A stretch of DNA of 64,000 nucleotides from Dehalococcoidia bacterium (lineage in GTDB: Bacteria > Chloroflexota > Dehalococcoidia > Lucifugimonadales > GCA-2712585): the NCBI GenBank assembly GCA_965208725.1, contig CBDBPI010000002.1, positions 936,427-1,000,426 of the forward strand, given 5' to 3'. The notes under the pieces are model-generated. The model did no database searches, was not told where the DNA came from, and was given only the letters and a program-made list of their open reading frames with translations. The translations under genes were made by a program, and so were the position numbers. The number at the start of each line of letters is the position of its first letter. Positions within the stretch are counted from its first letter, which is position 1. Positions 1-64,000 of the stretch are shown piece by piece.

Positions 1-3
1 GTA

Positions 4-1128
4 GTGCTGGAGCGGTCGGTTGAGGAGACGGCAGAGGGTCTGGAGGCGGACGGAGAGTCGTACCGCAAGCTGTTTGGTCCTATGGCGGCACACTGGGACA
101 AACTCGTCGCCGATACAGTGGGCCCCTTTCGTGTGCCGCGGCATCCGCTGGTGACGGGACGATTTGCGCTGCACGGACTGCGTTCGGCGGTGTCTCTGTC
201 CAACGCCCGATTCAGGGGCGAACGGGCCAAGGCTTTGTTTGCTGGGATGGCTGCTCATTCGATGCTGCCGCTTGAACGACTCGTGAGCGCAGCGTTCGGG
301 CTGGTATTGGGGGCAAGCGGTCACGCCGTCGGCTGGCCGATGCCGAAGGGAGGAGCTCAGCGCATTTCGGATGCGTTGGCTTCGCATCTGGTCTCCCTGG
401 GTGGGCGAATTGAAACAGGGGTGACGGTCAAGCGCATAGAGGAGTTGCCGGAGACACGGGTTGCCCTGCTAGACGTGACGCCGAGACAGGTGGTTGAGAT
501 GGCGGGAAGTCGGTTGCCGGGCTCCTACAGGCGAAAGCTGGAGGGGTATCGTTACGGACCTGCGGCCTTCAAGATGGACTGGGCGTTGAGCGGGCCGATA
601 CCGTGGAGGGCAACGGAGTGTGGGCGCGCCGGAACGGTTCACGTGGGGGGCACCTTGCCTGAAATCGCCGATGCTGAGAGGGAGGTGTGGCTGGGGCGAC
701 ATCCGGAGCGTCCCTTCGTGCTGCTGAGCCAGCCAAGCCTGTTCGATTCGTCTCGTGCGCCACAGGGAAGACATACGGCGTGGGCGTATTGCCACGTTCC
801 CAACGGGTCCAGCTTCGACATGGCTGACCGCATCGAGGCGCAGGTGGAGCGATTCGCTCCCGGGTTCAGGGATCTGGTGCTGGCGAGGAGCGTCCGGCCT
901 CCGGCGGCGATGGAGGAATACAACCCCAACTACGTGGGTGGGGATATCAACGGCGGCGTTCAGGACTTCGGGCAGCTTTTCTCTCGTCCCACGAGTATCT
1001 TCAAGCCGTATTCCGTGCCATCCACCAACCTGTTCATCTGCTCATCGTCGACGCCGCCCGGCGGTGGGGTCCACGGGATGTGCGGGTACTTCGCCGCCAA
1101 AGCAGTCCTGCGATGTCTGAGTCGTTAA
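4..1128 (+). CDS. FAD-dependent oxidoreductase, phytoene-desaturase (CrtI)/amine-oxidase-like; N-terminus lies outside the window
   Basis: 374-aa ORF open to the left edge. The C-terminal half looks like CrtI-family flavoproteins (YVGGDINGG, terminal STPPGGGVHGMCGY FAD-contact motif). Motif recognition only. Confidence 0.55.
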   Translation: MLERSVEETAEGLEADGESYRKLFGPMAAHWDKLVADTVGPFRVPRHPLVTGRFALHGLRSAVSLSNARFRGERAKALFAGMAAHSMLPLERLVSAAFGLVLGASGHAVGWPMPKGGAQRISDALASHLVSLGGRIETGVTVKRIEELPETRVALLDVTPRQVVEMAGSRLPGSYRRKLEGYRYGPAAFKMDWALSGPIPWRATECGRAGTVHVGGTLPEIADAEREVWLGRHPERPFVLLSQPSLFDSSRAPQGRHTAWAYCHVPNGSSFDMADRIEAQVERFAPGFRDLVLARSVRPPAAMEEYNPNYVGGDINGGVQDFGQLFSRPTSIFKPYSVPSTNLFICSSSTPPGGGVHGMCGYFAAKAVLRCLSR

Positions 1129-1177
1129 GTTGGGTCGGGTTTCGGGTTGGTGAGGGGCAATCTGTTAGAATTCTGCC

Positions 1178-1921
1178 ATGTCCAGCTACGGTGTGACTCT
1201 CCTTTCCGGCGGACTCGACTCAACGACGGTTGCGGCTTACGCCAAGGAACGCGTGGACCATCTGTGGGCGGTTACGTTCCACTATGGTCAGAGCAACGCG
1301 AAGGAGGTCGACTGCGCGGCAAAAATCGCCGGGCTGATGGACATTGAGCACCGGCTTCTCGACATCTCCTTTCTGTCTGAGGTGGCCTGGTATTCCGCTT
1401 TGACCAATCCCGAAAGTTTTCCGACACCATCCGGGCGCACGGGTGAGGAAATTGGACACGGCGTACCGATTACATACGTACCTATGCGGAACCTGATATT
1501 TCTGTCGCTAGCCGCCGCTTATCTGGAGAGCCAGGCGCTGCACGCAATCGAGGTCGAAAGAGTTGCCGCATCCGAAGTTGAGGCTGTGGTTTACATCGCT
1601 CCCAACGCTTTGGACTACAGCGGCTACCCCGACTGCCGTCCAGAGTTCTACGAGAAGGTGCGGAAGACGTTTGAGGCGGGCAGCAAGCTATTCACGGTTT
1701 ATGGGGTGTCCATGAAGGTTGAAACGCCGATTATTCATCTATCGAAGGCAGAGATAGCGCAGTTGGGAGTGAGGCTGGAAGCCCCGCTGGAGCATACGTG
1801 GAGCTGCTACAGGGGTGATCCGATGCCTTGCGGCGAGTGCGATAGCTGCGTATTGCGGGCCAGGGGTTTTGCCGAAGCGGGAGTGCCTGACCCACTGCTG
1901 GTGAGTCTGGGCGCGGGCTAA
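1178..1921 (+). CDS. queC: 7-cyano-7-deazaguanine synthase
   Basis: LLSGGLDSTT PP-loop, YVPMRNLIFLS, DYSGYPDCRPEF and the C-terminal Zn-Cys cluster WSCY..CGECDSCVLRARGF form the QueC signature set. Confidence 0.9.
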   Translation: MSSYGVTLLSGGLDSTTVAAYAKERVDHLWAVTFHYGQSNAKEVDCAAKIAGLMDIEHRLLDISFLSEVAWYSALTNPESFPTPSGRTGEEIGHGVPITYVPMRNLIFLSLAAAYLESQALHAIEVERVAASEVEAVVYIAPNALDYSGYPDCRPEFYEKVRKTFEAGSKLFTVYGVSMKVETPIIHLSKAEIAQLGVRLEAPLEHTWSCYRGDPMPCGECDSCVLRARGFAEAGVPDPLLVSLGAG

Positions 1922-2013
1922 CGGCGCTTAATCGGTCCTTTCCAGTTCTACACGTGGATGCACGGGAACGCAGCGTCTACATGAATAGCGGAATTTCGAT
2001 AGAATAGGCGCTC

Positions 2014-3465
2014 GTGCTCGCCTCTCGCATATTCGATAAGCCCGCCTACAAGTGGTGGGTGTTTGCCGCAGTCGCCCTAGGGACGCTGACATCGGTGGTC
2101 AATCACGGCGGCATGGCCGTGGCGCTGCCGACCATTGCCCAGCACTTCGACGCGGACTTGTCGACAGCCCAGTGGGTGGTCGTCGCGGAGGGGCTGGCTA
2201 TCAGCGCGCTGATTCTCCCGATGGGCCGGCTGTCGGACATAATCGGGCGGAAGAGCGTGTACATTGCAGGCATGGCGATTTTCGCCATTGCCGCGATACT
2301 AGCGGCGGGATCGCAGAGCATCATTGCTCTCATCGCTTTCAAGGCGGCGCAGGGGCTGGGAGCGGCGATGACGCAGGGCACGGGAATGGCGATGATCACT
2401 TCCGTGTTTCCAGCGAAGGAGCGCGGCAAGGGAATCGGCGCCCACGCCAGCGTGGTGGGGACGGGAGGGGTTCTCGGACCGGTGCTGGGCGGGTTTCTGA
2501 TTACCACCTTCGACTGGAGGTGGCTGTTCTACGTAAACGTGGTCATGGGCGTGGTTGCCCTGGTCGCGATGCTGCTGATTGTGAAGGAGCATACATTCAG
2601 GCAGGATGCAGGGAGTCGCAGCTATGACTTACCGGGGGCGGCCCTGTCCACGGCGATACTGCTGACTTTCCTGCTGGCGCTTTCGAACGGAGCGAGCTTG
2701 GGGTGGAGTTCTCCTCCGATGATTGCGGCAGCAGCGGCTTTCGTGGTCCTGCTTGGGGCGTTTATCTGGTGGGAGGGTCGAACTTCGTCGCCGATGTTGG
2801 ACCTGGGGCTGTTCAGAAACAGGATCTTCGCAATTGGCATATCCACAAACTTCGGGTCCTTCCTGGGGAATAGTTCCTCCCGTTACCTGCTGCCGTTCTA
2901 CCTGCAGGCCGTGCTTGGCTTCACCCCCGCGCTGGTGGGCATTGTGCTGCTGCCCAATGCGATCAACAGGATAGTGATGGGGCCATTGAGCGGATGGCTT
3001 TCGGACCGGTACGGCTGGAGGCCGTTTAACGTAATTGGGCTGCTATTGTCCGCCGCCGGATTGTTCACCCTTTCCGCCTTGACGGCATCTTCTCCCATCA
3101 GCCTCGTGCTTGTCGGGATTGTCCTACAAAGCGCGGGCGCGGGAGTGTTCCAATCACCAAACTCATCCTCCATATTCAGCACGGCGGATACGAGCAGACA
3201 CGGAGTTGTGGCGGCTTTCGTGAATCTTTCACGCAATGCGGGCAACGTGACGGGGATTGCGATAGTGACGTCCATCGTGACGGGGATGATGGCGAGCCAG
3301 GGATTCGACTCCAACATCGGCGCCGTTCTGGATGCTCAACCGGGGTCTGGTCTGCTGGGCTCGTTTATGACAGGGCTGAAGACAGCGTTTTTCATTATGG
3401 GTGTGCTTCAGTTGGTGGGCGCGGCCGCATCGGTCTTGAAGAAGCGGACAGAGCCGACAGTTTAG
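2014..3465 (+). CDS. MFS efflux transporter, DHA2 (EmrB/QacA-like, 14-TM) type
   Basis: 483 aa, hydrophobic throughout with ~14 helices. Has the MFS loop motif GRLSDIIGRK after TM2. GTG start. Confidence 0.8.
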   Translation: MLASRIFDKPAYKWWVFAAVALGTLTSVVNHGGMAVALPTIAQHFDADLSTAQWVVVAEGLAISALILPMGRLSDIIGRKSVYIAGMAIFAIAAILAAGSQSIIALIAFKAAQGLGAAMTQGTGMAMITSVFPAKERGKGIGAHASVVGTGGVLGPVLGGFLITTFDWRWLFYVNVVMGVVALVAMLLIVKEHTFRQDAGSRSYDLPGAALSTAILLTFLLALSNGASLGWSSPPMIAAAAAFVVLLGAFIWWEGRTSSPMLDLGLFRNRIFAIGISTNFGSFLGNSSSRYLLPFYLQAVLGFTPALVGIVLLPNAINRIVMGPLSGWLSDRYGWRPFNVIGLLLSAAGLFTLSALTASSPISLVLVGIVLQSAGAGVFQSPNSSSIFSTADTSRHGVVAAFVNLSRNAGNVTGIAIVTSIVTGMMASQGFDSNIGAVLDAQPGSGLLGSFMTGLKTAFFIMGVLQLVGAAASVLKKRTEPTV

Positions 3466-3568
3466 GGCAGGCTTCGTCAGGGAATTACGGGTCAGGTTTG
3501 GGGTGAAACCCGGAGGGGAAGCCGGGATTCAAGCCCGGTGGTAATATGGCGTCAATTCGCGCAGTAGG

Positions 3569-3991
3569 TTGCGTCTGTTCAGGAGGAGTATCTTGATTGT
3601 TCTGATGGTGGCAACGGGAGGTCTAATCGGGGCGGTGCTGCGTTATCTGGCGGCAACTTGGGTGCAGGGCCCCGTGGGCGGCAACGGGTTCCCCTACGGG
3701 ACGCTTGCAGTGAACATTGTTGGATGTCTGGTGATTGGGGTTATTGCGGGATACGCAGAGGTGAGGCGACCCTTGAGCGCCGAGGCGCAGGCGTTTCTTG
3801 TTGTGGGGGTGCTGGGCGGGTTTACGACGTTTTCCGCCTTTGGGATTGACACCATCAACCTGCTGAGAGGAGGTGACTATCTGGCCGGAGCGGCGAATGT
3901 TGTCCTGCAGGTGACTTTCGGCCTGGTGGCGGTGGCGGTGGGCTTGAGACTGGCGCAGTGGAGCTTTGAGAAGCTGGCGGCGGGGCAATAG
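3569..3991 (+). CDS. crcB: Fluoride channel CrcB/FluC
   Basis: Small 4-TM protein with the GGFTTFSAF motif. The true start is probably ATG 3605 (MVATGGLIGA...). Confidence 0.85.
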   Translation: MRLFRRSILIVLMVATGGLIGAVLRYLAATWVQGPVGGNGFPYGTLAVNIVGCLVIGVIAGYAEVRRPLSAEAQAFLVVGVLGGFTTFSAFGIDTINLLRGGDYLAGAANVVLQVTFGLVAVAVGLRLAQWSFEKLAAGQ

Positions 3992-4088
3992 AGAAGTCCG
4001 TCAACGATCTTGACGTAAAAAGGGGAGAACCGCCTCCATCTGGCGGCGGGAAGGGGAAAGTTGGTTGTACAGTGCCGTCTACAGGCGG

Positions 4089-4349
4089 CTAGGAAGTTTT
4101 GGAGTCGATGAACTCAATCAACTGCCCGAGGTTCTTGAGCTCGGTGCACTGTTCCACGGCGAATTTGAAGCCGAATTCGTTCTGGAGTACGCGGGCGAAG
4201 GAGACCATATCCATAGAAGAAACGCCTTGTTCTCCAAGGCTGGAGCTCAGGGCCATGTTTGAGTCAACGGGCTTTCCGTCAACCTCGAGGTTTTCGCCAA
4301 TCAGTGTTCTAACTCTGGCTTCGGTGGATGCCATTTCATGTCTCTCCAA
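4089..4349 (-). CDS. Acyl/peptidyl carrier protein-like (phosphopantetheine-binding)
   Basis: 86-aa acidic protein. LGEQGVSSMDMVSFARVL matches the Ser-attachment helix of carrier proteins. Stands alone, convergent with crcB. Confidence 0.55.
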   Translation of the reverse strand: MERHEMASTEARVRTLIGENLEVDGKPVDSNMALSSSLGEQGVSSMDMVSFARVLQNEFGFKFAVEQCTELKNLGQLIEFIDSKTS

Positions 4350-4569
4350 GCAATTTCGGGATTTGTTTACTGTTAAGAGAATACCTAAATCGGCTTACTT
4401 CCGTCAATGCGACGGGGTCGCAAGTGAAAATGCTGATATTAGAGCGGCAGGGTCGCAAACAGGCAATCGGTAACCGGTGGCGTCCTGGTTGGGAGGGGTA
4501 GGTGGGTGGGGGAAGGCGGCGAGGTTATTAGCTGGGAATGGGACGCGGTTGGGTGAGAAGGGGGAGATG

Positions 4570-4585
4570 TGGAGCTGGGGGGACT
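4570..4585. repeat. attL-type direct repeat: copy of the 3' end of tRNA-Ala
   Basis: TGGAGCTGGGGGGACT is identical to 36381-36396. Confidence 0.75.
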
Positions 4586-4761
4586 AAGAATTAGCTTTGA
4601 AATGGGGGTATTTGGGGGCTTATTCCCACATTTGTTACCACAGTTGCCACTTGAAGTAGGGAGAGTGATTTGCTGGTGTCGGTGCTGATTGTGACGAGTT
4701 AGAGTTCATTGAAACTGATGGTCTCAGACTGAGCACTTGGCACGTACCCCGCTCGTTCGTC

Positions 4762-5157
4762 TCATAGGCTGCCTACAGATAGTTCGCGTGATCTTTCATC
4801 TGAGCAGGCTCTAGGGCTTCTTCGCAGCACGTCCTGCAACATCTGCTTGTTCAAACTGAGATCCGCAACCAGCTGCTTGAGCTTTCGGCTCTCCTCTTCC
4901 AGCACCCTCACACGCCTCGCCTCCGCCACTCCCATGTAACGTATCTCTTCTTCCAGTGGTATAAGCTCTGCTCCGCTATCCGCATCTTTCGGCAGATCAA
5001 CAACACCGGGGTTCCATTCCCGAATTGTTGCAGTGCAAAGGCGATTTGCTCCGGCGAATTGCGGGTCCGTAGCATGAAATGATACTCCTCTTCTCATTGT
5101 TTCATCATCCCACAAAACCAACATGCCGGTTGGACCAGATTTCTGCGTGCAGACCAC
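4762..5157 (-). pseudogene. IS3-family transposase OrfA fragment
   Basis: ...VLEEESRKLKQLVADLSLNKQMLQDVLRR is the IS3 OrfA leucine-zipper segment. No HTH start and no OrfB/DDE part follows. Confidence 0.6.
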
Positions 5158-5222
5158 AGGTCAATGCGAGAATAATTGATGCAGTTGAGTAAGAATGCTC
5201 GCCTATGCAGGGAGCGCGTGAA

Positions 5223-8200
5223 CTACCGCAATAGCCTATCCAATAGTCCCTCTAGAGGAAACCCATCGATTTCCCAGACTGACCTGGCGATGCTTATTCG
5301 CTTATTCCCGCCCCTCACGATCAGACTCACCCCATCAGCGCTCTTGTTGATAATCTGGCCTTCGGCCAGTTCAAGGTGATCAAGGTACTTGCATAACCCT
5401 TCCACACGTTCACCAATGTCCCCTACGAATCGCAGATCGTCCTTGACAACGTCCAAGGTTGGTTCAACATCCGAATCCACTGGAACGACACAGAGAAGGA
5501 AATGGTCCCCCTTTTCTACCGCGGTCCGCGCTTGCCGGGGTGTCATTCGTGCGTCATTTGAGCGGGTTGCCTTTACCTCCACAAGCCAGCAATCATTCTC
5601 TCTAGATATCTTCAACTGGCCTGCGTCGTCCTCTGTTTTGCCCTCAGCCTCATCTGATGCCAACTTGACCGCGAGGTCGGAGCCGACTCCGGTTCGCTCG
5701 ACAACAAACCCCTTCTTCTTCAGGGCTTTCTCAACAAGGCTTTCGACGAGATTGCCAAATTGCTGATTGCGACGAACCTCTTGCCGCTCTTTGTCGAGGT
5801 CTTCAAGGTCGTTAAGGATCCTCCCGTCTTTGCTGAGTAGCTCCAAGAAATTGGGAACTTTGTCCAGCAGGTCGGGTTCATTCCCTGTCGCGATCAGTAT
5901 CTTCATGAGCTTGTTGTCCACTTTAACACGGGCCTGGGCGTCCTCAGAAATCGACTCTCTAAACAGGTCAAAGCGAGAAACTCCAATGGCTTCAAAAAGC
6001 CTGTCGCCAATGGGATTGTCGGGAAACGGAAGTGTGTCGTCATGACGTCGCAACCGGCCGAGTGAATGAGCGGTCGGCGTTGCGTGTCGGTCATTGCCGA
6101 GTGGCACCCAGCTGTTTTCGACCACCGTCACCAACCATCGGCTCTGGTAATAGTAGTGATCGTCACCGCACGTGCAAGCTGCCGTATTCGTTTCCAATCC
6201 CTGGGCGTCATTCACAACCAACCATTCAGTTACGAAGCGCCAAAAAAGACAAGCACGACGCAGGCTCCTTCCGGCCCGCTCGATAGCTCGACCGCGTCCC
6301 CTGAGATAAACAACGTATGTTAAATCAACTTCCTCACGTGCTCTATGTTCCGCCCCCTCCGCCGACTTTGGCAGGGGCTCATCCGGAAGAAATCTGGGAC
6401 TAAACTTCCTCGATGCCATTATTGATGTTCTAACGATGTCTAGACCCGCCAGTGTCTGCCACACATTCGCGTCAGGGATACCAGCGTAAAACTCTGTTGA
6501 CAATATTCTGGATGGTGGGAAGAGTTCCGAGAATGGCTGCAAGTCTTCGTCCCAAGCAGGGACCGGGGCCAAGGGAATATCTTCGCCTTGCACCTCCTCA
6601 GTACCTAGCCTAACGATCTCTATGTCACCGCCCTCCTTCCTTTGTGAAAACCCAGGGAATCCACTTAGAAGATCCCACTTCTCATGCTCAACTATCCAAG
6701 CGAATGCACGAGTGCTGGCAAAGGTGAAGCTGCCGCCCAAATGGCCGCCCACGGCCATTTCGTTGAGCTTGGCAATGATTTCTTTGACTACCTCCCGGTT
6801 TTCTTTGACCCCCTTGCCGTCCTCGTCAGAAAGAGAAGCAAGACGTTTGTCACGAAGCTGCTCCCGCAGGTTTATATCAATGCTATCGGCTATGCCCTTC
6901 AGTTCTTCATCTATACCGCCGTCGCGATAAAGGCCTGACAGCTCACGAAGATGTCCTGCCTGATTCAGGATTATTTGCCGATTACTAACCTCCCCTGCAT
7001 GAACGCCGGCCCTAAGGAACGCTAGAACATCATCCAGCCATTCGGCGGCACCCACGCCTTCCACCAGGGCATTCTGGAGATTATTGAGGCTGCCGTAGAT
7101 CTGCCCATTTGACCCTATCGCCATACTTTCAATTCTGCAAGCGAGCATGCCTCCGTCGATTACGCCGCTGAATTCGGTTGAGGCACATTCCCTCAATCCG
7201 GCCCAGCTCTTCACCGCTCTGTTCCAGCCGGCGACCTCTCTCCGTCTTGGCAGCCTTGGACGCAGTGCTTTGAGACCACTTAACAAGCCCCAGAGAGCTA
7301 CAACGTCCTCGTCTTCTTCGGCGTTGGGAAGGACAGACTTCAAGGGCGGCAATGCACCTTCGCCATATTCGCAGAGGACTGCAGGAGTACCAAGTAAAGG
7401 GTTCAGCAGATTTTCAATGAGATGTCGACGGAGCTTTTCGGAGACCAGCCAGTCCCTATCGAGGATACGTGGCATCTCCGCCAGTACGAATACATCGTCC
7501 CAAGCCGACGCGCCCGCAAACTCAATCATCTGGATAAGCAAAGTACAGGCTTCCGCCACAACCTCCTGATTGGTGAGGTTGGCCTTGTCTTTGTCGTTCA
7601 GCCAAAGATTCACCCCGTCCCGGTCCTCGTCTGACGGGGTGAATTGAAAACTGTTGATCACGGCGGGGAAACTGAAGCTTTCTGTTCCAATCAGCGGAAG
7701 GCCTAGAAACAACTTTGGAGTACCTGCAGCCTGTAGACAGGATCTGGATTCCCCTATCCTCTGTGTCGGCACTGCAATAGAGGTATCACCCCTCCTGATC
7801 AGGAGAAACTTACTGTCGAGGGAACTGCTGGGACTTCGCCGCCGCACAGTAATTTCCTGCATTCCACAATCTTTTAGCTGTGTGCGTTCAGATACATTGA
7901 AACAGAAGGCTCCGTCTGGAGACTGAAGGTCTAATGCACTGAACTCTTCATTGAACGCAAGGATGAAAGGAGCCAACCTCTCTAGGCTGGAGATACCCTG
8001 GGTTACCACCTCGTCCCCTGCCCCATCTTCAACTGAATATCGGAACCTAGTCGTGAAACCGTGTGACAAGTGCACCGGATCTTCACACGCCAGAGAAGCA
8101 TTAAATCTTCTTGCCGATTCTCTCATATCGACATCTATTGACTGGATCGACGTGGGCACCCTTCGCACGGGAAAATTGAAACCCCGGCCGTCAACAAGCC

Positions 8201-8582
8201 GCCCCGAGACAAAGATCTCTCGGGAAAGCAGATGTGTCGTGAGCAACCCACTTCCATATTGCCCCAACTTCGATCTGTCCTCGGCCTTTGTTGATCCGTG
8301 ATAGATTATGCGAGCTATTTCTCTCCTTTCGAAGTGGCGCCCATTGTGTTCAAGCAGGACTTGTCCCTGGTCATATTTAACTGAGCACCTTAGGCTTCTT
8401 GGGCCGTCAGGTGCAGCGTCACGTGCATTCTGCAGCAGCTCCCATATCCAACGTGTTTGCACACGGTCCCGTCTTTCCTCCAGTTTCTTGAGGAGTTGAT
8501 ATACACGCTGCGCATTTGTCGAGGTGAGCGTGTCGCGCTCGATCTCATCCCAATCACGTTCGTCAAGCATTACCTTCTCCAA
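5223..8582 (-). CDS. Sacsin/Hsp90-like GHKL ATPase fused to a C-terminal DUF3883 (PD-(D/E)xK-like) domain, 1119 aa
   Basis: N-terminus has WIWELLQNARDA (ExxxNxxDA N-box) and GQYGSGLLTTH. C-terminus has GSDLAV...CWLVEVKAT...FLLCVV (D...ExK). Confidence 0.65.
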   Translation of the reverse strand: MEKVMLDERDWDEIERDTLTSTNAQRVYQLLKKLEERRDRVQTRWIWELLQNARDAAPDGPRSLRCSVKYDQGQVLLEHNGRHFERREIARIIYHGSTKAEDRSKLGQYGSGLLTTHLLSREIFVSGRLVDGRGFNFPVRRVPTSIQSIDVDMRESARRFNASLACEDPVHLSHGFTTRFRYSVEDGAGDEVVTQGISSLERLAPFILAFNEEFSALDLQSPDGAFCFNVSERTQLKDCGMQEITVRRRSPSSSLDSKFLLIRRGDTSIAVPTQRIGESRSCLQAAGTPKLFLGLPLIGTESFSFPAVINSFQFTPSDEDRDGVNLWLNDKDKANLTNQEVVAEACTLLIQMIEFAGASAWDDVFVLAEMPRILDRDWLVSEKLRRHLIENLLNPLLGTPAVLCEYGEGALPPLKSVLPNAEEDEDVVALWGLLSGLKALRPRLPRRREVAGWNRAVKSWAGLRECASTEFSGVIDGGMLACRIESMAIGSNGQIYGSLNNLQNALVEGVGAAEWLDDVLAFLRAGVHAGEVSNRQIILNQAGHLRELSGLYRDGGIDEELKGIADSIDINLREQLRDKRLASLSDEDGKGVKENREVVKEIIAKLNEMAVGGHLGGSFTFASTRAFAWIVEHEKWDLLSGFPGFSQRKEGGDIEIVRLGTEEVQGEDIPLAPVPAWDEDLQPFSELFPPSRILSTEFYAGIPDANVWQTLAGLDIVRTSIMASRKFSPRFLPDEPLPKSAEGAEHRAREEVDLTYVVYLRGRGRAIERAGRSLRRACLFWRFVTEWLVVNDAQGLETNTAACTCGDDHYYYQSRWLVTVVENSWVPLGNDRHATPTAHSLGRLRRHDDTLPFPDNPIGDRLFEAIGVSRFDLFRESISEDAQARVKVDNKLMKILIATGNEPDLLDKVPNFLELLSKDGRILNDLEDLDKERQEVRRNQQFGNLVESLVEKALKKKGFVVERTGVGSDLAVKLASDEAEGKTEDDAGQLKISRENDCWLVEVKATRSNDARMTPRQARTAVEKGDHFLLCVVPVDSDVEPTLDVVKDDLRFVGDIGERVEGLCKYLDHLELAEGQIINKSADGVSLIVRGGNKRISIARSVWEIDGFPLEGLLDRLLR

Positions 8583-9014
8583 GCACCCTCCAGACGAAGC
8601 ACAGATTTGTCAGGAATCCACCCTAAGGCCCTGGGGTCACCCCGTTCGGGTTTCCTCACTTTCGTATCCATCAGGGTAACACGTTTGGATTATGATTCTA
8701 TACTCATTCCCCGCCGAGGCAATAGCTGCTCCCATGCGCGCCAGGTACTGGGGGTCCATCTATCCAAGGGCATCGTCAATGACAAGGGGCATTCCACCGT
8801 CATTGGGGCTGAGCCATTTCCCCACGGCCCTGCTGCTGGTGGTCACAAGGCCATAAATCTGGTTACAGCTGAAAATGACTTGACAAAGGTCAGCCGGCTT
8901 CTGGGAATTACGTCGGCGAATTCCCAGATCATCAAAAATGTGTCAAGGGTGTCGCCGGTCAGGATAAATGTCAGTGTAGGTGGCCAGCATAAATGTCACC
9001 AACTTGATCTCTGA

Positions 9015-9200
9015 TCATAGCAGATCAAGAATCCTTGGGTCTGGGTTGATGCCCGGTTTTAGGAGGGCTCTTGCGTTCATGTACTTCTTCGCGGTGTCTC
9101 TGTGGATGCCGAGTTCCCGTGCTATTCCTCGAATCGACAGACCCTGGCGCTTCGCTCTCTGCACCGCCTTCCACCTGGCTGTCTGCAGCAGCGGCGACAC
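9015..9200 (-). pseudogene. IS21-family IstA N-terminal HTH remnant
   Basis: RWKAVQRAKRQGLSIRGIARELGIHRDTAKKYM matches the IstA HTH. It stops after 61 aa, and 8600-9014 shows only broken transposase-like frames. Confidence 0.5.
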
Positions 9201-9205
9201 TCTTC

Positions 9206-9364
9206 TTATCTAGTGCCAACCAACATTCCTAGAAAGGCCCCCATTGCAGCACCACCCAATATGCCAACTGGCATGTCAAGGCTCTGAATCTTTGCAGCCA
9301 ATATTCCCCCAAGAATCGCAAATGCAACCATACCAATCCCTGCTCCGACTACCATCTTTTGCAT
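9206..9364 (-). CDS. 52-aa glycine-zipper membrane peptide (below the 60-aa ORF-track cut-off)
   Basis: ATG preceded by AGGAGG at a 5-nt spacing. Translation: MQKMVVGAGIGMVAFAILGGILAAKIQSLDMPVGILGGAAMGAFLGMLVGTR. Begins 8 nt after the stop of the upstream gene. Confidence 0.5.
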   Translation of the reverse strand: MQKMVVGAGIGMVAFAILGGILAAKIQSLDMPVGILGGAAMGAFLGMLVGTR

Positions 9365-9372
9365 GGGGCCTC

Positions 9373-9977
9373 CTATCTGCGTCTACTGGCTTGAGGGGAT
9401 AGCATTCGAATCTTGCGTTTCTTCGATGGCTGACGAACTCTAAGCCCTCTAAGAACGTCTATACGGTGCTCTATCAAACCAAGGATACCGTGAGAATGCT
9501 CTGGCCATAAGTCGGTCTTCGCCGCAGTTAATCCGTAGTGATCAACGTAGGAGAGCCTATAAAAGAAAGGCTCGACAATGTCCTTGAAAAAAATTCCATC
9601 CCGAGCGGTGGGTCCCATGGATATGGAAATCCGAGACATGCCTCTCCTGTGGGGTAAAAGTGTAGGTCCTCGACCGACATATCGTACCTATCAGCAATCC
9701 ATTGGTGTCTCAGGCCAGTCTCATAGACCTTTGGCCACTTTGTTGAGTGTTCAATGTCCAATTCCATCCTGATACTGAATCTGTCGGTGATAAACGTCGC
9801 CTGAGTTCGAGCTGCTGGATGTCGGCTACTTACAAGGGTTGCAGTATTTCTATCGAAATATGCTGAAACTTCTAGCAAGCCTCGAATAATGGATGGGTGA
9901 CCTCCGGAATATAGCCGGGGGTGACGTTTCAAAAGCCACCAAAGATCTCCTGGGATGACTTTCACTGCGGAAGCCAC
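9373..9977 (-). pseudogene. Unknown-family gene (~201 aa if repaired), split by a frameshift in a homopolymer run
   Basis: ORFs 9528..9977 and 9373..9639 overlap in adjacent frames. They fuse (...PPLGMEFFFKDIVEPFFY...) if the A7 run at 9587-9593 is read as A8. The start overlaps the TIR gene stop by 16 nt. Confidence 0.5.
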
Positions 9978-10645
9978 GTATTAAGGTACGGCTTCCTCGG
10001 AGTTGCCGTTGAAATCAAGCTAGTCATTGCTCCGGTTTGCGACGATGCATTGGGCTTAGAATATGAACCATCTGACGCGGGGCGTACCTCAGGACGACCG
10101 GCTGTTTGACTCAGTGAGAGATTTCGCCTAAGCTTCCGCCTCCCATTACTGACTAGCTTCCGGTTGTCTTCAGATTCCCGCGCTTGAAACGCCTCTTCGA
10201 TCCACTTTGACAGTTGGGTCCGGCTTTTCGGATATGGAAAATACTTGGCATATCCTGACTCCCAGTTGTCGGCGAATCGATCGGGCAGGATGGCTTGGCT
10301 CAATCTTGGAGACAAGATTGCAAGTAGGCCGTTAGGTAAGCCCGCTTTCGGACCTTGATGCAAGCTTGCAGCAATTTCCCAATCCACGAACTTCCTAGTC
10401 CATGTTTCCTTGCCGACAAAAAGCAAAGTTACTGTGGAGTCCTGGATGTGATCTTCGCGGATGCGTCGCATGACGTAATCGTCGTCGTCGCTATCAATCA
10501 GCTTATCCAAAGTCTGGTCACTGCCGACTGCTCTAGCTATAAACACATCTCGCTCATGGTCAAATTTTTCAATGAACTCGTCAACTTCTTCTTGGTCTTC
10601 GTGATGATATGAAATAAACGTCTTGTGCCGAACTTGCTCTGTCAT
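9962..10645 (-). CDS. TIR-like (DUF1863 / ThsB-like) protein with a low-complexity C-terminal tail
   Basis: KTFISYHHEDQ strand-1 start and TLLFVGKETWTRKFVDWEIA. Paralogous to 30237..30800. ATG 10645 follows AAGGAG; the ORF track extends to 10723. Confidence 0.7.
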   Translation of the reverse strand: MTEQVRHKTFISYHHEDQEEVDEFIEKFDHERDVFIARAVGSDQTLDKLIDSDDDDYVMRRIREDHIQDSTVTLLFVGKETWTRKFVDWEIAASLHQGPKAGLPNGLLAILSPRLSQAILPDRFADNWESGYAKYFPYPKSRTQLSKWIEEAFQARESEDNRKLVSNGRRKLRRNLSLSQTAGRPEVRPASDGSYSKPNASSQTGAMTSLISTATPRKPYLNTWLPQ

Positions 10646-10740
10646 TCTGGTATTCTCCTTTTGGTTTTCGCATACCTGCAGTCCATGTCCGAACTCGCCC
10701 TTGTTGATTGGGTTAGTTGACATAGTATAGGTCTCTGTGA

Positions 10741-10771
10741 TCTAGCTGTCAAACAGTCACGCTCTAGCTGT
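10741..10771. promoter_or_regulatory. Candidate operator: TCTAGCTGT direct repeat in the divergent TIR / XRE intergenic region
   Basis: TCTAGCTGT occurs at 10741-10749 and 10763-10771 (22-nt spacing). A third CTAGCTG lies at 10820-10826, next to the XRE RBS. Confidence 0.3.
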
Positions 10772-10837
10772 GGAACATTGACTAGGGTATGTATTGTCGC
10801 TACTCTGTGGGGATAGTTGCTAGCTGGAGGTGACCTC

Positions 10838-11233
10838 ATGTCTCTCGGTAATTATCTGCGGCGGGTGAGGCATGAGCTTGAGCTCTCGTTGCGGGACGTC
10901 CACCGCCTAGCAAGAGATAAACAACTCGGGGCTGAACTAAGTAGCGGCTATCTCAGCATGCTGGAGCGTAACGAGATTAAGGAGCCCTCTCCGAGGATTC
11001 TACACACGCTCTCCACCATCTACGATGTCGACTACATCGACTTGATGCGTAGGGCTAGGTATATTCCATCAGAATCGGTTGTCCGGAAAAGGCAGGCAGC
11101 TTTCGTAGCATTTAAAGGAGCTTCTCAGCTATCCAAGGAGCAACAGGAGCGGATTCAGCGCATCATCAATTTTGAACTGAGTGAAAGCCGTAAGGCGAAT
11201 CGACGTAATTTGCCAAGACATACCGATGGCTAG
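10838..11233 (+). CDS. XRE-family HTH regulator (CapH-like position)
   Basis: LGNYLRRVRHELELSLRDVHRLA...SSGYLSMLERNE is a Cro/C1-type HTH. GGAGG RBS before ATG 10838. Confidence 0.8.
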   Translation: MSLGNYLRRVRHELELSLRDVHRLARDKQLGAELSSGYLSMLERNEIKEPSPRILHTLSTIYDVDYIDLMRRARYIPSESVVRKRQAAFVAFKGASQLSKEQQERIQRIINFELSESRKANRRNLPRHTDG

Positions 11234-12194
11234 GATTATAAACTCCGATCGGCTCGCGATTAGAGCTGAAGCTGAACGATTTCTTGCAACACACGGCTTT
11301 TCCACTCCTCCCTTGCCGCCAGATCAAGCGCTCTCGGCACAAAGCCTAGTAGTAGCACAGCTCACGCTAGACGATCTTCTGGCTAAAGTTAGCCTACCTG
11401 CCAAAGACAACCAGAGTATTCAAGCTATGCTGGACACGCAAGAGCGAGCTGTGGCTTTCAAACGTGGGCTCCATTCCCAAAAGCGGAATTGGGGTTCACT
11501 TCACGAAGTGGCTCACGATTACCTCCCTTGGCAACGAGAACTGCTATATTGCTGTCCATTACTTTGGCTACCTGAGAATGTACAAAAGCAGTTTGAAGCG
11601 GAGGCGGACATCTTCACAGCAGAGGCCTTTTTCTTCGGGCAAAGTTTCCGGGACAATGCGTTTGCCGGGGACATAAGTCTCAGCACAGCAATTGAACTTG
11701 CTACTCAGGTATACGGGACTTCCCTACACTCTACGTTCGCTCACAATGTTGAAGAAAGTCCTGTGCCCCGGTGTTTGCTTGTGTGGAGGCCAAAGGCCAA
11801 AAACGGACAACAATGCTGCAATGAGTTGGCACTTAAGTACTATGTGAAATCGAAGGGTTTTCGTGGTCATGTAGGCCCAGGACAGATTGCAGATCCGGAT
11901 GGAGTATTGACCAAACTGTTTATGAACTCCAACCTTGGAGTGACAAGGCATGAGGTGGCACTAATTGATAGATCCGGACAGCACTTTTCTGTGCAGGCAG
12001 AATCCTTCTCAAATTCCTACACCGTGTTTACCTTAACCCCAATCCACCGAAGAAGTAGGCGGGAGGATGTGGAAACGGGGAAGAGAAAGTGCTCCTTTGA
12101 ATCTGGGATAATGGTTTTCACGCCGAAAACCGATCCAGAACAAGGAGCACCCAATAGATGCTATCATCTGAGCGTCCCGACCGCATCTCCGTAG
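11226..12194 (+). CDS. ImmA/IrrE-family Zn metallopeptidase (CapP-like position), 3' end displaced by an IS1380 insertion
   Basis: HEVAH motif (WGSLHEVAHDYLPW). The start overlaps the XRE stop. After 12036 the frame reads into the IS. Deleting the IS restores ...YTVFTLIGQPTPRSKQLAASPSNGK-stop (13754-13812). Confidence 0.7.
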   Translation: MARIINSDRLAIRAEAERFLATHGFSTPPLPPDQALSAQSLVVAQLTLDDLLAKVSLPAKDNQSIQAMLDTQERAVAFKRGLHSQKRNWGSLHEVAHDYLPWQRELLYCCPLLWLPENVQKQFEAEADIFTAEAFFFGQSFRDNAFAGDISLSTAIELATQVYGTSLHSTFAHNVEESPVPRCLLVWRPKAKNGQQCCNELALKYYVKSKGFRGHVGPGQIADPDGVLTKLFMNSNLGVTRHEVALIDRSGQHFSVQAESFSNSYTVFTLTPIHRRSRREDVETGKRKCSFESGIMVFTPKTDPEQGAPNRCYHLSVPTASP

Positions 12195-13753
12195 CCTTCG
12201 ATGATCCCCGACTGGTCGCCAATGCGGGACTGATGGTGCCGCTCACCCTGGCCCATCATCTGGGTCTGGGTGAACTGGTGGACAACCACCTTGATCTGGG
12301 AGATGCGCCGGGGAGAGCGAATGGGGGAGACAAGATGCTGACGTTGGTGGCATCGGCCCTGGCAGGGGGCGACTGCATCGACGACGCGGACGCACTGCGA
12401 GCCGGAGGTACCGAGAGGGTGCTGGGATGTAGGGTGAAGGCGCCATCGACCCTGGGTACATTCCTACGCAGCTACAGGTGGGGCCATGTCCGTCAGTTGG
12501 ACCGGGTGAGCCGGGAACTGCTGAGACGGGCATGGGACTCCGAGGCAGGACCAGGCGAGTCACCGTTGACCATCGATCTAGACTCGACTATCTGCGAGAC
12601 CTACGGGCTGGCCAAGGAGGGAGCACGCCGCCACAACTACAGCGGCCAGCGGGGCTACCACCCGCTGGTGGCCGTGGCTGCGGGAACAGGCGAGGTGGTG
12701 ATGGCGAGGCTGCGACAGGGTAGAGCCAACACCGGTCGGGGTGCAGCCCACTTTCTGCGTGAGACGGTGAGCCGTGTGCGTCACGCGGGGGGTGAAGGTC
12801 AACTCACCGTGCGGGCCGACAGCGGCTTCTACAGCCGGGACATCGTAGCCATGTGTCGCGACAAGGGTGTCCGCTTCTCCATCACCGTCAGACAGCACAG
12901 GCACCTGCGCGATCTCATAGAGGAGATACCCGAGGATGCCTGGACTCCCATCCCCTACTGGATGGACGGAGCCGCCGACGTGGCCGAAACCACCTACACG
13001 CCCTTTGCGAGCAAACCCGATGCCGTGCCGGTACGGCTGATAGTGCGCAGGGTGAAACCCACCCCAGGCTCCCAACTGGCCCTTATCGCCAACTACAGCT
13101 ACCACGCCTTCATCACCGACCGGGAGGGAGACACCCTGGAGTTGGAGGCCGACCATCGCCGCCACGCAGAGGTGGAGAACGCCATCCGCGACCTCAAGTA
13201 CGGTGTGGGACTCAACCATCTGCCCTCGGGACAATTCTCCGCCAACGCCGCCTGGATGGCCGTGCAGGTGATAGCCCACAACCTGGCCCGTTGGACTTCC
13301 CGCATCGGTCTGGATATGCGGGTGATGAACACAAAGACCCTCAGGCGCCGTCTCTTCTCCCTGGTCGGACGGCTCACTCGCTCGGCCCGTCGGTTCACCC
13401 TGCATCTCCCGCAGCGCTGGCCTTGGGCGGACCTCTTCAGCCGTGCTCTGGAGAGACTACGCGCCCTGCCAGCACCTTCCTGACACACTCCATCAACGTC
13501 TGGACCCGTCCTCGGTCTGTCCCATCGCCTGGCCAAACCCCGTCCGGGTAAGTCCCCTGTGTCTCCTCCCACCCCTTGCCCTCCAGATCCGGGTCAAAAC
13601 CAGCCTCCGGCCCTCTCAACATCCCTTCAATCCCGCCCCTGCTCTACCCTTCCGTCCTCTACATAGTCCTCAGGACCTTATCCTCCCCTTTCCTCGTCTC
13701 CCATCGCCAGCCTGAACAGCCTAACCAAATCCCTTCGGTGGATTCGGGCTTAA
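12033..13753 (+). mobile_element. IS1380-family insertion sequence, apparently intact
   Basis: Imperfect terminal inverted repeats CCCCAATCCACCGAAG (12037-12052) and CTTCGGTGGATTCGGGC (13733-13749). Each is flanked by TTAA (target duplication or outermost IR bases). GC is much higher than the neighbours. Confidence 0.8.
12158..13483 (+). CDS. IS1380-family DDE transposase
   Basis: 441 aa. Segments such as VANAGLMVP, GGDKMLTLVASALAGGDCIDDAD, RADSGFYS and HRRHAEVENAIRDLK are typical of IS1380 transposases. Confidence 0.85.
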   Translation: MLSSERPDRISVAFDDPRLVANAGLMVPLTLAHHLGLGELVDNHLDLGDAPGRANGGDKMLTLVASALAGGDCIDDADALRAGGTERVLGCRVKAPSTLGTFLRSYRWGHVRQLDRVSRELLRRAWDSEAGPGESPLTIDLDSTICETYGLAKEGARRHNYSGQRGYHPLVAVAAGTGEVVMARLRQGRANTGRGAAHFLRETVSRVRHAGGEGQLTVRADSGFYSRDIVAMCRDKGVRFSITVRQHRHLRDLIEEIPEDAWTPIPYWMDGAADVAETTYTPFASKPDAVPVRLIVRRVKPTPGSQLALIANYSYHAFITDREGDTLELEADHRRHAEVENAIRDLKYGVGLNHLPSGQFSANAAWMAVQVIAHNLARWTSRIGLDMRVMNTKTLRRRLFSLVGRLTRSARRFTLHLPQRWPWADLFSRALERLRALPAPS

Positions 13754-14064
13754 TTGGCCAGCCGACTCCCAGGTCAAAGCAATTGGCGGCGAGCCCCTCC
13801 AATGGCAAATGACTGAATCAACTTCTCCCTTGGGCGGTGTGTTTCCCAATTCCCGGATTTCCGCAGTCAAACTAGCGAGGAACCTAGCACTGGTTCGTTG
13901 GGCCCTTTGAGAGATAGCTTATAACAGAGAACCTGCCAGTAGATTGATCCAGTCCGTTCGATATCGTTACGGGCAGTCCCGTTATCAATCACATTAAAAC
14001 TGAACAGCATTGAGATGGGAGACGGATGACTTGAGTCTTGACGACCGCCAGCTAGAGGTGAACC

Positions 14065-14553
14065 ATGAATTTGCGAAAACTTTTCAAGGATTTTCGCTTA
14101 GAGAAGATTAGACTCAGTCCAAAAGGGGCCATGGTAGAGGTGACTTTTAGACCGGCTGACAGAGATGCTGCCTGGGAGCTTTATGTTGAGATGCTCACAA
14201 GGGTTGTCACTCAGCCGTTACCTATAGAGTCTGGTGATGAAAGGAGTTCATTAGAAAGCGTCTACGCTCTTTTCGGACTTACCCGAGATACATTACGTCG
14301 GCACGGAAGGGGAACAATTCAATTCACGAAAGTGGCGATTCCCGTGCTGAACCAGATTGTACGCCCCTTCACTGCGAAGTGGCATAAAGAGAGTTTGGCT
14401 GGAGCCTTTGAACAAAAGGAAATGTGTGATGAGTTTCGCGACGAACTCGCAAAACTACAACACGAACTGCGCAACTACAATTGCATGTTGGCGGAGATCG
14501 CTGGAGTGGAAGACTTGACTTACTTGGAGGAGACTCAAGAATCTGAGCAATGA
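14065..14553 (+). CDS. Hypothetical protein (162 aa), helical, no recognised motif
   Basis: Isolated ORF with a plausible RBS (GAGG) between the IS1380 copy and a dead transposase. Codon usage resembles the island. Confidence 0.4.
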   Translation: MNLRKLFKDFRLEKIRLSPKGAMVEVTFRPADRDAAWELYVEMLTRVVTQPLPIESGDERSSLESVYALFGLTRDTLRRHGRGTIQFTKVAIPVLNQIVRPFTAKWHKESLAGAFEQKEMCDEFRDELAKLQHELRNYNCMLAEIAGVEDLTYLEETQESEQ

Positions 14554-14739
14554 CGAGAGACTCAGTATGTTTATCACTTACCCCCACAACCTTGAACAAC
14601 GGGCTAAGGATGAATTTGTTCGTATGGTGGGAGATTACCTGGTGATTGGCGTTATCCATTCTTGCCGCCTGTCGCCTCATTCAAAATTGTTACCGAAGAA
14701 ATTTCAGCTTTGGTTGACGCCCACTGGTCCGATGACACT

Positions 14740-15426
14740 CTAGTCAGCCTCTAATTTTTCACTCTGTTCTGCTGAAGCATACACCAACTGTCTGGCTACC
14801 ACCCTTCGCCACTGACGGACTCTGCGCTGCAGGGTCCGCAGTTGACGTCTGCTATAGCGATCTGGATAGCGGCGCATCAATAGATCAAGAAGAGCGGAAG
14901 CCGTAATGTCCTGATGCTTCTGAAGCCATTCAAGGATCTCACACCACACTCCCTCGAAGGGATTCGGGCGAGAGTGCGAGGTACGCGGAGCGCTGCGACC
15001 GTCACTTGAAGTGTGGGTAGGGCGCACTTCCCCCTCTCGCCACAGCTCAGGCAGCCTGGAAAGGAAGTGTTCCAGTCTCTCACTGTTTGGCAGACTCGCC
15101 GAATCATTGGTGTTTAAGGCGGCAAGCGCCGATTGAGCCTCACGTATCGTATGCAACAGAGATATGGGATCCAGTCTCTCACGGCTGTTCTCCAGTCCAC
15201 GCCTTACCTCCTCACTCACGTCATCCCTCTCTAGCAGGCGGTCGCACGGCGTTGCTGGTTTCCTGTACCGCTTCTTAATGCTGCCTCCATCCCTACTCCG
15301 TTCAAGCAGTTGGAACGAAGGCTGAAAATGGTTCACATACAGACGCATCGCTCCGTAGAGGTGAGCTAGAATCTGACCGGCCACGGAGCCCGAATATCGC
15401 TCGTGTTCCACAAAGCGGCGGATCAT
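14740..15426 (-). pseudogene. C-terminal remnant of an rve-type DDE transposase (IS481/ISNCY-like)
   Basis: Just upstream, in frame, is ...TWIDQKNGS followed by MIRRFVEHERY (the E-region of the DDE core), preceded by a stop. 15430-16150 has only broken frames. Confidence 0.5.
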
Positions 15427-16291
15427 CGAGCCGTTCTTCTGATCTATCCAAGTCTAGGCGTACGTTAAGCCTGGCAACTCGTGAACACTATGCCCTTACC
15501 GGCGCAAACCCAATTCTAGGTGTCGTTGATTGAGGCGCTGTCTTTGTACGAGTCTCTCTCACTAACCGAAACCGGGAATCTCAAGTAATGGCTTCGAGTT
15601 GCACCACTATCTGAGACCATTCACGCGCCGGAAGTGAAGTCGCCTCCGTCCATCCTGAACACACGTCGGTTTCCACTAAGTCCATCTCAAGATAGCCAGT
15701 ATCGGGTTCCTTTCAGCCAATTGAAGTCTGTACTTCGGTCCCTGATCGCATATCCCACGTAAAGCCTCCTACCCTACGATCATTACCTGCTTCGCAGTCT
15801 AGCCGAAGATGTGTCGGCTCTTGGGAAGTGTTAGACCTGGCACCAGCTCGCACTAGACCAATATCCTGACGGCGGGACTTTTGTTGCAGTTCGCAATCAC
15901 CACAAAGTCGTCAAGAATCCTGCTCATTTCATTCTTTGAACTCTCCCTGACTTTGGCAACGATATCATAGGGCCACTACCTTGTTTCGTAAACATTACTC
16001 GTGAGTCCATAGCTCAAATTCGGAAACGTATTCTTTGAGGCAACGCGCCGGCAAAAGTGGTTGACGACAATCATCCCTGCCCTTGACACATCTAAGTCGC
16101 CTCTTTAGCTTAAGTGACTACTGAAAGGCTCATTCAAGCCTAGCTACATACTGGAGTCACTCTAGTCTCTCAGTTCGCCATCTTAAGGAGCTCTGTAATG
16201 TCTCCCTGGCCACAATACTGAATCCGAATCCCGCTGACTGTCCAGAGAGCGAATAGTAAAGGATGGCTTGGGTGGAACTTAGGCAATCTCA

Positions 16292-17743
16292 ATGACAACT
16301 TCACCATACGACGGACTTGACCAAGTGCTGGCGCTCCTTGATGAGTTGGCAAGAGAGACTGCCATTGGAGAATACCTTTTTAGGGGCGAACCCCGTCACT
16401 ATGCTAAGGTATCATCAGGTTTGTTCCGGCACTACGAGAGCTTGGAGAGTATGAGCTTCGACATAGGGGTCGTCCAAAGTGAAATCCTTGAACAAGCCAA
16501 AAGGTACACGCTTGAAGAAAACGATCTAGAAATCCTAGCTGCGATCCAGCATTTCGGTGGCAGGACCAATCTCATAGACTTCACGAGCGATCTTCTTATT
16601 GCCCTTTTTTTTGCTTGCGATGGACATCCTCAAGTTGATGGAAGGATCATTCTGCTTAGGGTTTCCGACGACATAAGTGACTGTATCAGGAGGCCCCGCA
16701 ATCCAGTCAATCGAATCCTTGCCCAGAAAAGCATCTTTGTCCAGCCACCAAAGGGATACATAGAAGACGGCAATATGGTTGTTATAAATGTACCCCATGA
16801 CATTAAGGCATCTATACTAAGGTTCTTGCAAACTCGCCATGGTATTTCCTCACATGCAATCTATAATGACCTTCATGGGTTCATCCGGTTCCAAGATCTT
16901 CACGAAAGCTCATACGCGGCCTTTAGTGCCGGTATGACCCATGGGTCCAGAGGGAAACAAGCCAAGGCGATTGAAAGCTACACCAAAGCCTTAGAACTAA
17001 ACCAGCAATTCGCCCCAGCCTACAACAATCGAGGAACTGCATACATAGACAGCAAACAATATGACCTTGCCATCGATGACTTTGACAAGGCAATTGAAAT
17101 CGATGCCAAACTCTCCGCCGCATACTTTAATCGGGCAATCGCTTACCGACACAAAGGCGAACTAGAAAGGGCCATGGAAGACCTAGACAATGCGATTGTT
17201 CTAGACCCAGGATTCGCCAAAGCCTACAGCGACCGAGGCAATTTGCACTTGGACGATGGCAAATATAATCGGGCCATGCAAGACTACAACAAAGCACTAT
17301 CGTTGGACCCAAATGAACCAAAGGCATACTTGAACCGAGGAAACGCATTTCTGCATTTGGAAGAATACGAAAAGGCCATTGACGACTATGACTACGCAAT
17401 CACACTCGCACCCAATTATGCCGAAGCATACTGCAACCGGGCCTCTGCATTCGTCGAGATGGGAGAATTTAGCAGCGCAATTGAAGACTGCAACAAGACT
17501 CTTGATCTAGGGTTCGAAAGAGGACGAGTCTACTACCTGAGGGGCATCGCTTGGTTAGGACTTTCGAACTGGAGTGATGGCAAAAAAGATCTGAATATTG
17601 CACGTAACAATGGAGTCGACATTTCAAAAGTATTTTGCGAGAGGTGGAAGCACGTTGGCAAATTTGAGAAAATCTTCAACATCAAAATACCAGAAGAAGT
17701 AGCCAAAATGTTAGATTCGACAACTGAGCAAAATGACGACTAG
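16292..17743 (+). CDS. FRG-domain protein with C-terminal TPR repeats
   Basis: YLFRGEP...AAIQHFGGRTNLIDFTSDLLIALFFA is the FRG-domain signature. It is followed by ~7 TPR units (AYNNRGTAY, AYFNRAIAY, AYSDRGNLH, AYLNRGNAF, AYCNRASAF). Confidence 0.7.
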   Translation: MTTSPYDGLDQVLALLDELARETAIGEYLFRGEPRHYAKVSSGLFRHYESLESMSFDIGVVQSEILEQAKRYTLEENDLEILAAIQHFGGRTNLIDFTSDLLIALFFACDGHPQVDGRIILLRVSDDISDCIRRPRNPVNRILAQKSIFVQPPKGYIEDGNMVVINVPHDIKASILRFLQTRHGISSHAIYNDLHGFIRFQDLHESSYAAFSAGMTHGSRGKQAKAIESYTKALELNQQFAPAYNNRGTAYIDSKQYDLAIDDFDKAIEIDAKLSAAYFNRAIAYRHKGELERAMEDLDNAIVLDPGFAKAYSDRGNLHLDDGKYNRAMQDYNKALSLDPNEPKAYLNRGNAFLHLEEYEKAIDDYDYAITLAPNYAEAYCNRASAFVEMGEFSSAIEDCNKTLDLGFERGRVYYLRGIAWLGLSNWSDGKKDLNIARNNGVDISKVFCERWKHVGKFEKIFNIKIPEEVAKMLDSTTEQNDD

Positions 17744-18103
17744 CGTAATTCGAAGTTAAAGAGGGGATCCATATCCTTCCGTATGGCAATGCAACCAGCC
17801 AGTACGCCAAGTTTGAACTCATTACCGTATATTTGGTACGGAGAGACAAGAACCATGAGTTTATGTCTCTAGAGGACATAGGAAATATATCCGGCGCGCG
17901 CGGGATTGGAATAGTCTAAAGCACAGGCTGCAAAAGGGACTTTTAGACGCTCCGTGCGCAATCGAGAAACGTCATGTCGTGATGGGAATTCCCTTCTCTA
18001 TTTGGATTACACTTTGACTAGCAGTCAATTCACAAGAAATGGCGAGTACGACAAGCCAGAGATGCCAGGTGGAAACAGCGATCTGACCTAGTTTGGCAAT
18101 GAT

Positions 18104-20908
18104 GTGAATCCCGAAGAACAGGCACGCGCAAACATAGACCAGTTCCTACAGCAGGCGGGGTGGGTTATCCAGGACGCCGACGCCATCAACCTGTACGCTG
18201 GCAGCGGGGTTGCTGTGCGCGAGTTTCCCTTGAAGCAGGGGCACGGGAAGGCTGACTACCTGCTCTATGTCAATCAGAAGGCGGCGGGAGTCGTAGAAGC
18301 CAAGCCAGAGGGATCCACGCTCACTGGGGTGGAAATCCAGTCCGAGAAGTACAGCACTGGCCTGCCTGAAAATCTTCCCGCTTACCACCGTCCGCTCCCG
18401 TTCCTATACGAAAGCACCGGCGTTGAGACGCAGTTCACCAACAGACTCGACCCGGAGCCGCGAAGCCGTCTTGTTTTCTCCTTCCATACCCCTGAATCAC
18501 TGGCGAAGTGGCTCGGAGCATCTGTAACAACCAACACTGACACAAATCGGATAGCAGAAGATAGAGGAACCTACCTAGCGGCTTACAACTTGCGTCAGAG
18601 ACTAAAGGCCATGCCGCCCCTGAACTCATTGGGCCTTTGGTCGGTACAGGAGAAGGCCATCAGGAATCTGGAAGAGTCCCTGGCTGCGGGCAGGCCGCGA
18701 GCGCTGGTGCAGATGGCTACCGGAAGTGGCAAGACCTTCATGGCCTGCAACCAGGCGTACCGGTTAATCAAGCACGCGGGAGCCAAACGAGTTCTGTTCC
18801 TCGTAGACCGCAGCAACCTGGGACGTCAGACTCTCCGTGAGTTCCAGGGATTCACCCCTCCTGATGAGCGGCACAAGTTCACCGAACTGTACAATGTGCA
18901 GCTTCTTCAATCCTCTCGCATCGACCCCGTAAGCCGGGTGTGCATTGCCACCATCCAGCGGGTCTACTCCATCTTGAAGGGTGAGGAACTTGCCCCCGAT
19001 CTTGACGAGTTTTCCGGCTTCGGCGAGGCCGCCTTTCGGCGTGAGCCTGTCCCCGTAGAGTACAACCCTGACATTCCCATCGAGACCTTCGACTTCATCA
19101 TAACTGACGAGTGCCACCGCTCCATCTACAACCTGTGGCGGCAGGTGTTGGAATACTTCGACGCCTTCCTCATAGGCCTGACTGCCACTCCTTCCAAGCA
19201 GACCTTCGGGTTCTTCCAGCAGAATCTCGTCATGGAATACACCCACGAGCAGGCAGTGGCCGATAACGTGAACGTCGACTTCAACACCTATCGAATTCGC
19301 ACCAAAATCACCGAGCAAGGATCCACGGTGGAAGCAGGGTACTACGTTGACCGGCGTGACAGGCTTACACGCAAGCTCCGGTGGGAGCAGTTGGAAGAAG
19401 ACCTGACCTTCGGTCCCAACCAGCTTGACCGCGACGTGGTAGCGGAGGACCAGATTCGCACCGTCATCCAGACGTTTAAGGTTAAGCTGTTCACTGAGAT
19501 ATTCCCCACCCGCCGGGACGTGCCCAAGACCATTATTTTCGCCAAGGATGACAGCCACGCCGACGACATCGTGCGCACCGTGCGGGAGGTGTTCGCCAAA
19601 GGCAACGACTTCTGCCAGAAGATCACTTACAAGACCACCGGGGCGAAGCCGGAAGACCTGTTGACCGCCTTCCGCAACATCTACAATCCCCGCATAGTCG
19701 TCACGGTGGACATGATCGCCACCGGCACAGACATCAAGCCGGTTGAGATTGTCTTCTTCATGCGCAATGTTCGCAGCCGCAGCTTCTTCGAGCAGATGAA
19801 GGGACGCGGCGTCCGCACCATCTCCTCCACTGACTTCAACACTGTGACCCCGGACGCCCACAACAAGGACCGCTTCGTCATCGTCGATGCAGTTGGTGTG
19901 ACGGAAACCAAACTCTCCGACTCCTACTCCCTTGATAGAAAGCCGACCGTGTCCTTCGACAGACTGTTGGACCGAGTGAGCATGGGAGACCGGGATCCGG
20001 AGGTTCTCTCTTCCCTCGCCAGCAGGCTCGCCCGGTTGGACCGACACCTGACACCCAAGGACCGTGAAGCCATAGAAGAGGCGTCTCAGGGTGTGCCACT
20101 CCAGACCCTAATATCCGGCCTGGTCAACGCCACAGATCCGGACGCCGCCTTGGATGCTGCCCGGGTTGCGACAGGGCTGGACGACCCGCCGGAATCGGCA
20201 GTGACCAACGCTCAGAAGCAGTTGTTGGAAGACGCCGCACGGCCCTTTGCTTCGAACCCCGACCTGCGACAGAAACTGGTGGACATTCATCGCTCCTATG
20301 AGCAGACCATAGACAAGGTGAGCGCCGATAGTGTCTTGGAAGCTGGATACTCCGATGAGCAGGCAAGGGCTATCGTACAGTCCTTCCAGGAGTACATTGA
20401 GGAGAACCGGGACGAGATAACGGCCTTGCAGGTGCTTTACGAGCGGCCCTATAGTCAACGGTTGAGCTACGCTGATATCAAGGCTCTGGCTGATGCTCTG
20501 AAATCGCCACCCCGGTCATGGACCACCGATAGGCTCTGGGAGGCTTACCGGCAGCTGGACAGGTCAAAGGTGCGTGGTTCAGGCCAGCGAACCCTTTCCG
20601 ACATCGTGTCCTTGGTGCGCTATGCCATAGGAGGAGCGGATGAGTTGGCGCCCTTCTCCGACGGCGTACACGAACGTTTCCGGGGCTGGCTGGCCATGCA
20701 GGAGACGACTGGCTCTAACTTCACGGATGAGCAATTGCGTTGGCTGGAACGCATCAGGGACCACATCGCTGGCAGCGTCAGTATGGAGTTGAGCGATTTC
20801 CAGTACGCCCCTTTCAATCAGCAGGGCGGCCTGAGCAAGGCTTACGAACTGTTCGGGGATGAATTGGCCGGACTTCTTGAGAACCTGAACGGGGCTTTGG
20901 TAGGGTAG
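18104..20908 (+). CDS. hsdR: Type I restriction enzyme R subunit (EcoEI-like, with EcoEI_R_C-type tail)
   Basis: N-terminal HsdR_N (ARANIDQFLQQAGWVIQD). Helicase motifs MATGSGKT, ITDECHRS, GLTATP. Conserved C-terminal tail. Confidence 0.9.
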   Translation: MNPEEQARANIDQFLQQAGWVIQDADAINLYAGSGVAVREFPLKQGHGKADYLLYVNQKAAGVVEAKPEGSTLTGVEIQSEKYSTGLPENLPAYHRPLPFLYESTGVETQFTNRLDPEPRSRLVFSFHTPESLAKWLGASVTTNTDTNRIAEDRGTYLAAYNLRQRLKAMPPLNSLGLWSVQEKAIRNLEESLAAGRPRALVQMATGSGKTFMACNQAYRLIKHAGAKRVLFLVDRSNLGRQTLREFQGFTPPDERHKFTELYNVQLLQSSRIDPVSRVCIATIQRVYSILKGEELAPDLDEFSGFGEAAFRREPVPVEYNPDIPIETFDFIITDECHRSIYNLWRQVLEYFDAFLIGLTATPSKQTFGFFQQNLVMEYTHEQAVADNVNVDFNTYRIRTKITEQGSTVEAGYYVDRRDRLTRKLRWEQLEEDLTFGPNQLDRDVVAEDQIRTVIQTFKVKLFTEIFPTRRDVPKTIIFAKDDSHADDIVRTVREVFAKGNDFCQKITYKTTGAKPEDLLTAFRNIYNPRIVVTVDMIATGTDIKPVEIVFFMRNVRSRSFFEQMKGRGVRTISSTDFNTVTPDAHNKDRFVIVDAVGVTETKLSDSYSLDRKPTVSFDRLLDRVSMGDRDPEVLSSLASRLARLDRHLTPKDREAIEEASQGVPLQTLISGLVNATDPDAALDAARVATGLDDPPESAVTNAQKQLLEDAARPFASNPDLRQKLVDIHRSYEQTIDKVSADSVLEAGYSDEQARAIVQSFQEYIEENRDEITALQVLYERPYSQRLSYADIKALADALKSPPRSWTTDRLWEAYRQLDRSKVRGSGQRTLSDIVSLVRYAIGGADELAPFSDGVHERFRGWLAMQETTGSNFTDEQLRWLERIRDHIAGSVSMELSDFQYAPFNQQGGLSKAYELFGDELAGLLENLNGALVG

Positions 20909-20986
20909 GGTCAGTCGTGAGGACCTTGTTGGAGTGTTCAATGCCCTTGTCTCATTATGAGTTAACCGATAAGTGGAGGTAAGCCG

Positions 20987-21187
20987 ATGACTACCGCTGA
21001 TGAAATCAAGCAGGCAGTCTTGAGTCTTCCAGAATCCGAATACGACAAGATCATGGACTGGCTTTACGCGTTGGCAGAGGATGCATGGGACCGACAGATC
21101 GAGGAGGATGTCCTAGCCGGCAAGCTGGACTTCCTGAAGGAGGAGGTCGAACGAGCCAAGCGGGAAGGCACACTTAGGGAGTTATAG
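20987..21187 (+). CDS. Putative antitoxin (addiction-module component)
   Basis: 66-aa acidic helical protein (LSLPESEYDKIMDWL) ending 1 nt before the toxin-like gene starts. Confidence 0.45.
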   Translation: MTTADEIKQAVLSLPESEYDKIMDWLYALAEDAWDRQIEEDVLAGKLDFLKEEVERAKREGTLREL

Positions 21188-21188
21188 T

Positions 21189-21443
21189 GTGCATCGCACT
21201 ACTCCCCAATTCTGGTCGCGCTTTGGACGGCTGCCTGAAGCAATTCAGAGGACCGCCCGGCGAAACTTCCAGTTGCTCAAGGATAGTCCCAGGCACCCGT
21301 CGCTTCATTTCAAGAAAGTCAACGAATACTGGGTGGTTCGAGTTGGCCGTTCCTACAGGGCTGTTGCCATCGAAGAAGGTCAAGACCTGTTCTGGGTCTG
21401 GATCGGTAGTCACGACGAGTACATGCGGGTTATTGGCCAATAG
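21189..21443 (+). CDS. RelE/ParE-superfamily toxin-like protein
   Basis: 84 aa. ...RHPSLHFKKV...VRVGRSYRAVAIEEGQDLFWVWIGSHDEYMRVI is the pattern of the ParE/RelE-like family. Confidence 0.55.
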   Translation: MHRTTPQFWSRFGRLPEAIQRTARRNFQLLKDSPRHPSLHFKKVNEYWVVRVGRSYRAVAIEEGQDLFWVWIGSHDEYMRVIGQ

Positions 21444-21485
21444 GCATCAAGGCTCAAATGAACTTTAGGTGCAAGGAGGGTTTCG

Positions 21486-21710
21486 ATGCCTCCAAGTGAA
21501 ATAGTTTTCCAAGTGTGGGATTCGCCTGATAGAGGATACGAGGCTCGCGCCGTTGGACACAGCATCTTTACCGAGGCTGATGACTGGGAGCATCTCAAGT
21601 TTATGCTGAGGGATGCGGTACAGTGCCACTTTGATGATGGTGAAGCTCCCCAGTCAATTAGAATCCACTTGGGACAAGCCGAGCTGGAAAGTACACTGGG
21701 AATCCTCTAA
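21486..21710 (+). CDS. HicB-like / UPF0150-fold small protein
   Basis: IVFQVWDSPDRGYEARAVGHSIFTEADDWEHLKFMLRDAVQCHF matches the small family often mislabelled as a 2-oxoisovalerate dehydrogenase subunit. No hicA lies next to it. Confidence 0.4.
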   Translation: MPPSEIVFQVWDSPDRGYEARAVGHSIFTEADDWEHLKFMLRDAVQCHFDDGEAPQSIRIHLGQAELESTLGIL

Positions 21711-22753
21711 TGACGAATAGCTTAGATTTGTCCAGCATCTTTAACGTGTACTCAATGCGTGAACGCCCGCCGAACAATGCAGGACAAAGCCTGCCCAGCG
21801 AGTTCAGGAACCGCGTCTGGCTTTTCTGCACGGAGATGGTTCATCCTTACGATCACTATTCGCGAACAGGCTACAAAATCGCTGACTTCTGGATGACCTT
21901 GCGGGACAAGCTCCGGTATAAACAAGGGCGTGTCCAACTCACGGATAGAGGGCAACCCACGGTTATCATGGAAGTTGAAGCGTTCCTTTTGAAATGCAGC
22001 GATGAAGACTATCTCGACTTTATCGAGATGTTCTTCCAATCCGAAGACCTACCGAAGTATTTCTCGGATAGTGAATTAAAGGAGGCCGTAGGCAACATCA
22101 ACAGGTTCTTCACCGAAGACGACCTGCCATACTCTCTCACTGAGTTCTCAATATCCAAATCGAAAACGCTGAAGCCGAGAATTAATAGACTGTTGTTTCA
22201 GTTGTTCGGAGGCTTTAGGTTTAGATGGTCAGAATCACCTTGGGTGAAGTCGTCCCACATGCAACCTAAATCCCATCCCATCAGGATTCCGACCATAGAG
22301 GCATATCCACAGATAATTCGTCGTGACAGCCAGCTACTACATCAGACTGCCATACAACCCGCTCTGGAGCTGCTATCAAATCCCGCTTTTCGTTCAGCTA
22401 ATTTGGAATTCCTTGGGGCTCTGTCCGACTTCAGAAATAAGGACTACGCGGACTGCGTGGTAAAGTGTGGAAGCGCCTTTGAAAGCGTGATGAAGGTGAT
22501 CTGCGACCAGAAAAAATGGCCATATAAGCAAACCGATACGACTGAGCCATTGCTCAATGCGATCTTTCAACGGGCAGGCTTAGAGCCGTTTTTCAAGCAG
22601 CCCATCATGTTGGTTGCGACTATCAGGAACAGACTAAGCAGCGCACACGGGTCCGGCGCTAAATCTCGGGTCGTGCCCAAACACGTTGCAAATTATTCCA
22701 TCAATGCGACCGCGTCCGCAATTTTGCTTTTGGTAGAAGAGACAAATCCTTGA
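21710..22753 (+). CDS. AbiJ-N / Abi_C-like abortive-infection protein (HEPN-type C-terminus)
   Basis: N-terminus has LPSEFRNRVWLF, as in AbiJ N-terminal domains. C-terminus has IRNRLSSAHGSG (Rx4-6H) followed by VANYSINATASAILLLVE, as in Abi_C. Confidence 0.5.
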   Translation: MTNSLDLSSIFNVYSMRERPPNNAGQSLPSEFRNRVWLFCTEMVHPYDHYSRTGYKIADFWMTLRDKLRYKQGRVQLTDRGQPTVIMEVEAFLLKCSDEDYLDFIEMFFQSEDLPKYFSDSELKEAVGNINRFFTEDDLPYSLTEFSISKSKTLKPRINRLLFQLFGGFRFRWSESPWVKSSHMQPKSHPIRIPTIEAYPQIIRRDSQLLHQTAIQPALELLSNPAFRSANLEFLGALSDFRNKDYADCVVKCGSAFESVMKVICDQKKWPYKQTDTTEPLLNAIFQRAGLEPFFKQPIMLVATIRNRLSSAHGSGAKSRVVPKHVANYSINATASAILLLVEETNP

Positions 22754-24267
22754 TGCATAACGAATTCAAGCTGCCTTCAGGTTGGGCAACAGCCGACCTT
22801 GGAGCCGTAACGCAGCCTCGCGGCCTGAAGAGGAAACCTGCCGAGGTTGGCGACGCTCCTTTCATTGGCCTTGAGAGTATAGAATCCCACACAATGCGTT
22901 TGTTAAATGTCAAGAGAACGGGAGATGTAAAAAGTGCTGGTTCTTATTTCGAGAATGCGGATGTCTTGTATAGCAGACTCCGTCCCTATTTGAACAAGGT
23001 CTATATGCCAGACTTCTATGGTTTGGTATCGGGTGAGTTCATCGTATTCCCGAAACAAGACTCTCTGGACAACGCTTATCTAAAATACTTCCTAAATCGA
23101 GTCGAATTTGCCTCGCACGCAACCAGGCTTAACGCAGGAGATAGACCACGTGTAGACTTCAGTCAACTGGCTGACTACCCCTTTCCCCTCCCTCCCCTCG
23201 CCGAGCAGCACCGGATTGTGGCGGAGATTGAAAGGCACTTAACCCGCCTTGATGCCTCCGTTGCTGCGCTAAAGCGGGTCCAGGGCAACTTGAAGCGCTA
23301 CCGGGCCAGCGTCCTCAAGGACGCCTGCGAAGGCAAACTGGTCCCCACTGAGTCAGATCTTGCCCACGCCGAGGGCCGCGACTACGAACCCGCTGACCGT
23401 CTCTTAGAACGCATCCTGTCCGAACGCCGCGCCCACAGGATGGCTAGGAAGAATCGCCGGGTCAAGCACAAGGAGCCTGTTGCACCGGATACCTCCACCC
23501 TGCCAGGACTTCCTGAGGGCTGGGTATGGAGCAAAGTCGGGCAGAGCTTTGATGTTTACGTTGGGTCTACACCAAAAAGAGCAAGGCCAGACTTTTGGAA
23601 CGGGGACATCCCTTGGGTTAGCAGTGGTGAAGTGTCAAATGGCAGAATCAAGTCAACACGAGAGAGCATAACCCAAGAGGGTTTCGAGAATAGCAGCGTC
23701 AATCTTCATCCAGTAGGCACCGTACTATTGGGCATGATCGGTGAGGGGAAAACACGAGGGCAAGTATCCATATTGGATATACCCGCCTGCAATAATCAAA
23801 ACTCCGCGGCGATCAGGGTCTCTGAGTCTGGATTGCCACCTGAGTATGTCTTTTACTACCTCTGGGGCCAATATGATGCCACACGGCGAGTGGGATCCGG
23901 CAATAATCAACCCGCACTTAACAAAACACGTGTACAAGAGTTGTTGCTACCACTCCCACCCCTAGCCGAGCAACGCCGCATTGTTGCTGAGGTGGAGCGT
24001 CGCCTCTCTGTAATCCAGCAAACCGAGGCAGCGGTCGAAGCCAACCTGACCAGAGCCGAGCGTCTGCGTCAGAGCATCCTGAAGCAAGCGTTTGCGGGAA
24101 ATCTCGTGCCCCAGGATCCCAACGACGAACCGGCGTCGGTCCTGCTGGAGCGTATCCGCGCCGAGCGAGAGGCGGCTCAAGCCAAAGCCAAGCTCAATCG
24201 GAAGCCGCGTCGTCGAACCGGCAAGTCGAGGAAGCGCCAGCCTGTTCCAAAGGGAGCAACTCCATGA
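22750..24267 (+). CDS. hsdS: Type I R-M specificity subunit, two TRDs
   Basis: Two target-recognition halves, each followed by the conserved LPLPPLAEQ(H/R)RIVAE(I/V)ER helix. Overlaps its neighbours by 4 nt. Confidence 0.9.
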   Translation: MMHNEFKLPSGWATADLGAVTQPRGLKRKPAEVGDAPFIGLESIESHTMRLLNVKRTGDVKSAGSYFENADVLYSRLRPYLNKVYMPDFYGLVSGEFIVFPKQDSLDNAYLKYFLNRVEFASHATRLNAGDRPRVDFSQLADYPFPLPPLAEQHRIVAEIERHLTRLDASVAALKRVQGNLKRYRASVLKDACEGKLVPTESDLAHAEGRDYEPADRLLERILSERRAHRMARKNRRVKHKEPVAPDTSTLPGLPEGWVWSKVGQSFDVYVGSTPKRARPDFWNGDIPWVSSGEVSNGRIKSTRESITQEGFENSSVNLHPVGTVLLGMIGEGKTRGQVSILDIPACNNQNSAAIRVSESGLPPEYVFYYLWGQYDATRRVGSGNNQPALNKTRVQELLLPLPPLAEQRRIVAEVERRLSVIQQTEAAVEANLTRAERLRQSILKQAFAGNLVPQDPNDEPASVLLERIRAEREAAQAKAKLNRKPRRRTGKSRKRQPVPKGATP

Positions 24268-25757
24268 GCACATCCACCTCCATTGGGCAGAAGCTCTGGA
24301 ACTACTGCAACGTGCTCCGGGACGCGGGGCTGTCCTACGGCGACCACTTAGAGCAGTTGACCTTCCTCCTGTTCCTCAAGATGATGCACGAACGCAGCCA
24401 GCCACCGTATACGCTGCTGCCCAACTACCAGCCCCCGCCGATTCCCGACGGCTACGACTGGCCCAGCCTGCTGGCCCGTGACGGCGACGAGTTGGAGACC
24501 CACTATCGCCGCACCCTGGAAACCCTTGCTCGACAGCCTGGCACCCTGGGCGTCATCTTCAACAGGGCCAGGAACGAAATCCAGGAACCGGCCATGCTGA
24601 CGCGCCTGGTTAAGGACCTCATTGACAGCGAGACCTGGCTTAGGCTCAGCGCGGACGTGAAGGGGGAGGCTTACGAGTCCCTGCTTGAGCGGAATGCCCA
24701 GGACGTGAAGACCGGCGCAGGGCAATACTTCACTCCAAGGCCGCTGATCCAGGCCATCGTAGACGTGATGCGCCCGGTGCCGGACACGACCATCTGCGAC
24801 CCCGCCTGCGGCACCGGCGGCTTCTTCTTGGCCGCCCATGACTACATCGTCCGCAACAACCCAAGCATGAACCAAGGCCAGCTGGACCACCTTCAGAACG
24901 GGGCGCTCTTCGGCTGGGATAACGTGGTAAAGGCTGCCCGGCTCTGCGTCATGAACCTGTACCTGCACGGGATTGGGGGAGATGAAACCAATATCGTCGT
25001 CGATGACAGCCTGCGCACCCATCCTGGGGTCAACTTCGATATGGTTCTCACCAACCCGCCCTTCGGTAGGAAATCTAGCCTGACCTTCGTAGGCTCAGAT
25101 GGCGAGGCCGTACACGAGAGCCTGGTGGTGGAGCGTCCCGACTTCTGGGCCACCTCCAGCAACAAGCAGTTGAATTTTCTCCAACACGTGCGGTCCCTGC
25201 TGGAGATTCATGGGCGGGCGGCCATCGTGGTGCCGGACAATGTCCTGTTTGAGGGAGGTGCTGGGGAGACGGTGCGGCGTCACCTGTTGGCCGAGTGCGA
25301 CGTTCATACGCTTCTGCGTCTCCCCACAAAAATATTCTACGCTCAGAGTGTGAAAGCCAACGTGCTGTTCTTCGACCGCAAACCAGCCAGGGAGTCGCCT
25401 TGGACCAGCGACCTGTGGGTCTACGACCTTCGAACCAACCGGCGCTTCACGCTCAAGAACAATCCACTCTCCCGCGTCGACCTGGATGACTTCGTGTCCT
25501 GCTACAAGCCGGAAGCTCGCCACCAGCGCCAGGAAACCGAGCGTTTCAAACGATTCAGTTACGACGACCTTTTGAAGAGAGACAAGGTGAATCTCGACAT
25601 CTTGTGGATCCGCGACGAAAGCATGGAGGACACGGCCAACCTGCCGCCGCCGGACCAGATCGCCGAGGAGATTGTCGAAGACCTCCGCGACGCCCTGGAG
25701 CAGCTGGAGGAGATTTCGGCAGACCTGTCGCCGGAAACTGCCTCTGCCGCCGACTGA
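24264..25757 (+). CDS. hsdM: Type I R-M methyltransferase subunit (N6-adenine)
   Basis: HsdM_N start (LWNYCNVLRD), SAM motif DPACGTGGF, catalytic NPPFG. Confidence 0.9.
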   Translation: MSTSTSIGQKLWNYCNVLRDAGLSYGDHLEQLTFLLFLKMMHERSQPPYTLLPNYQPPPIPDGYDWPSLLARDGDELETHYRRTLETLARQPGTLGVIFNRARNEIQEPAMLTRLVKDLIDSETWLRLSADVKGEAYESLLERNAQDVKTGAGQYFTPRPLIQAIVDVMRPVPDTTICDPACGTGGFFLAAHDYIVRNNPSMNQGQLDHLQNGALFGWDNVVKAARLCVMNLYLHGIGGDETNIVVDDSLRTHPGVNFDMVLTNPPFGRKSSLTFVGSDGEAVHESLVVERPDFWATSSNKQLNFLQHVRSLLEIHGRAAIVVPDNVLFEGGAGETVRRHLLAECDVHTLLRLPTKIFYAQSVKANVLFFDRKPARESPWTSDLWVYDLRTNRRFTLKNNPLSRVDLDDFVSCYKPEARHQRQETERFKRFSYDDLLKRDKVNLDILWIRDESMEDTANLPPPDQIAEEIVEDLRDALEQLEEISADLSPETASAAD

Positions 25758-26840
25758 GAAACCAATTCCACCGTTCGCCCTTTCCCAATCTCTCAACTGT
25801 TGATCCCAATCTGCGGTTCAGTTCATCCTCTCTGACGCCTTAATCCAATAGGGTCAAACATGCTTCGCACCGCTCACCTGGGAATTGGCAGACTCCTTCC
25901 ATCACGAACTTGCACTAATGCCATTCACGAGCTGAGAATTGGCACTAAAATTGCCCCCGCGCCTTGACAAAAAGTGCTTGCAGGAACCGCACACAATTGC
26001 AGTTATTCCCGCCTGATTAGCCTTGCTCACGACCCAAATTGCACTTTGGCAACAAGTTCCATTTCCTGTTCTACCTCCGCACGCGGCGCCATGTGCCATG
26101 AAGACCTTACATCAGAGTACAGAGGTGACCACTGTCACCATCGTCTTGACGAATTGACGTCAACCGCCTTTGCGCGACGCTTATTGAATGTCTAGGTGGA
26201 CCCCGCAGGCCCGACTATTTCCTTTCCGCTGCTACAAACCGGCCCAGCGCCTGGTGGAGAGCCAAGAATCGACGGCCAACCCCTGAAACGGGCTCTCAAA
26301 ATGCCTCCCAGCGGCCATTTTCCGAGTTGCTCTACCCGTTCAACCATTGCACTCCGAATAGAGAAGTTTCGTGCCTGGAGTAGGAACTCTATCCCTACAA
26401 TCGCCATTTCCGTTTTTACAACTTTCGTGCCTGCGACTGGAAGGTCTCTCCGCCGCAGACCGTTTACACAAAGTGTTGCCTGAAATAGGCCTCGCATGGC
26501 TCCAGGCTCGGCTGATTTAGCTACGAAACGGCATCCGTTTGGAAAGACATTTCTACATCCACAAAACCACTTTTACTGTACTACATCCCCTCATGGCAGA
26601 CACGCCTCCGCCATGGAGACCTTAAAAGGGGGGCGTGCGTGCCCCCTCCCAGAGGCGTCCCGGTAGAACATCCACAGACCCAACCGTCGACCCGGACCGC
26701 GTCGCGCCCTATACCACAAATTGAGTTCTAAAACAATGGCTTATAAGGCCTTATGTTTCGCCAATTTCTTGTTCATAATTTGGTCTAGAGCCTCCCGAAT
26801 CAACGCCTACATGGCTCATCAGAAGGGGAAGGAAACCCGG

Positions 26841-28499
26841 ATGAACCGAGACACACGAACACTGAAATACCTGGCCTCGATGCCTTACCTGGACCGGCTG
26901 GAACTGGCCGCCGTCTCCGACGTGCCGGACAGGACCATGCATGACGTAGTTGCGGGTCTGAAATCGAAGGGCCTTGTCTCATGGGTCCGACACTCCACGG
27001 AATACATAGCCTCAACACGACGGCTCTACGTTACGAGGAAAGGTCTCCAAACTTTGTCAGACCAGCTAGAAGTGGACCTGCTTGATCTTATCCAGTTCTT
27101 TCCGGTCTCCCGCCACTGGCAGCGCAACCTTCTGGCTCGACTGGATGCTATAGGAGTCATATACCGGCTGGCCACGTCGGTCGCTATTCTGGCAGGCGCA
27201 ATTGATTTCAGATGGTACCGCAGGTCACCCCTGGACGCCGGCATCATGCTCGGCGACGGGCGCGCTATCGGCGTGTTGAGGCAGGGTGCCACCACGGACA
27301 AGACGGGCTTCTCCAAGAGGATCTGGCGGCTGCTGGACAGCGACATAAAGGCCCTTACCGCCCTGCTGGTGATAGTGCCGGACGAGATGCGTATGCGTCA
27401 CACCCGGCGGCTTCTCAGAAACACCTTAGTGCCGGTATTCCTGGCCCTAGAAAAGCAGGTCGCCCAGAACATGGCGGGCCAGCATATATGGCGCATACCC
27501 TCCGCCAGCGTAGAGATAGACCTGGAATTTATCATGAAGAACCTGAACTCGAAGGGGATTCTTCCCGAGGAACAACCTCTCACGAGGTCCCTCATGCCCA
27601 AGGAGATCGAGGAGCTTGACGGAGACCTCAGGGTTGCGGAACACCTGCTGCCCGCCGCGCTGAAGCCAGGAATGAAGCGAACCATGGATATGCTGGCCGA
27701 TTGGCCTTGGGTCACTCACAAGGACCTCAGCGGCCTGCTGGGCGTAACCGCTCAGAGAACCTCCCAGTTGACGATTCCCCTGGTAAAAAGCCAGCTGGCC
27801 TGCCGGATCTACATGCAAGGTAGGGAACGATTGGCCCTTAGTGAGTGGGGCTGGGCCGTCCTGGCCCGTCGCGACCGTACATCCGTGGGCAGATTGAGAA
27901 GCCAGTGGGATGTGGAAACCGTCGATGGCAAGGATCCGAAGACGTGGAGGGAAGTCTTTGGGAGGCGGAGCAGGCTGCTGGCCCGCAACTTGGAGCATAC
28001 TCAATCAGTTCACGGCTTCCTTGCCAAGCTGTCGAGGCAGGCCAAGGACCGCAACTTCAGCATCAACTTGCTGGAGCCGCCTCACAAGGCCACCCGGGAC
28101 TTCAAGCACAACTACAAGACGCGGTCAATTCATCCCGACGCCTTTGGGATGCTGAAGAAAGGAGATAAGCTACTACCCTTCTTTCTGGAGTGGGAGCGAA
28201 GGGCAGTGAGGCCTGGGACAATGGCGGACCGGCTTGCTCCTTACCTACGCTATTATTCGTCCCTAAACCCGATGGACGATCATGGTGCAACTCCCATGGT
28301 GCTTATCGTCTTCGACGACATGCTGGTAGAATCCAGGTTTCACAGCGTGGCCCGCAGGGAGATGGCCAGAACAGTGGTCAAGCTGCCGTTGTGGGTGTCC
28401 CACAAGGAAATGATCGAGAAGGAGGGTCCTCTAGGCAGAGCATGGCGGAACCCGGACTACCTGGAGTACACGGACGCCTTTGGGATGGCAGCTCGGTAG
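26841..28499 (+). CDS. Replication-relaxation (Replic_Relax)-like protein with duplicated winged-helix modules
   Basis: Two wHTH-like segments (LKYLASMPYLDRLELAAVS..., MDMLADWPWVTHKDLSGLLGV...). C-terminal IHPDAFGML...FFLEWERRAV...LAPYLRYY resembles the PDa...lEvDrgte...Y core. Start uncertain (26721/26811/26841). Confidence 0.5.
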   Translation: MNRDTRTLKYLASMPYLDRLELAAVSDVPDRTMHDVVAGLKSKGLVSWVRHSTEYIASTRRLYVTRKGLQTLSDQLEVDLLDLIQFFPVSRHWQRNLLARLDAIGVIYRLATSVAILAGAIDFRWYRRSPLDAGIMLGDGRAIGVLRQGATTDKTGFSKRIWRLLDSDIKALTALLVIVPDEMRMRHTRRLLRNTLVPVFLALEKQVAQNMAGQHIWRIPSASVEIDLEFIMKNLNSKGILPEEQPLTRSLMPKEIEELDGDLRVAEHLLPAALKPGMKRTMDMLADWPWVTHKDLSGLLGVTAQRTSQLTIPLVKSQLACRIYMQGRERLALSEWGWAVLARRDRTSVGRLRSQWDVETVDGKDPKTWREVFGRRSRLLARNLEHTQSVHGFLAKLSRQAKDRNFSINLLEPPHKATRDFKHNYKTRSIHPDAFGMLKKGDKLLPFFLEWERRAVRPGTMADRLAPYLRYYSSLNPMDDHGATPMVLIVFDDMLVESRFHSVARREMARTVVKLPLWVSHKEMIEKEGPLGRAWRNPDYLEYTDAFGMAAR

Positions 28500-28639
28500 A
28501 TTGACAGCACAAGAGTGAGGGCGCACGATGAGAAGGTGACTTCTCAAGTAATCAGAGATGAGATGGCAACAAGTCATGACGTTTTCGCAGCTACACCAAC
28601 CGAAAGCACATGAGCATAACAACGAAACAACCACGCGAC

Positions 28640-29129
28640 CTCATGTCGACGGCCCTGAATGTCAGTGTCTCATGCGACAGGAAGGACGTGCACCTTCCGT
28701 ATCCGCTCAGATGAGGGCGCTGTGAGACTCTTCCGACAACAACCGTTACTGGGCGGTCCCCGAGAATGCTTACGACGCTGAAAACGGACTAATCGCCAAC
28801 AGATCCAAGTTGCGCAAGAAGATAGATGAAGGCCGTCAGCCCAACGGTCCCTTTAGGGCGAGTTTGGTCGGGAAGCTCAACATGTTCACAAGTAGAAAGG
28901 AGCACGTGGTAGCCCACAAGTCCATGCTCTATCCCAAGGGCATCGAGGTCACGTCAATCACGGAGCACGCCGACGATACTCCCACTAGGAAGCTGAGGGA
29001 AGCCATAATCGAAAGCATTGATAAGTTCTGAACTGTGAACCTAGCCGAGAAGGTCCGGCGGGGACCTGAGAGAGGCGGCTTCAAAGGGGTTTACTGGACT
29101 ACTTCCCTGGCCCGTATGGCTGGAGAAGG
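28640..29129 (+). pseudogene. Serine recombinase (resolvase-domain) remnant, multiple frame breaks
   Basis: ...KGIEVTSITEHADDTPTRKLREAIIESIDKF, then a stop, then NLAEKVRRG... This is the end of a resolvase catalytic domain. Upstream frames show ...RIRSDEGA (the YxRVSxxxQ region) with stops. Confidence 0.45.
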
Positions 29130-29354
29130 GTGCTTGTGCAGGGCGGCATCGAAGCGTTTCTCCACCGGGAGTTGCTACCCTACGCTCCCGACGCTTGGTA
29201 CGTGCCTTCCAAGGTGAAGGTTGGCTACGAAATCAGCTTCACCCGGCACTTCTACAAACCCCAGCCATTGCGTCCGTTAGAGGAGATACGCTCTGATATA
29301 CTGGGGTTGAAGCGGAAGACGGAAGGGTTGTTGGCGGAGATTGTGGGAGGCTAA
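29130..29354 (+). pseudogene. 3'-terminal fragment of a second hsdM
   Basis: FLHRELLPYAPDAWYVPSKVKVGYEISFTRHFYKPQPLRPLEEIRSDILGL is the conserved extreme C-terminus of type I M subunits. No catalytic part lies upstream. Confidence 0.6.
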
Positions 29355-29360
29355 ATTAAC

Positions 29361-29750
29361 GTGGCTACTCTGAACATTTTCGTGAGCTTCGAGTTCGACA
29401 AGGACAACGACCTCAAGAACAACTTCATTGAGCAGGCTAGAGAATATACGCAACATCGCATTCGCAACTTCTCGCTCAATGAGGCTTACCCGGATGAAGT
29501 TTGGAAAAACAAGGCAAGGGCAGCCATTAGTGAGTGCGACGTAGTCGTGGTGCTGATTGGTCAGGACACCCACAATGCTCAAGGCGTTATAGTAGAGACT
29601 GACATGGCCCGAAGCCTGAACAAGCCTGTTATCCAAGTCAGGCCCCAGGGCAGGCCGTACAATGGGCTAACCCGCCTGGAAGAACCGATCCCATGGAAAT
29701 GGAAAAGGATAAGAGCCGAGTTGGATGTTATTGCAAAAAGAGGGAGATAA
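29361..29750 (+). CDS. Small TIR/MTH538-like protein (129 aa)
   Basis: NIFVSFEFDKDNDL start, CDVVVVLIGQDTH, GVIVETDMA Glu. Flavodoxin-like alternation typical of TIR-like domains. Confidence 0.55.
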   Translation: MATLNIFVSFEFDKDNDLKNNFIEQAREYTQHRIRNFSLNEAYPDEVWKNKARAAISECDVVVVLIGQDTHNAQGVIVETDMARSLNKPVIQVRPQGRPYNGLTRLEEPIPWKWKRIRAELDVIAKRGR

Positions 29751-29790
29751 ATATCCCTGTAGACTGCTGAGTAGGGGGCAGAGAAAACAA

Positions 29791-30222
29791 ATGCCAAAAC
29801 TGGACCACGAATCATCTGCCGTGCGAGCGCACATTGAGATGATGCAGGGCGTGATTACGCGAATGGCGGAGAACAGCCGCTCCTGCAAACTTTGGTGCGT
29901 CACCCTAGTCGCTGCAATCCTGGTATTGGTGGCACGCACTGGCGAACCGCGGCATGTGTTGATAGCCTTGGTTCCGACCCTGCTGTTCCTGTTTCTGGAC
30001 TCCTACTATCTGGCACTGGAAAGGGCCTTCATCAAGTCGCAGAACGCATTCGTGGCCAAGCTGCACGACAACGAACTGAAAAAATCCGAGGTCTACAAGG
30101 TTGTTCCGACAGGTATGAACTGGCGTCTTGTCGTCCGATGTCTCTGGGGATCAATTTCCATTTTGCCGTTTTATGTTCCGGTAGCCGCTACCGTCTTTGT
30201 GGCTTGGTGCTGGGTACTGTAG
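29791..30222 (+). CDS. Membrane protein, 3 predicted TM segments (143 aa), no known domain recognised
   Basis: Amphipathic N-terminal helix, then WCVTLVAAILVLVA, VLIALVPTLLFLFLDSYYLAL and ISILPFYVPVAATVFVAWCWVL. An alternative start at 29725 overlaps the upstream gene. Confidence 0.55.
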   Translation: MPKLDHESSAVRAHIEMMQGVITRMAENSRSCKLWCVTLVAAILVLVARTGEPRHVLIALVPTLLFLFLDSYYLALERAFIKSQNAFVAKLHDNELKKSEVYKVVPTGMNWRLVVRCLWGSISILPFYVPVAATVFVAWCWVL

Positions 30223-30236
30223 GCGGAGCGGCAGTA

Positions 30237-30800
30237 ATGGCGAAGAAGACTCCCAGACATAGAGTGTTTATCAGCTTCCACGAGAAGGACATTGAGTACA
30301 AGAAAAAGTTTGTCCAAATGATGGGGAAGCGTATCGTTGATAGGTCCGTTGACACCGGGAACATAGATGATACTGGCCTGAAAACGGCTACGGTGCGTCA
30401 GAAGATTCGGGATGACTACATTCGCGACGCAAGCGTTACCATTGTCCTCATAGGTCCTCGCACATGGCAGAGAAAGCATGTGGACTGGGAGCTTGGTTCC
30501 AGCATTAGAAGAACCAAGAAGAATTCCAGGTGTGGACTGGTGGGAATTCTATTGCCGCATCACCCCAACTACGGCAAGAAGCGCAATCCACGCCTGATAC
30601 CTCCGAGGCTGGCCGACAATTGCAAAGGAGAAGACCCATACGCGCTCATCCACGATTGGCCGAAGCCTTGGGCGCCCGCAAAGGTGGCCAGATGGATACA
30701 TCGTGCGTTTGTACGCAGAGATGGGACACCACCGACCAACTCACGAAAGCCGTTTGGGCGCAATAGGACCAGGGATTACAGGAAGGGTTGGCAGCAATAG
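30237..30800 (+). CDS. TIR-like (DUF1863 / ThsB-like) protein
   Basis: RVFISFHEKD, SVTIVLIGPRTWQRKHVDWELGS, LIPPRLADN. Clear paralogue of 9962..10645. The longer track ORF (29892..) is an out-of-frame overlap with the TM gene. Confidence 0.7.
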   Translation: MAKKTPRHRVFISFHEKDIEYKKKFVQMMGKRIVDRSVDTGNIDDTGLKTATVRQKIRDDYIRDASVTIVLIGPRTWQRKHVDWELGSSIRRTKKNSRCGLVGILLPHHPNYGKKRNPRLIPPRLADNCKGEDPYALIHDWPKPWAPAKVARWIHRAFVRRDGTPPTNSRKPFGRNRTRDYRKGWQQ

Positions 30801-30887
30801 GGCAGTTGCAGATTCCTCTTTGCTTTGGGATTAGATGCGTGCCGACATCCAGGCCCGTTGGCGTCTATGCGAAAGGGTGTAATCGAA

Positions 30888-31868
30888 ATGGGAAATGAGT
30901 CGATTCATAACATATCTCAGTCACTACGAGATATCGTGTTTAATCCTTTGACGGAGCATCTATTTCGAAAGAGTTCCCATATCAGTTACCAAGTCGTAAC
31001 TTGCCTTGATTCGATAGAGGATGCTCAGGTCGCAATTGACGGATATCGACAACTCGAACGTTCACAATTTCTTGCGCACAAGGGGAAAGTGTACCTTGTG
31101 GTTTATGGAGTGCTGCAAGGGATATTCCTCCAGCAGGACGCACTCAAAGACCTGGCAAATGCTCTTCACTTTCCGTTCCGAATTGGTGATTATCAGGACT
31201 TAAAGACAATTCGCGATATCAGGAATCAGATTGTTGGACATCCAACGAATTACAGTAGGGGCAAGAGCGAATCGTACTTCAGGATCAATAGAATTTCGTT
31301 GTCACTGGATGAGTTTGATGTTCTTGAATTCAACAGGTTGGATGGGCAGAGACAAATAGCATCAGTCAACATCACGCAGTTACTTATCGACAACGAGAAA
31401 CTAGTAGTAAAGGCAATGAAGGATCTAAGGAACAAGTTAGAAACAGATATAAGAAAGCATAAATCCCAGTTTCGCGGCAAACCTCTAGCTGATTGCATCG
31501 ATAAATCGCTTAGTTATATGTGTGAGAAAGTCAGGGCAGGTGCGTCAGCCTCTAATGACGAATTCGCCCGCCATTCAGCGGGTGCTGCCCTGAAAACCAT
31601 AGAGCACACATTGAGGGACCTATGCAAGGCCTTATGCGAACGAGGTAAACGTCCTAAAGACTGGGCTGGTGTGGACTTAATTTGGGACGAACTCCAATAT
31701 CCAATGAAGGCGCTACGAGCCTTCTATCTGAATGAAAGCAATGAAGCTCAGGTTCCTCAGCCGGAAGCCGTCAGAATCTTTGCGTTGTATTTGGATTCGA
31801 AATTGATAGAACTAAGAGAAATTTGCCGCGAAATAGACGGGTTTTACAGTAGCAATGAAACATCGTAG
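30888..31868 (+). CDS. HEPN-motif protein (~326 aa), Abi-like
   Basis: IRDIRNQIVGHPT carries an Rx4-6H motif in an all-helical protein. Start uncertain (30825/30867/30888). Confidence 0.5.
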   Translation: MGNESIHNISQSLRDIVFNPLTEHLFRKSSHISYQVVTCLDSIEDAQVAIDGYRQLERSQFLAHKGKVYLVVYGVLQGIFLQQDALKDLANALHFPFRIGDYQDLKTIRDIRNQIVGHPTNYSRGKSESYFRINRISLSLDEFDVLEFNRLDGQRQIASVNITQLLIDNEKLVVKAMKDLRNKLETDIRKHKSQFRGKPLADCIDKSLSYMCEKVRAGASASNDEFARHSAGAALKTIEHTLRDLCKALCERGKRPKDWAGVDLIWDELQYPMKALRAFYLNESNEAQVPQPEAVRIFALYLDSKLIELREICREIDGFYSSNETS

Positions 31869-31873
31869 GCTGA

Positions 31874-32701
31874 GGCTCGAAATGCCTCCCCCTCCCCTCC
31901 TACCTCGCATACAAGCCCTCCGGCGTTTCCTGGCTGGGCGACGTGCCGGAGCATTGGGAGGTGAGGCGAATTGGGACGATTGCCAAGATCCTAAACGGCT
32001 CCACACCTTCAACCAGCAATCCCGACTATTGGGATGGCAACATTGTGTGGGTCACTCCTGACGATCTCGGCAAGTTGAGAGGCCGTTACATCTCTGGTAG
32101 TGCCCGCAAAATCACCGAGCAAGGATATAGAGCATGTAGGACCACATTGGCTGCGGCAGGTAGCATTGTAGTCTCGACACGGGCACCAATTGGACACCTT
32201 GGAATCCTTCTTTCGGACGGGTGCGTGAATCAAGGTTGCCGGATGCTGGTTCCGGATGGGGCAACAAATCCGGAGTACCTGTACTACGCTCTGAGCACTA
32301 CATCCTCAAGCCTTGCTTCATTTGGGCAAGGCAGCACCTTCACCGACTTGTCACGCACGCTTTTGGCTGCCTTTCGCCTCCCTCTCCCTCCCCTCGCGGA
32401 GCAGTTAGCCATTGTGGAGTTTCTGGAAAAAGCAACCTCTGACTTAGATGCCGCCATTGCCCGTGCCGGGCGGCAGGTTGAGCTGCTGCAAGAGCATCGA
32501 ATCCGCCTCATCGCCGACGTGGTCCCCGGCAAGCTGGACTTAGGCGAAGCGGCGTTAGAAATGCCGGAGGAACCCGCAAGGGAAGCCTCTATGGACACCA
32601 ATGGGCCGATGGCGGACAATGAAAGGGCAGGTTTGAAACCCGTCCCAACGTCAACGGCGTATGTCTGGTACGACAGCAACCGGCAACCGGAAGAGAGGTG
32701 A
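31874..32701 (+). pseudogene. Half-size hsdS (one TRD plus central conserved helix), no ATG, orphaned
   Basis: ...YKPSGVSWLGDVPEHWEV N-terminal conserved block, one TRD, then LPLPPLAEQLAIVEFLE...LLQEHRIRLIADVV. The tail is unrelated to a second TRD. Confidence 0.65.
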
Positions 32702-32705
32702 ACGC

Positions 32706-32990
32706 ATGACAGACTGGAGCAAGTGCCCGGCGGTAGAAGGCGTACCCGGCAGGGTGAGCGGCAACTGGGTCTTCAAGGACACTCGTCTACCGTTGTACGT
32801 TCTCTTTGAGAACCTTGCGGCGGGCGCGACCATCTACGATTTCATCGACTGGTTCGAGGGGGCGGATGAACCGGAAGTGAGGGCGGTGCTGGAGCACGTG
32901 GCCCAGGAACTCCGGGCCAAAGTCGCCCATGCGGATCCTGTTCCATCACGAGACACCCCGGCAGCTTTGGCGTCGGCTCTTTGGCCATGA
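32706..32990 (+). CDS. DUF433-like small protein (antitoxin-like)
   Basis: GRVSGNWVFKDTRLPLYVLFENLAAGATIYDFIDWF fits the DUF433 core (G.p.i.gTRipv..l...l..G.s..ei). Confidence 0.5.
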   Translation: MTDWSKCPAVEGVPGRVSGNWVFKDTRLPLYVLFENLAAGATIYDFIDWFEGADEPEVRAVLEHVAQELRAKVAHADPVPSRDTPAALASALWP

Positions 32991-33078
32991 AGTGGAAGAG
33001 ACTCTTATCTGCGATTCGCTAACCTTACGTTGCAACGCTTCAGGCAATGGCCTATGCTGTGAGGTACAACATCTGTGA
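32929..33078 (+). pseudogene. Possible truncated DUF5615 (Mut7-C/PIN-like) partner of DUF433
   Basis: 49-aa ORF MRILFHHETPRQLWRRLFGHEVEE... resembles the N-terminus of DUF5615 proteins and overlaps the DUF433 3' end. Too short to be functional. Confidence 0.3.
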
Positions 33079-33088
33079 GACTGTGAAC

Positions 33089-33505
33089 ATGAGAAACATA
33101 ACCGTATCCGTCGACGAGGAGACCCACCGGTTGGCCCGTATACGAGCGGCTGAACTGGATACGTCGGTATCGGCCCTGGTGCGGGAATACCTGCGGGAGC
33201 TGAGGAAGAAACCCATGACGGAGATTCCAACAGCGGACGACCAAGGGTCGCACGAAGACTATCTGCGAGGCTTGGACAATCTGTTTACTGATTGGGACGC
33301 GCATGGCGTTGGCTTACGCGGCTATGATCGTCTGACTCGTGAGGAAGTGCACGACCGACAGAGGGCAAGGCTGGAGATGCGTATGGCGATAGCCGAAGAG
33401 CGGAACGAGAACCTGGAGTCGGAGCTGGCCCGTTTGACCACATCCTTTGAAGAGGTAAATCACGAAGGTAAGGTAGCTGCCACAAAGGAAAAAGCGGAGG
33501 GATAA
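33089..33505 (+). CDS. Ribbon-helix-helix antitoxin (VapB-like)
   Basis: MRNITVSVDEETHRLARIRAAELDTSVSALVREYL is an RHH beta-strand plus two helices. Lies directly upstream of a PIN gene. Confidence 0.6.
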   Translation: MRNITVSVDEETHRLARIRAAELDTSVSALVREYLRELRKKPMTEIPTADDQGSHEDYLRGLDNLFTDWDAHGVGLRGYDRLTREEVHDRQRARLEMRMAIAEERNENLESELARLTTSFEEVNHEGKVAATKEKAEG

Positions 33506-33522
33506 GGACGCTGTCGAGATTC

Positions 33523-33939
33523 GTGGACACCAACGTGCTGCTGTATGCGGCGCTAGCTTCTCAAGAGGACGCGGAGAAGCGAAGAAAGGCGCGGGAGGTT
33601 CTGAAGGCTCACGACCTGGCGTTGTCGGTGCAGGTCTTGCAGGAGTTCTACTGGCAGGCCACTCATCCTGCCCGTACAGGCCGATTGCCGCATGCTCAAG
33701 CGATGGCATTTCTCCGGCTGTTTAGACACAAGCCCGTTCAACCAATGACCCGCGAGGTCTTTGAATTGGCAGTCATTATCAGCGAACGGTATCGGATTAC
33801 CTACTGGGATGGCGCAATCCTTGCCGCCGCACACTCCCTAGGCTGCGATGCGGTGTACTCGGAGGACCTCAGCGTAGGACAGGACTATGACGGCCTCCAG
33901 GTAATCAATCCCTTTGTGGAAGAGTCGATAGCTCCGTGA
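33523..33939 (+). CDS. vapC: PIN-domain toxin
   Basis: VDTNVLLYA start, ...YWDGAILAAAHSLGCDAVYSEDL acidic residues typical of VapC. GTG start. Confidence 0.8.
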   Translation: MDTNVLLYAALASQEDAEKRRKAREVLKAHDLALSVQVLQEFYWQATHPARTGRLPHAQAMAFLRLFRHKPVQPMTREVFELAVIISERYRITYWDGAILAAAHSLGCDAVYSEDLSVGQDYDGLQVINPFVEESIAP

Positions 33940-34417
33940 CCACCGACACCACAGAACGCGGGCTGGAGACTCCTATTGCAATTGGATGATGGGGGTGAGG
34001 AGTTAGGGCCAAGACGTAGACGGTGTGCGGGAGCGTCCGGCGAATTACTCTATCGGCTAGGACCTCGGTGATTCGAAGGACTACGAATGGAAATTCTGCG
34101 TTGACCTGGACAAGCTGTCGGCTTTTCTCCACCACACCCAGCCGGTAGTTGCCGAGTCTTTGGACCTGGGTAACGACAGTCCAACGAGGCGGAGATTTCT
34201 GGCCCGGCTTCAGAGGGAGATCACCAAGTGCGGGACGATTGACGTCTTGCGCAATGGCATCAAGCACGGTCACCACCAATTCGATTCGATGCATGGCACG
34301 CCGTCACCGGGCAACCGGAAGGCTAGGGACCTGTACGAGAAGAACCGCTTCAGCGTCACCAGGCAGCTCCGCTACAGTCGGGACGAGACCCAGCTTGCGA
34401 TTGACCTGGGTCTGTAG
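33940..34417 (+). pseudogene. 5' fragment of a second hsdR (about the first 160 codons, frameshifted)
   Basis: TTDTTERGLE..., YEWKFCVDLDKLSAFLHHTQP... and FLARLQREITKCGTIDVLRNGIKHG...NRFSVTRQLRYSRDETQLAIDLGL lie in three frames. No helicase part follows. Confidence 0.6.
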
Positions 34418-34840
34418 AGAGCCATTGCCGCCGATTTAGCCTTGCCATTGATGGACTTTCCTCCGAGGGAACAGTTGTTAATCCCTGTACATGGCTATGA
34501 CACTACGGATCCCGGTCTGATTCCAATGCTCCATAAGGGGGGGCCTGCGTGCCCCCCTCTATGAGGCCTTGGATATCGACTTCTACGCCGCCACACTCTG
34601 GGAGGGCACAGGGGATTCTTGCTCGAGGGGGTCTCCCGCGCGAGTCCCTCTCACGGACCATGGTAATTCGCCACCCGACTCCCCAAAATCTAGGCATGGA
34701 GACCGAGACGATATCCACAACATGGTGACGATGAGAAGTCGTTCCAACGGTGTACTCGAGGATTTCCCAGGACCGTGGAACTGATTCGGAAGAATGGGTT
34801 GATCGGAGCAATAATTTGGATTTATTGGAAGGAGAACACT

Positions 34841-35050
34841 ATGCAGGAGAGATTATTGAGACGTCGAGAAGTTGAGAGAATAACGGGGATAAGTCGTTCG
34901 TCTATCTATCGGCTAATGCAGGAAGGAGAGTTTCCAAGGCCCGTAAGGTTAGGTCCGGCTGCTGTTAGGTGGAGGGCCAGTGACATCACGGCCTGGATCG
35001 AGTCGCGGCCAATGGCGACGGGTGAATTTGGCCAGTCCAACGTTCGCTAG
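34841..35050 (+). CDS. AlpA/Xis-family excisionase-type regulator
   Basis: LLRRREVERITGISRSSIYRLMQEGEFPRPVRLGPAAVRWRASDITAWI is the AlpA HTH. GGAAGGAG RBS. Confidence 0.8.
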   Translation: MQERLLRRREVERITGISRSSIYRLMQEGEFPRPVRLGPAAVRWRASDITAWIESRPMATGEFGQSNVR

Positions 35051-35069
35051 ATTCGAAGCGACGGACGGT

Positions 35070-36218
35070 TCAACCGAGTAGGTAATCTGCCCACTGCTGC
35101 ATCAGGGTGCGGCGCCGCTCAAACAGGTCGGTCCTGGCATAGGCTTGTTCGGTTGAGTTTCCCAACGTGTGGGCCAGGGCTGCTTCCGATACCGCCCACG
35201 GCGTATCCGTCTGCTCCAGTGTCCAGTTCTTGAAGCTGCTGCGAAACCCGTGGACCGTCGCGCGGTCCGCAAGGCCAACGGAGCGAAGGACCTTCATTAG
35301 AGTCATATCGGACAAGGGAGCCTTCTTCTTATTCAGTGATGGGAAGACCAGTCCCGATTCGTCGAGTAATGCGTATGCTTCAGCCAGAGCATAAGATGCT
35401 TGTGTGGAGAGAGGCACTCGATGCTCCACTCCTGATTTCATCCGTTCTCCAGGGATGCGCCAAACCAGATTCTTGAGATCAATCTCGTCCCAAGTGGCGC
35501 CTCTGGCTTCACCGGAGCGTGCGGCAGTCAGTACCAGGAATCTGAAGCAAAATTTGGAAGGCAAAGAGGCCTCGGACGCGTCAACGATTTGAAGTGCCTT
35601 ACCCACCTCCTGGTAGGGCAGGGACCTTAGATGTGCCTTCACCTTCGGCATGCGGGGCAACGCGCCGTCGATGGCTTCACCCGCTGGATTTGACTCTAGG
35701 AAGCCATGCGCCATTGCCCATCGGAACACGGTCCTCATCCTTTGACGCACGCGTCGGGCGGTCTCCGGCTTGGTAGTCCAAATAGGAGTGAGGACTTGAA
35801 GAACACCCCTGCGGTCAATGCGATTTATGGGAGTGGTGCCCAGCTTTGGCATGGCGTGGCGCTCGAGAGTCTTGATCCAACTGGAAATGTGATGGGCGTT
35901 TCGCCAACGAGGCTTATTCGCCTCGTGGACCACAATGGCGGCTTCTTTGAAAGTCGGAATTTTGGCCTTTCGCTTCTCGGCGACGGGATCTCGGCCCTCC
36001 GCAATGATTGCCCGGTTTTCTGACGCTTTTTTGCGAGCTTGGGCAAGACTAACGGATGGGAAACTTCCTAGCCCAATATCACGCCGTCGATCGGCAACAG
36101 TAATACGTTGGACCCAGGATTTCCGACCCGTTTTTGTAATGAAGAGGTGCAGACCCCCTCCATCGGAATACCGTCCAGGCTCTTTTAATGCCCTGACTCT
36201 GGTCGCCGATAATGCCAA
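35070..36218 (-). CDS. int: Tyrosine integrase, P4-like with DUF4102 arm-binding N-terminus
   Basis: LSATRVRALKEPGRYSDGGGLHLFITKTGRKSWVQR N-terminus. Catalytic R...HGFRSSF...Y (AYARTD) residues. Confidence 0.9.
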   Translation of the reverse strand: MALSATRVRALKEPGRYSDGGGLHLFITKTGRKSWVQRITVADRRRDIGLGSFPSVSLAQARKKASENRAIIAEGRDPVAEKRKAKIPTFKEAAIVVHEANKPRWRNAHHISSWIKTLERHAMPKLGTTPINRIDRRGVLQVLTPIWTTKPETARRVRQRMRTVFRWAMAHGFLESNPAGEAIDGALPRMPKVKAHLRSLPYQEVGKALQIVDASEASLPSKFCFRFLVLTAARSGEARGATWDEIDLKNLVWRIPGERMKSGVEHRVPLSTQASYALAEAYALLDESGLVFPSLNKKKAPLSDMTLMKVLRSVGLADRATVHGFRSSFKNWTLEQTDTPWAVSEAALAHTLGNSTEQAYARTDLFERRRTLMQQWADYLLG

Positions 36219-36380
36219 TTGAGACCTCCAAGAAGCCGTTTCGTTACCACATCTGTTACCACAATTGAGTTGGGATACCAGGGGAACGCTTTAGCATAAT
36301 TAGAACGCATTTTAACGCAATTTAGCTATAAAAGCAAGACTTTTTGGAACAAAAAGGGAAGGCAAAAGAAGGGTAAAAAA

Positions 36381-36396
36381 TGGAGCTGGGGGGACT
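36381..36396. repeat. attR-type direct repeat (inside the tRNA-Ala 3' end)
   Basis: Identical to 4570-4585. Confidence 0.75.
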
Positions 36397-36453
36397 CGAA
36401 CCCCCTACCTCTTCAATGCCATTGAAGCGCTCTCCCAGATGAGCTACAGCCCC
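36381..36453 (-). tRNA. tRNA-Ala (anticodon GGC)
   Basis: Hand-folded cloverleaf of 73 nt. GGGGCUG acceptor with the G3:U70 pair, anticodon loop AUGGCAU, T-loop GGGGGUUCGAGUCCCCC. CCA not encoded. Confidence 0.9.
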
Positions 36454-36552
36454 ACGAGGTTGTATATGATAGCACAGGATTGGGGATTCATCCCAGCGTG
36501 GGGCGTGAAGGGATGCTTGGAGAGGGGTAGTGCATGAGGATTGGAGGGAGGG

Positions 36553-37818
36553 TTAGGGGGGTGTGATGGTGGTGAAGCCGGCGTAGGGGCGGAGGGCTTC
36601 GGGGATGAGGACGGAGCCGTCGGCCTGCTGACCGTTTTCGAGGATTGCAATGACGATTCGCGGCAAGGCCAGTCCGGAGCCGTTCAGGGTGTGGGCCAGG
36701 GTGGGAGGCGCGCCGGTTTCGGTACGGAAGCGGACGTTGGCGCGCCGGGCCTGAAAGTCGGTGCAGTTGGAGCAGGAGCTTACCTCCAGCCATTCCTGGG
36801 AGCCAGGGGCCCAGACTTCGAGGTCGTAGGACTTGGAAGAAGCGAAGCCAAGTTCCGGGGCGCAGAGCTGCAGGACGCGGTAGGGTAGTTCCAGGGCCTG
36901 ACAGACCATTTCGGCGTCGGCGACAAGGCCTTGGAGTTCGTCCTCGGAGGTCTCGGGTTCGACGAACTTGTACATCTCGACCTTCTGGAACTGGTGGACT
37001 CGCTTGATGCCTCGGGTGTCGCGTCCGGCGGCGGCCTTCTCCCGGCGGAAGCAGGGGGTGGAGGCGGTGTAGCGGAGGGGCAGCGTTCCCGGAGGGAGCA
37101 CTTCGTCGCGGTGGAGGTTGGTGAGGGGAACTTCTGCGGTGGGAATCAGCCAGAGGTCGTCTTCGTCGTCGTGGTATAGATTGTCGCCGAACTTGGGGAG
37201 GTTGCCGGATGCCTCCATGACATCGCGTCGAACGACGGCGGGGAGCTGGGCCTCCGTATAGCCGTTTTTCGTGGTGTGGAGGTCGAGCATGAAGTTGACC
37301 AGGGCGCGTTCCAGCCGGGCGCCCTGTCCCATGAGGACGAAGAAGCGGGAGCCGGCGAGCTTTGCGCCTCGGGGAAGGTCGATGACGCCGAGGAGCTCGC
37401 CCAGGTCCCAGTGGGGCTTGGGGAGGAAGTCGAAGGCGGGGATGTCACCCCAGGTGCGAATGACGACGTTGTCGTCTTCGCCTTCGCCGTCGGGCACGTC
37501 GGACTGAGGGATGTTGGGGAGGCCGAGGAGGAGTTGGTGGAGTTTGGCCTGAATCTCTTCGTGCTCCTTGTCGAGGGCCGAAAGCTGCCGGCCAACCTGC
37601 CGCATTTCGGCAATCAGAGGGGCGCGGTCTCCGGACATCCGGCCGATGGCGCGGCTGGTCCTATTACGACGGGCGCGGAGCATGTCGGCTTTAGCCTGCA
37701 GGGTGCGACGTTGTATATCAAGGACCTGAATTTCATCAATGGGCTGCTCCTCGCCACGGCGGGCCAAGGCTTTGGCGACGAAGTTTGGGTCTTTGCGGAT
37801 GAGTTCAAGGGAGAGCAT
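36553..37818 (-). CDS. serS: Seryl-tRNA synthetase
   Basis: N-terminal coiled-coil arm (MLSLELIRKDPNFVAKAL...) and class II motifs (TAEVPL, FRRE, GSGLALPR). Confidence 0.95.
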   Translation of the reverse strand: MLSLELIRKDPNFVAKALARRGEEQPIDEIQVLDIQRRTLQAKADMLRARRNRTSRAIGRMSGDRAPLIAEMRQVGRQLSALDKEHEEIQAKLHQLLLGLPNIPQSDVPDGEGEDDNVVIRTWGDIPAFDFLPKPHWDLGELLGVIDLPRGAKLAGSRFFVLMGQGARLERALVNFMLDLHTTKNGYTEAQLPAVVRRDVMEASGNLPKFGDNLYHDDEDDLWLIPTAEVPLTNLHRDEVLPPGTLPLRYTASTPCFRREKAAAGRDTRGIKRVHQFQKVEMYKFVEPETSEDELQGLVADAEMVCQALELPYRVLQLCAPELGFASSKSYDLEVWAPGSQEWLEVSSCSNCTDFQARRANVRFRTETGAPPTLAHTLNGSGLALPRIVIAILENGQQADGSVLIPEALRPYAGFTTITPP

Positions 37819-37821
37819 GGG

Positions 37822-39315
37822 CTAATCCCTGGTGCGCATCTGGGGAAAGAGGAGGATGTCGCGGATGGTGGTCTGGCCCGTGAGAAGCATTACGAGGCGG
37901 TCGATGCCGATGCCGAGACCGCCGGTGGGGGGCATGCCGTATTCCAGGGCGAGGAGGAAATCTTCGTCAGTGCGGTCGGTCTCCTCGTCGGCGAAGAGGC
38001 GGCGGGCTTCTTCCTGCTCCTCAAAGCGGCGTCGCTGCTCGATAGGGTCGTTCAACTCGGTGTAGGCGTTGGCTAATTCCATGCCCACGACGAAGCATTC
38101 GAAGCGCTCCACAAGGTGGGGGCTGCCGGGCTTCTTCTTGGCTAGAGGGGACATGGCCATGGGGTAGTCGATGATGAAGGTGGGCTGGATGAGGTGGGGT
38201 TCGACGGCCTGGGAGAGGAGCTTGTCGTAGACCTGATGGACGGGGCCGGGGGCGAGGTCTAAGCCCTTACCGCGGGCTTCGTCGATGAGGTCCCGGGTTG
38301 TGGCTTCGCCCTGGAGGTACGGGATGAGATCTATGCCGCCGTACTCTTGAATAGCCTCGCAGAAGGGGAGGCGGCGCCACGGGGGCTTGAGGTTGATGGA
38401 GTGGTCCTCGTATTGAATGGTTGCAGAATCGAAGACGGTCTGGGCTGCGTGGTGCACCATCTCCTCAACCATTGACATAACGTTGGTGTAATCGGCGTAG
38501 GCCTCGTAGCTCTCCATCATGGTGAACTCGGGATTGTGGTCCTGGTCGACTCCCTCGTTGCGGAAGATGCGGCCGATTTCGTAGACCTTGTCGAAGCCGC
38601 CGACGATGAGCCGCTTGAGATAGAGCTCGGTGGCGATGCGCATATAGAGCTGCTGGTCCAGGGCGTTGTGGTGGGTGGTGAAGGGGCGAGCGAGGGCGCC
38701 GGCGGCGACGGGGACGAGGACGGGGGTGTCGACTTCGATGAAGCCGCGGGCGTTCATGAAGGAGCGGACGGCTTCGATGATGCGGCTGCGGTGGACGAAG
38801 GTGGGCATAACGTCGTCGTTATTGGCGATGAGGTCGAGATAGCGCTGTCGGTAGCGCTGCTCAGTGTCGCGGAGGCCGTGCCACTTTTCGGGCAGGGGGC
38901 GCATGGACTTGGAGAGGAGGTTGAAGGTGCGGGCTTCGACGGTTACCTCGCCGGTGCGGGTGCGGATCATGGGGCCGGAGGCTTCGATGAAGTCGCCGAC
39001 GTCGAGGTCGCGGAGGATGGGGTAGGCTTCGCCGACGAGGTCGGCGCGGAACTGGACCTGGAGCTTGCCGGTGGAGTCACGCAGGTCTATGAAGGTGTTG
39101 CGGCCCATGCCGCGGCGGGCGATGATGCGTCCGGCGACGGTTACGGCGGGGGTTTCGTCATGGTCCGACTGTTCCTGCTCGACGAAAAGCTCTCTGGCCT
39201 GGGCGTTGGCGTGGGTGCGGGAGACGCGCGGGGGGTAGGGGTCTATTCCCTTGTCCAGGAGGCGCTGGAGCTTCTGCTGGCGGCTGGTCTGGTGGTCGGC
39301 AACCCGTTTCGGCAT
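37822..39315 (-). CDS. lysS: Lysyl-tRNA synthetase, class II
   Basis: OB-fold N-terminus (VTVAGRIIARRGMGRNTFIDLRD). Class II core (FRNEGVD..HNPEFT, GGLGIGIDRLVM). Confidence 0.95.
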   Translation of the reverse strand: MPKRVADHQTSRQQKLQRLLDKGIDPYPPRVSRTHANAQARELFVEQEQSDHDETPAVTVAGRIIARRGMGRNTFIDLRDSTGKLQVQFRADLVGEAYPILRDLDVGDFIEASGPMIRTRTGEVTVEARTFNLLSKSMRPLPEKWHGLRDTEQRYRQRYLDLIANNDDVMPTFVHRSRIIEAVRSFMNARGFIEVDTPVLVPVAAGALARPFTTHHNALDQQLYMRIATELYLKRLIVGGFDKVYEIGRIFRNEGVDQDHNPEFTMMESYEAYADYTNVMSMVEEMVHHAAQTVFDSATIQYEDHSINLKPPWRRLPFCEAIQEYGGIDLIPYLQGEATTRDLIDEARGKGLDLAPGPVHQVYDKLLSQAVEPHLIQPTFIIDYPMAMSPLAKKKPGSPHLVERFECFVVGMELANAYTELNDPIEQRRRFEEQEEARRLFADEETDRTDEDFLLALEYGMPPTGGLGIGIDRLVMLLTGQTTIRDILLFPQMRTRD

Positions 39316-39337
39316 AGGAAGAAGAGGCGCGGCCGGT

Positions 39338-39808
39338 CTACTGGATATCCAGGACTTCCAGGTTGATGGTCCCGGCGGGCACCTTTACCTGAGCCGTCTG
39401 GCCGACTTTCGTTCCCAAGAGGGCCTTGCCGATGGGGGAGAGGTTGGAGATTTTGCCCTGGGAGGGGTCGGCCTCGGGGCTGCCGACGATGAAATACTTT
39501 TCCTTCTTGCCCCTGCGCTGGTTCATGACGGTGACCTTGGAGCCGACGTTTACTTCGTCGGAATCCTCGGCCACGTCCTCGATGATGGTGGACTTGTTGA
39601 TGATGCGTTCAAGGTCGAGGATGCGGCCTTCGATGAAGGCCTGTTCCTTCTTGGCCTCGTCGTATTCGGCGTTGTCGACGGTGCCGCCAATGGAGTTGGC
39701 GCGCTGGATTCTGTCGGCGACTTCCTGACGGCGGGTGGTTCGGATATAGTCGAGCTCTTTCTGGAGTTTAACTAGACCTTCTTTGGTGAGGTAAGTGGGT
39801 TGAGTCAA
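39338..39808 (-). CDS. greA: Transcription elongation factor GreA
   Basis: YLTKEGLVKLQKELDYI...DNAEYDEAKKEQAFIEGRI...SPIGKALLG. Likely TTG start at 39808 after GGAGG; the track ORF runs further upstream. Confidence 0.9.
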   Translation of the reverse strand: MTQPTYLTKEGLVKLQKELDYIRTTRRQEVADRIQRANSIGGTVDNAEYDEAKKEQAFIEGRILDLERIINKSTIIEDVAEDSDEVNVGSKVTVMNQRRGKKEKYFIVGSPEADPSQGKISNLSPIGKALLGTKVGQTAQVKVPAGTINLEVLDIQ

Positions 39809-39992
39809 GGTGAACCTCCAGAAAAAGAGAAAAGACCAGGCGCACTTCGGCCCTTGCCCAGTCAGACACATTGTACCGCTTTGGGGGTTGGGTTGTAAAG
39901 GGCGGTGGGGGGGTGGTTAAGGGTGGGAGGGTAGCGGGATTGGGGGAAAAGGCGTAGAATGCTAGCCAAAATATCCCAGTGGAGGAGCTAAG

Positions 39993-41114
39993 GTGGCAAC
40001 GAGCAAGGTTATTTCGTCGGATTCTCACGTGGTTGAGCCGCCCAACGTCTGGATGGAGCGGATGGACCAGGACAGGTTTGGCAGCAGGATTCCACACATG
40101 GTCAGCGTGGAGGGCATCGACGCCTGGATTGTCGACAACAAGGAGACGGGAGGGGTTGGGGCGATTGCCCAGGCGGGTCTGCGCTTCGACCGTCCCGAGG
40201 ACATTGTTCTGAAGGGGGCCTTCGACGACGTGCGGCCCGGCGGGTATATTCCCAAAGAGCACGTGAAGGACATGGAAATCGACGGGGTGTACGGCGGTCT
40301 GGTATATCCATCGATTGGACTGGCGCTCTTTCGGGACGTGGCGGACCCGGACCTGGCGCGGGGGATCTTCGGCGCTTATAACGACTGGCTGGCCGAGTTC
40401 TGCAACGCTTATCCGGAGAGGTTAAAGGGCGCGGCGATGATTCTGGTGGACGAGGACGTGGAGCTTGCCATCGAGGAGACGCAGCGGGTGGCGGAGCAGG
40501 GCATCAGGACGGTCATGATTCCCAGCTACCCGCGGGCCGACCGGACCTACGACAATCCCATTTATGAGCCTTTCTGGGCCATGTGCGAGGAGAACGACGT
40601 TACGGTGAATCTGCACGTGACGACGAACCGTCCCAAGGCGGACCCGATAGACAGGGGCGTCACCACGACGAGCACAGCATCCTACGTGCAGCACGACTAC
40701 TGGGTGCGGATGTCGCTGTGCCACATCATATTCTCCGGCGTGCTGGAGAGGTATCCGCGGCTGAGGGTGGCGGAGGTGGAGCACGAGCTGGGTTGGCTTC
40801 CATACTTCATAGGACGCATCGACATTGCGTACGAGGAGAAGCAGGAGTCACTGGCGATGCGGTTCAAGGACGGGATGATGCCGAGTGATTTCATGCGGAA
40901 CAACGTGTACCATAGCTTCCAGGAGGACGCGCTGGGGATACAGATGCGGCACGTGATTGGCGTGGAGAACCTGATGTGGGGCTCGGACTACCCGCACTCG
41001 GAGTCGACGTTCCCGAAGTCGATTGAGATTCTGGACAAGATTCTCGAAGGAGTGCCGGAGGAGGAGAAGGCGATGATTGTGGGGGATAACGCGGCGCGGG
41101 TTTACGGGTTTTAG
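39993..41114 (+). CDS. Amidohydrolase-2 family metal-dependent hydrolase
   Basis: VISSDSHVVEP start and WGSDYPHSEST end are typical of ACMSD-like Amidohydro_2 proteins. Confidence 0.75.
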   Translation: MATSKVISSDSHVVEPPNVWMERMDQDRFGSRIPHMVSVEGIDAWIVDNKETGGVGAIAQAGLRFDRPEDIVLKGAFDDVRPGGYIPKEHVKDMEIDGVYGGLVYPSIGLALFRDVADPDLARGIFGAYNDWLAEFCNAYPERLKGAAMILVDEDVELAIEETQRVAEQGIRTVMIPSYPRADRTYDNPIYEPFWAMCEENDVTVNLHVTTNRPKADPIDRGVTTTSTASYVQHDYWVRMSLCHIIFSGVLERYPRLRVAEVEHELGWLPYFIGRIDIAYEEKQESLAMRFKDGMMPSDFMRNNVYHSFQEDALGIQMRHVIGVENLMWGSDYPHSESTFPKSIEILDKILEGVPEEEKAMIVGDNAARVYGF

Positions 41115-41206
41115 TTTCTTTTGCCCTTCGGAAGTCGCTGGACCTAGAGTTTAAGAAACCGGCCAAGGCTGCGTTAAGCCTTGGCCGGTTTATTTTGGTG
41201 GGGGGC

Positions 41207-41246
41207 GTCACCCCCATCCTAACCTTCCCCCGTCAAAGGGGGAAGG
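41207..41246. repeat. Hairpin repeat module (GTCACCCCCATC...CTTCCCCCGTCAAGGGGGAAG type)
   Basis: The same module recurs at 42360-42422 and 47239-47280. Confidence 0.7.
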
Positions 41247-41273
41247 GATTTTGGGCGGGGTATTGGTTGTGGT

Positions 41274-42299
41274 TCAATTGGTCCACTCCAGCCAACTTCC
41301 GTGGGCATCGACACTTGCCAGCTTGCGGGTCGATCTGATTCCTCCGCGGATTGAGGCCAGTTCGAGGGTGGCATAGTCCTGCCTGGTAAGCATTTCGGCG
41401 GAGAGTAGATAGATGTCTCTTTCCATCGAGAGCTTATCCAGGAGGGAGTTGAATTTGGCCCTTTCGTCCTGGGAGAACTGGTTGATGGTGTGGGCGTGGA
41501 AGATGCAGAGGGTGGAATCGGGAGGGACGCTGTTCAGGACCGTGGGCAGCGTTTTCAGGGCATCCCCGGTGATTATCGGCGGAGGGTTGGTTATTGCCAG
41601 AGCTATTGCTGCTTTTAGTTGGGCAGCTCGATGTTGGTGCTCCGGCCATACCAAGGCTCGCAACCAGAGGGCCGAATCCGGATCAGTTACGTCTACCGGG
41701 TTGAGGTCGAGGCCAATCTGAAACGCTATAGGTGGAAAGTAGTGTGGGATTGGGGGAAGGTTGCTGCCGCGAACCTCTGCCTTTATTCGGACAGGAGAGG
41801 ACTGGTCGCCCACGACTTTGGCGTCGTACTCATAACGGTAGCGATTCCAGAGGAGATGCAGTCCAGCGCTGGCGCCAATGTCGACGATGGATAGGGGAGA
41901 GCACGGGTGCTGTTCGGATATGAAGGTAAAGGCTGTCAGCAGGTAAGAGCATCTGGCGACTTCGTTGGTCTGCACCAGCCGGCTGGACAAGAGGACTCGG
42001 ATGTCGTGGTCGTATTCCAGGCAGAACTCGCGGAAATAGGGATAGGCCTCGGTAGCAGGGTGCGGGTCGGGGGACAAGGAGGGATAGAAGGATGAGAGTT
42101 TGTCTTTTGCCCCTTTGAGGAGCAGATAATGAACGGCCCCAAAGAGCAGGTTGGGGACGGGCCGGTGGGTGGCGGATGAAGCGATGGTCAGCAGGTCAGG
42201 GTCGTTGGCTATGGCGTCGGCGAGAGATGCGTAGAGGGGTGAGCCGCCGATAGAGGCTTCGTTAGAGAACCGTTTGAAGACTTGAGCGAGGGCTTCCAA
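41274..42299 (-). CDS. DUF2332-family protein
   Basis: FKRFSNEASIGGSPLYASLADAIANDPDLL N-terminus is characteristic of DUF2332. Confidence 0.6.
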   Translation of the reverse strand: MEALAQVFKRFSNEASIGGSPLYASLADAIANDPDLLTIASSATHRPVPNLLFGAVHYLLLKGAKDKLSSFYPSLSPDPHPATEAYPYFREFCLEYDHDIRVLLSSRLVQTNEVARCSYLLTAFTFISEQHPCSPLSIVDIGASAGLHLLWNRYRYEYDAKVVGDQSSPVRIKAEVRGSNLPPIPHYFPPIAFQIGLDLNPVDVTDPDSALWLRALVWPEHQHRAAQLKAAIALAITNPPPIITGDALKTLPTVLNSVPPDSTLCIFHAHTINQFSQDERAKFNSLLDKLSMERDIYLLSAEMLTRQDYATLELASIRGGIRSTRKLASVDAHGSWLEWTN

Positions 42300-42359
42300 T
42301 TCATTATGGTCTCTCGATGCGACGATGATTGAGCCTCCATAGTCCGCGGCGAGGGGAGA

Positions 42360-42510
42360 GTCACCCCCATCCCCGTATCGAGTACGGGGCAGGCTTCAAT
42401 CTTCCCCCGTCAAGGGGGAAGAGGTAAGACTGGATTCCGGCTTTCGCCGGAATGACGGAGTTGGGGGGGATCCTCACCCCAGCCCTCTCCCAGGACGGGA
42501 GAGGGGGTAA
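42360..42510. repeat. Composite of at least four hairpin modules
   Basis: CCCCGTATCGAGTACGGGG, CTTCCCCCGTCAAGGGGGAAG, ATTCCGGCTTTCGCCGGAAT and CTCTCCCAGGACGGGAGAG in series. Confidence 0.7.
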
Positions 42511-42555
42511 AAGGGACGGGCGCCCACGAGGGACGCCCGTACGCATCAGAGTTCG

Positions 42556-43386
42556 CTAGGAGTGTTCGGCGACCATTTCCATGGCGGCGGACTCGATGGC
42601 GGGGAGGGTGGCGTCGATGAGGTCGAGGTCGAGTTCCTGGACGATGCCGGGGTAGCCCGCCTTGTTGAGCATGTCGGGGAGCTTGCGCGCCTTGAACTGG
42701 TCGAGGGTCCATCGGAGGGTGTCGGGGACTATGGTCTGGTCCCAGTAGAGGCGGATATTCTTGTTGCGGGGGCCGTAGTGGTAGTGGGGCCCGCGATCGA
42801 AGCAGTCGAAGGCGAGAAGTTCGACCTCCTGCCCGGCAACGTCGCCGAGGACGTGGATGGCGAGGCCCTGTCCGATGGAGAGTTCGCGGAACTCGAGGCC
42901 GAACTTGATGTTGCCCATCTCGAAGATGCGGTCACCACGGTTGTGGGTGACGGTGCTTCGCTGGGCGAGGGCCATCTCGCGGGCTGCGGCTTCGACATCG
43001 TCGAGCTTGCCCTGTACTTCGTCGGAGTCGGCCTGGGCGGCGAGGTCTTCGGCGCCGGCCTTGGTGAGCATGGTGCCGAAGTTGTTACGGAGCTGGCTCA
43101 TGGCCCAGCCGATGGGGTTGCCGGAGGTGGTGGTGTCGAGGTTATGGCGCTCGTTGATGGTGGTGGGGCCGTAGTGGTAGTGGGGGGTCTGGTCGAAGCA
43201 GTCGAAGCGGAGAAGCTCGGTCTCCTTGCCCTCGACGGGGCCCATGACCATGAGGCAGACGCCCTGGTCGTGGAGCAGGTCGCGGTGCCTCATGTAGAAC
43301 CGGATGTCACCTGCTTCGATGGATACGGGACCGCCCATTGCGGGGCCGTCCATAGCGGTCATCTGCTGTGCGTTGGTTTCTGCCAT
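42556..43386 (-). CDS. Hypothetical protein made of two homologous halves
   Basis: ELLRFDCFDQTPHYHYGP (N-half) versus ELLAFDCFDRGPHYHYGP (C-half). Confidence 0.5.
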   Translation of the reverse strand: MAETNAQQMTAMDGPAMGGPVSIEAGDIRFYMRHRDLLHDQGVCLMVMGPVEGKETELLRFDCFDQTPHYHYGPTTINERHNLDTTTSGNPIGWAMSQLRNNFGTMLTKAGAEDLAAQADSDEVQGKLDDVEAAAREMALAQRSTVTHNRGDRIFEMGNIKFGLEFRELSIGQGLAIHVLGDVAGQEVELLAFDCFDRGPHYHYGPRNKNIRLYWDQTIVPDTLRWTLDQFKARKLPDMLNKAGYPGIVQELDLDLIDATLPAIESAAMEMVAEHS

Positions 43387-43522
43387 ATTTATTCTCCTTA
43401 CTGCGTATTCTGCACCTGGGGCTGTCCGGTTGAGTCGGAAGAGCCGCCGGGCAGGGGCCAGTTGGATGAGGCCATTACGCCCATTATACCTGAGGATTGG
43501 GAGGCGTCAAACGGGGGAGGGG

Positions 43523-43605
43523 GTCACTGCGTGACGGCAAGTTTGGCAGAGTTGGGCTAGGGTTGTGGGGTTTGGTGTCCTTCGACAAGCTCAGGATGAG
43601 CGGAG
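43523..43605. repeat. Hairpin modules (GTCAC-TGC-GTGAC GGCAAGT... and GCTCA-GGA-TGAGC types)
   Basis: Related copies at 44418-44465, 44952-45003, 45281-45350, 46351-46378 and 51499-51535. Confidence 0.65.
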
Positions 43606-43626
43606 GGGGGTAATTGCAGGGCTGGA

Positions 43627-43962
43627 TTAGCGAACTACCCTGTCCAGAAGTCTCTCATCCCAACGCTTGCCGCAACGCTGGCAAGGTCCGAGGGGAATGA
43701 TTTCTTTATCCGTGATTTCGTCTTCTTTTGTGGTGCAACGACGGTGTACCACTTTGCCCGTCGAAAGTAAGACGGGCTGGTTCAGATATTGCTCCTTTTC
43801 AGAGTGTCTCTGATTCTGGTTGGCGCGCCAACGCTTCCAGCGCCATGCGATCAAATAGCGTCGGTTCCACAGCCCCAGGATTACAGCCAAGACAATACCC
43901 GTAATGACCCCGAAAATGACTAGTTCGATGTTGTCGCGCATTTTGTTAATTCGGTGTGACAA
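43627..43962 (-). CDS. Hypothetical single-pass membrane protein
   Basis: 111 aa with one N-terminal TM (LVIFGVITGIVLAVILGLW). C-terminus has CxxC-like cysteines. Confidence 0.35.
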   Translation of the reverse strand: MSHRINKMRDNIELVIFGVITGIVLAVILGLWNRRYLIAWRWKRWRANQNQRHSEKEQYLNQPVLLSTGKVVHRRCTTKEDEITDKEIIPLGPCQRCGKRWDERLLDRVVR

Positions 43963-44059
43963 GCAAAGTAGGGCAGGACACTGCTTCTGCGGCCAACGAG
44001 ATTCTTCGACTACGCTTCGCTGCGCTCAGAATGACATGTGGGTGGAAAGGGAAGGGGGG

Positions 44060-44136
44060 TGGCGCGCTTGGCGGGATTCGAACCCACGACCTCAGCCTCC
44101 GCAGGGCTGCGCTCTATCCTGCTGAGCTACAAGCGC
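44060..44136 (-). tRNA. tRNA-Arg (anticodon GCG), CCA encoded
   Basis: Hand fold of GCGCUUGUAGCUCAGCAGGAUAGAGCG..., with anticodon stem CAGCC/GGCUG, loop CUGCGGA and T-arm GUGGGUUCGAAUCCCGC. Confidence 0.8.
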
Positions 44137-44151
44137 TTGATTCTACCTATG

Positions 44152-44237
44152 TGGTGCCGAGGGTGGGATTTGAACCCACACGCCCGTAAGGACACTGCGC
44201 CCTGAACACAGCGCGTCTGCCGTTCCGCCACCTCGGC
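44152..44237 (-). tRNA. tRNA-Leu (anticodon CAG), long variable arm, CCA encoded
   Basis: GCCGAGGUGGCGGAACGGCAGACGCG..., anticodon loop UUCAGGG, long variable arm, T-arm GUGGGUUCAAAUCCCAC. Confidence 0.85.
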
Positions 44238-44255
44238 GCCGGTGCCGCGTCTGAG

Positions 44256-44331
44256 TGGTGGGCGGTGATGGATTTGAACCAACGACCTCCTCGGTGTGAA
44301 CGAGGCGCTCTAACCACTGAGCCAACCGCCC
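44256..44331 (-). tRNA. tRNA-Val (anticodon CAC), CCA encoded
   Basis: GGGCGGUUGGCUCAGUGGUUAGAGCG..., anticodon stem CCUCG/CGAGG with loop UUCACAC. One U-U mismatch in the T-stem. Confidence 0.8.
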
Positions 44332-44409
44332 TCGACAACTCTAACGCGGGCAAGGGGATATTATAGCAGTCCGTTGGGGAAACGGCCAACCGGGATTGTA
44401 TGTGCGGAT

Positions 44410-44510
44410 GGGCAACTGCGTTGCGGCAAGTTTGGGGAGTTGGTGGTGGGTTGAGGGGTTTGGTGACCGGTAGACGGTGGGCCCCCGCTTTCGCGGGGGT
44501 GGGGATTTGG
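44410..44510. repeat. Hairpin modules incl. GGGCCCCCGCTTTCGCGGGGGTGGGGA
   Basis: The 27-mer recurs with 0-2 changes at 45236, 46305, 47197 and 48752. Confidence 0.75.
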
Positions 44511-44949
44511 AGCGGGGATGGGAGAGGGGGAAGAGGGGGTGGAATTGAATTTGGAAAACAATTGGGATTGTGCCTAATTGTTTTGGCATTTGTTTCAGGG
44601 GTTTGTGCCTGAGAAGGGAATTGAATTGGAAACAATTCGGGGGGGGGGTTCGCTCGAATTCGTGCCTGAGAAGGGGGAAAATCGTGAATTGAATTGTTTC
44701 AAAATTTTTTTGGAGAGGAATTTGGAGTAGCAGGGTGTGCTTGTGCGCGTTCCAGTTACCGAAGGGAGCGCCGCGCTTTTCTTGGGACGGCCGCCCGAGT
44801 CTTTGGAGAATTGCTCAACGAGCAAGTACCTGGGAAGACTGGATTCGTGGTCCAAATCGTTGAAGGTGTCGGCCATGTGTTCTGCAATTGACATGTTGAG
44901 AGGATAGCAGGGGAAGGTTATGCGTGGCAAGGGGGGAAATGGCACTTTG

Positions 44950-45350
44950 CGGAGTGCATGACGGCAAATCTTACAGAGTTTGGGTCGGGTTGAGGGGTTT
45001 GGTTACTGTGCCGTAGTGGAGGGAGGATAGAGGAGAGTGCCCTCACCCCCGTATCAAGTACGGGGCAGGCTCCAACCCTCTCCCAGGACGGGAGACCTTT
45101 GCGTAACTGTCGAAACAGGTTCAGATTGTGGCGTTGTCCCACCCTAGTCATAGCTAAATCGCGCATTTCTGGATTCCGGCTTTCGCCGGAATGACGGGTG
45201 TTCAAAGGTCTCCAGGACGGGAGAGGGGGAAGAATGGGCCCCCGCTTTCGCGAGGGTGGGGATAGGAGAGCGGGGGTGGGGGCAACTGCGTTGCGGCAAG
45301 GTCATTGCATGACGGCAAGTCTTACAGAGGTTGGGTTGAGGGGTGGGGGC
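44950..45350. repeat. ~400-bp intergenic array made almost entirely of the hairpin modules
   Basis: Six recognisable modules in series upstream of the methyltransferase gene. Confidence 0.7.
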
Positions 45351-45437
45351 GGTTGCGGGTGTGGAAAGGGGCTTGCTATACTTCAAATCAGGTCGGAACC
45401 ATCTTTTACCTTATGCTCGGATCACGGGGGTGTCACT

Positions 45438-46262
45438 ATGAGCAGAAATCCATTCTCCACTTCGACGCCCGATTACACGATGGGTTACAGCGAGGAATAC
45501 GTGCGATTCCTCTCACATCGGTCGGAGGAGAGTCTCGCCTATCTCATTCCGTATCTAAAGCCCGGGCTTCGGGTTCTTGACGTGGGCTGCGGACCGGGAG
45601 TCTTATCGTTGTGGCTGGCCGAAGCGGTAGACGGAATTGAGCTGCACGGCATCGACGTCGAGCCGTCGCAAGTTGAAACTGCTGAACAGCTCGCATTGAT
45701 GCGGCGGCGCGAGGATTTGTCATTTCAGATTGCCGACATATCGGAACTTCCATTTGAGGACGGCTTCTTTGACGTTGCTTTCTGCAACGACGTGCTGGCA
45801 TACGTTCCCGATACGGGCACAGCTATTGGGGAGGTGAAGCGGGTCCTGAAGCCCGGCGGCGTGTTTGGGTGCCGAGAAATGATTATAGACTCGTGCTTCC
45901 TATACCCGGAGCTTGGTTTCATGAAGAGGGGCTTTGAGGTGTTCGCAGACCTGCTTGCGGCGGACGAAGGGTATCCGCAGATGGGCAAGGAACTGAAGAT
46001 GCGTCTGCAGGAGACGGGACTCACGGACATACAGATATCCGCCTCCTTCGAGGTCTATGACAGCCCTGAACGAGTTGAAATCTTTCACCGAATGGTCAAA
46101 GAGTGGTTCCTGTCTTCGGAGGTCACTGTAGCGGCGAATAAGTACGGGGCGTCGACGGAAAGACTTTTTGGCGGCATCAGCAAGGCCGTTGACGAGTGGA
46201 AGGGGCTTCCCGACGCATGGGGTGTCCTGGCCTTTGGTGAAGGGGTGGGCACGCGTCCCTGA
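45438..46262 (+). CDS. Class I SAM-dependent methyltransferase
   Basis: VLDVGCGPGVLS motif I and FDVAFCNDVLAYVPD, LKPGGVF. ATG 45438; the upstream part of the track ORF is repeat DNA. Confidence 0.8.
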   Translation: MSRNPFSTSTPDYTMGYSEEYVRFLSHRSEESLAYLIPYLKPGLRVLDVGCGPGVLSLWLAEAVDGIELHGIDVEPSQVETAEQLALMRRREDLSFQIADISELPFEDGFFDVAFCNDVLAYVPDTGTAIGEVKRVLKPGGVFGCREMIIDSCFLYPELGFMKRGFEVFADLLAADEGYPQMGKELKMRLQETGLTDIQISASFEVYDSPERVEIFHRMVKEWFLSSEVTVAANKYGASTERLFGGISKAVDEWKGLPDAWGVLAFGEGVGTRP

Positions 46263-46453
46263 GGGGCCTGCTGTGGGAGGACTTGGGTTGAGGGGAGTGA
46301 GAGTGGGCCCCCGCTTTCGCGGTGGTGGGGATAGGAAAGTGGGGATGGTCGCCCTTCGACAGGCTCAGGATGAGCGAATGGGGGGAGGGCTGGTTTGAAA
46401 CCCGCCCCTACAGGGAAGCAGTGAGAGGGGGAAGAGGTTTGAACGGAGGGGGG

Positions 46454-47110
46454 TTAGGGTTCGGAGGTGTCCCAGTCGGGGAGGGTCCAGTAGCCGATTT
46501 TTGGGAGTTCGACGCGGGAGGTGAGGCCCTGGGCCCGCTTGAGTCGCTGGCAGTTGTAGAGGTGGGTGACGAGTTCGCCCTCGCTGTGGTGGAAGCATCC
46601 TTCCAGGGTGAAGATGCGCATGTTGGGGTCGGTTGGGTGGGGGAGCAGGGTGCCCGGGTATCTGTGGGCAATGGGGTCGTAGAAGCCGGGGCCTTCCATT
46701 TCGATGGTCTTGGCGCGGAGGGATTCCATGGTTTCCCTTCTGAGGATGCCGTGGACCATTTCGATTGCCTCGTGCAGCTTGCCGAGGATAACGTCAATCT
46801 CCCACCACTGCTCCTTGTCGAGCTGGCGATGGGGGAGAGCGGCCAGGTAGTCGACTTCGTCGCGGTAGGGGATGCCTTCGGGGAAGATCTGGTCGCCCCA
46901 GCGGAGGATGTACCAGCGGAAGAGATGGGAGGCGACGTGGCTGATGTTGTTGCGGATGCTCCAGCCGGACCAGCCCCATTTGGGACTTGTCCAGTCAAGC
47001 TGGCCGTCGGTCAGTCCTTCGAATTCCTCGGCGACCATTGCTTCGTACTGGCCGAAGAGGGGGAAGTGGTTGATGGCGGAGTCGTTGGGGTTGGGGTGAT
47101 GGTCAGCCAT
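46454..47110 (-). CDS. DinB-superfamily (DinB_2-like) protein
   Basis: Four-helix pattern with spaced His residues (ISHVASHLFRW..., ...CFHHSEGELVTHLY). Confidence 0.55.
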   Translation of the reverse strand: MADHHPNPNDSAINHFPLFGQYEAMVAEEFEGLTDGQLDWTSPKWGWSGWSIRNNISHVASHLFRWYILRWGDQIFPEGIPYRDEVDYLAALPHRQLDKEQWWEIDVILGKLHEAIEMVHGILRRETMESLRAKTIEMEGPGFYDPIAHRYPGTLLPHPTDPNMRIFTLEGCFHHSEGELVTHLYNCQRLKRAQGLTSRVELPKIGYWTLPDWDTSEP

Positions 47111-47189
47111 TATGACGCCTCTCGAACGGGATTTGGAGATGGGTAGGGTATCACCGGGGCGGGAGGTTGTCGACGTTGGGTGGAAGGGT

Positions 47190-47282
47190 GAAGAGTGGGC
47201 CCCCGCTTTCGCGGGGGTGGGGAGAGGGGCGAGGGGGAGTCACCCCCATCTCAATCTTCCCCCGTCAAGGGGGAAGAGGGAA
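47190..47282. repeat. Two hairpin modules between the DinB-like gene and the membrane-protein gene
   Basis: GGGCCCCCGCTTTCGCGGGGGTGGGGA followed by GTCACCCCCATCTCAATCTTCCCCCGTCAAGGGGGAAG. Confidence 0.75.
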
Positions 47283-47295
47283 GAATTGGAGGGGG

Positions 47296-48573
47296 TTACC
47301 AGCCTTCTTTTGGCTTGCTGGCGGGACGTCGGGCGTCGGGGCTTCCGCCTCCAAAGTCCCCTGCGAACATGATGATGGTGGCGAGGGTGGCGCCCAGGGT
47401 ACCAAGGACGATGAGGGCGATGGACGGGAGTAGAGGGAAGTCTGCCATGGAGCGTACCAATTCCTGGAGAACGTCCACCACAGGCTCACATGCGAAGTCC
47501 GTAGCGTCGCCGCACACCTCGTAGGACACGGTCGGGAGGAGGGTTGAGAGCAGGGCTGAGACGACTATGGCGATGATGCCGGTGACTATGAGGATTATGC
47601 TGGGCCAGAGGAGCATTGAAGCGCGGTGGGGCATATTGACGAGGGCAAGGAGGACGGTTGCCACGGCCATGATTACGAGGGAGATGGTGGGGCCGACACC
47701 CTGGAGGGCGTTGATAGGGTCGCGAACTTCGTCGACGTCCTCGAGGAACCGGTCACGGGGCATGTCGGAAGCTTCGGCGGCGGCTTCCACGAGGTCGAAT
47801 CGGTCTCGGTTGTCGAGATGGGCGCGCACCTCGGCGATGGCTTCGTCGATATAAGGGGAGACGACGGAACGGGCGGCCAGCTTCATGGCTTCGGGACTGT
47901 CGGGCTGTTCAAGGAGTGTGGCCCTTACTTCCGCCCAGTTTGCTTCGAGGCTGGCGGCGGCTTGAGGTTCCAGACGGGAGAGAACGGGCAAAACCTGGTC
48001 TATGGCAACTTCCAGAAGCGGCTCAGGGACGTTTGCGAGGGAGGGCACGGTTGGCGGAATGTCTCCGCCTTCGATGAGGTCTATTAGATTGCGCGCCTCT
48101 CGTGCGTAATCCTCCACCGTTGTAGGATGGGTCTGTTCGACGGACTCGACGCGTCGGTCAACGTAGTCGAGGCTTGCGCTGCGCATGCTTTCGATGGGCT
48201 GGGCCAATTCGACGAAGAGCTGGGGTTCTTCCACCTCGCCCCGGAGGTAGGACATGGCGCCGGTGATTATTCCGTCCAGCTGGGTCTTGAGGTATGGGAC
48301 AGGTACGACTTCCTGCGCCAGAGTTTCGAACTCGTTGGCGTCCATGCCGAGGTCGTCGCGCAGCCCGCCGACATCTTCGCTATCGCGAATCTCCGAGATG
48401 AGTCCGGCCTGAATAGTCTCGTAGGAATTGTTCTCTTCCAGCACCTGAGTGTAGAAGGAAGGCTCCAGCAGGATGGTGCGAACCTTGGAGGCGGTGAGGA
48501 AGGCGAGGAAGCTGACGCAGATGACAACGGCGAACAGGAGGGAGGCGAGGGTGCGTATGGAGGTCTCCAGCAT
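47296..48573 (-). CDS. Hypothetical multi-pass membrane protein
   Basis: N-terminal TM, ~260-aa acidic soluble region, then 3-4 C-terminal TM helices. Confidence 0.45.
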   Translation of the reverse strand: MLETSIRTLASLLFAVVICVSFLAFLTASKVRTILLEPSFYTQVLEENNSYETIQAGLISEIRDSEDVGGLRDDLGMDANEFETLAQEVVPVPYLKTQLDGIITGAMSYLRGEVEEPQLFVELAQPIESMRSASLDYVDRRVESVEQTHPTTVEDYAREARNLIDLIEGGDIPPTVPSLANVPEPLLEVAIDQVLPVLSRLEPQAAASLEANWAEVRATLLEQPDSPEAMKLAARSVVSPYIDEAIAEVRAHLDNRDRFDLVEAAAEASDMPRDRFLEDVDEVRDPINALQGVGPTISLVIMAVATVLLALVNMPHRASMLLWPSIILIVTGIIAIVVSALLSTLLPTVSYEVCGDATDFACEPVVDVLQELVRSMADFPLLPSIALIVLGTLGATLATIIMFAGDFGGGSPDARRPASKPKEGW

Positions 48574-48910
48574 GGGTGAACGGGGAGTTATCCGAGCGTA
48601 GTTTCCGGGAGAAGCGTCGGGAAGAGGGGATTTAGATGTGGGGGGTTGAGGGAGTTCAAGGCAATAAGATTGTACACCAAAGTGTTGTTGAGGGTGGGCG
48701 TGGGGCGGTGAGGGTGATTGGAGGGTTGTTTGCTAGCTGAGGGATAAAGAGTGGTCCCCCGCTTTCGCGGGGGTGGGGAATTGGGAGGGGCGGGCGGTTC
48801 GCGAACTGCCCCTACGGGATGGAATGAGCGTGGGTTGGGTGTGGCGGTTGTGGTATTGTGGAGCCGTGACGGGTAGAATCGGCTTCATGCGTCAGGACGC
48901 CCCATAAAAA

Positions 48911-50203
48911 GTGAGGAAAGACACTTTCACCTCCAGGATGCTGGGCGCTCTGCAACACGCCGAGTTCAGGCGGCTGTGGGCGGCGACGGCGTTTTCGCAG
49001 TCGTCGGCGTGGGCGCTGATTGTGGCCAGGGCGGCGCTGGCCCTGAACGAGACGGGGGCGGCCAGCGCGGCGGGAATCGTAACCTTCGCGGCGATGATGC
49101 CTTCGGTGGTGATGTCGCCTGTGGCGGGGTATCTGGCGGACCGATTCGACCGGCGGCGGGTACTGGCCGCCGCCTATGCGGTCAACCTGGCGCAGAACGC
49201 GATACTGGCGGCGTTGGTTATCACGGGCACCCTGGAGTTCTGGCAGCTGGTGGTATTGTCCACGGTCAACGGGTTCGCGAGGGCTACGCAGATGCCGGCG
49301 GCGCAGGCGCTGCTTCCGAACCTGGTGCCGAGAAGCAAGCTGGTAAACGCGGTGGCTTTTCATCACGCGACGGTTCAGGGGGCGAAGCTGATGGGGCCGT
49401 TGTTTATTCTGCCGGCGGTGCTGACGGGTTACAGCGAGTGGGCCTTCGTAATTTCGCTGGTGCTGTACGTGGTGGGGCTGGCGCTGGTGCTGCAGATTCG
49501 GACGGTGTCGCGAGGTGTGGTGGACCGGAGCCGGAGTGCCGTGGGAAACCTGGCGCAGGGGCTGTCGTTCGTCTATCAACACCGGTTGCTGCTGCCCCTG
49601 TTCCTGATGGTGGTGGCGCATTGCTCACTGGTCATGTCCTACGAAACGCTGTTTCCCATTCTGTCGCGAGACAGGCTGGGGTTGACGGAGGGAGCGGAGC
49701 TATATAAGGGCGGCAACCTGCTGATGATCGGCATAGGGGCGGGTTCGATGGTCTCGTCCTTCAGCATAGCGGGACTGGGGAGCGAGAAGGTACGGGGACG
49801 GACGCTGCTGGTGCTGGGGGTGCTGAGCGGGGTGACGCCGATTCTGATGGGATTTTCCTTCAACCTGACGACGGCGGTAATCGCCGCGTTTGGGGTGGGG
49901 CTGTCGCAGGCAGGATATATGACGCTTTCGAGCGCAATGGTGCAGCAGATTGTGCCGGACGAGATACGGGGACGGGTGATAGCGATTTACAGCTGGCACC
50001 TGCAGGGGGCGATGGCGAGCTTTAACCTGGTGAACGGGATTCTGGCGGATACGGCCTTGTTTAACGCCACGCGGATATTGGGCTTATTCGGGACGATTTT
50101 CACAGGAATGACAGTGTTGAGCCTGCTGAACGGTCCACTGCGGGGACTGTATTCCCGAGGAATCGGAACTCGTGCGGCCGCCGAGGCGCTGGCGGAACGG
50201 TAA
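48911..50203 (+). CDS. MFS transporter (MFS_3 / EntS-like)
   Basis: LQHAEFRRLWAATAFSQSSAW start, GYLADRFDRRR loop, 12 TM. Confidence 0.8.
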   Translation: MRKDTFTSRMLGALQHAEFRRLWAATAFSQSSAWALIVARAALALNETGAASAAGIVTFAAMMPSVVMSPVAGYLADRFDRRRVLAAAYAVNLAQNAILAALVITGTLEFWQLVVLSTVNGFARATQMPAAQALLPNLVPRSKLVNAVAFHHATVQGAKLMGPLFILPAVLTGYSEWAFVISLVLYVVGLALVLQIRTVSRGVVDRSRSAVGNLAQGLSFVYQHRLLLPLFLMVVAHCSLVMSYETLFPILSRDRLGLTEGAELYKGGNLLMIGIGAGSMVSSFSIAGLGSEKVRGRTLLVLGVLSGVTPILMGFSFNLTTAVIAAFGVGLSQAGYMTLSSAMVQQIVPDEIRGRVIAIYSWHLQGAMASFNLVNGILADTALFNATRILGLFGTIFTGMTVLSLLNGPLRGLYSRGIGTRAAAEALAER

Positions 50204-50231
50204 GGCAGATACAGCAGGGAGAGCAGCGAAG

Positions 50232-51467
50232 ATGAAGAAGCTGATTATTCAGGCGGACAGGCTCATTGACGGTCGAGGCGGCGCTCCCGAAGAGGGGATG
50301 GCCGTGGTTGTGGAGGGGGATGCTATTTCCGGCGTAGTGCCCGTTGCTCAGTTGGGGGACTCTGTTGATCCGTCGAGTGTACTGCGCTTTCCGGGGGCGA
50401 CGGTTTTGCCGGGGCTGATTGATGCCCACACGCACACGAATATGGCGGGGCGGGGACGCAGCGGGGAGGAGGCGATGGCGGACGGGGACGACCTGATGCT
50501 GCTGCGTTCGGCCCGTAACGCGCGGATTGCGCTTCGGAGCGGGGTGACGACGATGTGCGACAACGGGGCGTGGCACAACACGGGGCTGTCGCTGAAGCGG
50601 GGCATCGAGGAGGGGGAGGTTGATGGGCCGACGATGCTGGTCTGCGGGCGGCCGGTTACGGTGACGGGGGGGCATCTGTGGTTCATGGGAGGCGAGGCCG
50701 ATGGGGTGGACGGAGTACGAACGGTCACACGACAGCTAATCAAGGAAGGGGCTGACTTCATAAAGGTGATTGCGACGGGGGGCAGTACGCTTACCAGCTA
50801 TCCGTACCGTCCGGCGTTCGGGGTTGACGAGCTGAAGGCGATTACCGTAGAGGCGCATAACCAGGGCCGGTTTGTGGGGGCGCACTGTCGCTCCAACCAG
50901 GGGATGCGGAACGTGCTGGAGGCGGGGCTGGACGCCATATATCACGCCTTTTTTGTGGATGAGGAGGAGCGGCCCGCTTACGACGCGGAGATTGTGAAGC
51001 GGATTGTACAGCAGAGGGTGTGGGTGAATCCGACGATGCATATCGGCAGGAGCCATATATGGGCGCTGGAGGCGAAGAGGGATGCGGAGGGGCTGACGCT
51101 GGAGGAGGAGGGGAAACTGATGGCGGGATATGAGCATCGGAAGACGCGGGTGGAGCAGGTAGGGCGGATGGCGGACGTGGGGGTGCGTCTTATTGCCGGC
51201 TCCGACTGCGGCTGGGGGAGCTATCCCTTCGGCCAGCTGCACTACGAGTTGGAGTGCATGGTGCAGGGGGGTCTCACGCCGATGCAGGCGATTCTATCGG
51301 CGACGAGTCATGCGGCGGAGGCGCTGGGGATCGGAGGCGGGGTGGGGGAGCTAGCGCCGGGCAAAGCGGCGGACCTGCTGGTGGTGGAGGGGGACCCGTC
51401 GGAGGAGATTCTGGACCTGACGAAGGTGCGGGCGGTATTCAAGGGTGGGGAGCGGGTGGAGGGGTAA
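50232..51467 (+). CDS. Amidohydrolase-family hydrolase (imidazolonepropionase-like)
   Basis: VLPGLIDAHTHT metal motif, ...GSDCGW..., ...PGKAADLLVVEGDP tail. ATG 50232. Confidence 0.8.
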   Translation: MKKLIIQADRLIDGRGGAPEEGMAVVVEGDAISGVVPVAQLGDSVDPSSVLRFPGATVLPGLIDAHTHTNMAGRGRSGEEAMADGDDLMLLRSARNARIALRSGVTTMCDNGAWHNTGLSLKRGIEEGEVDGPTMLVCGRPVTVTGGHLWFMGGEADGVDGVRTVTRQLIKEGADFIKVIATGGSTLTSYPYRPAFGVDELKAITVEAHNQGRFVGAHCRSNQGMRNVLEAGLDAIYHAFFVDEEERPAYDAEIVKRIVQQRVWVNPTMHIGRSHIWALEAKRDAEGLTLEEEGKLMAGYEHRKTRVEQVGRMADVGVRLIAGSDCGWGSYPFGQLHYELECMVQGGLTPMQAILSATSHAAEALGIGGGVGELAPGKAADLLVVEGDPSEEILDLTKVRAVFKGGERVEG

Positions 51468-51562
51468 GGGGAAGGAGATACCACCCCTTCACCGCCCCGC
51501 CGTGGGGTCATTGCATGACGGCAAGTTTGGAATGACGAAGAGGGGAGGAAGGGGTCAGGGGG

Positions 51563-51874
51563 CTACGCCTTGCCGTTGGGCGGGGGTTTGGTGAAGTCTT
51601 CGCCGCGAGACTGGGCGTCCTTCCAGCTTGCGTACCAGTCTTCCCAGGCTTGCTGATTTTCGGCGCGGCCCTCCTCTAGGCCTTTTTCTCGACCCTCTTC
51701 AAGGCCTTCCTCGCGACCCTCCTCACGTCCTTCCGACAAAAGCTTGTTGCGGAACTTTTCGTCGCTCTCTCGGAGCTTCTTGGTTGCCCATTTCTGAAGA
51801 TAGTGAGCCATTACCATACCGTACCTCGCAATTTCGGCTAAACCGAAGGACAGGCCTGTGGATGCGGTGACCAC
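51563..51874 (-). pseudogene. Duplicated 3' part of the gene at 51921..52499
   Basis: The 103-aa ORF is near-identical to the last ~95 aa of the neighbour, plus an 8-aa EKGLEEGR insertion. Confidence 0.5.
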
Positions 51875-51920
51875 GTGTGCCTACGGCAGAAGCACACAGA
51901 GAAGGGAAGCGGTTAGATGG

Positions 51921-52499
51921 CTACGCCTTGCCGTTGGGCGGGGGTTTGGTGAAGTCTTCGCCGCGAGACTGGGCGTCCTTCCAGCTTGCGTACCAGTCTT
52001 CCCAGGCTTGCTGATTTTCTGCGCGACCCTCTTCGAGGCCCTCTTCACGTCCTTCCTCACGGCCCTCCGACAAAAGCTTGTTGCGGAACTTTTCGTCGCT
52101 CTCTCGGAGCTTCTTGGTTGCCCATTTCTGAAGATAGTGAGCCATTACCATACCGTACCTCGCAATTTCGGCTAAACCGAAGGACAGGCCCGTGGATGCG
52201 GTAACCACGTATGCCGAGCCGACGAATACTCCAAAGGATGTTTCAATTATACCCTTTTCGAGACCGATTTCTCTAGCTACGACGATGGTTTCTCCGAAGA
52301 CCAGCAGAACGACGTAGAATCCGAAGTACCAGTGCCTGTAGGTAGAGACCAGGGTCCAGATGGACTCTCCCTGAGCATTTTCGGCAGGCGGGTCCTTTTC
52401 ATTGGGATTTCTTGATTCTGCGATGATGGTCTCCCTCTGCATTGAACGCCAGTTTGGACTGCCGCATTGGAATGTAGAACAAAAGACGGGCGATGTCAA
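51921..52499 (-). CDS. Hypothetical membrane protein with charged EGREEG-repeat tail
   Basis: 192 aa with 3 TM-like segments, then KLRESDEKFRNKLLSEGREEGREEGLEEGRAENQQAWEDWYASW. Confidence 0.45.
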   Translation of the reverse strand: MTSPVFCSTFQCGSPNWRSMQRETIIAESRNPNEKDPPAENAQGESIWTLVSTYRHWYFGFYVVLLVFGETIVVAREIGLEKGIIETSFGVFVGSAYVVTASTGLSFGLAEIARYGMVMAHYLQKWATKKLRESDEKFRNKLLSEGREEGREEGLEEGRAENQQAWEDWYASWKDAQSRGEDFTKPPPNGKA

Positions 52500-52588
52500 C
52501 AGGAATGATGAGGAGGCGTGGCTATGGGGGAACGTGGTGACAGTAGTTGCCGTTTGGGATATGATGGTCGAATATCAGGAAGGACGCC

Positions 52589-52804
52589 ATGACACTTCCC
52601 GTCGTTTACACAATCCAGTTCTGTCCCGCATGCGACAAGCTGCGTGAAACCTGGGACAGCCAAGGCATAGAGTACGTGGAGAAGCGGGTTGACGAGAGCC
52701 AGGAGGCACTTGACGAGGCGTTGGAGTATGGGAGCGCCGTGCCGATAATCGTCTACCCGGACGGGCGGATCGAGGAGGGGGAGTTCGAAGGCGTCCACGG
52801 TTGA
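52589..52804 (+). CDS. Glutaredoxin-like small redox protein
   Basis: VVYTIQFCPACDKL (CPxC), ...VPIIVYPDG. Confidence 0.7.
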   Translation: MTLPVVYTIQFCPACDKLRETWDSQGIEYVEKRVDESQEALDEALEYGSAVPIIVYPDGRIEEGEFEGVHG

Positions 52805-52846
52805 GACATCGGCTGACGGGCCGTGGGCCCGGATAGGAGGTAGACC

Positions 52847-53434
52847 ATGACAGGCAAGACGACGGTTGTGACGCCCCAGAGGTTTGCGGAGGGGTTCTCC
52901 TACGAAGAGTACCTGTCGCAGATCAAGGTGAACAAGCTACGGTTTGAGCAGTACTTCGGCGAATTCCAGCCGGAGGAGGGGGATGTTGAGCGGTTCCTCA
53001 GCCTGACCCAAAGAGAGGGTGGACCGACGAAGGTACTGGCCATTGGCGAAGATTGGTGCCCGGACGTGTACCGGGGGCTGCCGACGATGGCCAAGCTGGC
53101 GGAGCGCGCAGGGTTGGAGGTGCGGGTGTTTCCGCGGGACTCCAACCTGGACGTGATGAATGAGTTTTTGAAAGAGGGGAAGTACCAGTCTATTCCCGTT
53201 TTCGTGTTTTATACGGAGGGGTTGGACTACATCTGCCACTGGATTGAGCGTCCCGAGGTGGCGGACCGGGAGTCTGAGGAGATTGAAGCGGCGATTCGTG
53301 AGGAGAAGCCCGACCTTGACGACAGGCAGTTTGGCATTGAGCGTCGGAAGCGGGTCAGCCAACGTTTTCCGGAGTGGCAGCAGGCGACGGTGAGGGAGAT
53401 AAACGAGATGCTGGAACGGGCGATGGGGGGTTAG
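52847..53434 (+). CDS. Thioredoxin-fold family protein
   Basis: KVLAIGEDWCPDV and ...YQSIPVFVFY, as in thioredoxin-like family proteins. Confidence 0.55.
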   Translation: MTGKTTVVTPQRFAEGFSYEEYLSQIKVNKLRFEQYFGEFQPEEGDVERFLSLTQREGGPTKVLAIGEDWCPDVYRGLPTMAKLAERAGLEVRVFPRDSNLDVMNEFLKEGKYQSIPVFVFYTEGLDYICHWIERPEVADRESEEIEAAIREEKPDLDDRQFGIERRKRVSQRFPEWQQATVREINEMLERAMGG

Positions 53435-53531
53435 TTTGGGTGGGACTGTATTCCGGCTTTCGCAAGAATTATGGTGAAGGGCCAATAATTTCGCAAATCA
53501 AAACCGCTCTACAAATCGGAGGCACTGGAAT

Positions 53532-54005
53532 ATGAAAATTAGCCCAGTTCGAGAAAGGTCATATTCTCTCATTGGCATCTGTGCTGCGAGATTCGGTAAT
53601 TGGGAAGCAATTTGGCGGAATAGATTTAAACAGGTTGTGCGATATGATTCTTCGAGAATTCGCATTAACTTCCTTGCGCAGATTGGAAGCACAGAATTAG
53701 CGCAGGAGCAGTTTTCGAGTAATGAAATCTACGATTTCCGTACTCACATTGTGCATGGACACAGAATGTATGTCGATGTACATGGCAAACTCTCGGTCTT
53801 CTTTAAAGGAAAAGAATTCACTTACTCTCAAGAGAAGCTATATGAGCTTGCTAACAAATTTCTTTCTTTCGATCTTGACAACATGACGAAAATCGAAGTT
53901 GAACCCGGATCATTCGACGCTCATTACAATCAAATTGGCAAGCAGGAATTGACAAGATTTGAGAGTCGAATTGAGGAAGACTCGCTGAACCAATCGAGTG
54001 CTTAA
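53532..54005 (+). CDS. Hypothetical protein in an AT-rich pocket
   Basis: 157-aa ORF, no motif recognised. Composition clearly differs from the neighbours. Confidence 0.3.
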   Translation: MKISPVRERSYSLIGICAARFGNWEAIWRNRFKQVVRYDSSRIRINFLAQIGSTELAQEQFSSNEIYDFRTHIVHGHRMYVDVHGKLSVFFKGKEFTYSQEKLYELANKFLSFDLDNMTKIEVEPGSFDAHYNQIGKQELTRFESRIEEDSLNQSSA

Positions 54006-54130
54006 GCCACTAGGCGCAAGAATTTAGGTAACTAAGATTTGACCATTGGCTTAGGATGAATTGGTGGGTAATCGCATGGCATTTGGTGCGAGTTGGCGGG
54101 GATTTCAGAGACCAAATGGAGGGAAAGGAA

Positions 54131-54511
54131 ATGAAGTTCGGGATGAACCATATTCACATCAAGTCGGCAGACCCCAGGAGCACGGCCCAGTGGTACGTGG
54201 AGAAGTTTGGCGCAACGATTGCCGCAGAGGCGGAGATGGGGGGAACCCTCACGGTTCGTACGGACCTGGGAGGGGCGCGAGTCAACATAACACAGGCGTC
54301 CCCGGATGAGCTTCCGGCAGGTTCGTCGGACGCGCACATGGGGCTGGAGCATTTCGGCATTGATACGGATGACATAGACGCGGCGATGGCGGAGCTGGAA
54401 GGTAAGGGAGTGAAGGTGCTGGAGGGGATACGGCCGCTGCCGAACGGGATGCGGATCGCCTTTGTTGAGGCGCCGGATAACGTGCGTGTGGAGATAATGC
54501 AGGTCCCTTAG
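54131..54511 (+). CDS. VOC (glyoxalase/bleomycin-resistance) family protein
   Basis: MNHIHIKSADPRSTAQWY..., GLEHFGIDTDDIDAAMAEL..., FVEAPDNVRVEI. ATG 54131 after GGAGGGAAAGGA. Confidence 0.8.
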   Translation: MKFGMNHIHIKSADPRSTAQWYVEKFGATIAAEAEMGGTLTVRTDLGGARVNITQASPDELPAGSSDAHMGLEHFGIDTDDIDAAMAELEGKGVKVLEGIRPLPNGMRIAFVEAPDNVRVEIMQVP

Positions 54512-54592
54512 GCCAGCCAAGTCTTATCCGGACAGAAATGGAGATGGTGAACCTGTCCATTGGTCCTGACGAGAGCGGAATACCGGTCTTAA

Positions 54593-56521
54593 ATGGGTAG
54601 ATTTTGGACGGGGGCGCTGTTGGCGGCGGGAGTGGTTTGTGTTGGGTTGCTTTCGAGTTGTAACGACCAGCCACCGACTCGCATGGCAACGCAGGAGTCG
54701 GCGCCTGTAGATACCCCGACTGCGGCGCCGACTGTTACGGCTACGCCGGTCCCTCTTTCAATGCCAACGCCGAAGCCGCGTCAGGCTCCAGGGCCAACGC
54801 CGGAACCTACGCTCAGTCAGACGCCTACGCTTACGCAGGAACCCACATCGGGAACGACACCAACACCGACGCCTACGCCTGATCCGACAACGCAGAAGCC
54901 GATGCCAGAGCCGACTTCGGAATTTTCACCTTTGACGCCAACGCCGACGCCAGTGCCGACGTCCATTCCCATGCCTATGCCCGACTTTCGGGAGGAGGCA
55001 GCGGCAAACCTGTCCGAGTTACTCTTGTGGTTTACGCAGCCCAGGCAAGAGGCTGAAGGGGATGCGGTTGAGACGCTCATCGATTTGTGGCTTGTGGATA
55101 TCAGCCTTGCGGGGCAGATTGCGAGACTTCCATGGGTTTCCAATGGGATAGAGCCATTTGAGCTGAAAGCGATGCGGGGTTTGTTGACAACGGCTAAAGC
55201 CGACCAAGCGCTGGCAGACAGAATGATGAGATTCTCCTGGATTTTTGCCGAGCTAACGGAGGAGGAAAAGGATGCGATAGAGGCGATTGCGTCCATAGCG
55301 TCAAAGGACACGGAGTTGGCCAGGGAGGTGGCGAACCTGTTCTGGGTTTCAGACGGGGTGAGGGAGGGGGAGAGCGTTATATTGGACGCTTTTGAGTCCG
55401 CCGGATCTACCGACCTTGAGCTCCTGAATCGGGCTGAAAGGCTTGCCTGGCATAAGGACAGCGTTTCGTCGGACGAAGCCGATGCCATAGAGCATCTATT
55501 CGATCTGGCAGCCAAGGACCCGGAGTTGGCACTGCATCTGGTAAGTCTTTACTGGTTTGTTGACGGTGTGACGGAGGATGAGGGACATGTTCTTGAGCAC
55601 TTAGACGCAATTGCAGACATGGATGTGGAGGTTGCCAGGCAGATGACGGCTCCTGAGTGGTTCACGGACGACATAGCATCAGATGAGGAGAGGGTCTTCA
55701 ACGCACTTGCCTTCATTGCGTCGTATGACATACAACTCGCCAGAGATCTGGTGGACTTACCCTGGTTGACGGACGATGATTTGACAAGGGCTGAGAGTTA
55801 TGTTCTGAACGGAGTAAGAAGAGTTATTCCTAAAGTAGGATTTACAGGGTTAGCCAAGGAGTTGGCAGCATTCTTCTGGATAAGGGACGACGTGACTGAT
55901 GTGGAGGGCGGCGCCTTCAGCTCACTTTCCCGTGCTGTTTCCAGAATTGCTTCCGAAGACTGGGATTTAGCCAGGGATTTTGCGGCTTTGTCGTGGATAA
56001 CGGACGGAGTGACAGAAGTAGAGGGAGATGCGTTAGGTGCACTTTCAGGAGGGGTCTCACGGGACGTGGAAATTGCACGGGAGGCGACGGCTTTCCCGTG
56101 GATAAGAGACGGAGTGACGGAAGAGGATGTCAATGGGTTAGAGGCGATTGGAAGGTTGATCTCAGAAGACTTGGGCTTGGCACGGGAGGTGGTTGGCCTT
56201 CACTGGTTTGCAGATGGCGTGACGGAAGAAGAGACTACTGGGTTAGAGGCGCTTGCGTGGATGGCCTCAGGACACTTGACGGCAGCACGGGAGGCGGCGG
56301 GCCTTCACTGGTTTGCAGACGGCGTGACGCAAGAAGAGGTGATTGCGTTAGAGGCGCTTGCGCGGATGGCCTCACGGCACTTGACGTTAGCACGGCAGGT
56401 GGCAAATCTTCCCTGGGTTGTTGACGGAGTGACGGAAGCTGAGAGCGTTGTCCTTGATAAATTTTCGTATACAGATTCGGGCGACGTGGAGCTGATGAAC
56501 CAGGCCATTACAGCTAATTAA
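54593..56521 (+). CDS. Lipoprotein with a Pro/Thr-rich linker and ~14 copies of a 35-38-aa repeat (no catalytic domain)
   Basis: Signal plus lipobox LLSSC, then a PT-rich stretch, then repeats of the form L.W(F/V/I).DGVTE.E...L..L..IAS.D.ELAR.V. Confidence 0.6.
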   Translation: MGRFWTGALLAAGVVCVGLLSSCNDQPPTRMATQESAPVDTPTAAPTVTATPVPLSMPTPKPRQAPGPTPEPTLSQTPTLTQEPTSGTTPTPTPTPDPTTQKPMPEPTSEFSPLTPTPTPVPTSIPMPMPDFREEAAANLSELLLWFTQPRQEAEGDAVETLIDLWLVDISLAGQIARLPWVSNGIEPFELKAMRGLLTTAKADQALADRMMRFSWIFAELTEEEKDAIEAIASIASKDTELAREVANLFWVSDGVREGESVILDAFESAGSTDLELLNRAERLAWHKDSVSSDEADAIEHLFDLAAKDPELALHLVSLYWFVDGVTEDEGHVLEHLDAIADMDVEVARQMTAPEWFTDDIASDEERVFNALAFIASYDIQLARDLVDLPWLTDDDLTRAESYVLNGVRRVIPKVGFTGLAKELAAFFWIRDDVTDVEGGAFSSLSRAVSRIASEDWDLARDFAALSWITDGVTEVEGDALGALSGGVSRDVEIAREATAFPWIRDGVTEEDVNGLEAIGRLISEDLGLAREVVGLHWFADGVTEEETTGLEALAWMASGHLTAAREAAGLHWFADGVTQEEVIALEALARMASRHLTLARQVANLPWVVDGVTEAESVVLDKFSYTDSGDVELMNQAITAN

Positions 56522-56602
56522 TGTTGTTTGTGATACGTAACGTATGTAATATGCAATAAAGGGGCCCTTCAGGCGATTTGTCTGTCAGAGGGTAGATATT
56601 GC

Positions 56603-59600
56603 ATGAGTAGACTCTGGTTGGTGACGTTATTCTGGGTGGGCGTGGTATGCGTTGGGCTGCTGTCGGCCTGTGGCGATCAGTCTCCGACTCGCATCGGAAC
56701 ACCGGAACCCACGCCTGTAGTCACTCCGACTTCGATGCCGACTCCCACGGCTACGCCTCGAGCGATTCCAACGCCGACTCCCACTCCAATCCCGACGGCC
56801 ACTCATACGCCTACAGTGACCCCGACTCCGTCAACGACGTCCACGCTCCGTCCAACGGCCACTCCCACGCCGGAGCCCAGTCCAACACCTTCACCGATGC
56901 CGGAGCCTACTCCAACGCCGAAGCCTCGTCCTACACCTACCTCAACGCCGGAACCTACACCCAGGTCAACGCCAACGCCCGCGCCTGCACCGACGCCGAC
57001 ACCTGCGCCCAGTCCCAGAGAGATGGCCGTGGCGAGTTTGTCGGAGGTCCTTTCCTGGTTTGAGGACCCGGAGGAAGGGGCTGAAAGTGACGTGGCTGAG
57101 TCGCTGGTTGATCTCTGGCTAATGAACGCGGAACTAGGTGAGCGGGTAGCGGGGCTTTCGTGGATTGAGGATGGGTTGGACATCCTGGAGGGGGGTGTGC
57201 TGGAGGGCATTCTCCGGGTTTCCAGGGTTGACCCGGTTCTGGCAGAACAGCTGATGTCGTATTTCTGGGTGATGGACGCGCCTACGGAGGAAGAAAAAGT
57301 TGTCATAGGCGCTTTCGCGGACATTGCTTCAGGGGACGCAGATTTGGCAGGGCAGATCGCCTCACTTTCGTGGGTTGAAGACGGGGTAAACTCAATCGAA
57401 GCCAATGCGCTGGAGGAATTGCCGGAGGTGGCCGCGGTTGAGGCTTCCCTTGTTAGCGCGATGTTGTCATTTCCCTGGATTGCGGATGATGTGACGGAGG
57501 AAGAGGGCGTTGTCATTCATTCGATTGCCGTCATGGGTTCCATTGACGCAGAATTGGCGAGAAAAGTGGCGTCGCTCTCTTGGTTGGCAGATGGGGTGAC
57601 GGAGCACGAGTCTGACGTCTTCCAGGCATTCTCATATGTTGCAACCGAGAATCTGGAGATTGCCAGAGAGATTGCGTCTTTGTTCTGGTTGAATGACCGG
57701 GTTTTTGATTCCACTGACAGGACCATCTACATCCTGTTCGGCATTGCGGAGGAGGACAGGGAATTGGGAAGACGAGTAATGTCGCTCACTTGGGTGAATG
57801 GGTTTCTGACGAATGCCCTGAGTAGGGTGCTGCAGGACATTTCATCAATAGCTTCCGATGACGTGGAATTTGCCGAGGGAATAGTTTCCATTCCCTGGTT
57901 CAGCGAAGGTCTAACGTACAATTCGGAGAGAATACCAGGGATTCTAAGAGAGATGGCCCATCCAGAAGACAAGAACCTGAGCAGATTAGTGATTGCGCTG
58001 CCCTGGCTTCATGACGACATTACGTCCCACGAAATCTCCGCCCTGCGTTCAGTTGTTGATTTGATGTACGAAGATAGAGAATTGGCAGAAATAGTAGCCG
58101 CACTGCCTTGGCTGTCAGACGATATCACAGAAGAAGAGAGTGCAACTTTGCAAGAACTGGTAACTGTTGCATCTGATAATGTGGAACTTGCGAGAGAACT
58201 GGCGACGCTTACATTGCTTACTGAGCGTGCAACGGAGGATACCAGTGCAGTGATCGGCATCTTCTCTGACTTGACATTTATCGACGAAGATTTGTCCCAG
58301 CAGGTGAAGTCGCTCCCCTGGTTTACCGATGGCTTGACAGAGGTTGAGAGGAATTCCATAGATGTCTTAATCGGAATTGCGCACCTAGACACTGAGCTTG
58401 CCAAAAGTGCAGCGTCGCTTCCTTGGTTTGCAGACGACATTGACGAAGTTGAGTTTGAGGCCATAAACAATTTGGTAGATATAGCGATAAGGGATCTGGA
58501 TTTGGCGAAAACGCTGATTGGTTTTCCTTGGCTGGTAGACGGCGTGACGAAGCTTGAGGCCTCCGCTCTTTACTCATTAGGCGACACATCATACGAAGAC
58601 TTGGAGTTGGCCAGGGATGTCATTAATTGGCCCAGATACGAAAACGGCGTTGAGAGGGACCTGGACTTCTTTCTCTTGTGGGCTTTGGGCCGAGCAGACG
58701 AGGAACTGTTGGATACCTTGAAGGCAAGGACGTGGTTTACCGACGGGGTAACTGATGAAGAGGCCGCGTTGATTGTCACGATGGCGGGGCAAGAGCCCAG
58801 TCTGTATAAGGAGCTGCTCATTGACAGCCATCTATATCACGAGTCTATTTCGCTGCCTCTTGCGGGTGATATCAACGTCTGGCTGGTGCAGGACACGAGT
58901 CCCGTTCTGAACCAAGAGTCGTTAAGGCAGATTGAGTCCGCAGCGCAGATTGCCGAGGAATTCTTTGGCGTTCCATTCCCAACCACCGACCTGATCGTGC
59001 TGCTGGTAACCGAGGGGAAAAGGGAGTACGGGCATCTTGTGAGGCATCTGGGCAGTCACATGTCGGTAATTGTTCACCGCGGCCGATTATTCGGCATACC
59101 CCATGAGGCGGCGCACTATTACTTGACGAGCAATTTTTTGGGCCATCCGTGGTTTACCGAAGGGGGAGCTAATTTTGTGGAGGCGCATGTCAATCATGAG
59201 AGGGGGTGGCAGGACATCTCCAGCCGGGAGACTGTGGTGTCAAAGGAAGTACAGAGTTACTGCGTGGACTCGGGCGTTGAAAATATACGCCACAATGCAT
59301 ACCTGTTGGACCGCAGACAAATTTCTCTATTTCAATGCACCTACAGGCTGGGGGAGTATCTGATGCTCCGGCTGCTCAAGATTATGGGCAAGAACGCCAT
59401 GTCGTCCGCGTTGAATGAGCTATACGTTTCCAGTGGAGGGCACTTACCGGCGCTGAGATTCAGCACGCCACCATCCGAAGAAGAGATATATGGTGCATTT
59501 CTGAAGCACGCACCGTCGCAGCAGGATAAGATCCAGAAACTGTTTCAGAAACTTCATGGCGGAGATTTTGCATTTTCAGAAATCGACACTGTCGACGAAG

Positions 59601-60328
59601 AGGCTGATTCAGCTGAAGGGGCAATGCACGTGGATATAGGTGAAGCGGCTACGGGTTCGCTGGACTACATTTTCGATTTCGACTTCTTCAAGTTTGAGGC
59701 GAAGGAGGGGCAGATCTACCGGATCAGCCTGGAGCACGAAACCCTGAGCCATACAAGCTTCACGCTGTACGGTCCAGACGGCGAGACTGAGCTGAGAAAT
59801 CAATGGCAGGGCCGTATTATGGGGCCTGATGGGCCGTTGATTCAGTGGCGAGCGCCAAGCTCGGAATCGTATTTCCTAGCCGTCCAGAACTTTGGGGGTA
59901 AGACCGGCGAGTACACCTTCACCATCACGCCGGTTGATGAGCCGGAGACCGACGACCACGGCAATGGCGTAGAGTCGGCAACAAGGGTTGGGCGCTTCAA
60001 GGAGATTCACGGCACTATAGACGGAACTTTCGATGAAGACTACTTTCGCTTCAGCGCCCATGAAGGCAGGGTGTACCACATCTTCATGTGGCCTGAGCAG
60101 ACGGTTGACCTGTGCGCGCAGATGTATCGAGCCGATGGGAGCAGATCTACGGAATGGCATAATCGCTGTGACCACGGCAGTCTGTGGGCAGGCGGCCGAG
60201 TGCACGGGGCCATTTGGGTGGCCCCCGAAACCGGAGACTTCTACCTGGCCATGAGCGGGTTTATGGAGAGCGTTGGCGATTACAAATTCGAGATTATCCT
60301 GGCCCTTGATCCCGGCAATCCGAGTTGA
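56603..60328 (+). CDS. Lipoprotein: PT linker, ~17 repeats, M1-like gluzincin domain, two PPC domains
   Basis: Lipobox LLSAC. HEAAHYY...WFTEGGANF (HExxH...E). Two C-terminal pre-peptidase-type modules (GSLDYIFDFDFFKFEAKEGQIYRISL, IDGTFDEDYFRFSAHEGRVYHIFM). Confidence 0.65.
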   Translation: MSRLWLVTLFWVGVVCVGLLSACGDQSPTRIGTPEPTPVVTPTSMPTPTATPRAIPTPTPTPIPTATHTPTVTPTPSTTSTLRPTATPTPEPSPTPSPMPEPTPTPKPRPTPTSTPEPTPRSTPTPAPAPTPTPAPSPREMAVASLSEVLSWFEDPEEGAESDVAESLVDLWLMNAELGERVAGLSWIEDGLDILEGGVLEGILRVSRVDPVLAEQLMSYFWVMDAPTEEEKVVIGAFADIASGDADLAGQIASLSWVEDGVNSIEANALEELPEVAAVEASLVSAMLSFPWIADDVTEEEGVVIHSIAVMGSIDAELARKVASLSWLADGVTEHESDVFQAFSYVATENLEIAREIASLFWLNDRVFDSTDRTIYILFGIAEEDRELGRRVMSLTWVNGFLTNALSRVLQDISSIASDDVEFAEGIVSIPWFSEGLTYNSERIPGILREMAHPEDKNLSRLVIALPWLHDDITSHEISALRSVVDLMYEDRELAEIVAALPWLSDDITEEESATLQELVTVASDNVELARELATLTLLTERATEDTSAVIGIFSDLTFIDEDLSQQVKSLPWFTDGLTEVERNSIDVLIGIAHLDTELAKSAASLPWFADDIDEVEFEAINNLVDIAIRDLDLAKTLIGFPWLVDGVTKLEASALYSLGDTSYEDLELARDVINWPRYENGVERDLDFFLLWALGRADEELLDTLKARTWFTDGVTDEEAALIVTMAGQEPSLYKELLIDSHLYHESISLPLAGDINVWLVQDTSPVLNQESLRQIESAAQIAEEFFGVPFPTTDLIVLLVTEGKREYGHLVRHLGSHMSVIVHRGRLFGIPHEAAHYYLTSNFLGHPWFTEGGANFVEAHVNHERGWQDISSRETVVSKEVQSYCVDSGVENIRHNAYLLDRRQISLFQCTYRLGEYLMLRLLKIMGKNAMSSALNELYVSSGGHLPALRFSTPPSEEEIYGAFLKHAPSQQDKIQKLFQKLHGGDFAFSEIDTVDEEADSAEGAMHVDIGEAATGSLDYIFDFDFFKFEAKEGQIYRISLEHETLSHTSFTLYGPDGETELRNQWQGRIMGPDGPLIQWRAPSSESYFLAVQNFGGKTGEYTFTITPVDEPETDDHGNGVESATRVGRFKEIHGTIDGTFDEDYFRFSAHEGRVYHIFMWPEQTVDLCAQMYRADGSRSTEWHNRCDHGSLWAGGRVHGAIWVAPETGDFYLAMSGFMESVGDYKFEIILALDPGNPS

Positions 60329-60374
60329 CGTTGGATCTACACGTTGAAAGAGGTTCCTCCCGCCGGTCAGTCAA

Positions 60375-62870
60375 GTGGGTAACAGATTCCGAATAGAAAG
60401 ATTGAGGATAGTCACGCTGTTGGCGGCGGGGCTGGTTTGTGTTGCGTTGCTTGCGGGTTGCGACGATCAGCCGCCGACTCGTGTCGCGACGCAGGAAGCG
60501 GCGCCTGTAGTTACCCCGGCTGCGGCGCCGATGGCCACGGCTACGCCGGTACCTCTTTCGATGCCGACGCCCACATTGGCGCGGGAACCTACGCCCAGCC
60601 CAACGCCTACGCTGGAGCCGACATCGGAAGCAACGCCAACACCTGCGCCTGATCCGACACGCACGCCGACGCCAGAGCCTACGCCCACGCCGGAACCAAG
60701 GCCGACTCCTACTCCTGTACCCACGCCCAGTCCCAGGGAGATTGCCGTGGCGAGTCTTTCGGATATTCTTTCATGGATAAATGAACCTGAACCTGGAGCA
60801 GAAAGCGGCGTCGCCGAGTCGCTCAACCTGCAATGGCTTCAGAATTCGGAGTTGGCGGAGCAATTCGCGAGGCTTCCGTGGCTTTCGGATGGGGTGGACC
60901 CCCTGGAACGGGACGTGCTTGAGGGCCTGCAAAAGGCGGGCAGGGCAGCCTCCGCTCTTGCCGAGGAGTTGATGGCGCATTCCTGGGTTACGGACGACTT
61001 AACTGAGATTGAGGAAGAGTCCCTTAAGGAATTGCGCGAGATTACATTGGTGGACGTAGGGTTAGCAAAAGAATTAGCAGCTTTGCCCTGGTTTGCCGAC
61101 GGAGCAACTAGACTTGAAATCTCTGCCATCTACTCCCTTGATGATATTGCTTCCAAAGACGAGGGATTGGTGCGGGAAATTCTGAGTTGGCCCAGGTTTG
61201 AAGGGGGTGTGACCAGGGACCTGGACTTCTTCCTGCTGTACGCCTTGGCTGAGGTGGATTCGCAACTTCTTAACACTGCGACAACTCAACACTGGTTCAC
61301 TGATGGGCTTGAAGACAAAGAGGCCGCGTTGATTGTGACTCTCTCAGGCAAGAGCAAAGATCTATTCAGTGACCTGCTTAAACTTGACAGCTTGCATCAT
61401 TTCTCCGCTACGCTACCTCTGGCAGGCGAGGTAAACATCTGGGTAGTGCAAGGGGTTCATCCTGCGCCTATTTCGGAAGTGGTCAAGCAGGTTGAGGATA
61501 CCGGACGCGTCGCAGAGGGATTCTTTGGAATCCCTTTTCCTACCTCGGACATTATCGTGCTCGTAGGGGCTGAACGAGTGGCTTATGGTCAGGTTGTTGC
61601 CCATCATGGCAGCCACATGAGCATTTCGATAATAGATGGTAAACAAAATCCCCTTCCCCACGAAACCGCTCACTACTATTTACATAACAATTTCAGCCAG
61701 GCATGGCTGAATGAAGGGGGAGCGAATTTCATTAGGACCCTCTTTCGTCACGATAGAGGCGAGGACAATTTGGAGGACCGCAGTGCTTGGGCGTCGTCAG
61801 GCGTCGAACACGGCTGTAATGACTATGGAGTAGAAAGCCTTCGACCCAGGGATTATCTCGCTGCTCAAAAGCGAATTCAGGATCTGGCTTGCGCCTATCT
61901 AATGGGAGAGAGCTTTCTGTTATCTCTGTTGAATGCGATGGGTAAGAGGGCCATGTCATCTGCACTCAAGGAGATGTACCTTGATAGTGGTGGATACCTA
62001 CCGCACTTGGGAGTTATTACTCCCCCGTCCGAAGAGGAGATATTCGAAGCGTTTATGAGACGCACATCAGCAGAGGGCCAGGAAGAGGTGCGCGAACTGT
62101 TTCAGAGACTGCACGGAGGGGATTTCGCTTTTCCTGAAATCGACTATGATGATGCGGAGGCGGATAGGCCTACGGAGCCTGCGGGTGTAGAAGTTGGAGA
62201 AGTTGTTGGGGGATCGCTGGACTATGTCTTTGACTTTGACTTCTTCCGGTTCGAGGCGAAAGGAGGTCAGCAATATCGTTTCAGCGTAGAGCACAGCACT
62301 CTGGGTCAAAGCAGCATAGCTCTCTTTGGGCCGAACGGGCTGAGCGAGAGACGTGAAGGATGGCGGGGCCGCCAAAGGGGGCCGGACGGGCCGCTGCTCT
62401 TGTGGCAGGCCCCAAGTTCGGAGGTGTATTATTTTGCGGTGCAGAACTTTGGGGGGAAGCGCGGCGATTATACTTTCACGATTGAGCCGGTTGGGTCGCC
62501 AGCGGAGGCAGACGGCCATCGGGACACACCTGAATCTGCTACAGAGGTGAGGGCGGGGCTGCGAGTTTCAGGCTACATAGACCATTTCAATGATTACGAC
62601 TACTTCAGATTCAGCGCTCGCGAGGGGGAGGAATTGTCCTTTTCCTTCTACGGGGATTTCTTGAATTCCCTGTGTAGTCAGGTTTACCATGCCGATGGGT
62701 CGACAACTGAAAATTGGCCAAATCTATGTGAACTGGCAGATCCTCCTGAATATCGGGAAAGATACGGGATAAACTGGTGGGCGCCCCAAACCGGAGAGTA
62801 CTATCTTGCGCTATATGGCATGGTTGATATGGTTGGCGAGTATGAGTTTGCAATTAATCAGTCTGGATAG
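60375..62870 (+). CDS. Lipoprotein paralogue: PT linker, few repeats, M1-like gluzincin domain, two PPC domains
   Basis: Lipobox LLAGC. HETAHYY...WLNEGGANF. GSLDYVFDFDFFRFEAKGGQQYRFSV and IDHFNDYDYFRFSAREGEELSFSF. Confidence 0.65.
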   Translation: MGNRFRIERLRIVTLLAAGLVCVALLAGCDDQPPTRVATQEAAPVVTPAAAPMATATPVPLSMPTPTLAREPTPSPTPTLEPTSEATPTPAPDPTRTPTPEPTPTPEPRPTPTPVPTPSPREIAVASLSDILSWINEPEPGAESGVAESLNLQWLQNSELAEQFARLPWLSDGVDPLERDVLEGLQKAGRAASALAEELMAHSWVTDDLTEIEEESLKELREITLVDVGLAKELAALPWFADGATRLEISAIYSLDDIASKDEGLVREILSWPRFEGGVTRDLDFFLLYALAEVDSQLLNTATTQHWFTDGLEDKEAALIVTLSGKSKDLFSDLLKLDSLHHFSATLPLAGEVNIWVVQGVHPAPISEVVKQVEDTGRVAEGFFGIPFPTSDIIVLVGAERVAYGQVVAHHGSHMSISIIDGKQNPLPHETAHYYLHNNFSQAWLNEGGANFIRTLFRHDRGEDNLEDRSAWASSGVEHGCNDYGVESLRPRDYLAAQKRIQDLACAYLMGESFLLSLLNAMGKRAMSSALKEMYLDSGGYLPHLGVITPPSEEEIFEAFMRRTSAEGQEEVRELFQRLHGGDFAFPEIDYDDAEADRPTEPAGVEVGEVVGGSLDYVFDFDFFRFEAKGGQQYRFSVEHSTLGQSSIALFGPNGLSERREGWRGRQRGPDGPLLLWQAPSSEVYYFAVQNFGGKRGDYTFTIEPVGSPAEADGHRDTPESATEVRAGLRVSGYIDHFNDYDYFRFSAREGEELSFSFYGDFLNSLCSQVYHADGSTTENWPNLCELADPPEYRERYGINWWAPQTGEYYLALYGMVDMVGEYEFAINQSG

Positions 62871-62983
62871 ATCGAGTAGCCAGCTTTGACTTTCTCTCGA
62901 CTTCGCAAGCCAGATTCCAGTTGCAAGATAAGGTGGGTGTATTTGCCTTGCTAGCGGGTTGGGTTTTTTCCCGGGTACGGGGG

Positions 62984-64000
62984 ATGTTCTATGGGTGGTG
63001 GGTTGTTGCGGGAGGGATGGTGAGCATTGCCATCAGCAGCGGCATGTTCATGCACGGGTTCCAGTTTTACTTCGAGCCTATGCGGCGGCAGTTTGGGTGG
63101 AGCCGGACGCTGATATCCGGCGCTTACACCCTTTCGCGGCTGGAGAGCGGTTTTCTGGGGCCACTGGGCGGTTGGCTGGTGCAGCGTTTCGGCTCGCGGA
63201 TTGTCATGGCGGGCGGGTTCGTAATTCTGTCTCTCGGGCTGGCGCTATTGAGCCTGACGCAGAACGTGCCGATGTTTTACGTGTCATTTCTGATTCTCTC
63301 CATCGGTTCGGGGCTGGCTGCGTGGACTCCGGTGGTACCGGCGCTGACCAACTGGTTCCGTCGAAAGCGGGCGATGGCGGTGGGGCTGACGATGATGGGA
63401 ATGGGATTCGGGGGCATTCTGGTTGCGCCGGTGGTGGCCTTTTTCATCAACAACTTCAGCTGGGACAAGACGGCGCTGGGCTGCGCAATAATCGCCTTGA
63501 TTATCGGAATTCCCCTGGCCAGGATCATGCGCTACAGTCCGGAGCCTTACGGCTATCTGCCGGACGGGGACAAACCCGAGGAAGCGACGGACGGGTCGGA
63601 TGAGCCCAAGCAAGCAGCGGAGGCGGAGCAGGAATTCGACTTTACCGTAAGGGAGGCTTTGCGGTCTCCCGCCTTCTGGCTGATGTCCATCGGGCATTCG
63701 ATCTCTCTGCTTACCATATCGTCGCTGAGCCTGCACATGGTGCCCTACCTGGAGACAGAACTGGGTTTCTCCACGGAGAGGGCGGCCACGGCGGTGGTGG
63801 CGATAAACGCGTTTCTGATGGCGGCGCAGCCGGTGGGGGGATTTCTGGGGGACCGTCTGCCAAAGAAGTACATTGTTGCCGGGACGCTGCTGGGCCACGC
63901 GTCGGCGCTGCTGATTTTTGCCCTGGCGGGTAACTTCTGGCTGGTGATTCTGGCGTCGGCGATACAGGGGATGTCGTGGGGGATTCGGGGGCCGGTGATA
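62984..64000 (+). CDS. MFS transporter (OFA/MCT-like), 3' end outside the window; absent from the ORF track
   Basis: Frame 2 is open from ATG 62984 to the window end (339 codons): MFYGWWVVAGGMVSIAISSG...GPLGGWLVQRFGSR...MAVGLTMMGMGFGG... Typical MFS helices. The track ORFs here (62959.. + and 63284.. -) are off-frame shadows. Confidence 0.75.
   Translation, partial: MFYGWWVVAGGMVSIAISSGMFMHGFQFYFEPMRRQFGWSRTLISGAYTLSRLESGFLGPLGGWLVQRFGSRIVMAGGFVILSLGLALLSLTQNVPMFYVSFLILSIGSGLAAWTPVVPALTNWFRRKRAMAVGLTMMGMGFGGILVAPVVAFFINNFSWDKTALGCAIIALIIGIPLARIMRYSPEPYGYLPDGDKPEEATDGSDEPKQAAEAEQEFDFTVREALRSPAFWLMSIGHSISLLTISSLSLHMVPYLETELGFSTERAATAVVAINAFLMAAQPVGGFLGDRLPKKYIVAGTLLGHASALLIFALAGNFWLVILASAIQGMSWGIRGPVI

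Follow-up and report, generated by a model that had tools for sequence, protein, structure and literature searches.

The described systems closest to the locus analyzed here are E2-CBASS, Thoeris operons with conjugation genes, and a family of paired repressor and protease genes. A set of one Cys and two His residues has been reported as specific to the E2 proteins of E2-CBASS (bioRxiv 10.1101/2022.05.25.493364), and linkage in the Serratia system was abolished by G406L and by G406V, whereas G406A was tolerated (bioRxiv 10.1101/2022.05.25.493364; PMC12948482). Thoeris operons with Cap2/Cap3 and tailed TIRs have also been described (Yirmiya et al., bioRxiv 10.64898/2025.12.03.692087); these combine an E1-E2 fusion (Cap2), a JAB peptidase (Cap3), a tail ending in Gly, and a separate effector. 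In CapH/CapP, DdrO/IrrE and ImmR/ImmA, an HTH repressor gene overlaps an HExxH metallopeptidase gene (bioRxiv 10.1101/2022.04.27.489752). We consider it probable that the locus described below is a CapH/CapP-type-regulated defense module with the operon architecture of E2-CBASS, in which a ThsB-family TIR enzyme occupies the place of the CD-NTase. The module sits within a defense island in the 64-kb stretch of DNA that was analyzed (hereafter the window), and the copy found there of this E2-CBASS-like anti-phage module, with a TIR for the cyclase, is damaged. The sequence features described in the original prediction were recovered at the positions it had given, and its view that the locus does not correspond to a named system was borne out. 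The features are as follows.

9015..9200, minus strand: 61-aa HTH ORF (Pfam HTH_23 E 2.3e-6), abutting the 3' end of the operon
9206..9364, minus strand: gene for a 52-aa peptide with two hydrophobic helices of glycine-zipper character (ORF and ribosome-binding site visible)
9373..9965, minus strand: E2-CBASS-type E2 (UBC-fold) gene, 197 aa if repaired, frameshifted
9962..10645, minus strand: ThsB-family TIR gene, 227 aa (Pfam ThsB_TIR E 1.9e-19)
10724..10752, minus strand: promoter of the TIR operon, TTGACA-17 nt-TATACT (11/12 consensus matches)
10741-10760 and 10763-10782, no strand assigned: two 20-nt direct repeats, putative XRE operators, core TCTAGCTGT
10838..11233, plus strand: XRE/CapH-like HTH repressor gene, 131 aa (Pfam HTH_31)
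11226..12036, plus strand: ImmA/IrrE/CapP-like HExxH metallopeptidase gene, 5' part, 270 codons, interrupted by an insertion sequence (IS)
12037..13748, plus strand: IS1380-family insertion sequence (transposase ORF 12158-13483; Pfam DDE_Tnp_1_4 E 3.9e-63)
13754..13812, plus strand: displaced 3' end of the ImmA-like gene, last 19 codons and stop, aligning to the ends of orthologous genes
14065..14644, plus strand: downstream part of the XRE-ImmA operon, comprising the next two features
14065-14553, plus strand: 162-aa gene of unknown function (76% identity to the 160-aa protein of L016)
14555-14644, plus strand: start of a second ThsB-like gene, first ~30 codons (57% over 30 aa to L016 ThsB2)

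The middle gene of the operon, which is split in the window into ORFs 9528-9977 and 9373-9639 and had been left as an unknown in the original prediction, encodes an E2 (ubiquitin-conjugating-fold) protein of the CBASS type II-short ("E2-CBASS") family, an assignment that changes the nature of the whole system. The PADLOC E2 models matched all 59 of the 59 homologs (best E 2.2e-15) as well as the repaired window protein (E 1.8e-13), and hhalign against the CD-NTase-E2 fusion P0185 returned a probability of 100 (E 1.4e-41, 38% identity over 172 aa). The nearest outgroups of the family in a profile search of 1.84 billion representatives were SMODS/CD-NTase-E2 fusions, and its closest standalone relative, at L025, is part of a CD-NTase+E2 operon, with XRE and Peptidase_M78 genes as a divergent pair beside it. 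The AF2 model of the protein (pLDDT 85) had UFC1, Cdc34, Ubc7, and UEV as its best Foldseek matches, all of them weak (best E 6e-3, TM-score 0.38-0.46). Residues His102, Cys110, and His159 are invariant among 79 diverse relatives and would correspond to H87, C101, and H152 of SmE2, respectively, a correspondence drawn by analogy since the family is not alignable to the solved SmE2 sequence. Members of the family range from 180 to 209 aa and have no E1 domain.

The operon on the minus strand is led, as had been predicted, by a ThsB-family TIR gene, for which the public gene call (P0060) is in agreement. The TIR fold of its product was supported by the AF2 model (mean pLDDT 76), whose best Foldseek matches in the PDB were TIR/ThsB structures. 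The catalytic-type glutamate is E90, within FVDWEIA; it aligned to the catalytic region of B. cereus ThsB and, together with D88 and W89, is invariant in a 67-sequence alignment. Residues ~1-198, representing the core and the proximal tail, are ordered in the model and residues 199-227 are disordered (pLDDT <50). This tail was originally regarded as merely low in complexity, but it is conserved and carries a PRKPYL-type motif near its end: in the 67-sequence alignment P216, R217, P219, Y220, and L221 are each conserved at 90% or above. The general form of the tail in the family is a disordered linker, then [T/V]PR[K/R]PY-L, then 2-10 variable residues, the window protein having TPRKPYL followed by six such residues. 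PRxPY plus one residue ends 82 of 87 full-length TIR homologs in this way, and that one residue is Leu in 78. The CD-NTase of L025 has a comparable C-terminus (...VVPRRPYAR), and a PRxPY-type motif is present in 10/15 of the CD-NTase-E2 fusions checked, nine of them with Ala next, at a position ~15-25 residues N-terminal of the E2 domain in the four fusions for which that domain was located. At the level of sequence, then, the TIR tail motif matches the PRxPY-A tail of CD-NTases that are adjacent or fused to members of this E2 subfamily. The PRxPY motif is missing from TIR homologs without an E2 next to them (L017 and L018).

The TIR and E2 genes were adjacent in all 15 distinct loci compared, the neighbor of the E2 being a ThsB_TIR protein each time, and every genome with an assigned name was from Dehalococcoidia. 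As read from their sequences, the two genes are translationally coupled and the pair is invariably conserved. The original prediction had the genes overlapping by 16 nt, with the E2 starting at the GTG at 9977; alignment with homologs makes the GTG at 9965 the more likely start, which leaves a 4-nt GTGA overlap. The conserved unit had also been taken to be a trio that included the gene of the 52-aa peptide. This proposal did not hold, as a mini-peptide gene follows the E2 gene in only 4/15 loci, and no third gene was conserved among the 15.

On the opposite strand, the XRE gene begins 192 nt from the TIR start codon and its stop overlaps the start of the ImmA-like gene at 11226 (ATGGCTAG), both as described originally, and the HEVAH motif is present in the latter. 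The suggested resemblance of this pair to CapH/CapP was upheld by PADLOC matches in the window to capP (2e-7) and capH (2.8e-3), and by those of orthologs to capP (7e-11 and 1.5e-10) and of the L001 ortholog to capH (1.7e-6). By sequence, the XRE protein was closest in the PDB to DdrOC and an immunity repressor (8bny). Both HEVAH and a CC motif are conserved among ImmA-like proteins; for the ImmA-like protein itself there was no Pfam match, including to Peptidase_M78, and no PDB sequence match. The divergent XRE/ImmA pair is present in 10/15 of the TIR+E2 loci, and L022 has a non-orthologous XRE and HExxH pair at the same position. Both hexamers of the TIR promoter are conserved in an intergenic alignment of eight loci. 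The 64 kb contain exactly two copies of the repeat noted in the original prediction, TCTAGCTGT, at 10741 and 10763 (~0.3 matches expected by chance). They form the cores of the 20-nt repeats, one overlapping the -35 box and the other just upstream of it; in orthologous loci, the corresponding positions are taken by the palindromes GCTCTAGAGC and CGAGCGCTCG. It is likely that these repeats are the XRE operators. The order of the genes downstream of the ImmA-like gene was compared with that in L014-16. In several loci the XRE-ImmA operon extends further, with either the 160-aa and ThsB2 genes or RyR and hydrolase-TPR-TIR genes, and the islands repeatedly contain PDC-M50-like pairs and additional ThsB genes.

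We propose that the XRE repressor would keep transcription of the operon off via the two repeats around the -35 box until DNA damage, when the ImmA-like protease would cleave the repressor and thereby relieve the repression. By analogy with the Serratia E2-CBASS, the E2 (Cys110 with His102 and His159) would then dock the TIR tail, trim the variable residues after Leu221, and form a thioester and subsequently an isopeptide with the new TIR C-terminus, with E1 and ATP being dispensable. Capture by the E2 may prime the TIR, or link TIR molecules to each other, and so turn on NAD+ cleavage; the TIR may also make a signal for variable neighbors. With no third gene conserved, it is most likely the TIR itself that acts as the NAD+-consuming effector, and because no conserved effector was found, the choice of output between NAD+ depletion and a signal is a guess. 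The residue of the TIR at the predicted ligation position is Leu, and hence the E2 may use another chemistry or cleave at another site, or the motif may serve for docking only.

The locus could instead be a ThsB operon of three genes whose pore-forming or toxic effector is the 52-aa glycine-zipper peptide, acting after XRE/ImmA de-repression or when triggered by a TIR product, a reading that we consider improbable. Transmembrane effectors are common in E2-CBASS operons, and the peptide ORF is located, as first noted, 8 nt past the E2 stop codon, with a TAGGAGG ribosome-binding site that overlaps that stop. Two-helix membrane peptides with their own ribosome-binding sites also directly follow the E2 gene at L004, L010, and L014-16, XRE/ImmA is present at all four of the peptide-bearing loci, and the substitutions between the window and L004 peptides are concentrated at third codon positions (12/5/20 at positions 1/2/3). 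Against this, 11 of the 15 TIR+E2 loci have no peptide, and the peptides at L010 and L014-16, although analogous and in the same slot, are unrelated in sequence, such that the three types have no detectable homology to one another. A check on conservation went against the original prediction, as no homolog of the window peptide was identified among 5.8 billion protein clusters, its only relative being the frameshifted copy at L004, and two helices in 52 residues leave no space for a ligand-sensing domain. The peptide is an optional, lineage-specific accessory. Unlikely, but less so, is a Thoeris-like scheme in which the E2-primed TIR makes a cADPR-type signal and the effector is elsewhere or variable (SLOG/LD_cluster2, the membrane peptides, or nearby TIR modules). 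TIRs of the ThsB family are normally signal synthases (bioRxiv 10.64898/2025.12.03.692087), and at L011, L022, and L024 a convergent pair of TIR_2 and LD_cluster2 (SLOG) genes comes directly after the E2, in islands that also have the recurrent extra ThsB genes and PDC-M50-like pairs noted above. However, every candidate effector is limited to ~1/4 of the loci or fewer; the SLOG-family genes, adjacent in only 3/15, each have a TIR partner of their own and resemble independent systems, and the window operon was found, as originally stated for ThsA-type effectors, to have no SIR2, SLOG, or Macro gene.

A separate reading concerns this genome only, namely that the module here is an inactive relic, whatever the family does elsewhere. 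It is argued from the E2 pseudogene, the IS-disrupted ImmA, and the IS-flanked operon, and we regard it as a serious possibility without favoring it. The frameshift in the E2 gene was confirmed, with the break at a T7 run at 9587-9593 (plus strand), and reflects a 1-nt deletion in a T8 run, since intact 194-aa E2 homologs align gap-free only with T8. The IS1380-type element is bounded by terminal inverted repeats of 16 nt, with a target duplication of 5 bp (CTTAA; 12032-12036 and 13749-13753), and lies inside the ImmA-like gene, and the same IS family interrupts the orthologous loci L009 and L019. The downstream ThsB2 gene is cut to ~30 codons, and an HTH remnant abuts the operon at 9200. The latter had been called an IS21 remnant; the abutting ORF is there, but it consists only of 61 aa of HTH with no match to the IS21 proteins of related loci, and it may be the remnant of a transposase N-terminus. 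To be weighed on the other side, the frameshift amounts to one base within an 8-T homopolymer, on a metagenome contig of 1.8 Mb, and could be a long-read sequencing error, as related, apparently long-read assemblies have similar single-base breaks (in the L004 peptide and the L008 TIR) that suggest faulty basecalling. The TIR, XRE, and peptide genes and the promoter are intact. Nor has the ImmA-like gene lost its last ~19 codons, as was first thought: it is split by the IS, which takes only the last 19 of 289 residues, these codons survive downstream, and in silico removal of the IS restored the 289-aa ORF.

If the reading we prefer, an E2-CBASS-type operon with a TIR in place of the CD-NTase, is right, an E2-only, ubiquitin-like CBASS regulator is not bound to cGAS-like cyclases, and the same E2 family and tail motif have been transferred to a TIR enzyme. 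We tentatively go further, to a doubtful but possible extension in which the disordered tail, PRxPY motif, and E2 would be a portable regulatory cassette for unrelated immune signaling enzymes, whether a CD-NTase or a TIR, with the E2 carrying out E1-independent, ubiquitin-like processing and ligation on a Leu C-terminus; covalent chaining of TIRs ("poly-TIRylation") would then bring them close enough to assemble the composite active site and turn on NAD+ cleavage, and the membrane peptides could be conjugation targets or anchors. TIR NADases need oligomerization. The module would provide a natural test both of the way in which an E2, with no E1, recognizes a protein C-terminus and ligates it and of covalent chaining as an activator of TIR NADases. 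It would also add the E2-only class to the ancillary modules recently noted to be exchanged between CBASS and Thoeris, and it represents a type of TIR-rich defense island restricted to Dehalococcoidia that standard annotation leaves "hypothetical."

Compared with canonical Thoeris (types I-XI), the module shares a ThsB-family TIR with a catalytic Glu, location in a defense island, and more ThsB genes nearby, but its operon has no SIR2-SLOG, Macro-TM, caspase-like, or other recognized Thoeris effector. With the Cap2+Cap3 Thoeris operons it has in common a tailed ThsB TIR coupled to ubiquitin-like conjugation machinery derived from CBASS, whereas it has an E2 only, a tail of PY-L plus variable residues, and no dedicated effector. 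Neither an E1 domain nor a JAB gene was present in any TIR+E2 locus examined, and no mention of an E2-only form was found in the text and available supplements of bioRxiv 10.64898/2025.12.03.692087. Like CapH/CapP, the regulatory pair is divergent from a defense operon with repeats over the promoter, and its XRE protein resembles DdrO, although the sequence similarity is remote, without a Pfam Peptidase_M78 or PDB sequence match. From the E2-CBASS of Serratia marcescens (bioRxiv 10.1101/2022.05.25.493364; PMC12948482) the module differs in that the signal-making enzyme is a ThsB-type TIR, with no SMODS match in the operon; that the predicted ligation residue is Leu here, Ala in the related CD-NTases, and Gly in the Serratia system; that the window E2 lacks the C-terminal SEC-C motif of many relatives; and that there is no conserved cyclic-nucleotide-activated effector gene, membrane peptides being limited to 4/15 loci. 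Common to both are the E2 family (38-41% identity to CD-NTase-fused or adjacent E2s) with its invariant Cys/His/His set, coupling of the genes for the enzyme and the E2, and a long, disordered C-terminal extension of the enzyme, in which a short conserved motif precedes presumably dispensable residues; in the nearest CD-NTase+E2 relative, L025, XRE and M78-peptidase genes likewise form a divergent pair.

The middle gene of the minus-strand operon, which the original prediction had left as an unknown, encodes a CBASS-type E2, and it pairs with the neighboring TIR gene to form the conserved unit of this locus. Three ORFs (TIR, middle gene and a 52-aa ORF) are packed tightly on the minus strand, and the ORFs, their overlaps and the intergenic repeat are all present at their coordinates, confirming what had been observed by eye. 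The features of the region are as follows.

5223-8582, minus strand: 1119-aa HATPase/NOV_C protein, matching Tiamat TmtA (PADLOC E 2.3e-143), immediately beside the TIR+E2 locus
9206-9364, minus strand: 52-aa ORF, 8 nt after the middle gene, its TAGGAGG ribosome-binding site overlapping the preceding stop
9528-9977 and 9373-9639, minus strand: middle gene, two overlapping ORFs (ORF reading, PADLOC 'E2' models)
10645->9962, minus strand: TIR gene, 227 aa (Pfam ThsB_TIR E 1.9e-19)
10752->10724, minus strand: TIR-operon promoter TTGACA-17-TATACT (11/12 consensus matches)
10741-10760 and 10763-10782, no strand: two 20-nt direct repeats, overlapping the -35 box and just upstream of it
10838-11233, plus strand: XRE gene, 131 aa, with 192 nt between its start and that of the TIR gene
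from 11226, plus strand: ImmA-like gene with HEVAH motif, overlapping the XRE stop (ATGGCTAG)
12037-13748, plus strand: IS1380-type element (DDE_Tnp_1_4 transposase, 16-nt inverted repeats, 5-bp CTTAA duplication)
14065-14553, plus strand: 162-aa gene
14555-14644, plus strand: second ThsB remnant, ~30 codons
16292-25757, plus strand: FRG+TPR protein (PADLOC candidate PDC-S15), then type I restriction-modification (HsdR, HsdS, HsdM)
29361-31868, plus strand: second TIR cluster (129-aa TIR-like ORF, 165-aa TM protein, ThsB-like gene, 347-aa protein)

Both fragments of the middle gene match PADLOC 'E2' models, and the repaired window E2, together with all 59 of its homologs, matches as many as six of the CBASS E2 models (best E 2.2e-15). 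These homologs, nearly all metagenomic, are mostly unbroken and of 180-213 aa (typically 194 aa), and none of the 59 has a Pfam domain. The AF2 model of the E2 (pLDDT 85) has fold matches in the PDB that are almost exclusively E2, UFC1 and UEV proteins, albeit weak ones (best E 6e-3, TM-score 0.38-0.46). Sequence searches of Pfam, NCBIfam and the PDB returned no match for either the E2-like or the ImmA-like protein, for which the PADLOC profiles and a large representative search were the only informative searches; a broader E2 profile reached only SEC-C motifs in the PDB and not the solved Serratia E2, and a JGI metagenome scan for the E2 gave no match. When 1.84 billion representative proteins were searched with a profile, 431 relatives were recovered (E <= 1e-3), the long ones being SMODS/CD-NTase proteins with a C-terminal E2 domain. 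By hhalign the E2 aligns with one CD-NTase-E2 fusion at probability 100 and E 1.4e-41 (172 residues, 38% identical), and both contain the blocks DLHFYPxGxCCLG, PFFYRLSYVD.YGL and DLWxEYxHG. The nearest standalone relative, protein P0181 (41% identical), is encoded directly 3' of a CD-NTase gene, and upstream of that operon lies a divergent XRE + Peptidase_M78 pair. Only Gly29, His102, Cys110 and His159 are invariant across 79 diverse relatives. The E2 of the Serratia E2-CBASS has a catalytic Cys and two His, conserved in E2-CBASS E2s only, that give it protease and ligase activity (bioRxiv 10.1101/2022.05.25.493364), and by analogy His102, Cys110 and His159 would correspond to this set.

The middle gene was correctly judged to be frameshifted, and the break lies in a run of seven T at 9587-9593, the sole homopolymer of at least seven bases in the operon. 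Homologs align to the window E2 without gaps only if this run is read as T8 (PPLGMEFFFKDIVEPFFY vs PPLTLEYFLTDIVEPFFY), so that a 1-nt deletion within this homopolymer accounts for the break. We weighed programmed frameshifting at the run but rejected it, because the run is unique to the window genome and none of the 18 homologous locus sequences examined contains it. It is feasible that the frameshift is a basecalling error: similar single-base breaks occur in some related assemblies (in the TIR gene of locus L008 and the peptide gene of L004), the window contig is 1.8 Mb long and the contig names of related assemblies are suggestive of long-read assembly.

Retrieval via E2 and TIR homologs yielded 25 loci, representing 15 distinct TIR+E2 neighborhoods with the window included. 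The two genes are adjacent in all 15, usually with an overlap of a few bases, and the conserved unit is thus TIR+E2 and not the three-gene trio originally proposed. A two-helix mini-protein is encoded directly 3' of the E2 gene in four loci and in none of the other 11; it has 52 aa in the window and in L010, is ~65% identical to the window copy in L004 (with two 1-nt indels), and has 55 aa in L014-L016, where a further 83-aa TM protein follows. Substitutions between the window and L004 peptides number 12/5/20 at codon positions 1/2/3, the pattern expected of coding sequence. No homology is detectable between the three types of peptide, and a search of a 5.8-billion-cluster database with the window peptide returned the peptide itself only. 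Based on these coding-like substitutions, the four-locus occurrence and the non-homologous types, the predicted 52-aa ORF is a genuine gene but lies outside the core as an optional accessory.

The assignment of the DUF1863/ThsB-like TIR protein stands, and its AF2 fold also resembles ThsB and TIR structures; the model is ordered through the core and the proximal part of the tail, and disordered in residues 199-227. An upstream ATG at 10723 was rejected as the start because it abuts the promoter -10 box and because every homolog (MT[D/E]QVRHK) begins MT[D/E]Q, as does the TIR gene in the public annotation of this 1.82-Mb contig (P0060), where it has the same start. Homologs are 57-79% identical over essentially the whole length, most of the tail included. 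The conservation of the C-terminal tail led us to reject its reading as mere low-complexity junk. A 67-sequence alignment resolves three segments: a conserved NGRRKLRRNLSPSQxAGRP..P..DGSY, a variable Ala/Thr/Ser-rich linker, and [T/A/S/V]PR[K/R/P]PYL (>=90%) followed by 2-10 non-conserved residues. PRxPY occurs near the C-terminus in 82 of 87 full-length homologs, with Leu next in 78. Two homologs without an adjacent E2 are missing the PRxPYL motif, one with a C-terminal TM helix (L018) and one an HTH-TIR fusion (L017, 6001-6945). The latter form, with a fused N-terminal HTH_3 and ~314 aa, also includes proteins P0135, P0137, P0140, P0143 and P0148-P0150.

A PRxPY-type motif is common to the TIRs and to the CD-NTase partners of the same E2 subfamily. 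The CD-NTase of L025, a CD-NTase + E2 operon, ends in ...SRSVVPRRPYAR, and CD-NTase-E2 fusions contain ...VTPRKPYA..., ...VTPRKQYA... or ...LPRPYA.... The motif was present in 10 of the 15 fusions checked (Ala next in nine), lying ~15-25 residues before the E2 domain in the four in which that domain was located. In Serratia the C-terminal tail of the CD-NTase enters a pocket of the E2, where it loses the residue that follows Gly406, and Gly406 becomes linked first to Cys101 and afterwards to a Lys; G406A is tolerated, G406L and G406V are not (bioRxiv 10.1101/2022.05.25.493364, PMC12948482). By analogy, the TIR would be the substrate of the E2 and the ligation position would be its Leu221, which is Ala in related CD-NTases. 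Since G406L and G406V are not tolerated in Serratia, the chemistry in TIR+E2 may differ, or the motif may serve docking only. The TIR itself would be the NAD+-consuming effector.

The divergent genes had been likened to CapH/CapP, and profile matches bear this out: the ImmA-like protein matches the PADLOC capP model only (2e-7 in the window; 7e-11 and 1.5e-10 for intact orthologs) and the XRE protein matches capH (2.8e-3; 1.7e-6 for the L001 ortholog). Their spacing, overlap and HEVAH motif are also as first described. Among PDB sequences the XRE is closest to an immunity repressor (8bny) and to DdrOC, a regulator of the DdrO type from Deinococcus, DdrO being an IrrE substrate (bioRxiv 10.1101/2022.04.27.489752). 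The pair, whole or remnant, occurs in 10 of the 15 loci, and in L022 a non-orthologous XRE (capH 1.6e-10) and an HExxH protein take its place, which argues for a functional link and not mere synteny. The aligned ImmA-like proteins have an invariant Cys-Cys (LLYCCPLL) ~12 residues after HEVAH, a possible counterpart of the cysteine-switch loop that has been described in one third of CapP proteins; CapP is activated by ssDNA (bioRxiv 10.1101/2022.04.27.489752).

The intergenic region, with its TTGACA-17-TATACT, is conserved across loci. The repeat reported there twice, TCTAGCTGT, lies at 10741 and 10763 and nowhere else in the 64 kb (chance expectation ~0.3 matches), and in other loci the corresponding positions are occupied by the palindromes GCTCTAGAGC and CGAGCGCTCG. 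As these elements lie at and just upstream of the -35 box, the arrangement fits a repressor that would occlude the TIR-operon promoter.

The ImmA gene is split by the IS1380-type element, and its last 19 codons, thought lost, persist beyond it at 13754-13812. The same IS family is found in orthologous loci L009, L019 and L020/21. Insertions of this element (441-aa DDE_Tnp_1_4 transposase) in or beside the module have recurred in different genomes (window 12032-13753, L009, L019-L021), within the ImmA-like gene in L019 and with a clean target duplication in the window. The IS21 label of ORF 9015-9200 was dropped, because a tblastn search using the IS21 proteins found in related loci gave no match. 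The XRE-ImmA operon of the window originally ran on into the 162-aa gene and then a second gene for ThsB. In L001 (1201-3343), L008 (1733-3695) and L019-L021, the ImmA-like gene is followed in the same orientation by genes for a small RyR-domain and a large Abhydrolase-TPR-S-TIR_2 protein, with a 160-aa gene and second ThsB instead in other loci and the window. Because the downstream genes differ between loci, the XRE-ImmA operon seems to drive variable TIR cargo.

Other defense genes lie nearby. The second TIR cluster resembles a candidate Thoeris-like system of the PDC-M50 type; its 165-aa TM protein is homologous to an L010 protein that matches PADLOC PDC-M50A, and its ThsB-like gene (~30237-30800) is 53% identical to ThsB2 of L016. 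An AbiJ/DUF7014-like gene sits between hsdR and hsdS. Directly 3' of the E2 gene, loci L011 (6732-8920), L022 (6333-8431) and L024 (6311-8334) have a convergent two-gene unit encoding a TIR_2-domain protein (390-447 aa) and an LD_cluster2 (SLOG-family) protein (~280 aa), possibly an independent TIR system or a signal receiver.

We found no description in the literature searched of a ThsB TIR with an E2-only regulator, including in the text of the recent report of Thoeris with Cap2+Cap3 (E1-E2 fusion + JAB) or Cap9-11, a tailed TIR and an effector (bioRxiv 10.64898/2025.12.03.692087). E2-CBASS, as published, consists of a CD-NTase and an E2 (bioRxiv 10.1101/2022.05.25.493364). The window locus belongs to neither class, as it lacks the CD-NTase of E2-CBASS and the effector of canonical Thoeris. 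In a survey of one genome per species (185,579 species) the E2 was found in four genomes only, all Dehalococcoidia MAGs, and the TIR+E2 module is so far restricted to this class.

Follow-up and report, generated by a model that had tools for sequence, protein, structure and literature searches.

A candidate Thoeris-like TIR module and an orphan-family gene as probably independent cargo of a decayed type I restriction operon

Several published systems combine a TIR protein with a small transmembrane effector, type V and type VII Thoeris being among them, as is a putative '3TM' type, and the preprint that describes them has 29 putative types (Yirmiya et al., 2025; 10.64898/2025.12.03.692087). 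According to that preprint, type V Thoeris consists of ThsB and ThsF, a DUF2270 protein whose modelled ring has positively charged pockets, and TIR domains act as NAD+-depleting effectors in bacterial CBASS, Pycsar and pAgo contexts. A further source of candidates is the PDC collection, whose systems were defined through their embedding in RM, BREX or DISARM ('guilt-by-embedding') and whose PDC-M members are multi-gene phage defence candidates (Payne et al., 2024, preprint; 10.1101/2024.01.29.577857). The HEPN protein HEC-08 is embedded in Hma systems (10.1101/2024.01.29.577857), and PrrC (PMC12707154) and TgvAB (PMC11411939) are examples of genes embedded in type I RM operons that do guardian-kind jobs.

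The locus considered here lies in a 64,000-nucleotide stretch of DNA (the window) from a Dehalococcoidia-like genome, in a type I restriction operon that sits in a tRNA-Ala integrative island. The operon is decayed, and the four genes at its hsdM/hsdS junction, G1 to G4, probably represent two independent defence cargo modules stacked one behind the other: module A, the Thoeris-like G1-G2-G3, and module B, which is G4 by itself. The features of the locus are as follows.

29130-29354, plus strand: 3'-terminal hsdM fragment, 74 aa; upstream boundary of G1-G3, the remaining hsdM being gone
29361-29750, plus strand: G1, 129 aa; predicted short ThsB-type TIR protein, optional upstream TIR of the module
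29791-30222, plus strand: G2, 143 aa; membrane protein, conserved core of the module and presumed effector
30237-30800, plus strand: G3, 187 aa; predicted ThsB-type TIR protein, usual 3' partner of G2
30801-30887, plus strand: spacer between G3 and G4; module boundary that may retain a decayed hsdM 3' end
30888-31868, plus strand: G4, 326 aa; orphan-family protein, separate one-gene cargo carried by type I RM operons
31943-32701, plus strand: half-size hsdS, 252 aa, one target-recognition domain (Pfam Methylase_S, E 7e-24)
32661-32990, plus strand: DUF433 gene (Pfam)
33047-33505 and 33523-33939, plus strand: RHH/PIN (VapBC-like) pair (Pfam)
34160-34417, plus strand: hsdR remnant, 85 aa; aligns to positions 77-161 of the 1011-aa HsdR of locus L018
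34775-35047, plus strand: AlpA regulator (Pfam Phage_AlpA); island end
35070-36218, minus strand: tyrosine integrase (Pfam Phage_integrase and Arm-DNA-bind_3); island end
36380-36454, minus strand: tRNA-Ala (ARAGORN); island end

The four genes are co-directional, with intergenic gaps of 40, 14 and 87 nt, and G1 starts 6 nt past the stop of the 74-aa hsdM-fragment ORF. All of this is as described in an earlier note made from the sequence, and the motifs quoted there (NIFVSFEFDKD, VVVVLIG, VETDMA, RVFISFHEKD, TWQRKHVDWELGS and IRDIRNQIVGHPT) are all present. The ORFs are not chance occurrences, each having full-length homologues of the same size (127-129 aa for G1, 143-146 aa for G2, 187-203 aa for G3 and 323-327 aa for G4) with which the chosen start codons agree. 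An alternative ATG for G2 at 29725 and a shorter 256-aa database call for G4 (P0121) both disagree with the homologues. The ORF upstream of G1 was recognised as the HsdM C-terminus by the PADLOC MTase_I profile (positions 594-660 of 661, E 7e-22) and an nhmmer model of the hsdM 3' end matched 29186-29358 (E 4e-49); relative to G1 the fragment is placed like the intact hsdM of loci L001, L018 and L043. The product of the half-size hsdS aligns to positions 232-460 of a 479-aa HsdS, and its reading frame opens past a stop at 31871-31873 with a GTG at 31943 as the first start codon. The window's hsdM, hsdS and hsdR are each truncated. The DUF433 gene and the RHH/PIN pair are usual passengers between hsdS and hsdR and are present also in L001, L002 and L018. 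A promoter and terminator scan was uninformative because sites were rarer than in shuffled sequence.

Judged by their sequences, G1 and G3 are both ThsB-type TIR proteins. Against Pfam PF08937 (ThsB_TIR), which has a cutoff of 21.2 bits, G1 scored 35.4 bits (E 1.5e-8, spanning positions 1-98 of the 100 of the profile) and G3 scored 59.6 bits, which is in agreement with the TIR identity first proposed for the two. The catalytic glutamate is invariant in both cases, being E79 in 25/25 relatives of G1 and E85 in 70/70 relatives of G3. Comparison with published Thoeris TIRs made use of Table S1 of Yirmiya et al. (10.64898/2025.12.03.692087), in its categories up to 'DUF2270'. Within this reference set G3 was closest to the type VI and type VIII TIRs (37-48% identity) and G1 matched a profile of the published TIRs at 29 bits with its glutamate aligned. 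At other G2 loci the upstream TIR is an alternative one, which shares 46-50% identity with a type V TIR and 38-46% with a type XI TIR of the same set, and some loci carry an alternative downstream TIR that scored 37-67 bits against a profile of the '3TM'-linked TIRs listed there. G1 is the most divergent of these four types.

The small size of G2, its three hydrophobic segments and its lack of a recognisable ligand-binding domain had all been remarked upon previously, and hydropathy analysis and Pfam gave the same picture. The segments lie at about residues 34-52, 55-76 and 119-143 (Kyte-Doolittle, 19-residue window) and agree with the helices of an AF2 model (pLDDT 78) at 9-50, 60-92, 111-120 and 125-142. 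Profile scans returned no Pfam or NCBIfam match, G2 has no recognised nucleotide-binding domain and a fold search with the model against the PDB returned no structural match. The family is large, with 2911 clusters at 50% identity, and its invariant or near-invariant residues are R24, K33, Q19, N28, S29, D70, Y73 and E77; the conserved polar residues map to the predicted cytoplasmic helices. The earlier note could assign these genes to no named system; PADLOC, however, matches G2 to PDC-M50A (PDLC04686, E 2.5e-25, positions 5-128 of 134), with three more PDC-M50A models at E 4e-14 to 9e-18, and gives PDC-M50B (PDLC04688, E 9.3e-10) as the top match of G3. These profile matches make module A a Thoeris-like member of the catalogued candidate PDC-M50, with which it also shares the adjacency of the two genes and their position inside a type I RM operon. 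PDC-M50 is nevertheless defined by two genes, whereas the window and approximately half of the Dehalococcoidia loci add a second TIR upstream. A literature search found no experiment on PDC-M50 or on any member of the G2 family.

The association of G2 with TIR genes was surveyed in 80 species-representative genomes using four TIR profiles. A TIR gene lies 3' of G2 at 70/80 loci and 5' of it at 42/80, with G2 flanked on both sides at 39/80; with these four profiles no neighbouring TIR gene was found at the remaining seven. An upstream TIR of the G1 type is present at approximately 23/80 loci, and elsewhere the same slot holds an ordinary ThsB-type TIR. The four TIR types alternate around G2, such that the TIR clade is swapped while G2 stays constant. 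G2-TIR pairs were also found, in either gene order, on plasmids of Vibrio chagasii, Klebsiella, C. botulinum, Priestia megaterium, Pseudanabaena and C. jejuni and, judging by coordinates, on a plasmid of Terribacillus, and plasmid relatives of G2 adjoin TIR genes in five other phyla.

Type V Thoeris, one of the systems nearest to module A, likewise pairs a ThsB-type TIR with a small effector that has three membrane-spanning helices and no enzymatic domain. The plasmid TIRs that adjoin G2-family members share 39-67% identity with two verified type V ThsB proteins: the TIR of the P. megaterium plasmid has 67% identity to the ThsB of Bacillus sp. 1NLA3E, which is validated as type V, and others have 39-47% identity to that of DAR 81934. 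In contrast, the G3 of the window is nearest to type VI and VIII TIRs within that reference set, and G2 does not match the DUF2270/ThsF profile PF10028 at E up to 1. The kinship between G2 and ThsF was judged through this profile, against which the G2 family consensus reached 11.8 bits (E 0.18, cutoff 25), with sub-threshold DUF2270 matches in 12 of 98 family members (best E 0.0012). A PF10028 protein was never found beside the type V-like TIRs on plasmids, the neighbours there being SLOG, Macro, SIR2 or G2-family proteins. The effector of the putative '3TM' type, which corresponds to PF24838 (8xMP) and adjoins its TIR at 58/80 loci, resembles G2 in its arrangement of an N-terminal helix, two TM segments, a helix and a third TM segment, in its length of about 145 aa and in lying beside short TIRs, and the downstream TIR of some G2 loci belongs to the same clade as the '3TM'-linked TIRs of the reference set. 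There is, however, no profile-profile homology between the two effector families (hhalign probability about 1%). The genuine '3TM' family scores 141-164 bits against PF24838, which G2 does not match in Pfam and only 3/98 members of its family match weakly. A TIR-made signal that activates a membrane-disrupting effector, as in type II (TM-Macro) and type VII (SLATT) Thoeris, is also what is proposed for G2, which differs from the effectors of those types in lacking a Macro domain and any SLATT match. The suggestion that G2 might be SLATT-like is not supported, since Pfam gave no SLATT match for G2 and a single family member of 98 weakly matched SLATT_6 (E 0.0077).

It may be envisaged that G3 and G1 sense infection and turn NAD+ into an ADP-ribose-derived signal. 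The signal would bind a conserved, positively charged cytoplasmic face of G2 made up of the amphipathic helix at its N-terminus and the helix that follows TM2, upon which G2 would oligomerise in the membrane and breach it, thereby aborting the infection. The same scheme has been put forward for ThsF of type V Thoeris; G1 would be an optional extra sensor TIR comparable to those of multi-thsB Thoeris loci. The identities of the genes, their conservation, which genes occur together and where the modules end are shown by the data; production of a signal, an effector role of G2 and activity of any kind in G4 are inferred. A reversal of these roles, in which G2 would serve as a sensor or scaffold anchored in the membrane and the TIRs would be effectors that kill by NAD+ depletion, could appeal to the CBASS, Pycsar and pAgo precedents in the Thoeris preprint (10.64898/2025.12.03.692087) and to the lack of a recognised ligand-binding domain in G2. 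It is in our view very unlikely. The TIRs of module A are small, stand-alone and ThsB-type, as in Thoeris, and within the published reference set G3 and the alternative upstream and downstream TIRs are nearest to the signal-producer clades of verified Thoeris types; moreover, the TIR clades are exchanged while the small membrane protein stays the same, and this is the sensor/effector pattern of Thoeris. G1 has in addition sub-threshold matches to Nuc_deoxyrib_tr (26.5 bits, cutoff 28.8) and STALD/SLOG (E 0.0011) which, taken with its divergence and its optional presence, might suggest that it regulates the system instead, as a nucleoside 2-deoxyribosyltransferase/SLOG-like protein that binds or hydrolyses nucleotides and could, for instance, break down or buffer the signal. 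This too appears quite unlikely, given that the ThsB_TIR match is stronger, is above threshold and covers the whole profile, that the glutamate aligned to the TIR catalytic residue is invariant and that an ordinary ThsB-type TIR can occupy the same slot.

Whether G4 belongs with these genes was judged from its distribution. The earlier note had presented all four genes as one cassette, possibly a signal producer with two effectors, in which TIR-made signals would activate G2 at the membrane as well as G4, taken to be a HEPN RNase. The co-directional, tightly spaced genes are consistent with this, as is the recurrence of the order G1-G2-G3-G4 in L018, where G4 is only 56% identical, and of G2-G3-G4 in L212. 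However, while G1-G3 do recur together in a Thoeris-like arrangement, G4 is present at just one of the 80 G2 loci, and the TIR module is missing from 8 of the 11 loci with close G4 homologues, being present only in the window, L018 and L212. In three others (L023, L024 and L213) G4 stands alone between hsdM and hsdS. The slot 3' of G3 is occupied at other loci by unrelated genes, encoding Hypoth_Ymh, DUF6602, a protein with a nucleoside-deoxyribosyltransferase-like domain, or proteins without a Pfam match. Furthermore, a duplication of the hsdM 3' end separates G3 from G4 in both L018 (5894-5973, E 2.7e-11) and L212 (4857-4986, E 1e-16), as expected of separate insertions. The argument from these scars uses the sister loci because the window's own spacer shows a weak 27-nt match to the hsdM 3' end (nhmmer, 30829-30855, 4.7 bits; E 0.45 when the whole window is searched). 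Since both modules use the same insertion hotspot, their adjacency is to be expected without any functional link. G4 is thus separate from the TIR module, and travels with restriction operons and not with TIR genes. With G4 outside the module and its HEPN assignment drawn from a motif, the producer with two effectors is unsupported; no known signal-binding domain (SLOG, Macro, SAVED or CARF) was found in G4 by Pfam, and we regard a single four-gene system as highly improbable. G3 and G4 may still cooperate in the three genomes in which they adjoin.

G4 itself has 28 close homologues and 171 detected by profile; none of these carries a Pfam domain, and G4 has no match in Pfam, NCBIfam, PADLOC or the PDB. 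G74, L76, Q83, D84, R109, G117, H118 and D317 are invariant across the family, and in the close homologues the motif R-x2-R-N-x3-G-H-P-T is invariant and is accompanied by a conserved acidic/polar cluster. The window's protein does carry the R112-x5-H118 motif from which a HEPN identity had been proposed, but across the family R112 is only approximately 90% conserved and the strictly invariant pair is R109...H118, that is Rx8H. No HEPN-clan family was found in G4 with Pfam (23 members), PADLOC (20 members) or a PDB profile search, and Foldseek comparison of an AF2 model (pLDDT 86) with the PDB and BFVD produced no match with an E of 0.001 or lower, and the top 50 contained no HEPN entry. Foldseek is weak on small helical bundles, so a HEPN fold is not firmly excluded, and G4 is at most a possible HEPN protein on account of its motif. 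No relation was found between G4 and the genes in the same slot of L001 and L004, and comparison with a Hypoth_Ymh protein gave an hhalign probability of 0.2%.

The close G4 homologues lie in type I RM operons at all 11 loci, 5' of hsdS at ten of them and between hsdS and hsdR in L214. Wherever checked, what immediately precedes G4 is either the hsdM 3' end itself or one of its copies, copies being found in L018, L022, L026, L211 and L212. This fixed placement and the R...H motif recall PrrC/EcoprrI, the Rlo genes, TgvAB and HEC-08 (Hma), although neither sequence nor fold relates G4 to any of these and it has no ATPase domain (no ATPase family match in Pfam or NCBIfam). We infer, weakly, that G4, as cargo of the restriction operon, most likely protects the RM system as an Abi-type nuclease, which may be HEPN-like. 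That it would follow the specific logic of PrrC, kept silent under the type I RM complex and freed as a nuclease when a phage inhibits restriction, is a tentative possibility for which the placement, the invariant motif with its acidic/polar cluster and the embedded precedents argue. Against it stand the absence of the P-loop/ABC ATPase domain of PrrC and of any HEPN family or fold match, the intact state of G4 in a window in which the RM partner is dead, and the distant relatives (23-32% identity), which are mostly found outside RM operons, solitary and beside housekeeping genes. A bolder proposal, which we consider unlikely, is that G4 founds an undescribed family of RM-embedded nucleases guarding the restriction complex and that duplicated hsdM 3' ends before every cargo module form a recombination substrate with which Dehalococcoidia stack and swap cassettes, as an integron-like hotspot without an integrase.

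On the reading of two stacked modules, the current picture of bacterial immunity is unchanged, and the interest of module A lies in the G2 family, which has some 2,900 clusters at 50% identity, no Pfam model and almost always a TIR gene beside it. If G2 does prove to be a Thoeris effector, an assignment would become possible for many TIR loci that are now unannotated, some of them on plasmids of clinical genera, and it would become apparent whether the family represents ThsF in a broader sense. G4 matters more by its placement than by its chemistry, as an orphan family at one fixed site of type I restriction operons, and together with the repeated hsdM 3' ends it gives a tangible starting point for studying the assembly of defence genes within such operons.

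The four genes, here called G1 to G4, were recovered on the forward strand exactly where the earlier note had placed them. The intergenic gaps of 40, 14 and 87 nt, the start of G1 6 nt past the end of a 74-aa ORF that represents the HsdM C-terminus, and all of the motifs quoted in that note were likewise found.

The four genes and the island around them (window positions)
29361-29750, + strand: G1, 129 aa
29791-30222, + strand: G2, 143 aa
30237-30800, + strand: G3, 187 aa
30888-31868, + strand: G4, 326 aa
29130-29354: hsdM remnant, 74 aa
31943-32701: half-size hsdS, with no start codon upstream of the conserved N-terminal motif
34160-34417: hsdR remnant, 85 aa
36380-36454, - strand: tRNA-Ala at the island edge, with a tyrosine integrase and AlpA
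18104-20905: hsdR of a second type I RM system, EcoEI type
21710-22750: AbiJ-like gene (AbiJ_NTD4, DUF7014, Abi_C)
22750-24264: hsdS of the second system
24264-25754: hsdM of the second system

Full-length homologues of the same size exist for each of the four products, and the start codons can therefore be regarded as fixed. Identity to relatives is 82-93% for G1-G3 and up to 75% for G4, and all four genes are intact. The public gene call for G4 (database entry P0121, window 30888-31868) has only 256 aa and lacks the first 70 residues, including R14, D41 and D45, which are kept by all homologues. The type I RM operon hosting these genes is dead, with hsdM cut to 74 aa, hsdS to half its size and hsdR to an 85-aa remnant; the cargo has survived despite this decay. 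Directly upstream of the hsdM fragment lie a gene whose 592-aa product matches Replic_Relax weakly (26721-28499) and a short ORF (28810-29031) that by eye resembles a serine-recombinase remnant and has no family match. These two genes suggest that a mobile element destroyed hsdM. The second type I RM system of the island (18104-25754) is apparently intact and carries the AbiJ-like gene embedded within it. Adjoining it is a gene (16292-17740) whose 483-aa product has an FRG domain at its N-terminus, together with multiple TPR repeats.

G1-G3 is a Thoeris-like module and a member of PDC-M50, a candidate defence system catalogued in PADLOC, and we infer its mechanism by analogy with type V Thoeris. 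G4 is an orphan gene embedded in RM operons and previously uncatalogued. The interest of the locus lies in the large G2 family, which lacks annotation and may be identical with the type V effector ThsF, in the G4 family, and in the hsdM-end repeats that bound the cargo modules.

The earlier note had read the four genes as one cassette, possibly a signal producer with two effectors. This was not borne out by the distribution of homologues. In 80 species-representative genomes with G2 loci, nearly all from Dehalococcoidia/Chloroflexota, G4 was found near G2 only once. Eleven distinct loci (the window and, from other genomes, L018, L019, L022, L023, L024, L026 and L211-L214) have a close G4 homologue (41% identity or more), and each of them is a type I RM operon or what is left of one. 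Only three of these (the window, L018 and L212) have the TIR module beside G4, and in another three (L023, L024 and L213) G4 sits by itself between hsdM and hsdS. Elsewhere the slot after G3 is taken by unrelated genes, whose products are a Hypoth_Ymh protein, a DUF6602 protein, one with a nucleoside-deoxyribosyltransferase-like domain or proteins that lack a Pfam match. The adjacency of G1-G3 and G4 is thus attributed to a common insertion hotspot rather than to a single system, and the producer-plus-two-effectors reading is very unlikely.

The assignment of G1 and G3 as TIR proteins held, with Pfam ThsB_TIR scores of 35.4 and 59.6 bits respectively (cutoff 21.2). The glutamate aligned with the TIR catalytic residue is invariant in both families (E79 in 25 G1 relatives, E85 in 70 G3 relatives). 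The top PADLOC match of G3 is PDC-M50B (E 9.3e-10). Among the TIRs listed in Table S1 of 10.64898/2025.12.03.692087, G3 is 37-48% identical to those of type VI and type VIII Thoeris, and G1 scores 29 bits against a profile of the TIRs linked there to the "3TM" effector.

Across the 80 loci a TIR gene lies 3' of G2 in 70, 5' in 42 and on both flanks in 39; hsdM upstream together with hsdS downstream was seen in 41. The TIR clade varies around a constant G2. Downstream of G2 the TIR is of the G3 type or of a type here called TIR3; upstream, about 23 loci have the G1 type and about 19 a 164-aa type. All closely resemble TIRs of published Thoeris systems in the same Table S1: the 164-aa type shares 46-50% identity with a type V TIR and 38-46% with one of type XI, and the profile of "3TM"-linked TIRs gives TIR3 37-67 bits (10.64898/2025.12.03.692087). 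Plasmid members of the G2 family outside Chloroflexota (86-218 bits with the G2-family HMM) also adjoin TIR genes, in either order, in Vibrio chagasii, Klebsiella, Clostridium botulinum, Priestia megaterium, Pseudanabaena and Campylobacter jejuni, and Terribacillus has the same pairing as judged by coordinates. Bacillus sp. 1NLA3E has a verified type V system whose ThsB shares 67% identity with the P. megaterium TIR. The TIRs of Klebsiella, C. botulinum and Terribacillus share 39-47% with the ThsB of another verified type V system, that of B. thuringiensis DAR 81934.

An AbiEi/AbiEii pair shares the operon with G2 at 19 of the 80 loci, lying between hsdM and the TIR module in the order hsdM-AbiEi-AbiEii-TIR-G2-TIR-hsdS-hsdR (L054-L056, L058, L060-L064, L067, L068, L086, L114, L121 and others, at about 2900-4500 in each). 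Some genomes and plasmids carry two G2 and TIR modules in tandem or nearby (L085, 2812-3845 and 4989-6022; L006, 11747-12166; L209, 4001-5613 and 7081-8212), and plasmid p1 of V. chagasii has two divergent pairs.

G2 itself has no match in Pfam or NCBIfam. In PADLOC it matches four PDC-M50A models (best E 2.5e-25); the "M" in such names denotes multi-gene candidates (Payne et al., 10.1101/2024.01.29.577857), and a literature search found no paper that mentions PDC-M50. The family is large, with 1253 matches in a 90%-identity database and, at the 50% level, 2911 clusters. A hydropathy scan agreed with the three hydrophobic segments described previously. In the AF2 model (pLDDT 78) a long N-terminal helix continues into TM1, followed by TM2 with a juxtamembrane helix, a short helix and TM3; a fold search against PDB returned no match. 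The conserved polar residues Q19, R24, N28, S29, K33, D70, Y73 and E77 are located in two predicted cytoplasmic helices.

The suggestion that G2 is SLATT-like was overturned by Pfam scans of G2 and family members. Identity with the "3TM" effector of Yirmiya et al. was also rejected, hhalign against the G2 family giving about 1% probability. That effector is Pfam PF24838 (8xMP, 'octameric membrane protein'; 141-164 bits), and 58 of the 80 genomes sampled, from many phyla, have it next to its TIR (for example L123, 2544-2993, with 57 further loci among L124-L202). ThsF (DUF2270, PF10028) is described as having three TM segments, and its model is a ring in which the pockets between protomers are positively charged (10.64898/2025.12.03.692087). 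DUF2270 is the most frequent family among the weak matches of 98 G2-family representatives, 12 of which match it (best E 0.0012); G2 itself has no DUF2270 match and the family consensus reaches only E 0.18. The kinship of the neighbouring TIRs with type V ThsB makes homology of G2 and ThsF plausible.

G4 has no match in Pfam, NCBIfam, PADLOC or PDB sequences. Its family is small (28 close homologues, 171 by profile search); no homologue carries a Pfam domain, the few that are named are called "hypothetical protein", and a PADLOC scan of 20 diverse members gave no match. G74, L76, Q83, D84, R109, G117, H118 and D317 are invariant across the family; for R112, the Rx5H arginine, conservation is about 90%. 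AF2 models G4 with confidence (pLDDT 86), giving an N-terminal helical domain that bears the motifs, a sheet of four strands and a bundle of helices at the C-terminus. Foldseek against PDB and BFVD gave no significant match and no HEPN entry in the top 50. HEPN therefore stays a suggestion at the level of the motif. Distant family members, at 23-32% identity, are spread over many phyla; the majority are solitary, and some are near RM genes (e.g. L041 and L033). The fixed position of G4 resembles that of PrrC and other genes embedded in RM operons; no domain is common to G4 and these genes' products.

The final ~170 nt of hsdM served as a DNA profile with which 76 loci were scanned. Extra same-strand copies were found in 19, each directly upstream of a cargo module. 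In these Dehalococcoidia type I RM operons the copies comprise the last 70-175 nt of the gene, on the operon strand.

Copies of the hsdM 3' end (positions within each locus)
L002: 4590-4763, 5500-5570 and 7016-7098
L022: 3315-3487, 4166-4328 and 5829-5979
L026 and L085: four copies each
L018: 5894-5973
L212: 4857-4986
Window: 29186-29358

A copy directly precedes G4 in L018 (E 2.7e-11), L022, L026, L211 and L212 (E 1e-16), and in L002 copies flank G1-G3 on both sides; the G3-G4 spacer of the window has only a weak 27-nt match. This arrangement looks as if cassettes had been stacked through recombination events at the conserved 3' end of hsdM. In L085 copies border each of the two G2 and TIR modules. 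The G4 homologue of L026, a Latescibacterota MAG (7001-7969, 41% identity), has five in-frame stop codons and is therefore probably a pseudogene; it lies amid the four hsdM-end copies. In L095 a copy (5531-5694) separates G2 from the downstream TIR gene, inside what at other loci appears as a single module, and the downstream TIR may therefore be exchangeable alone.
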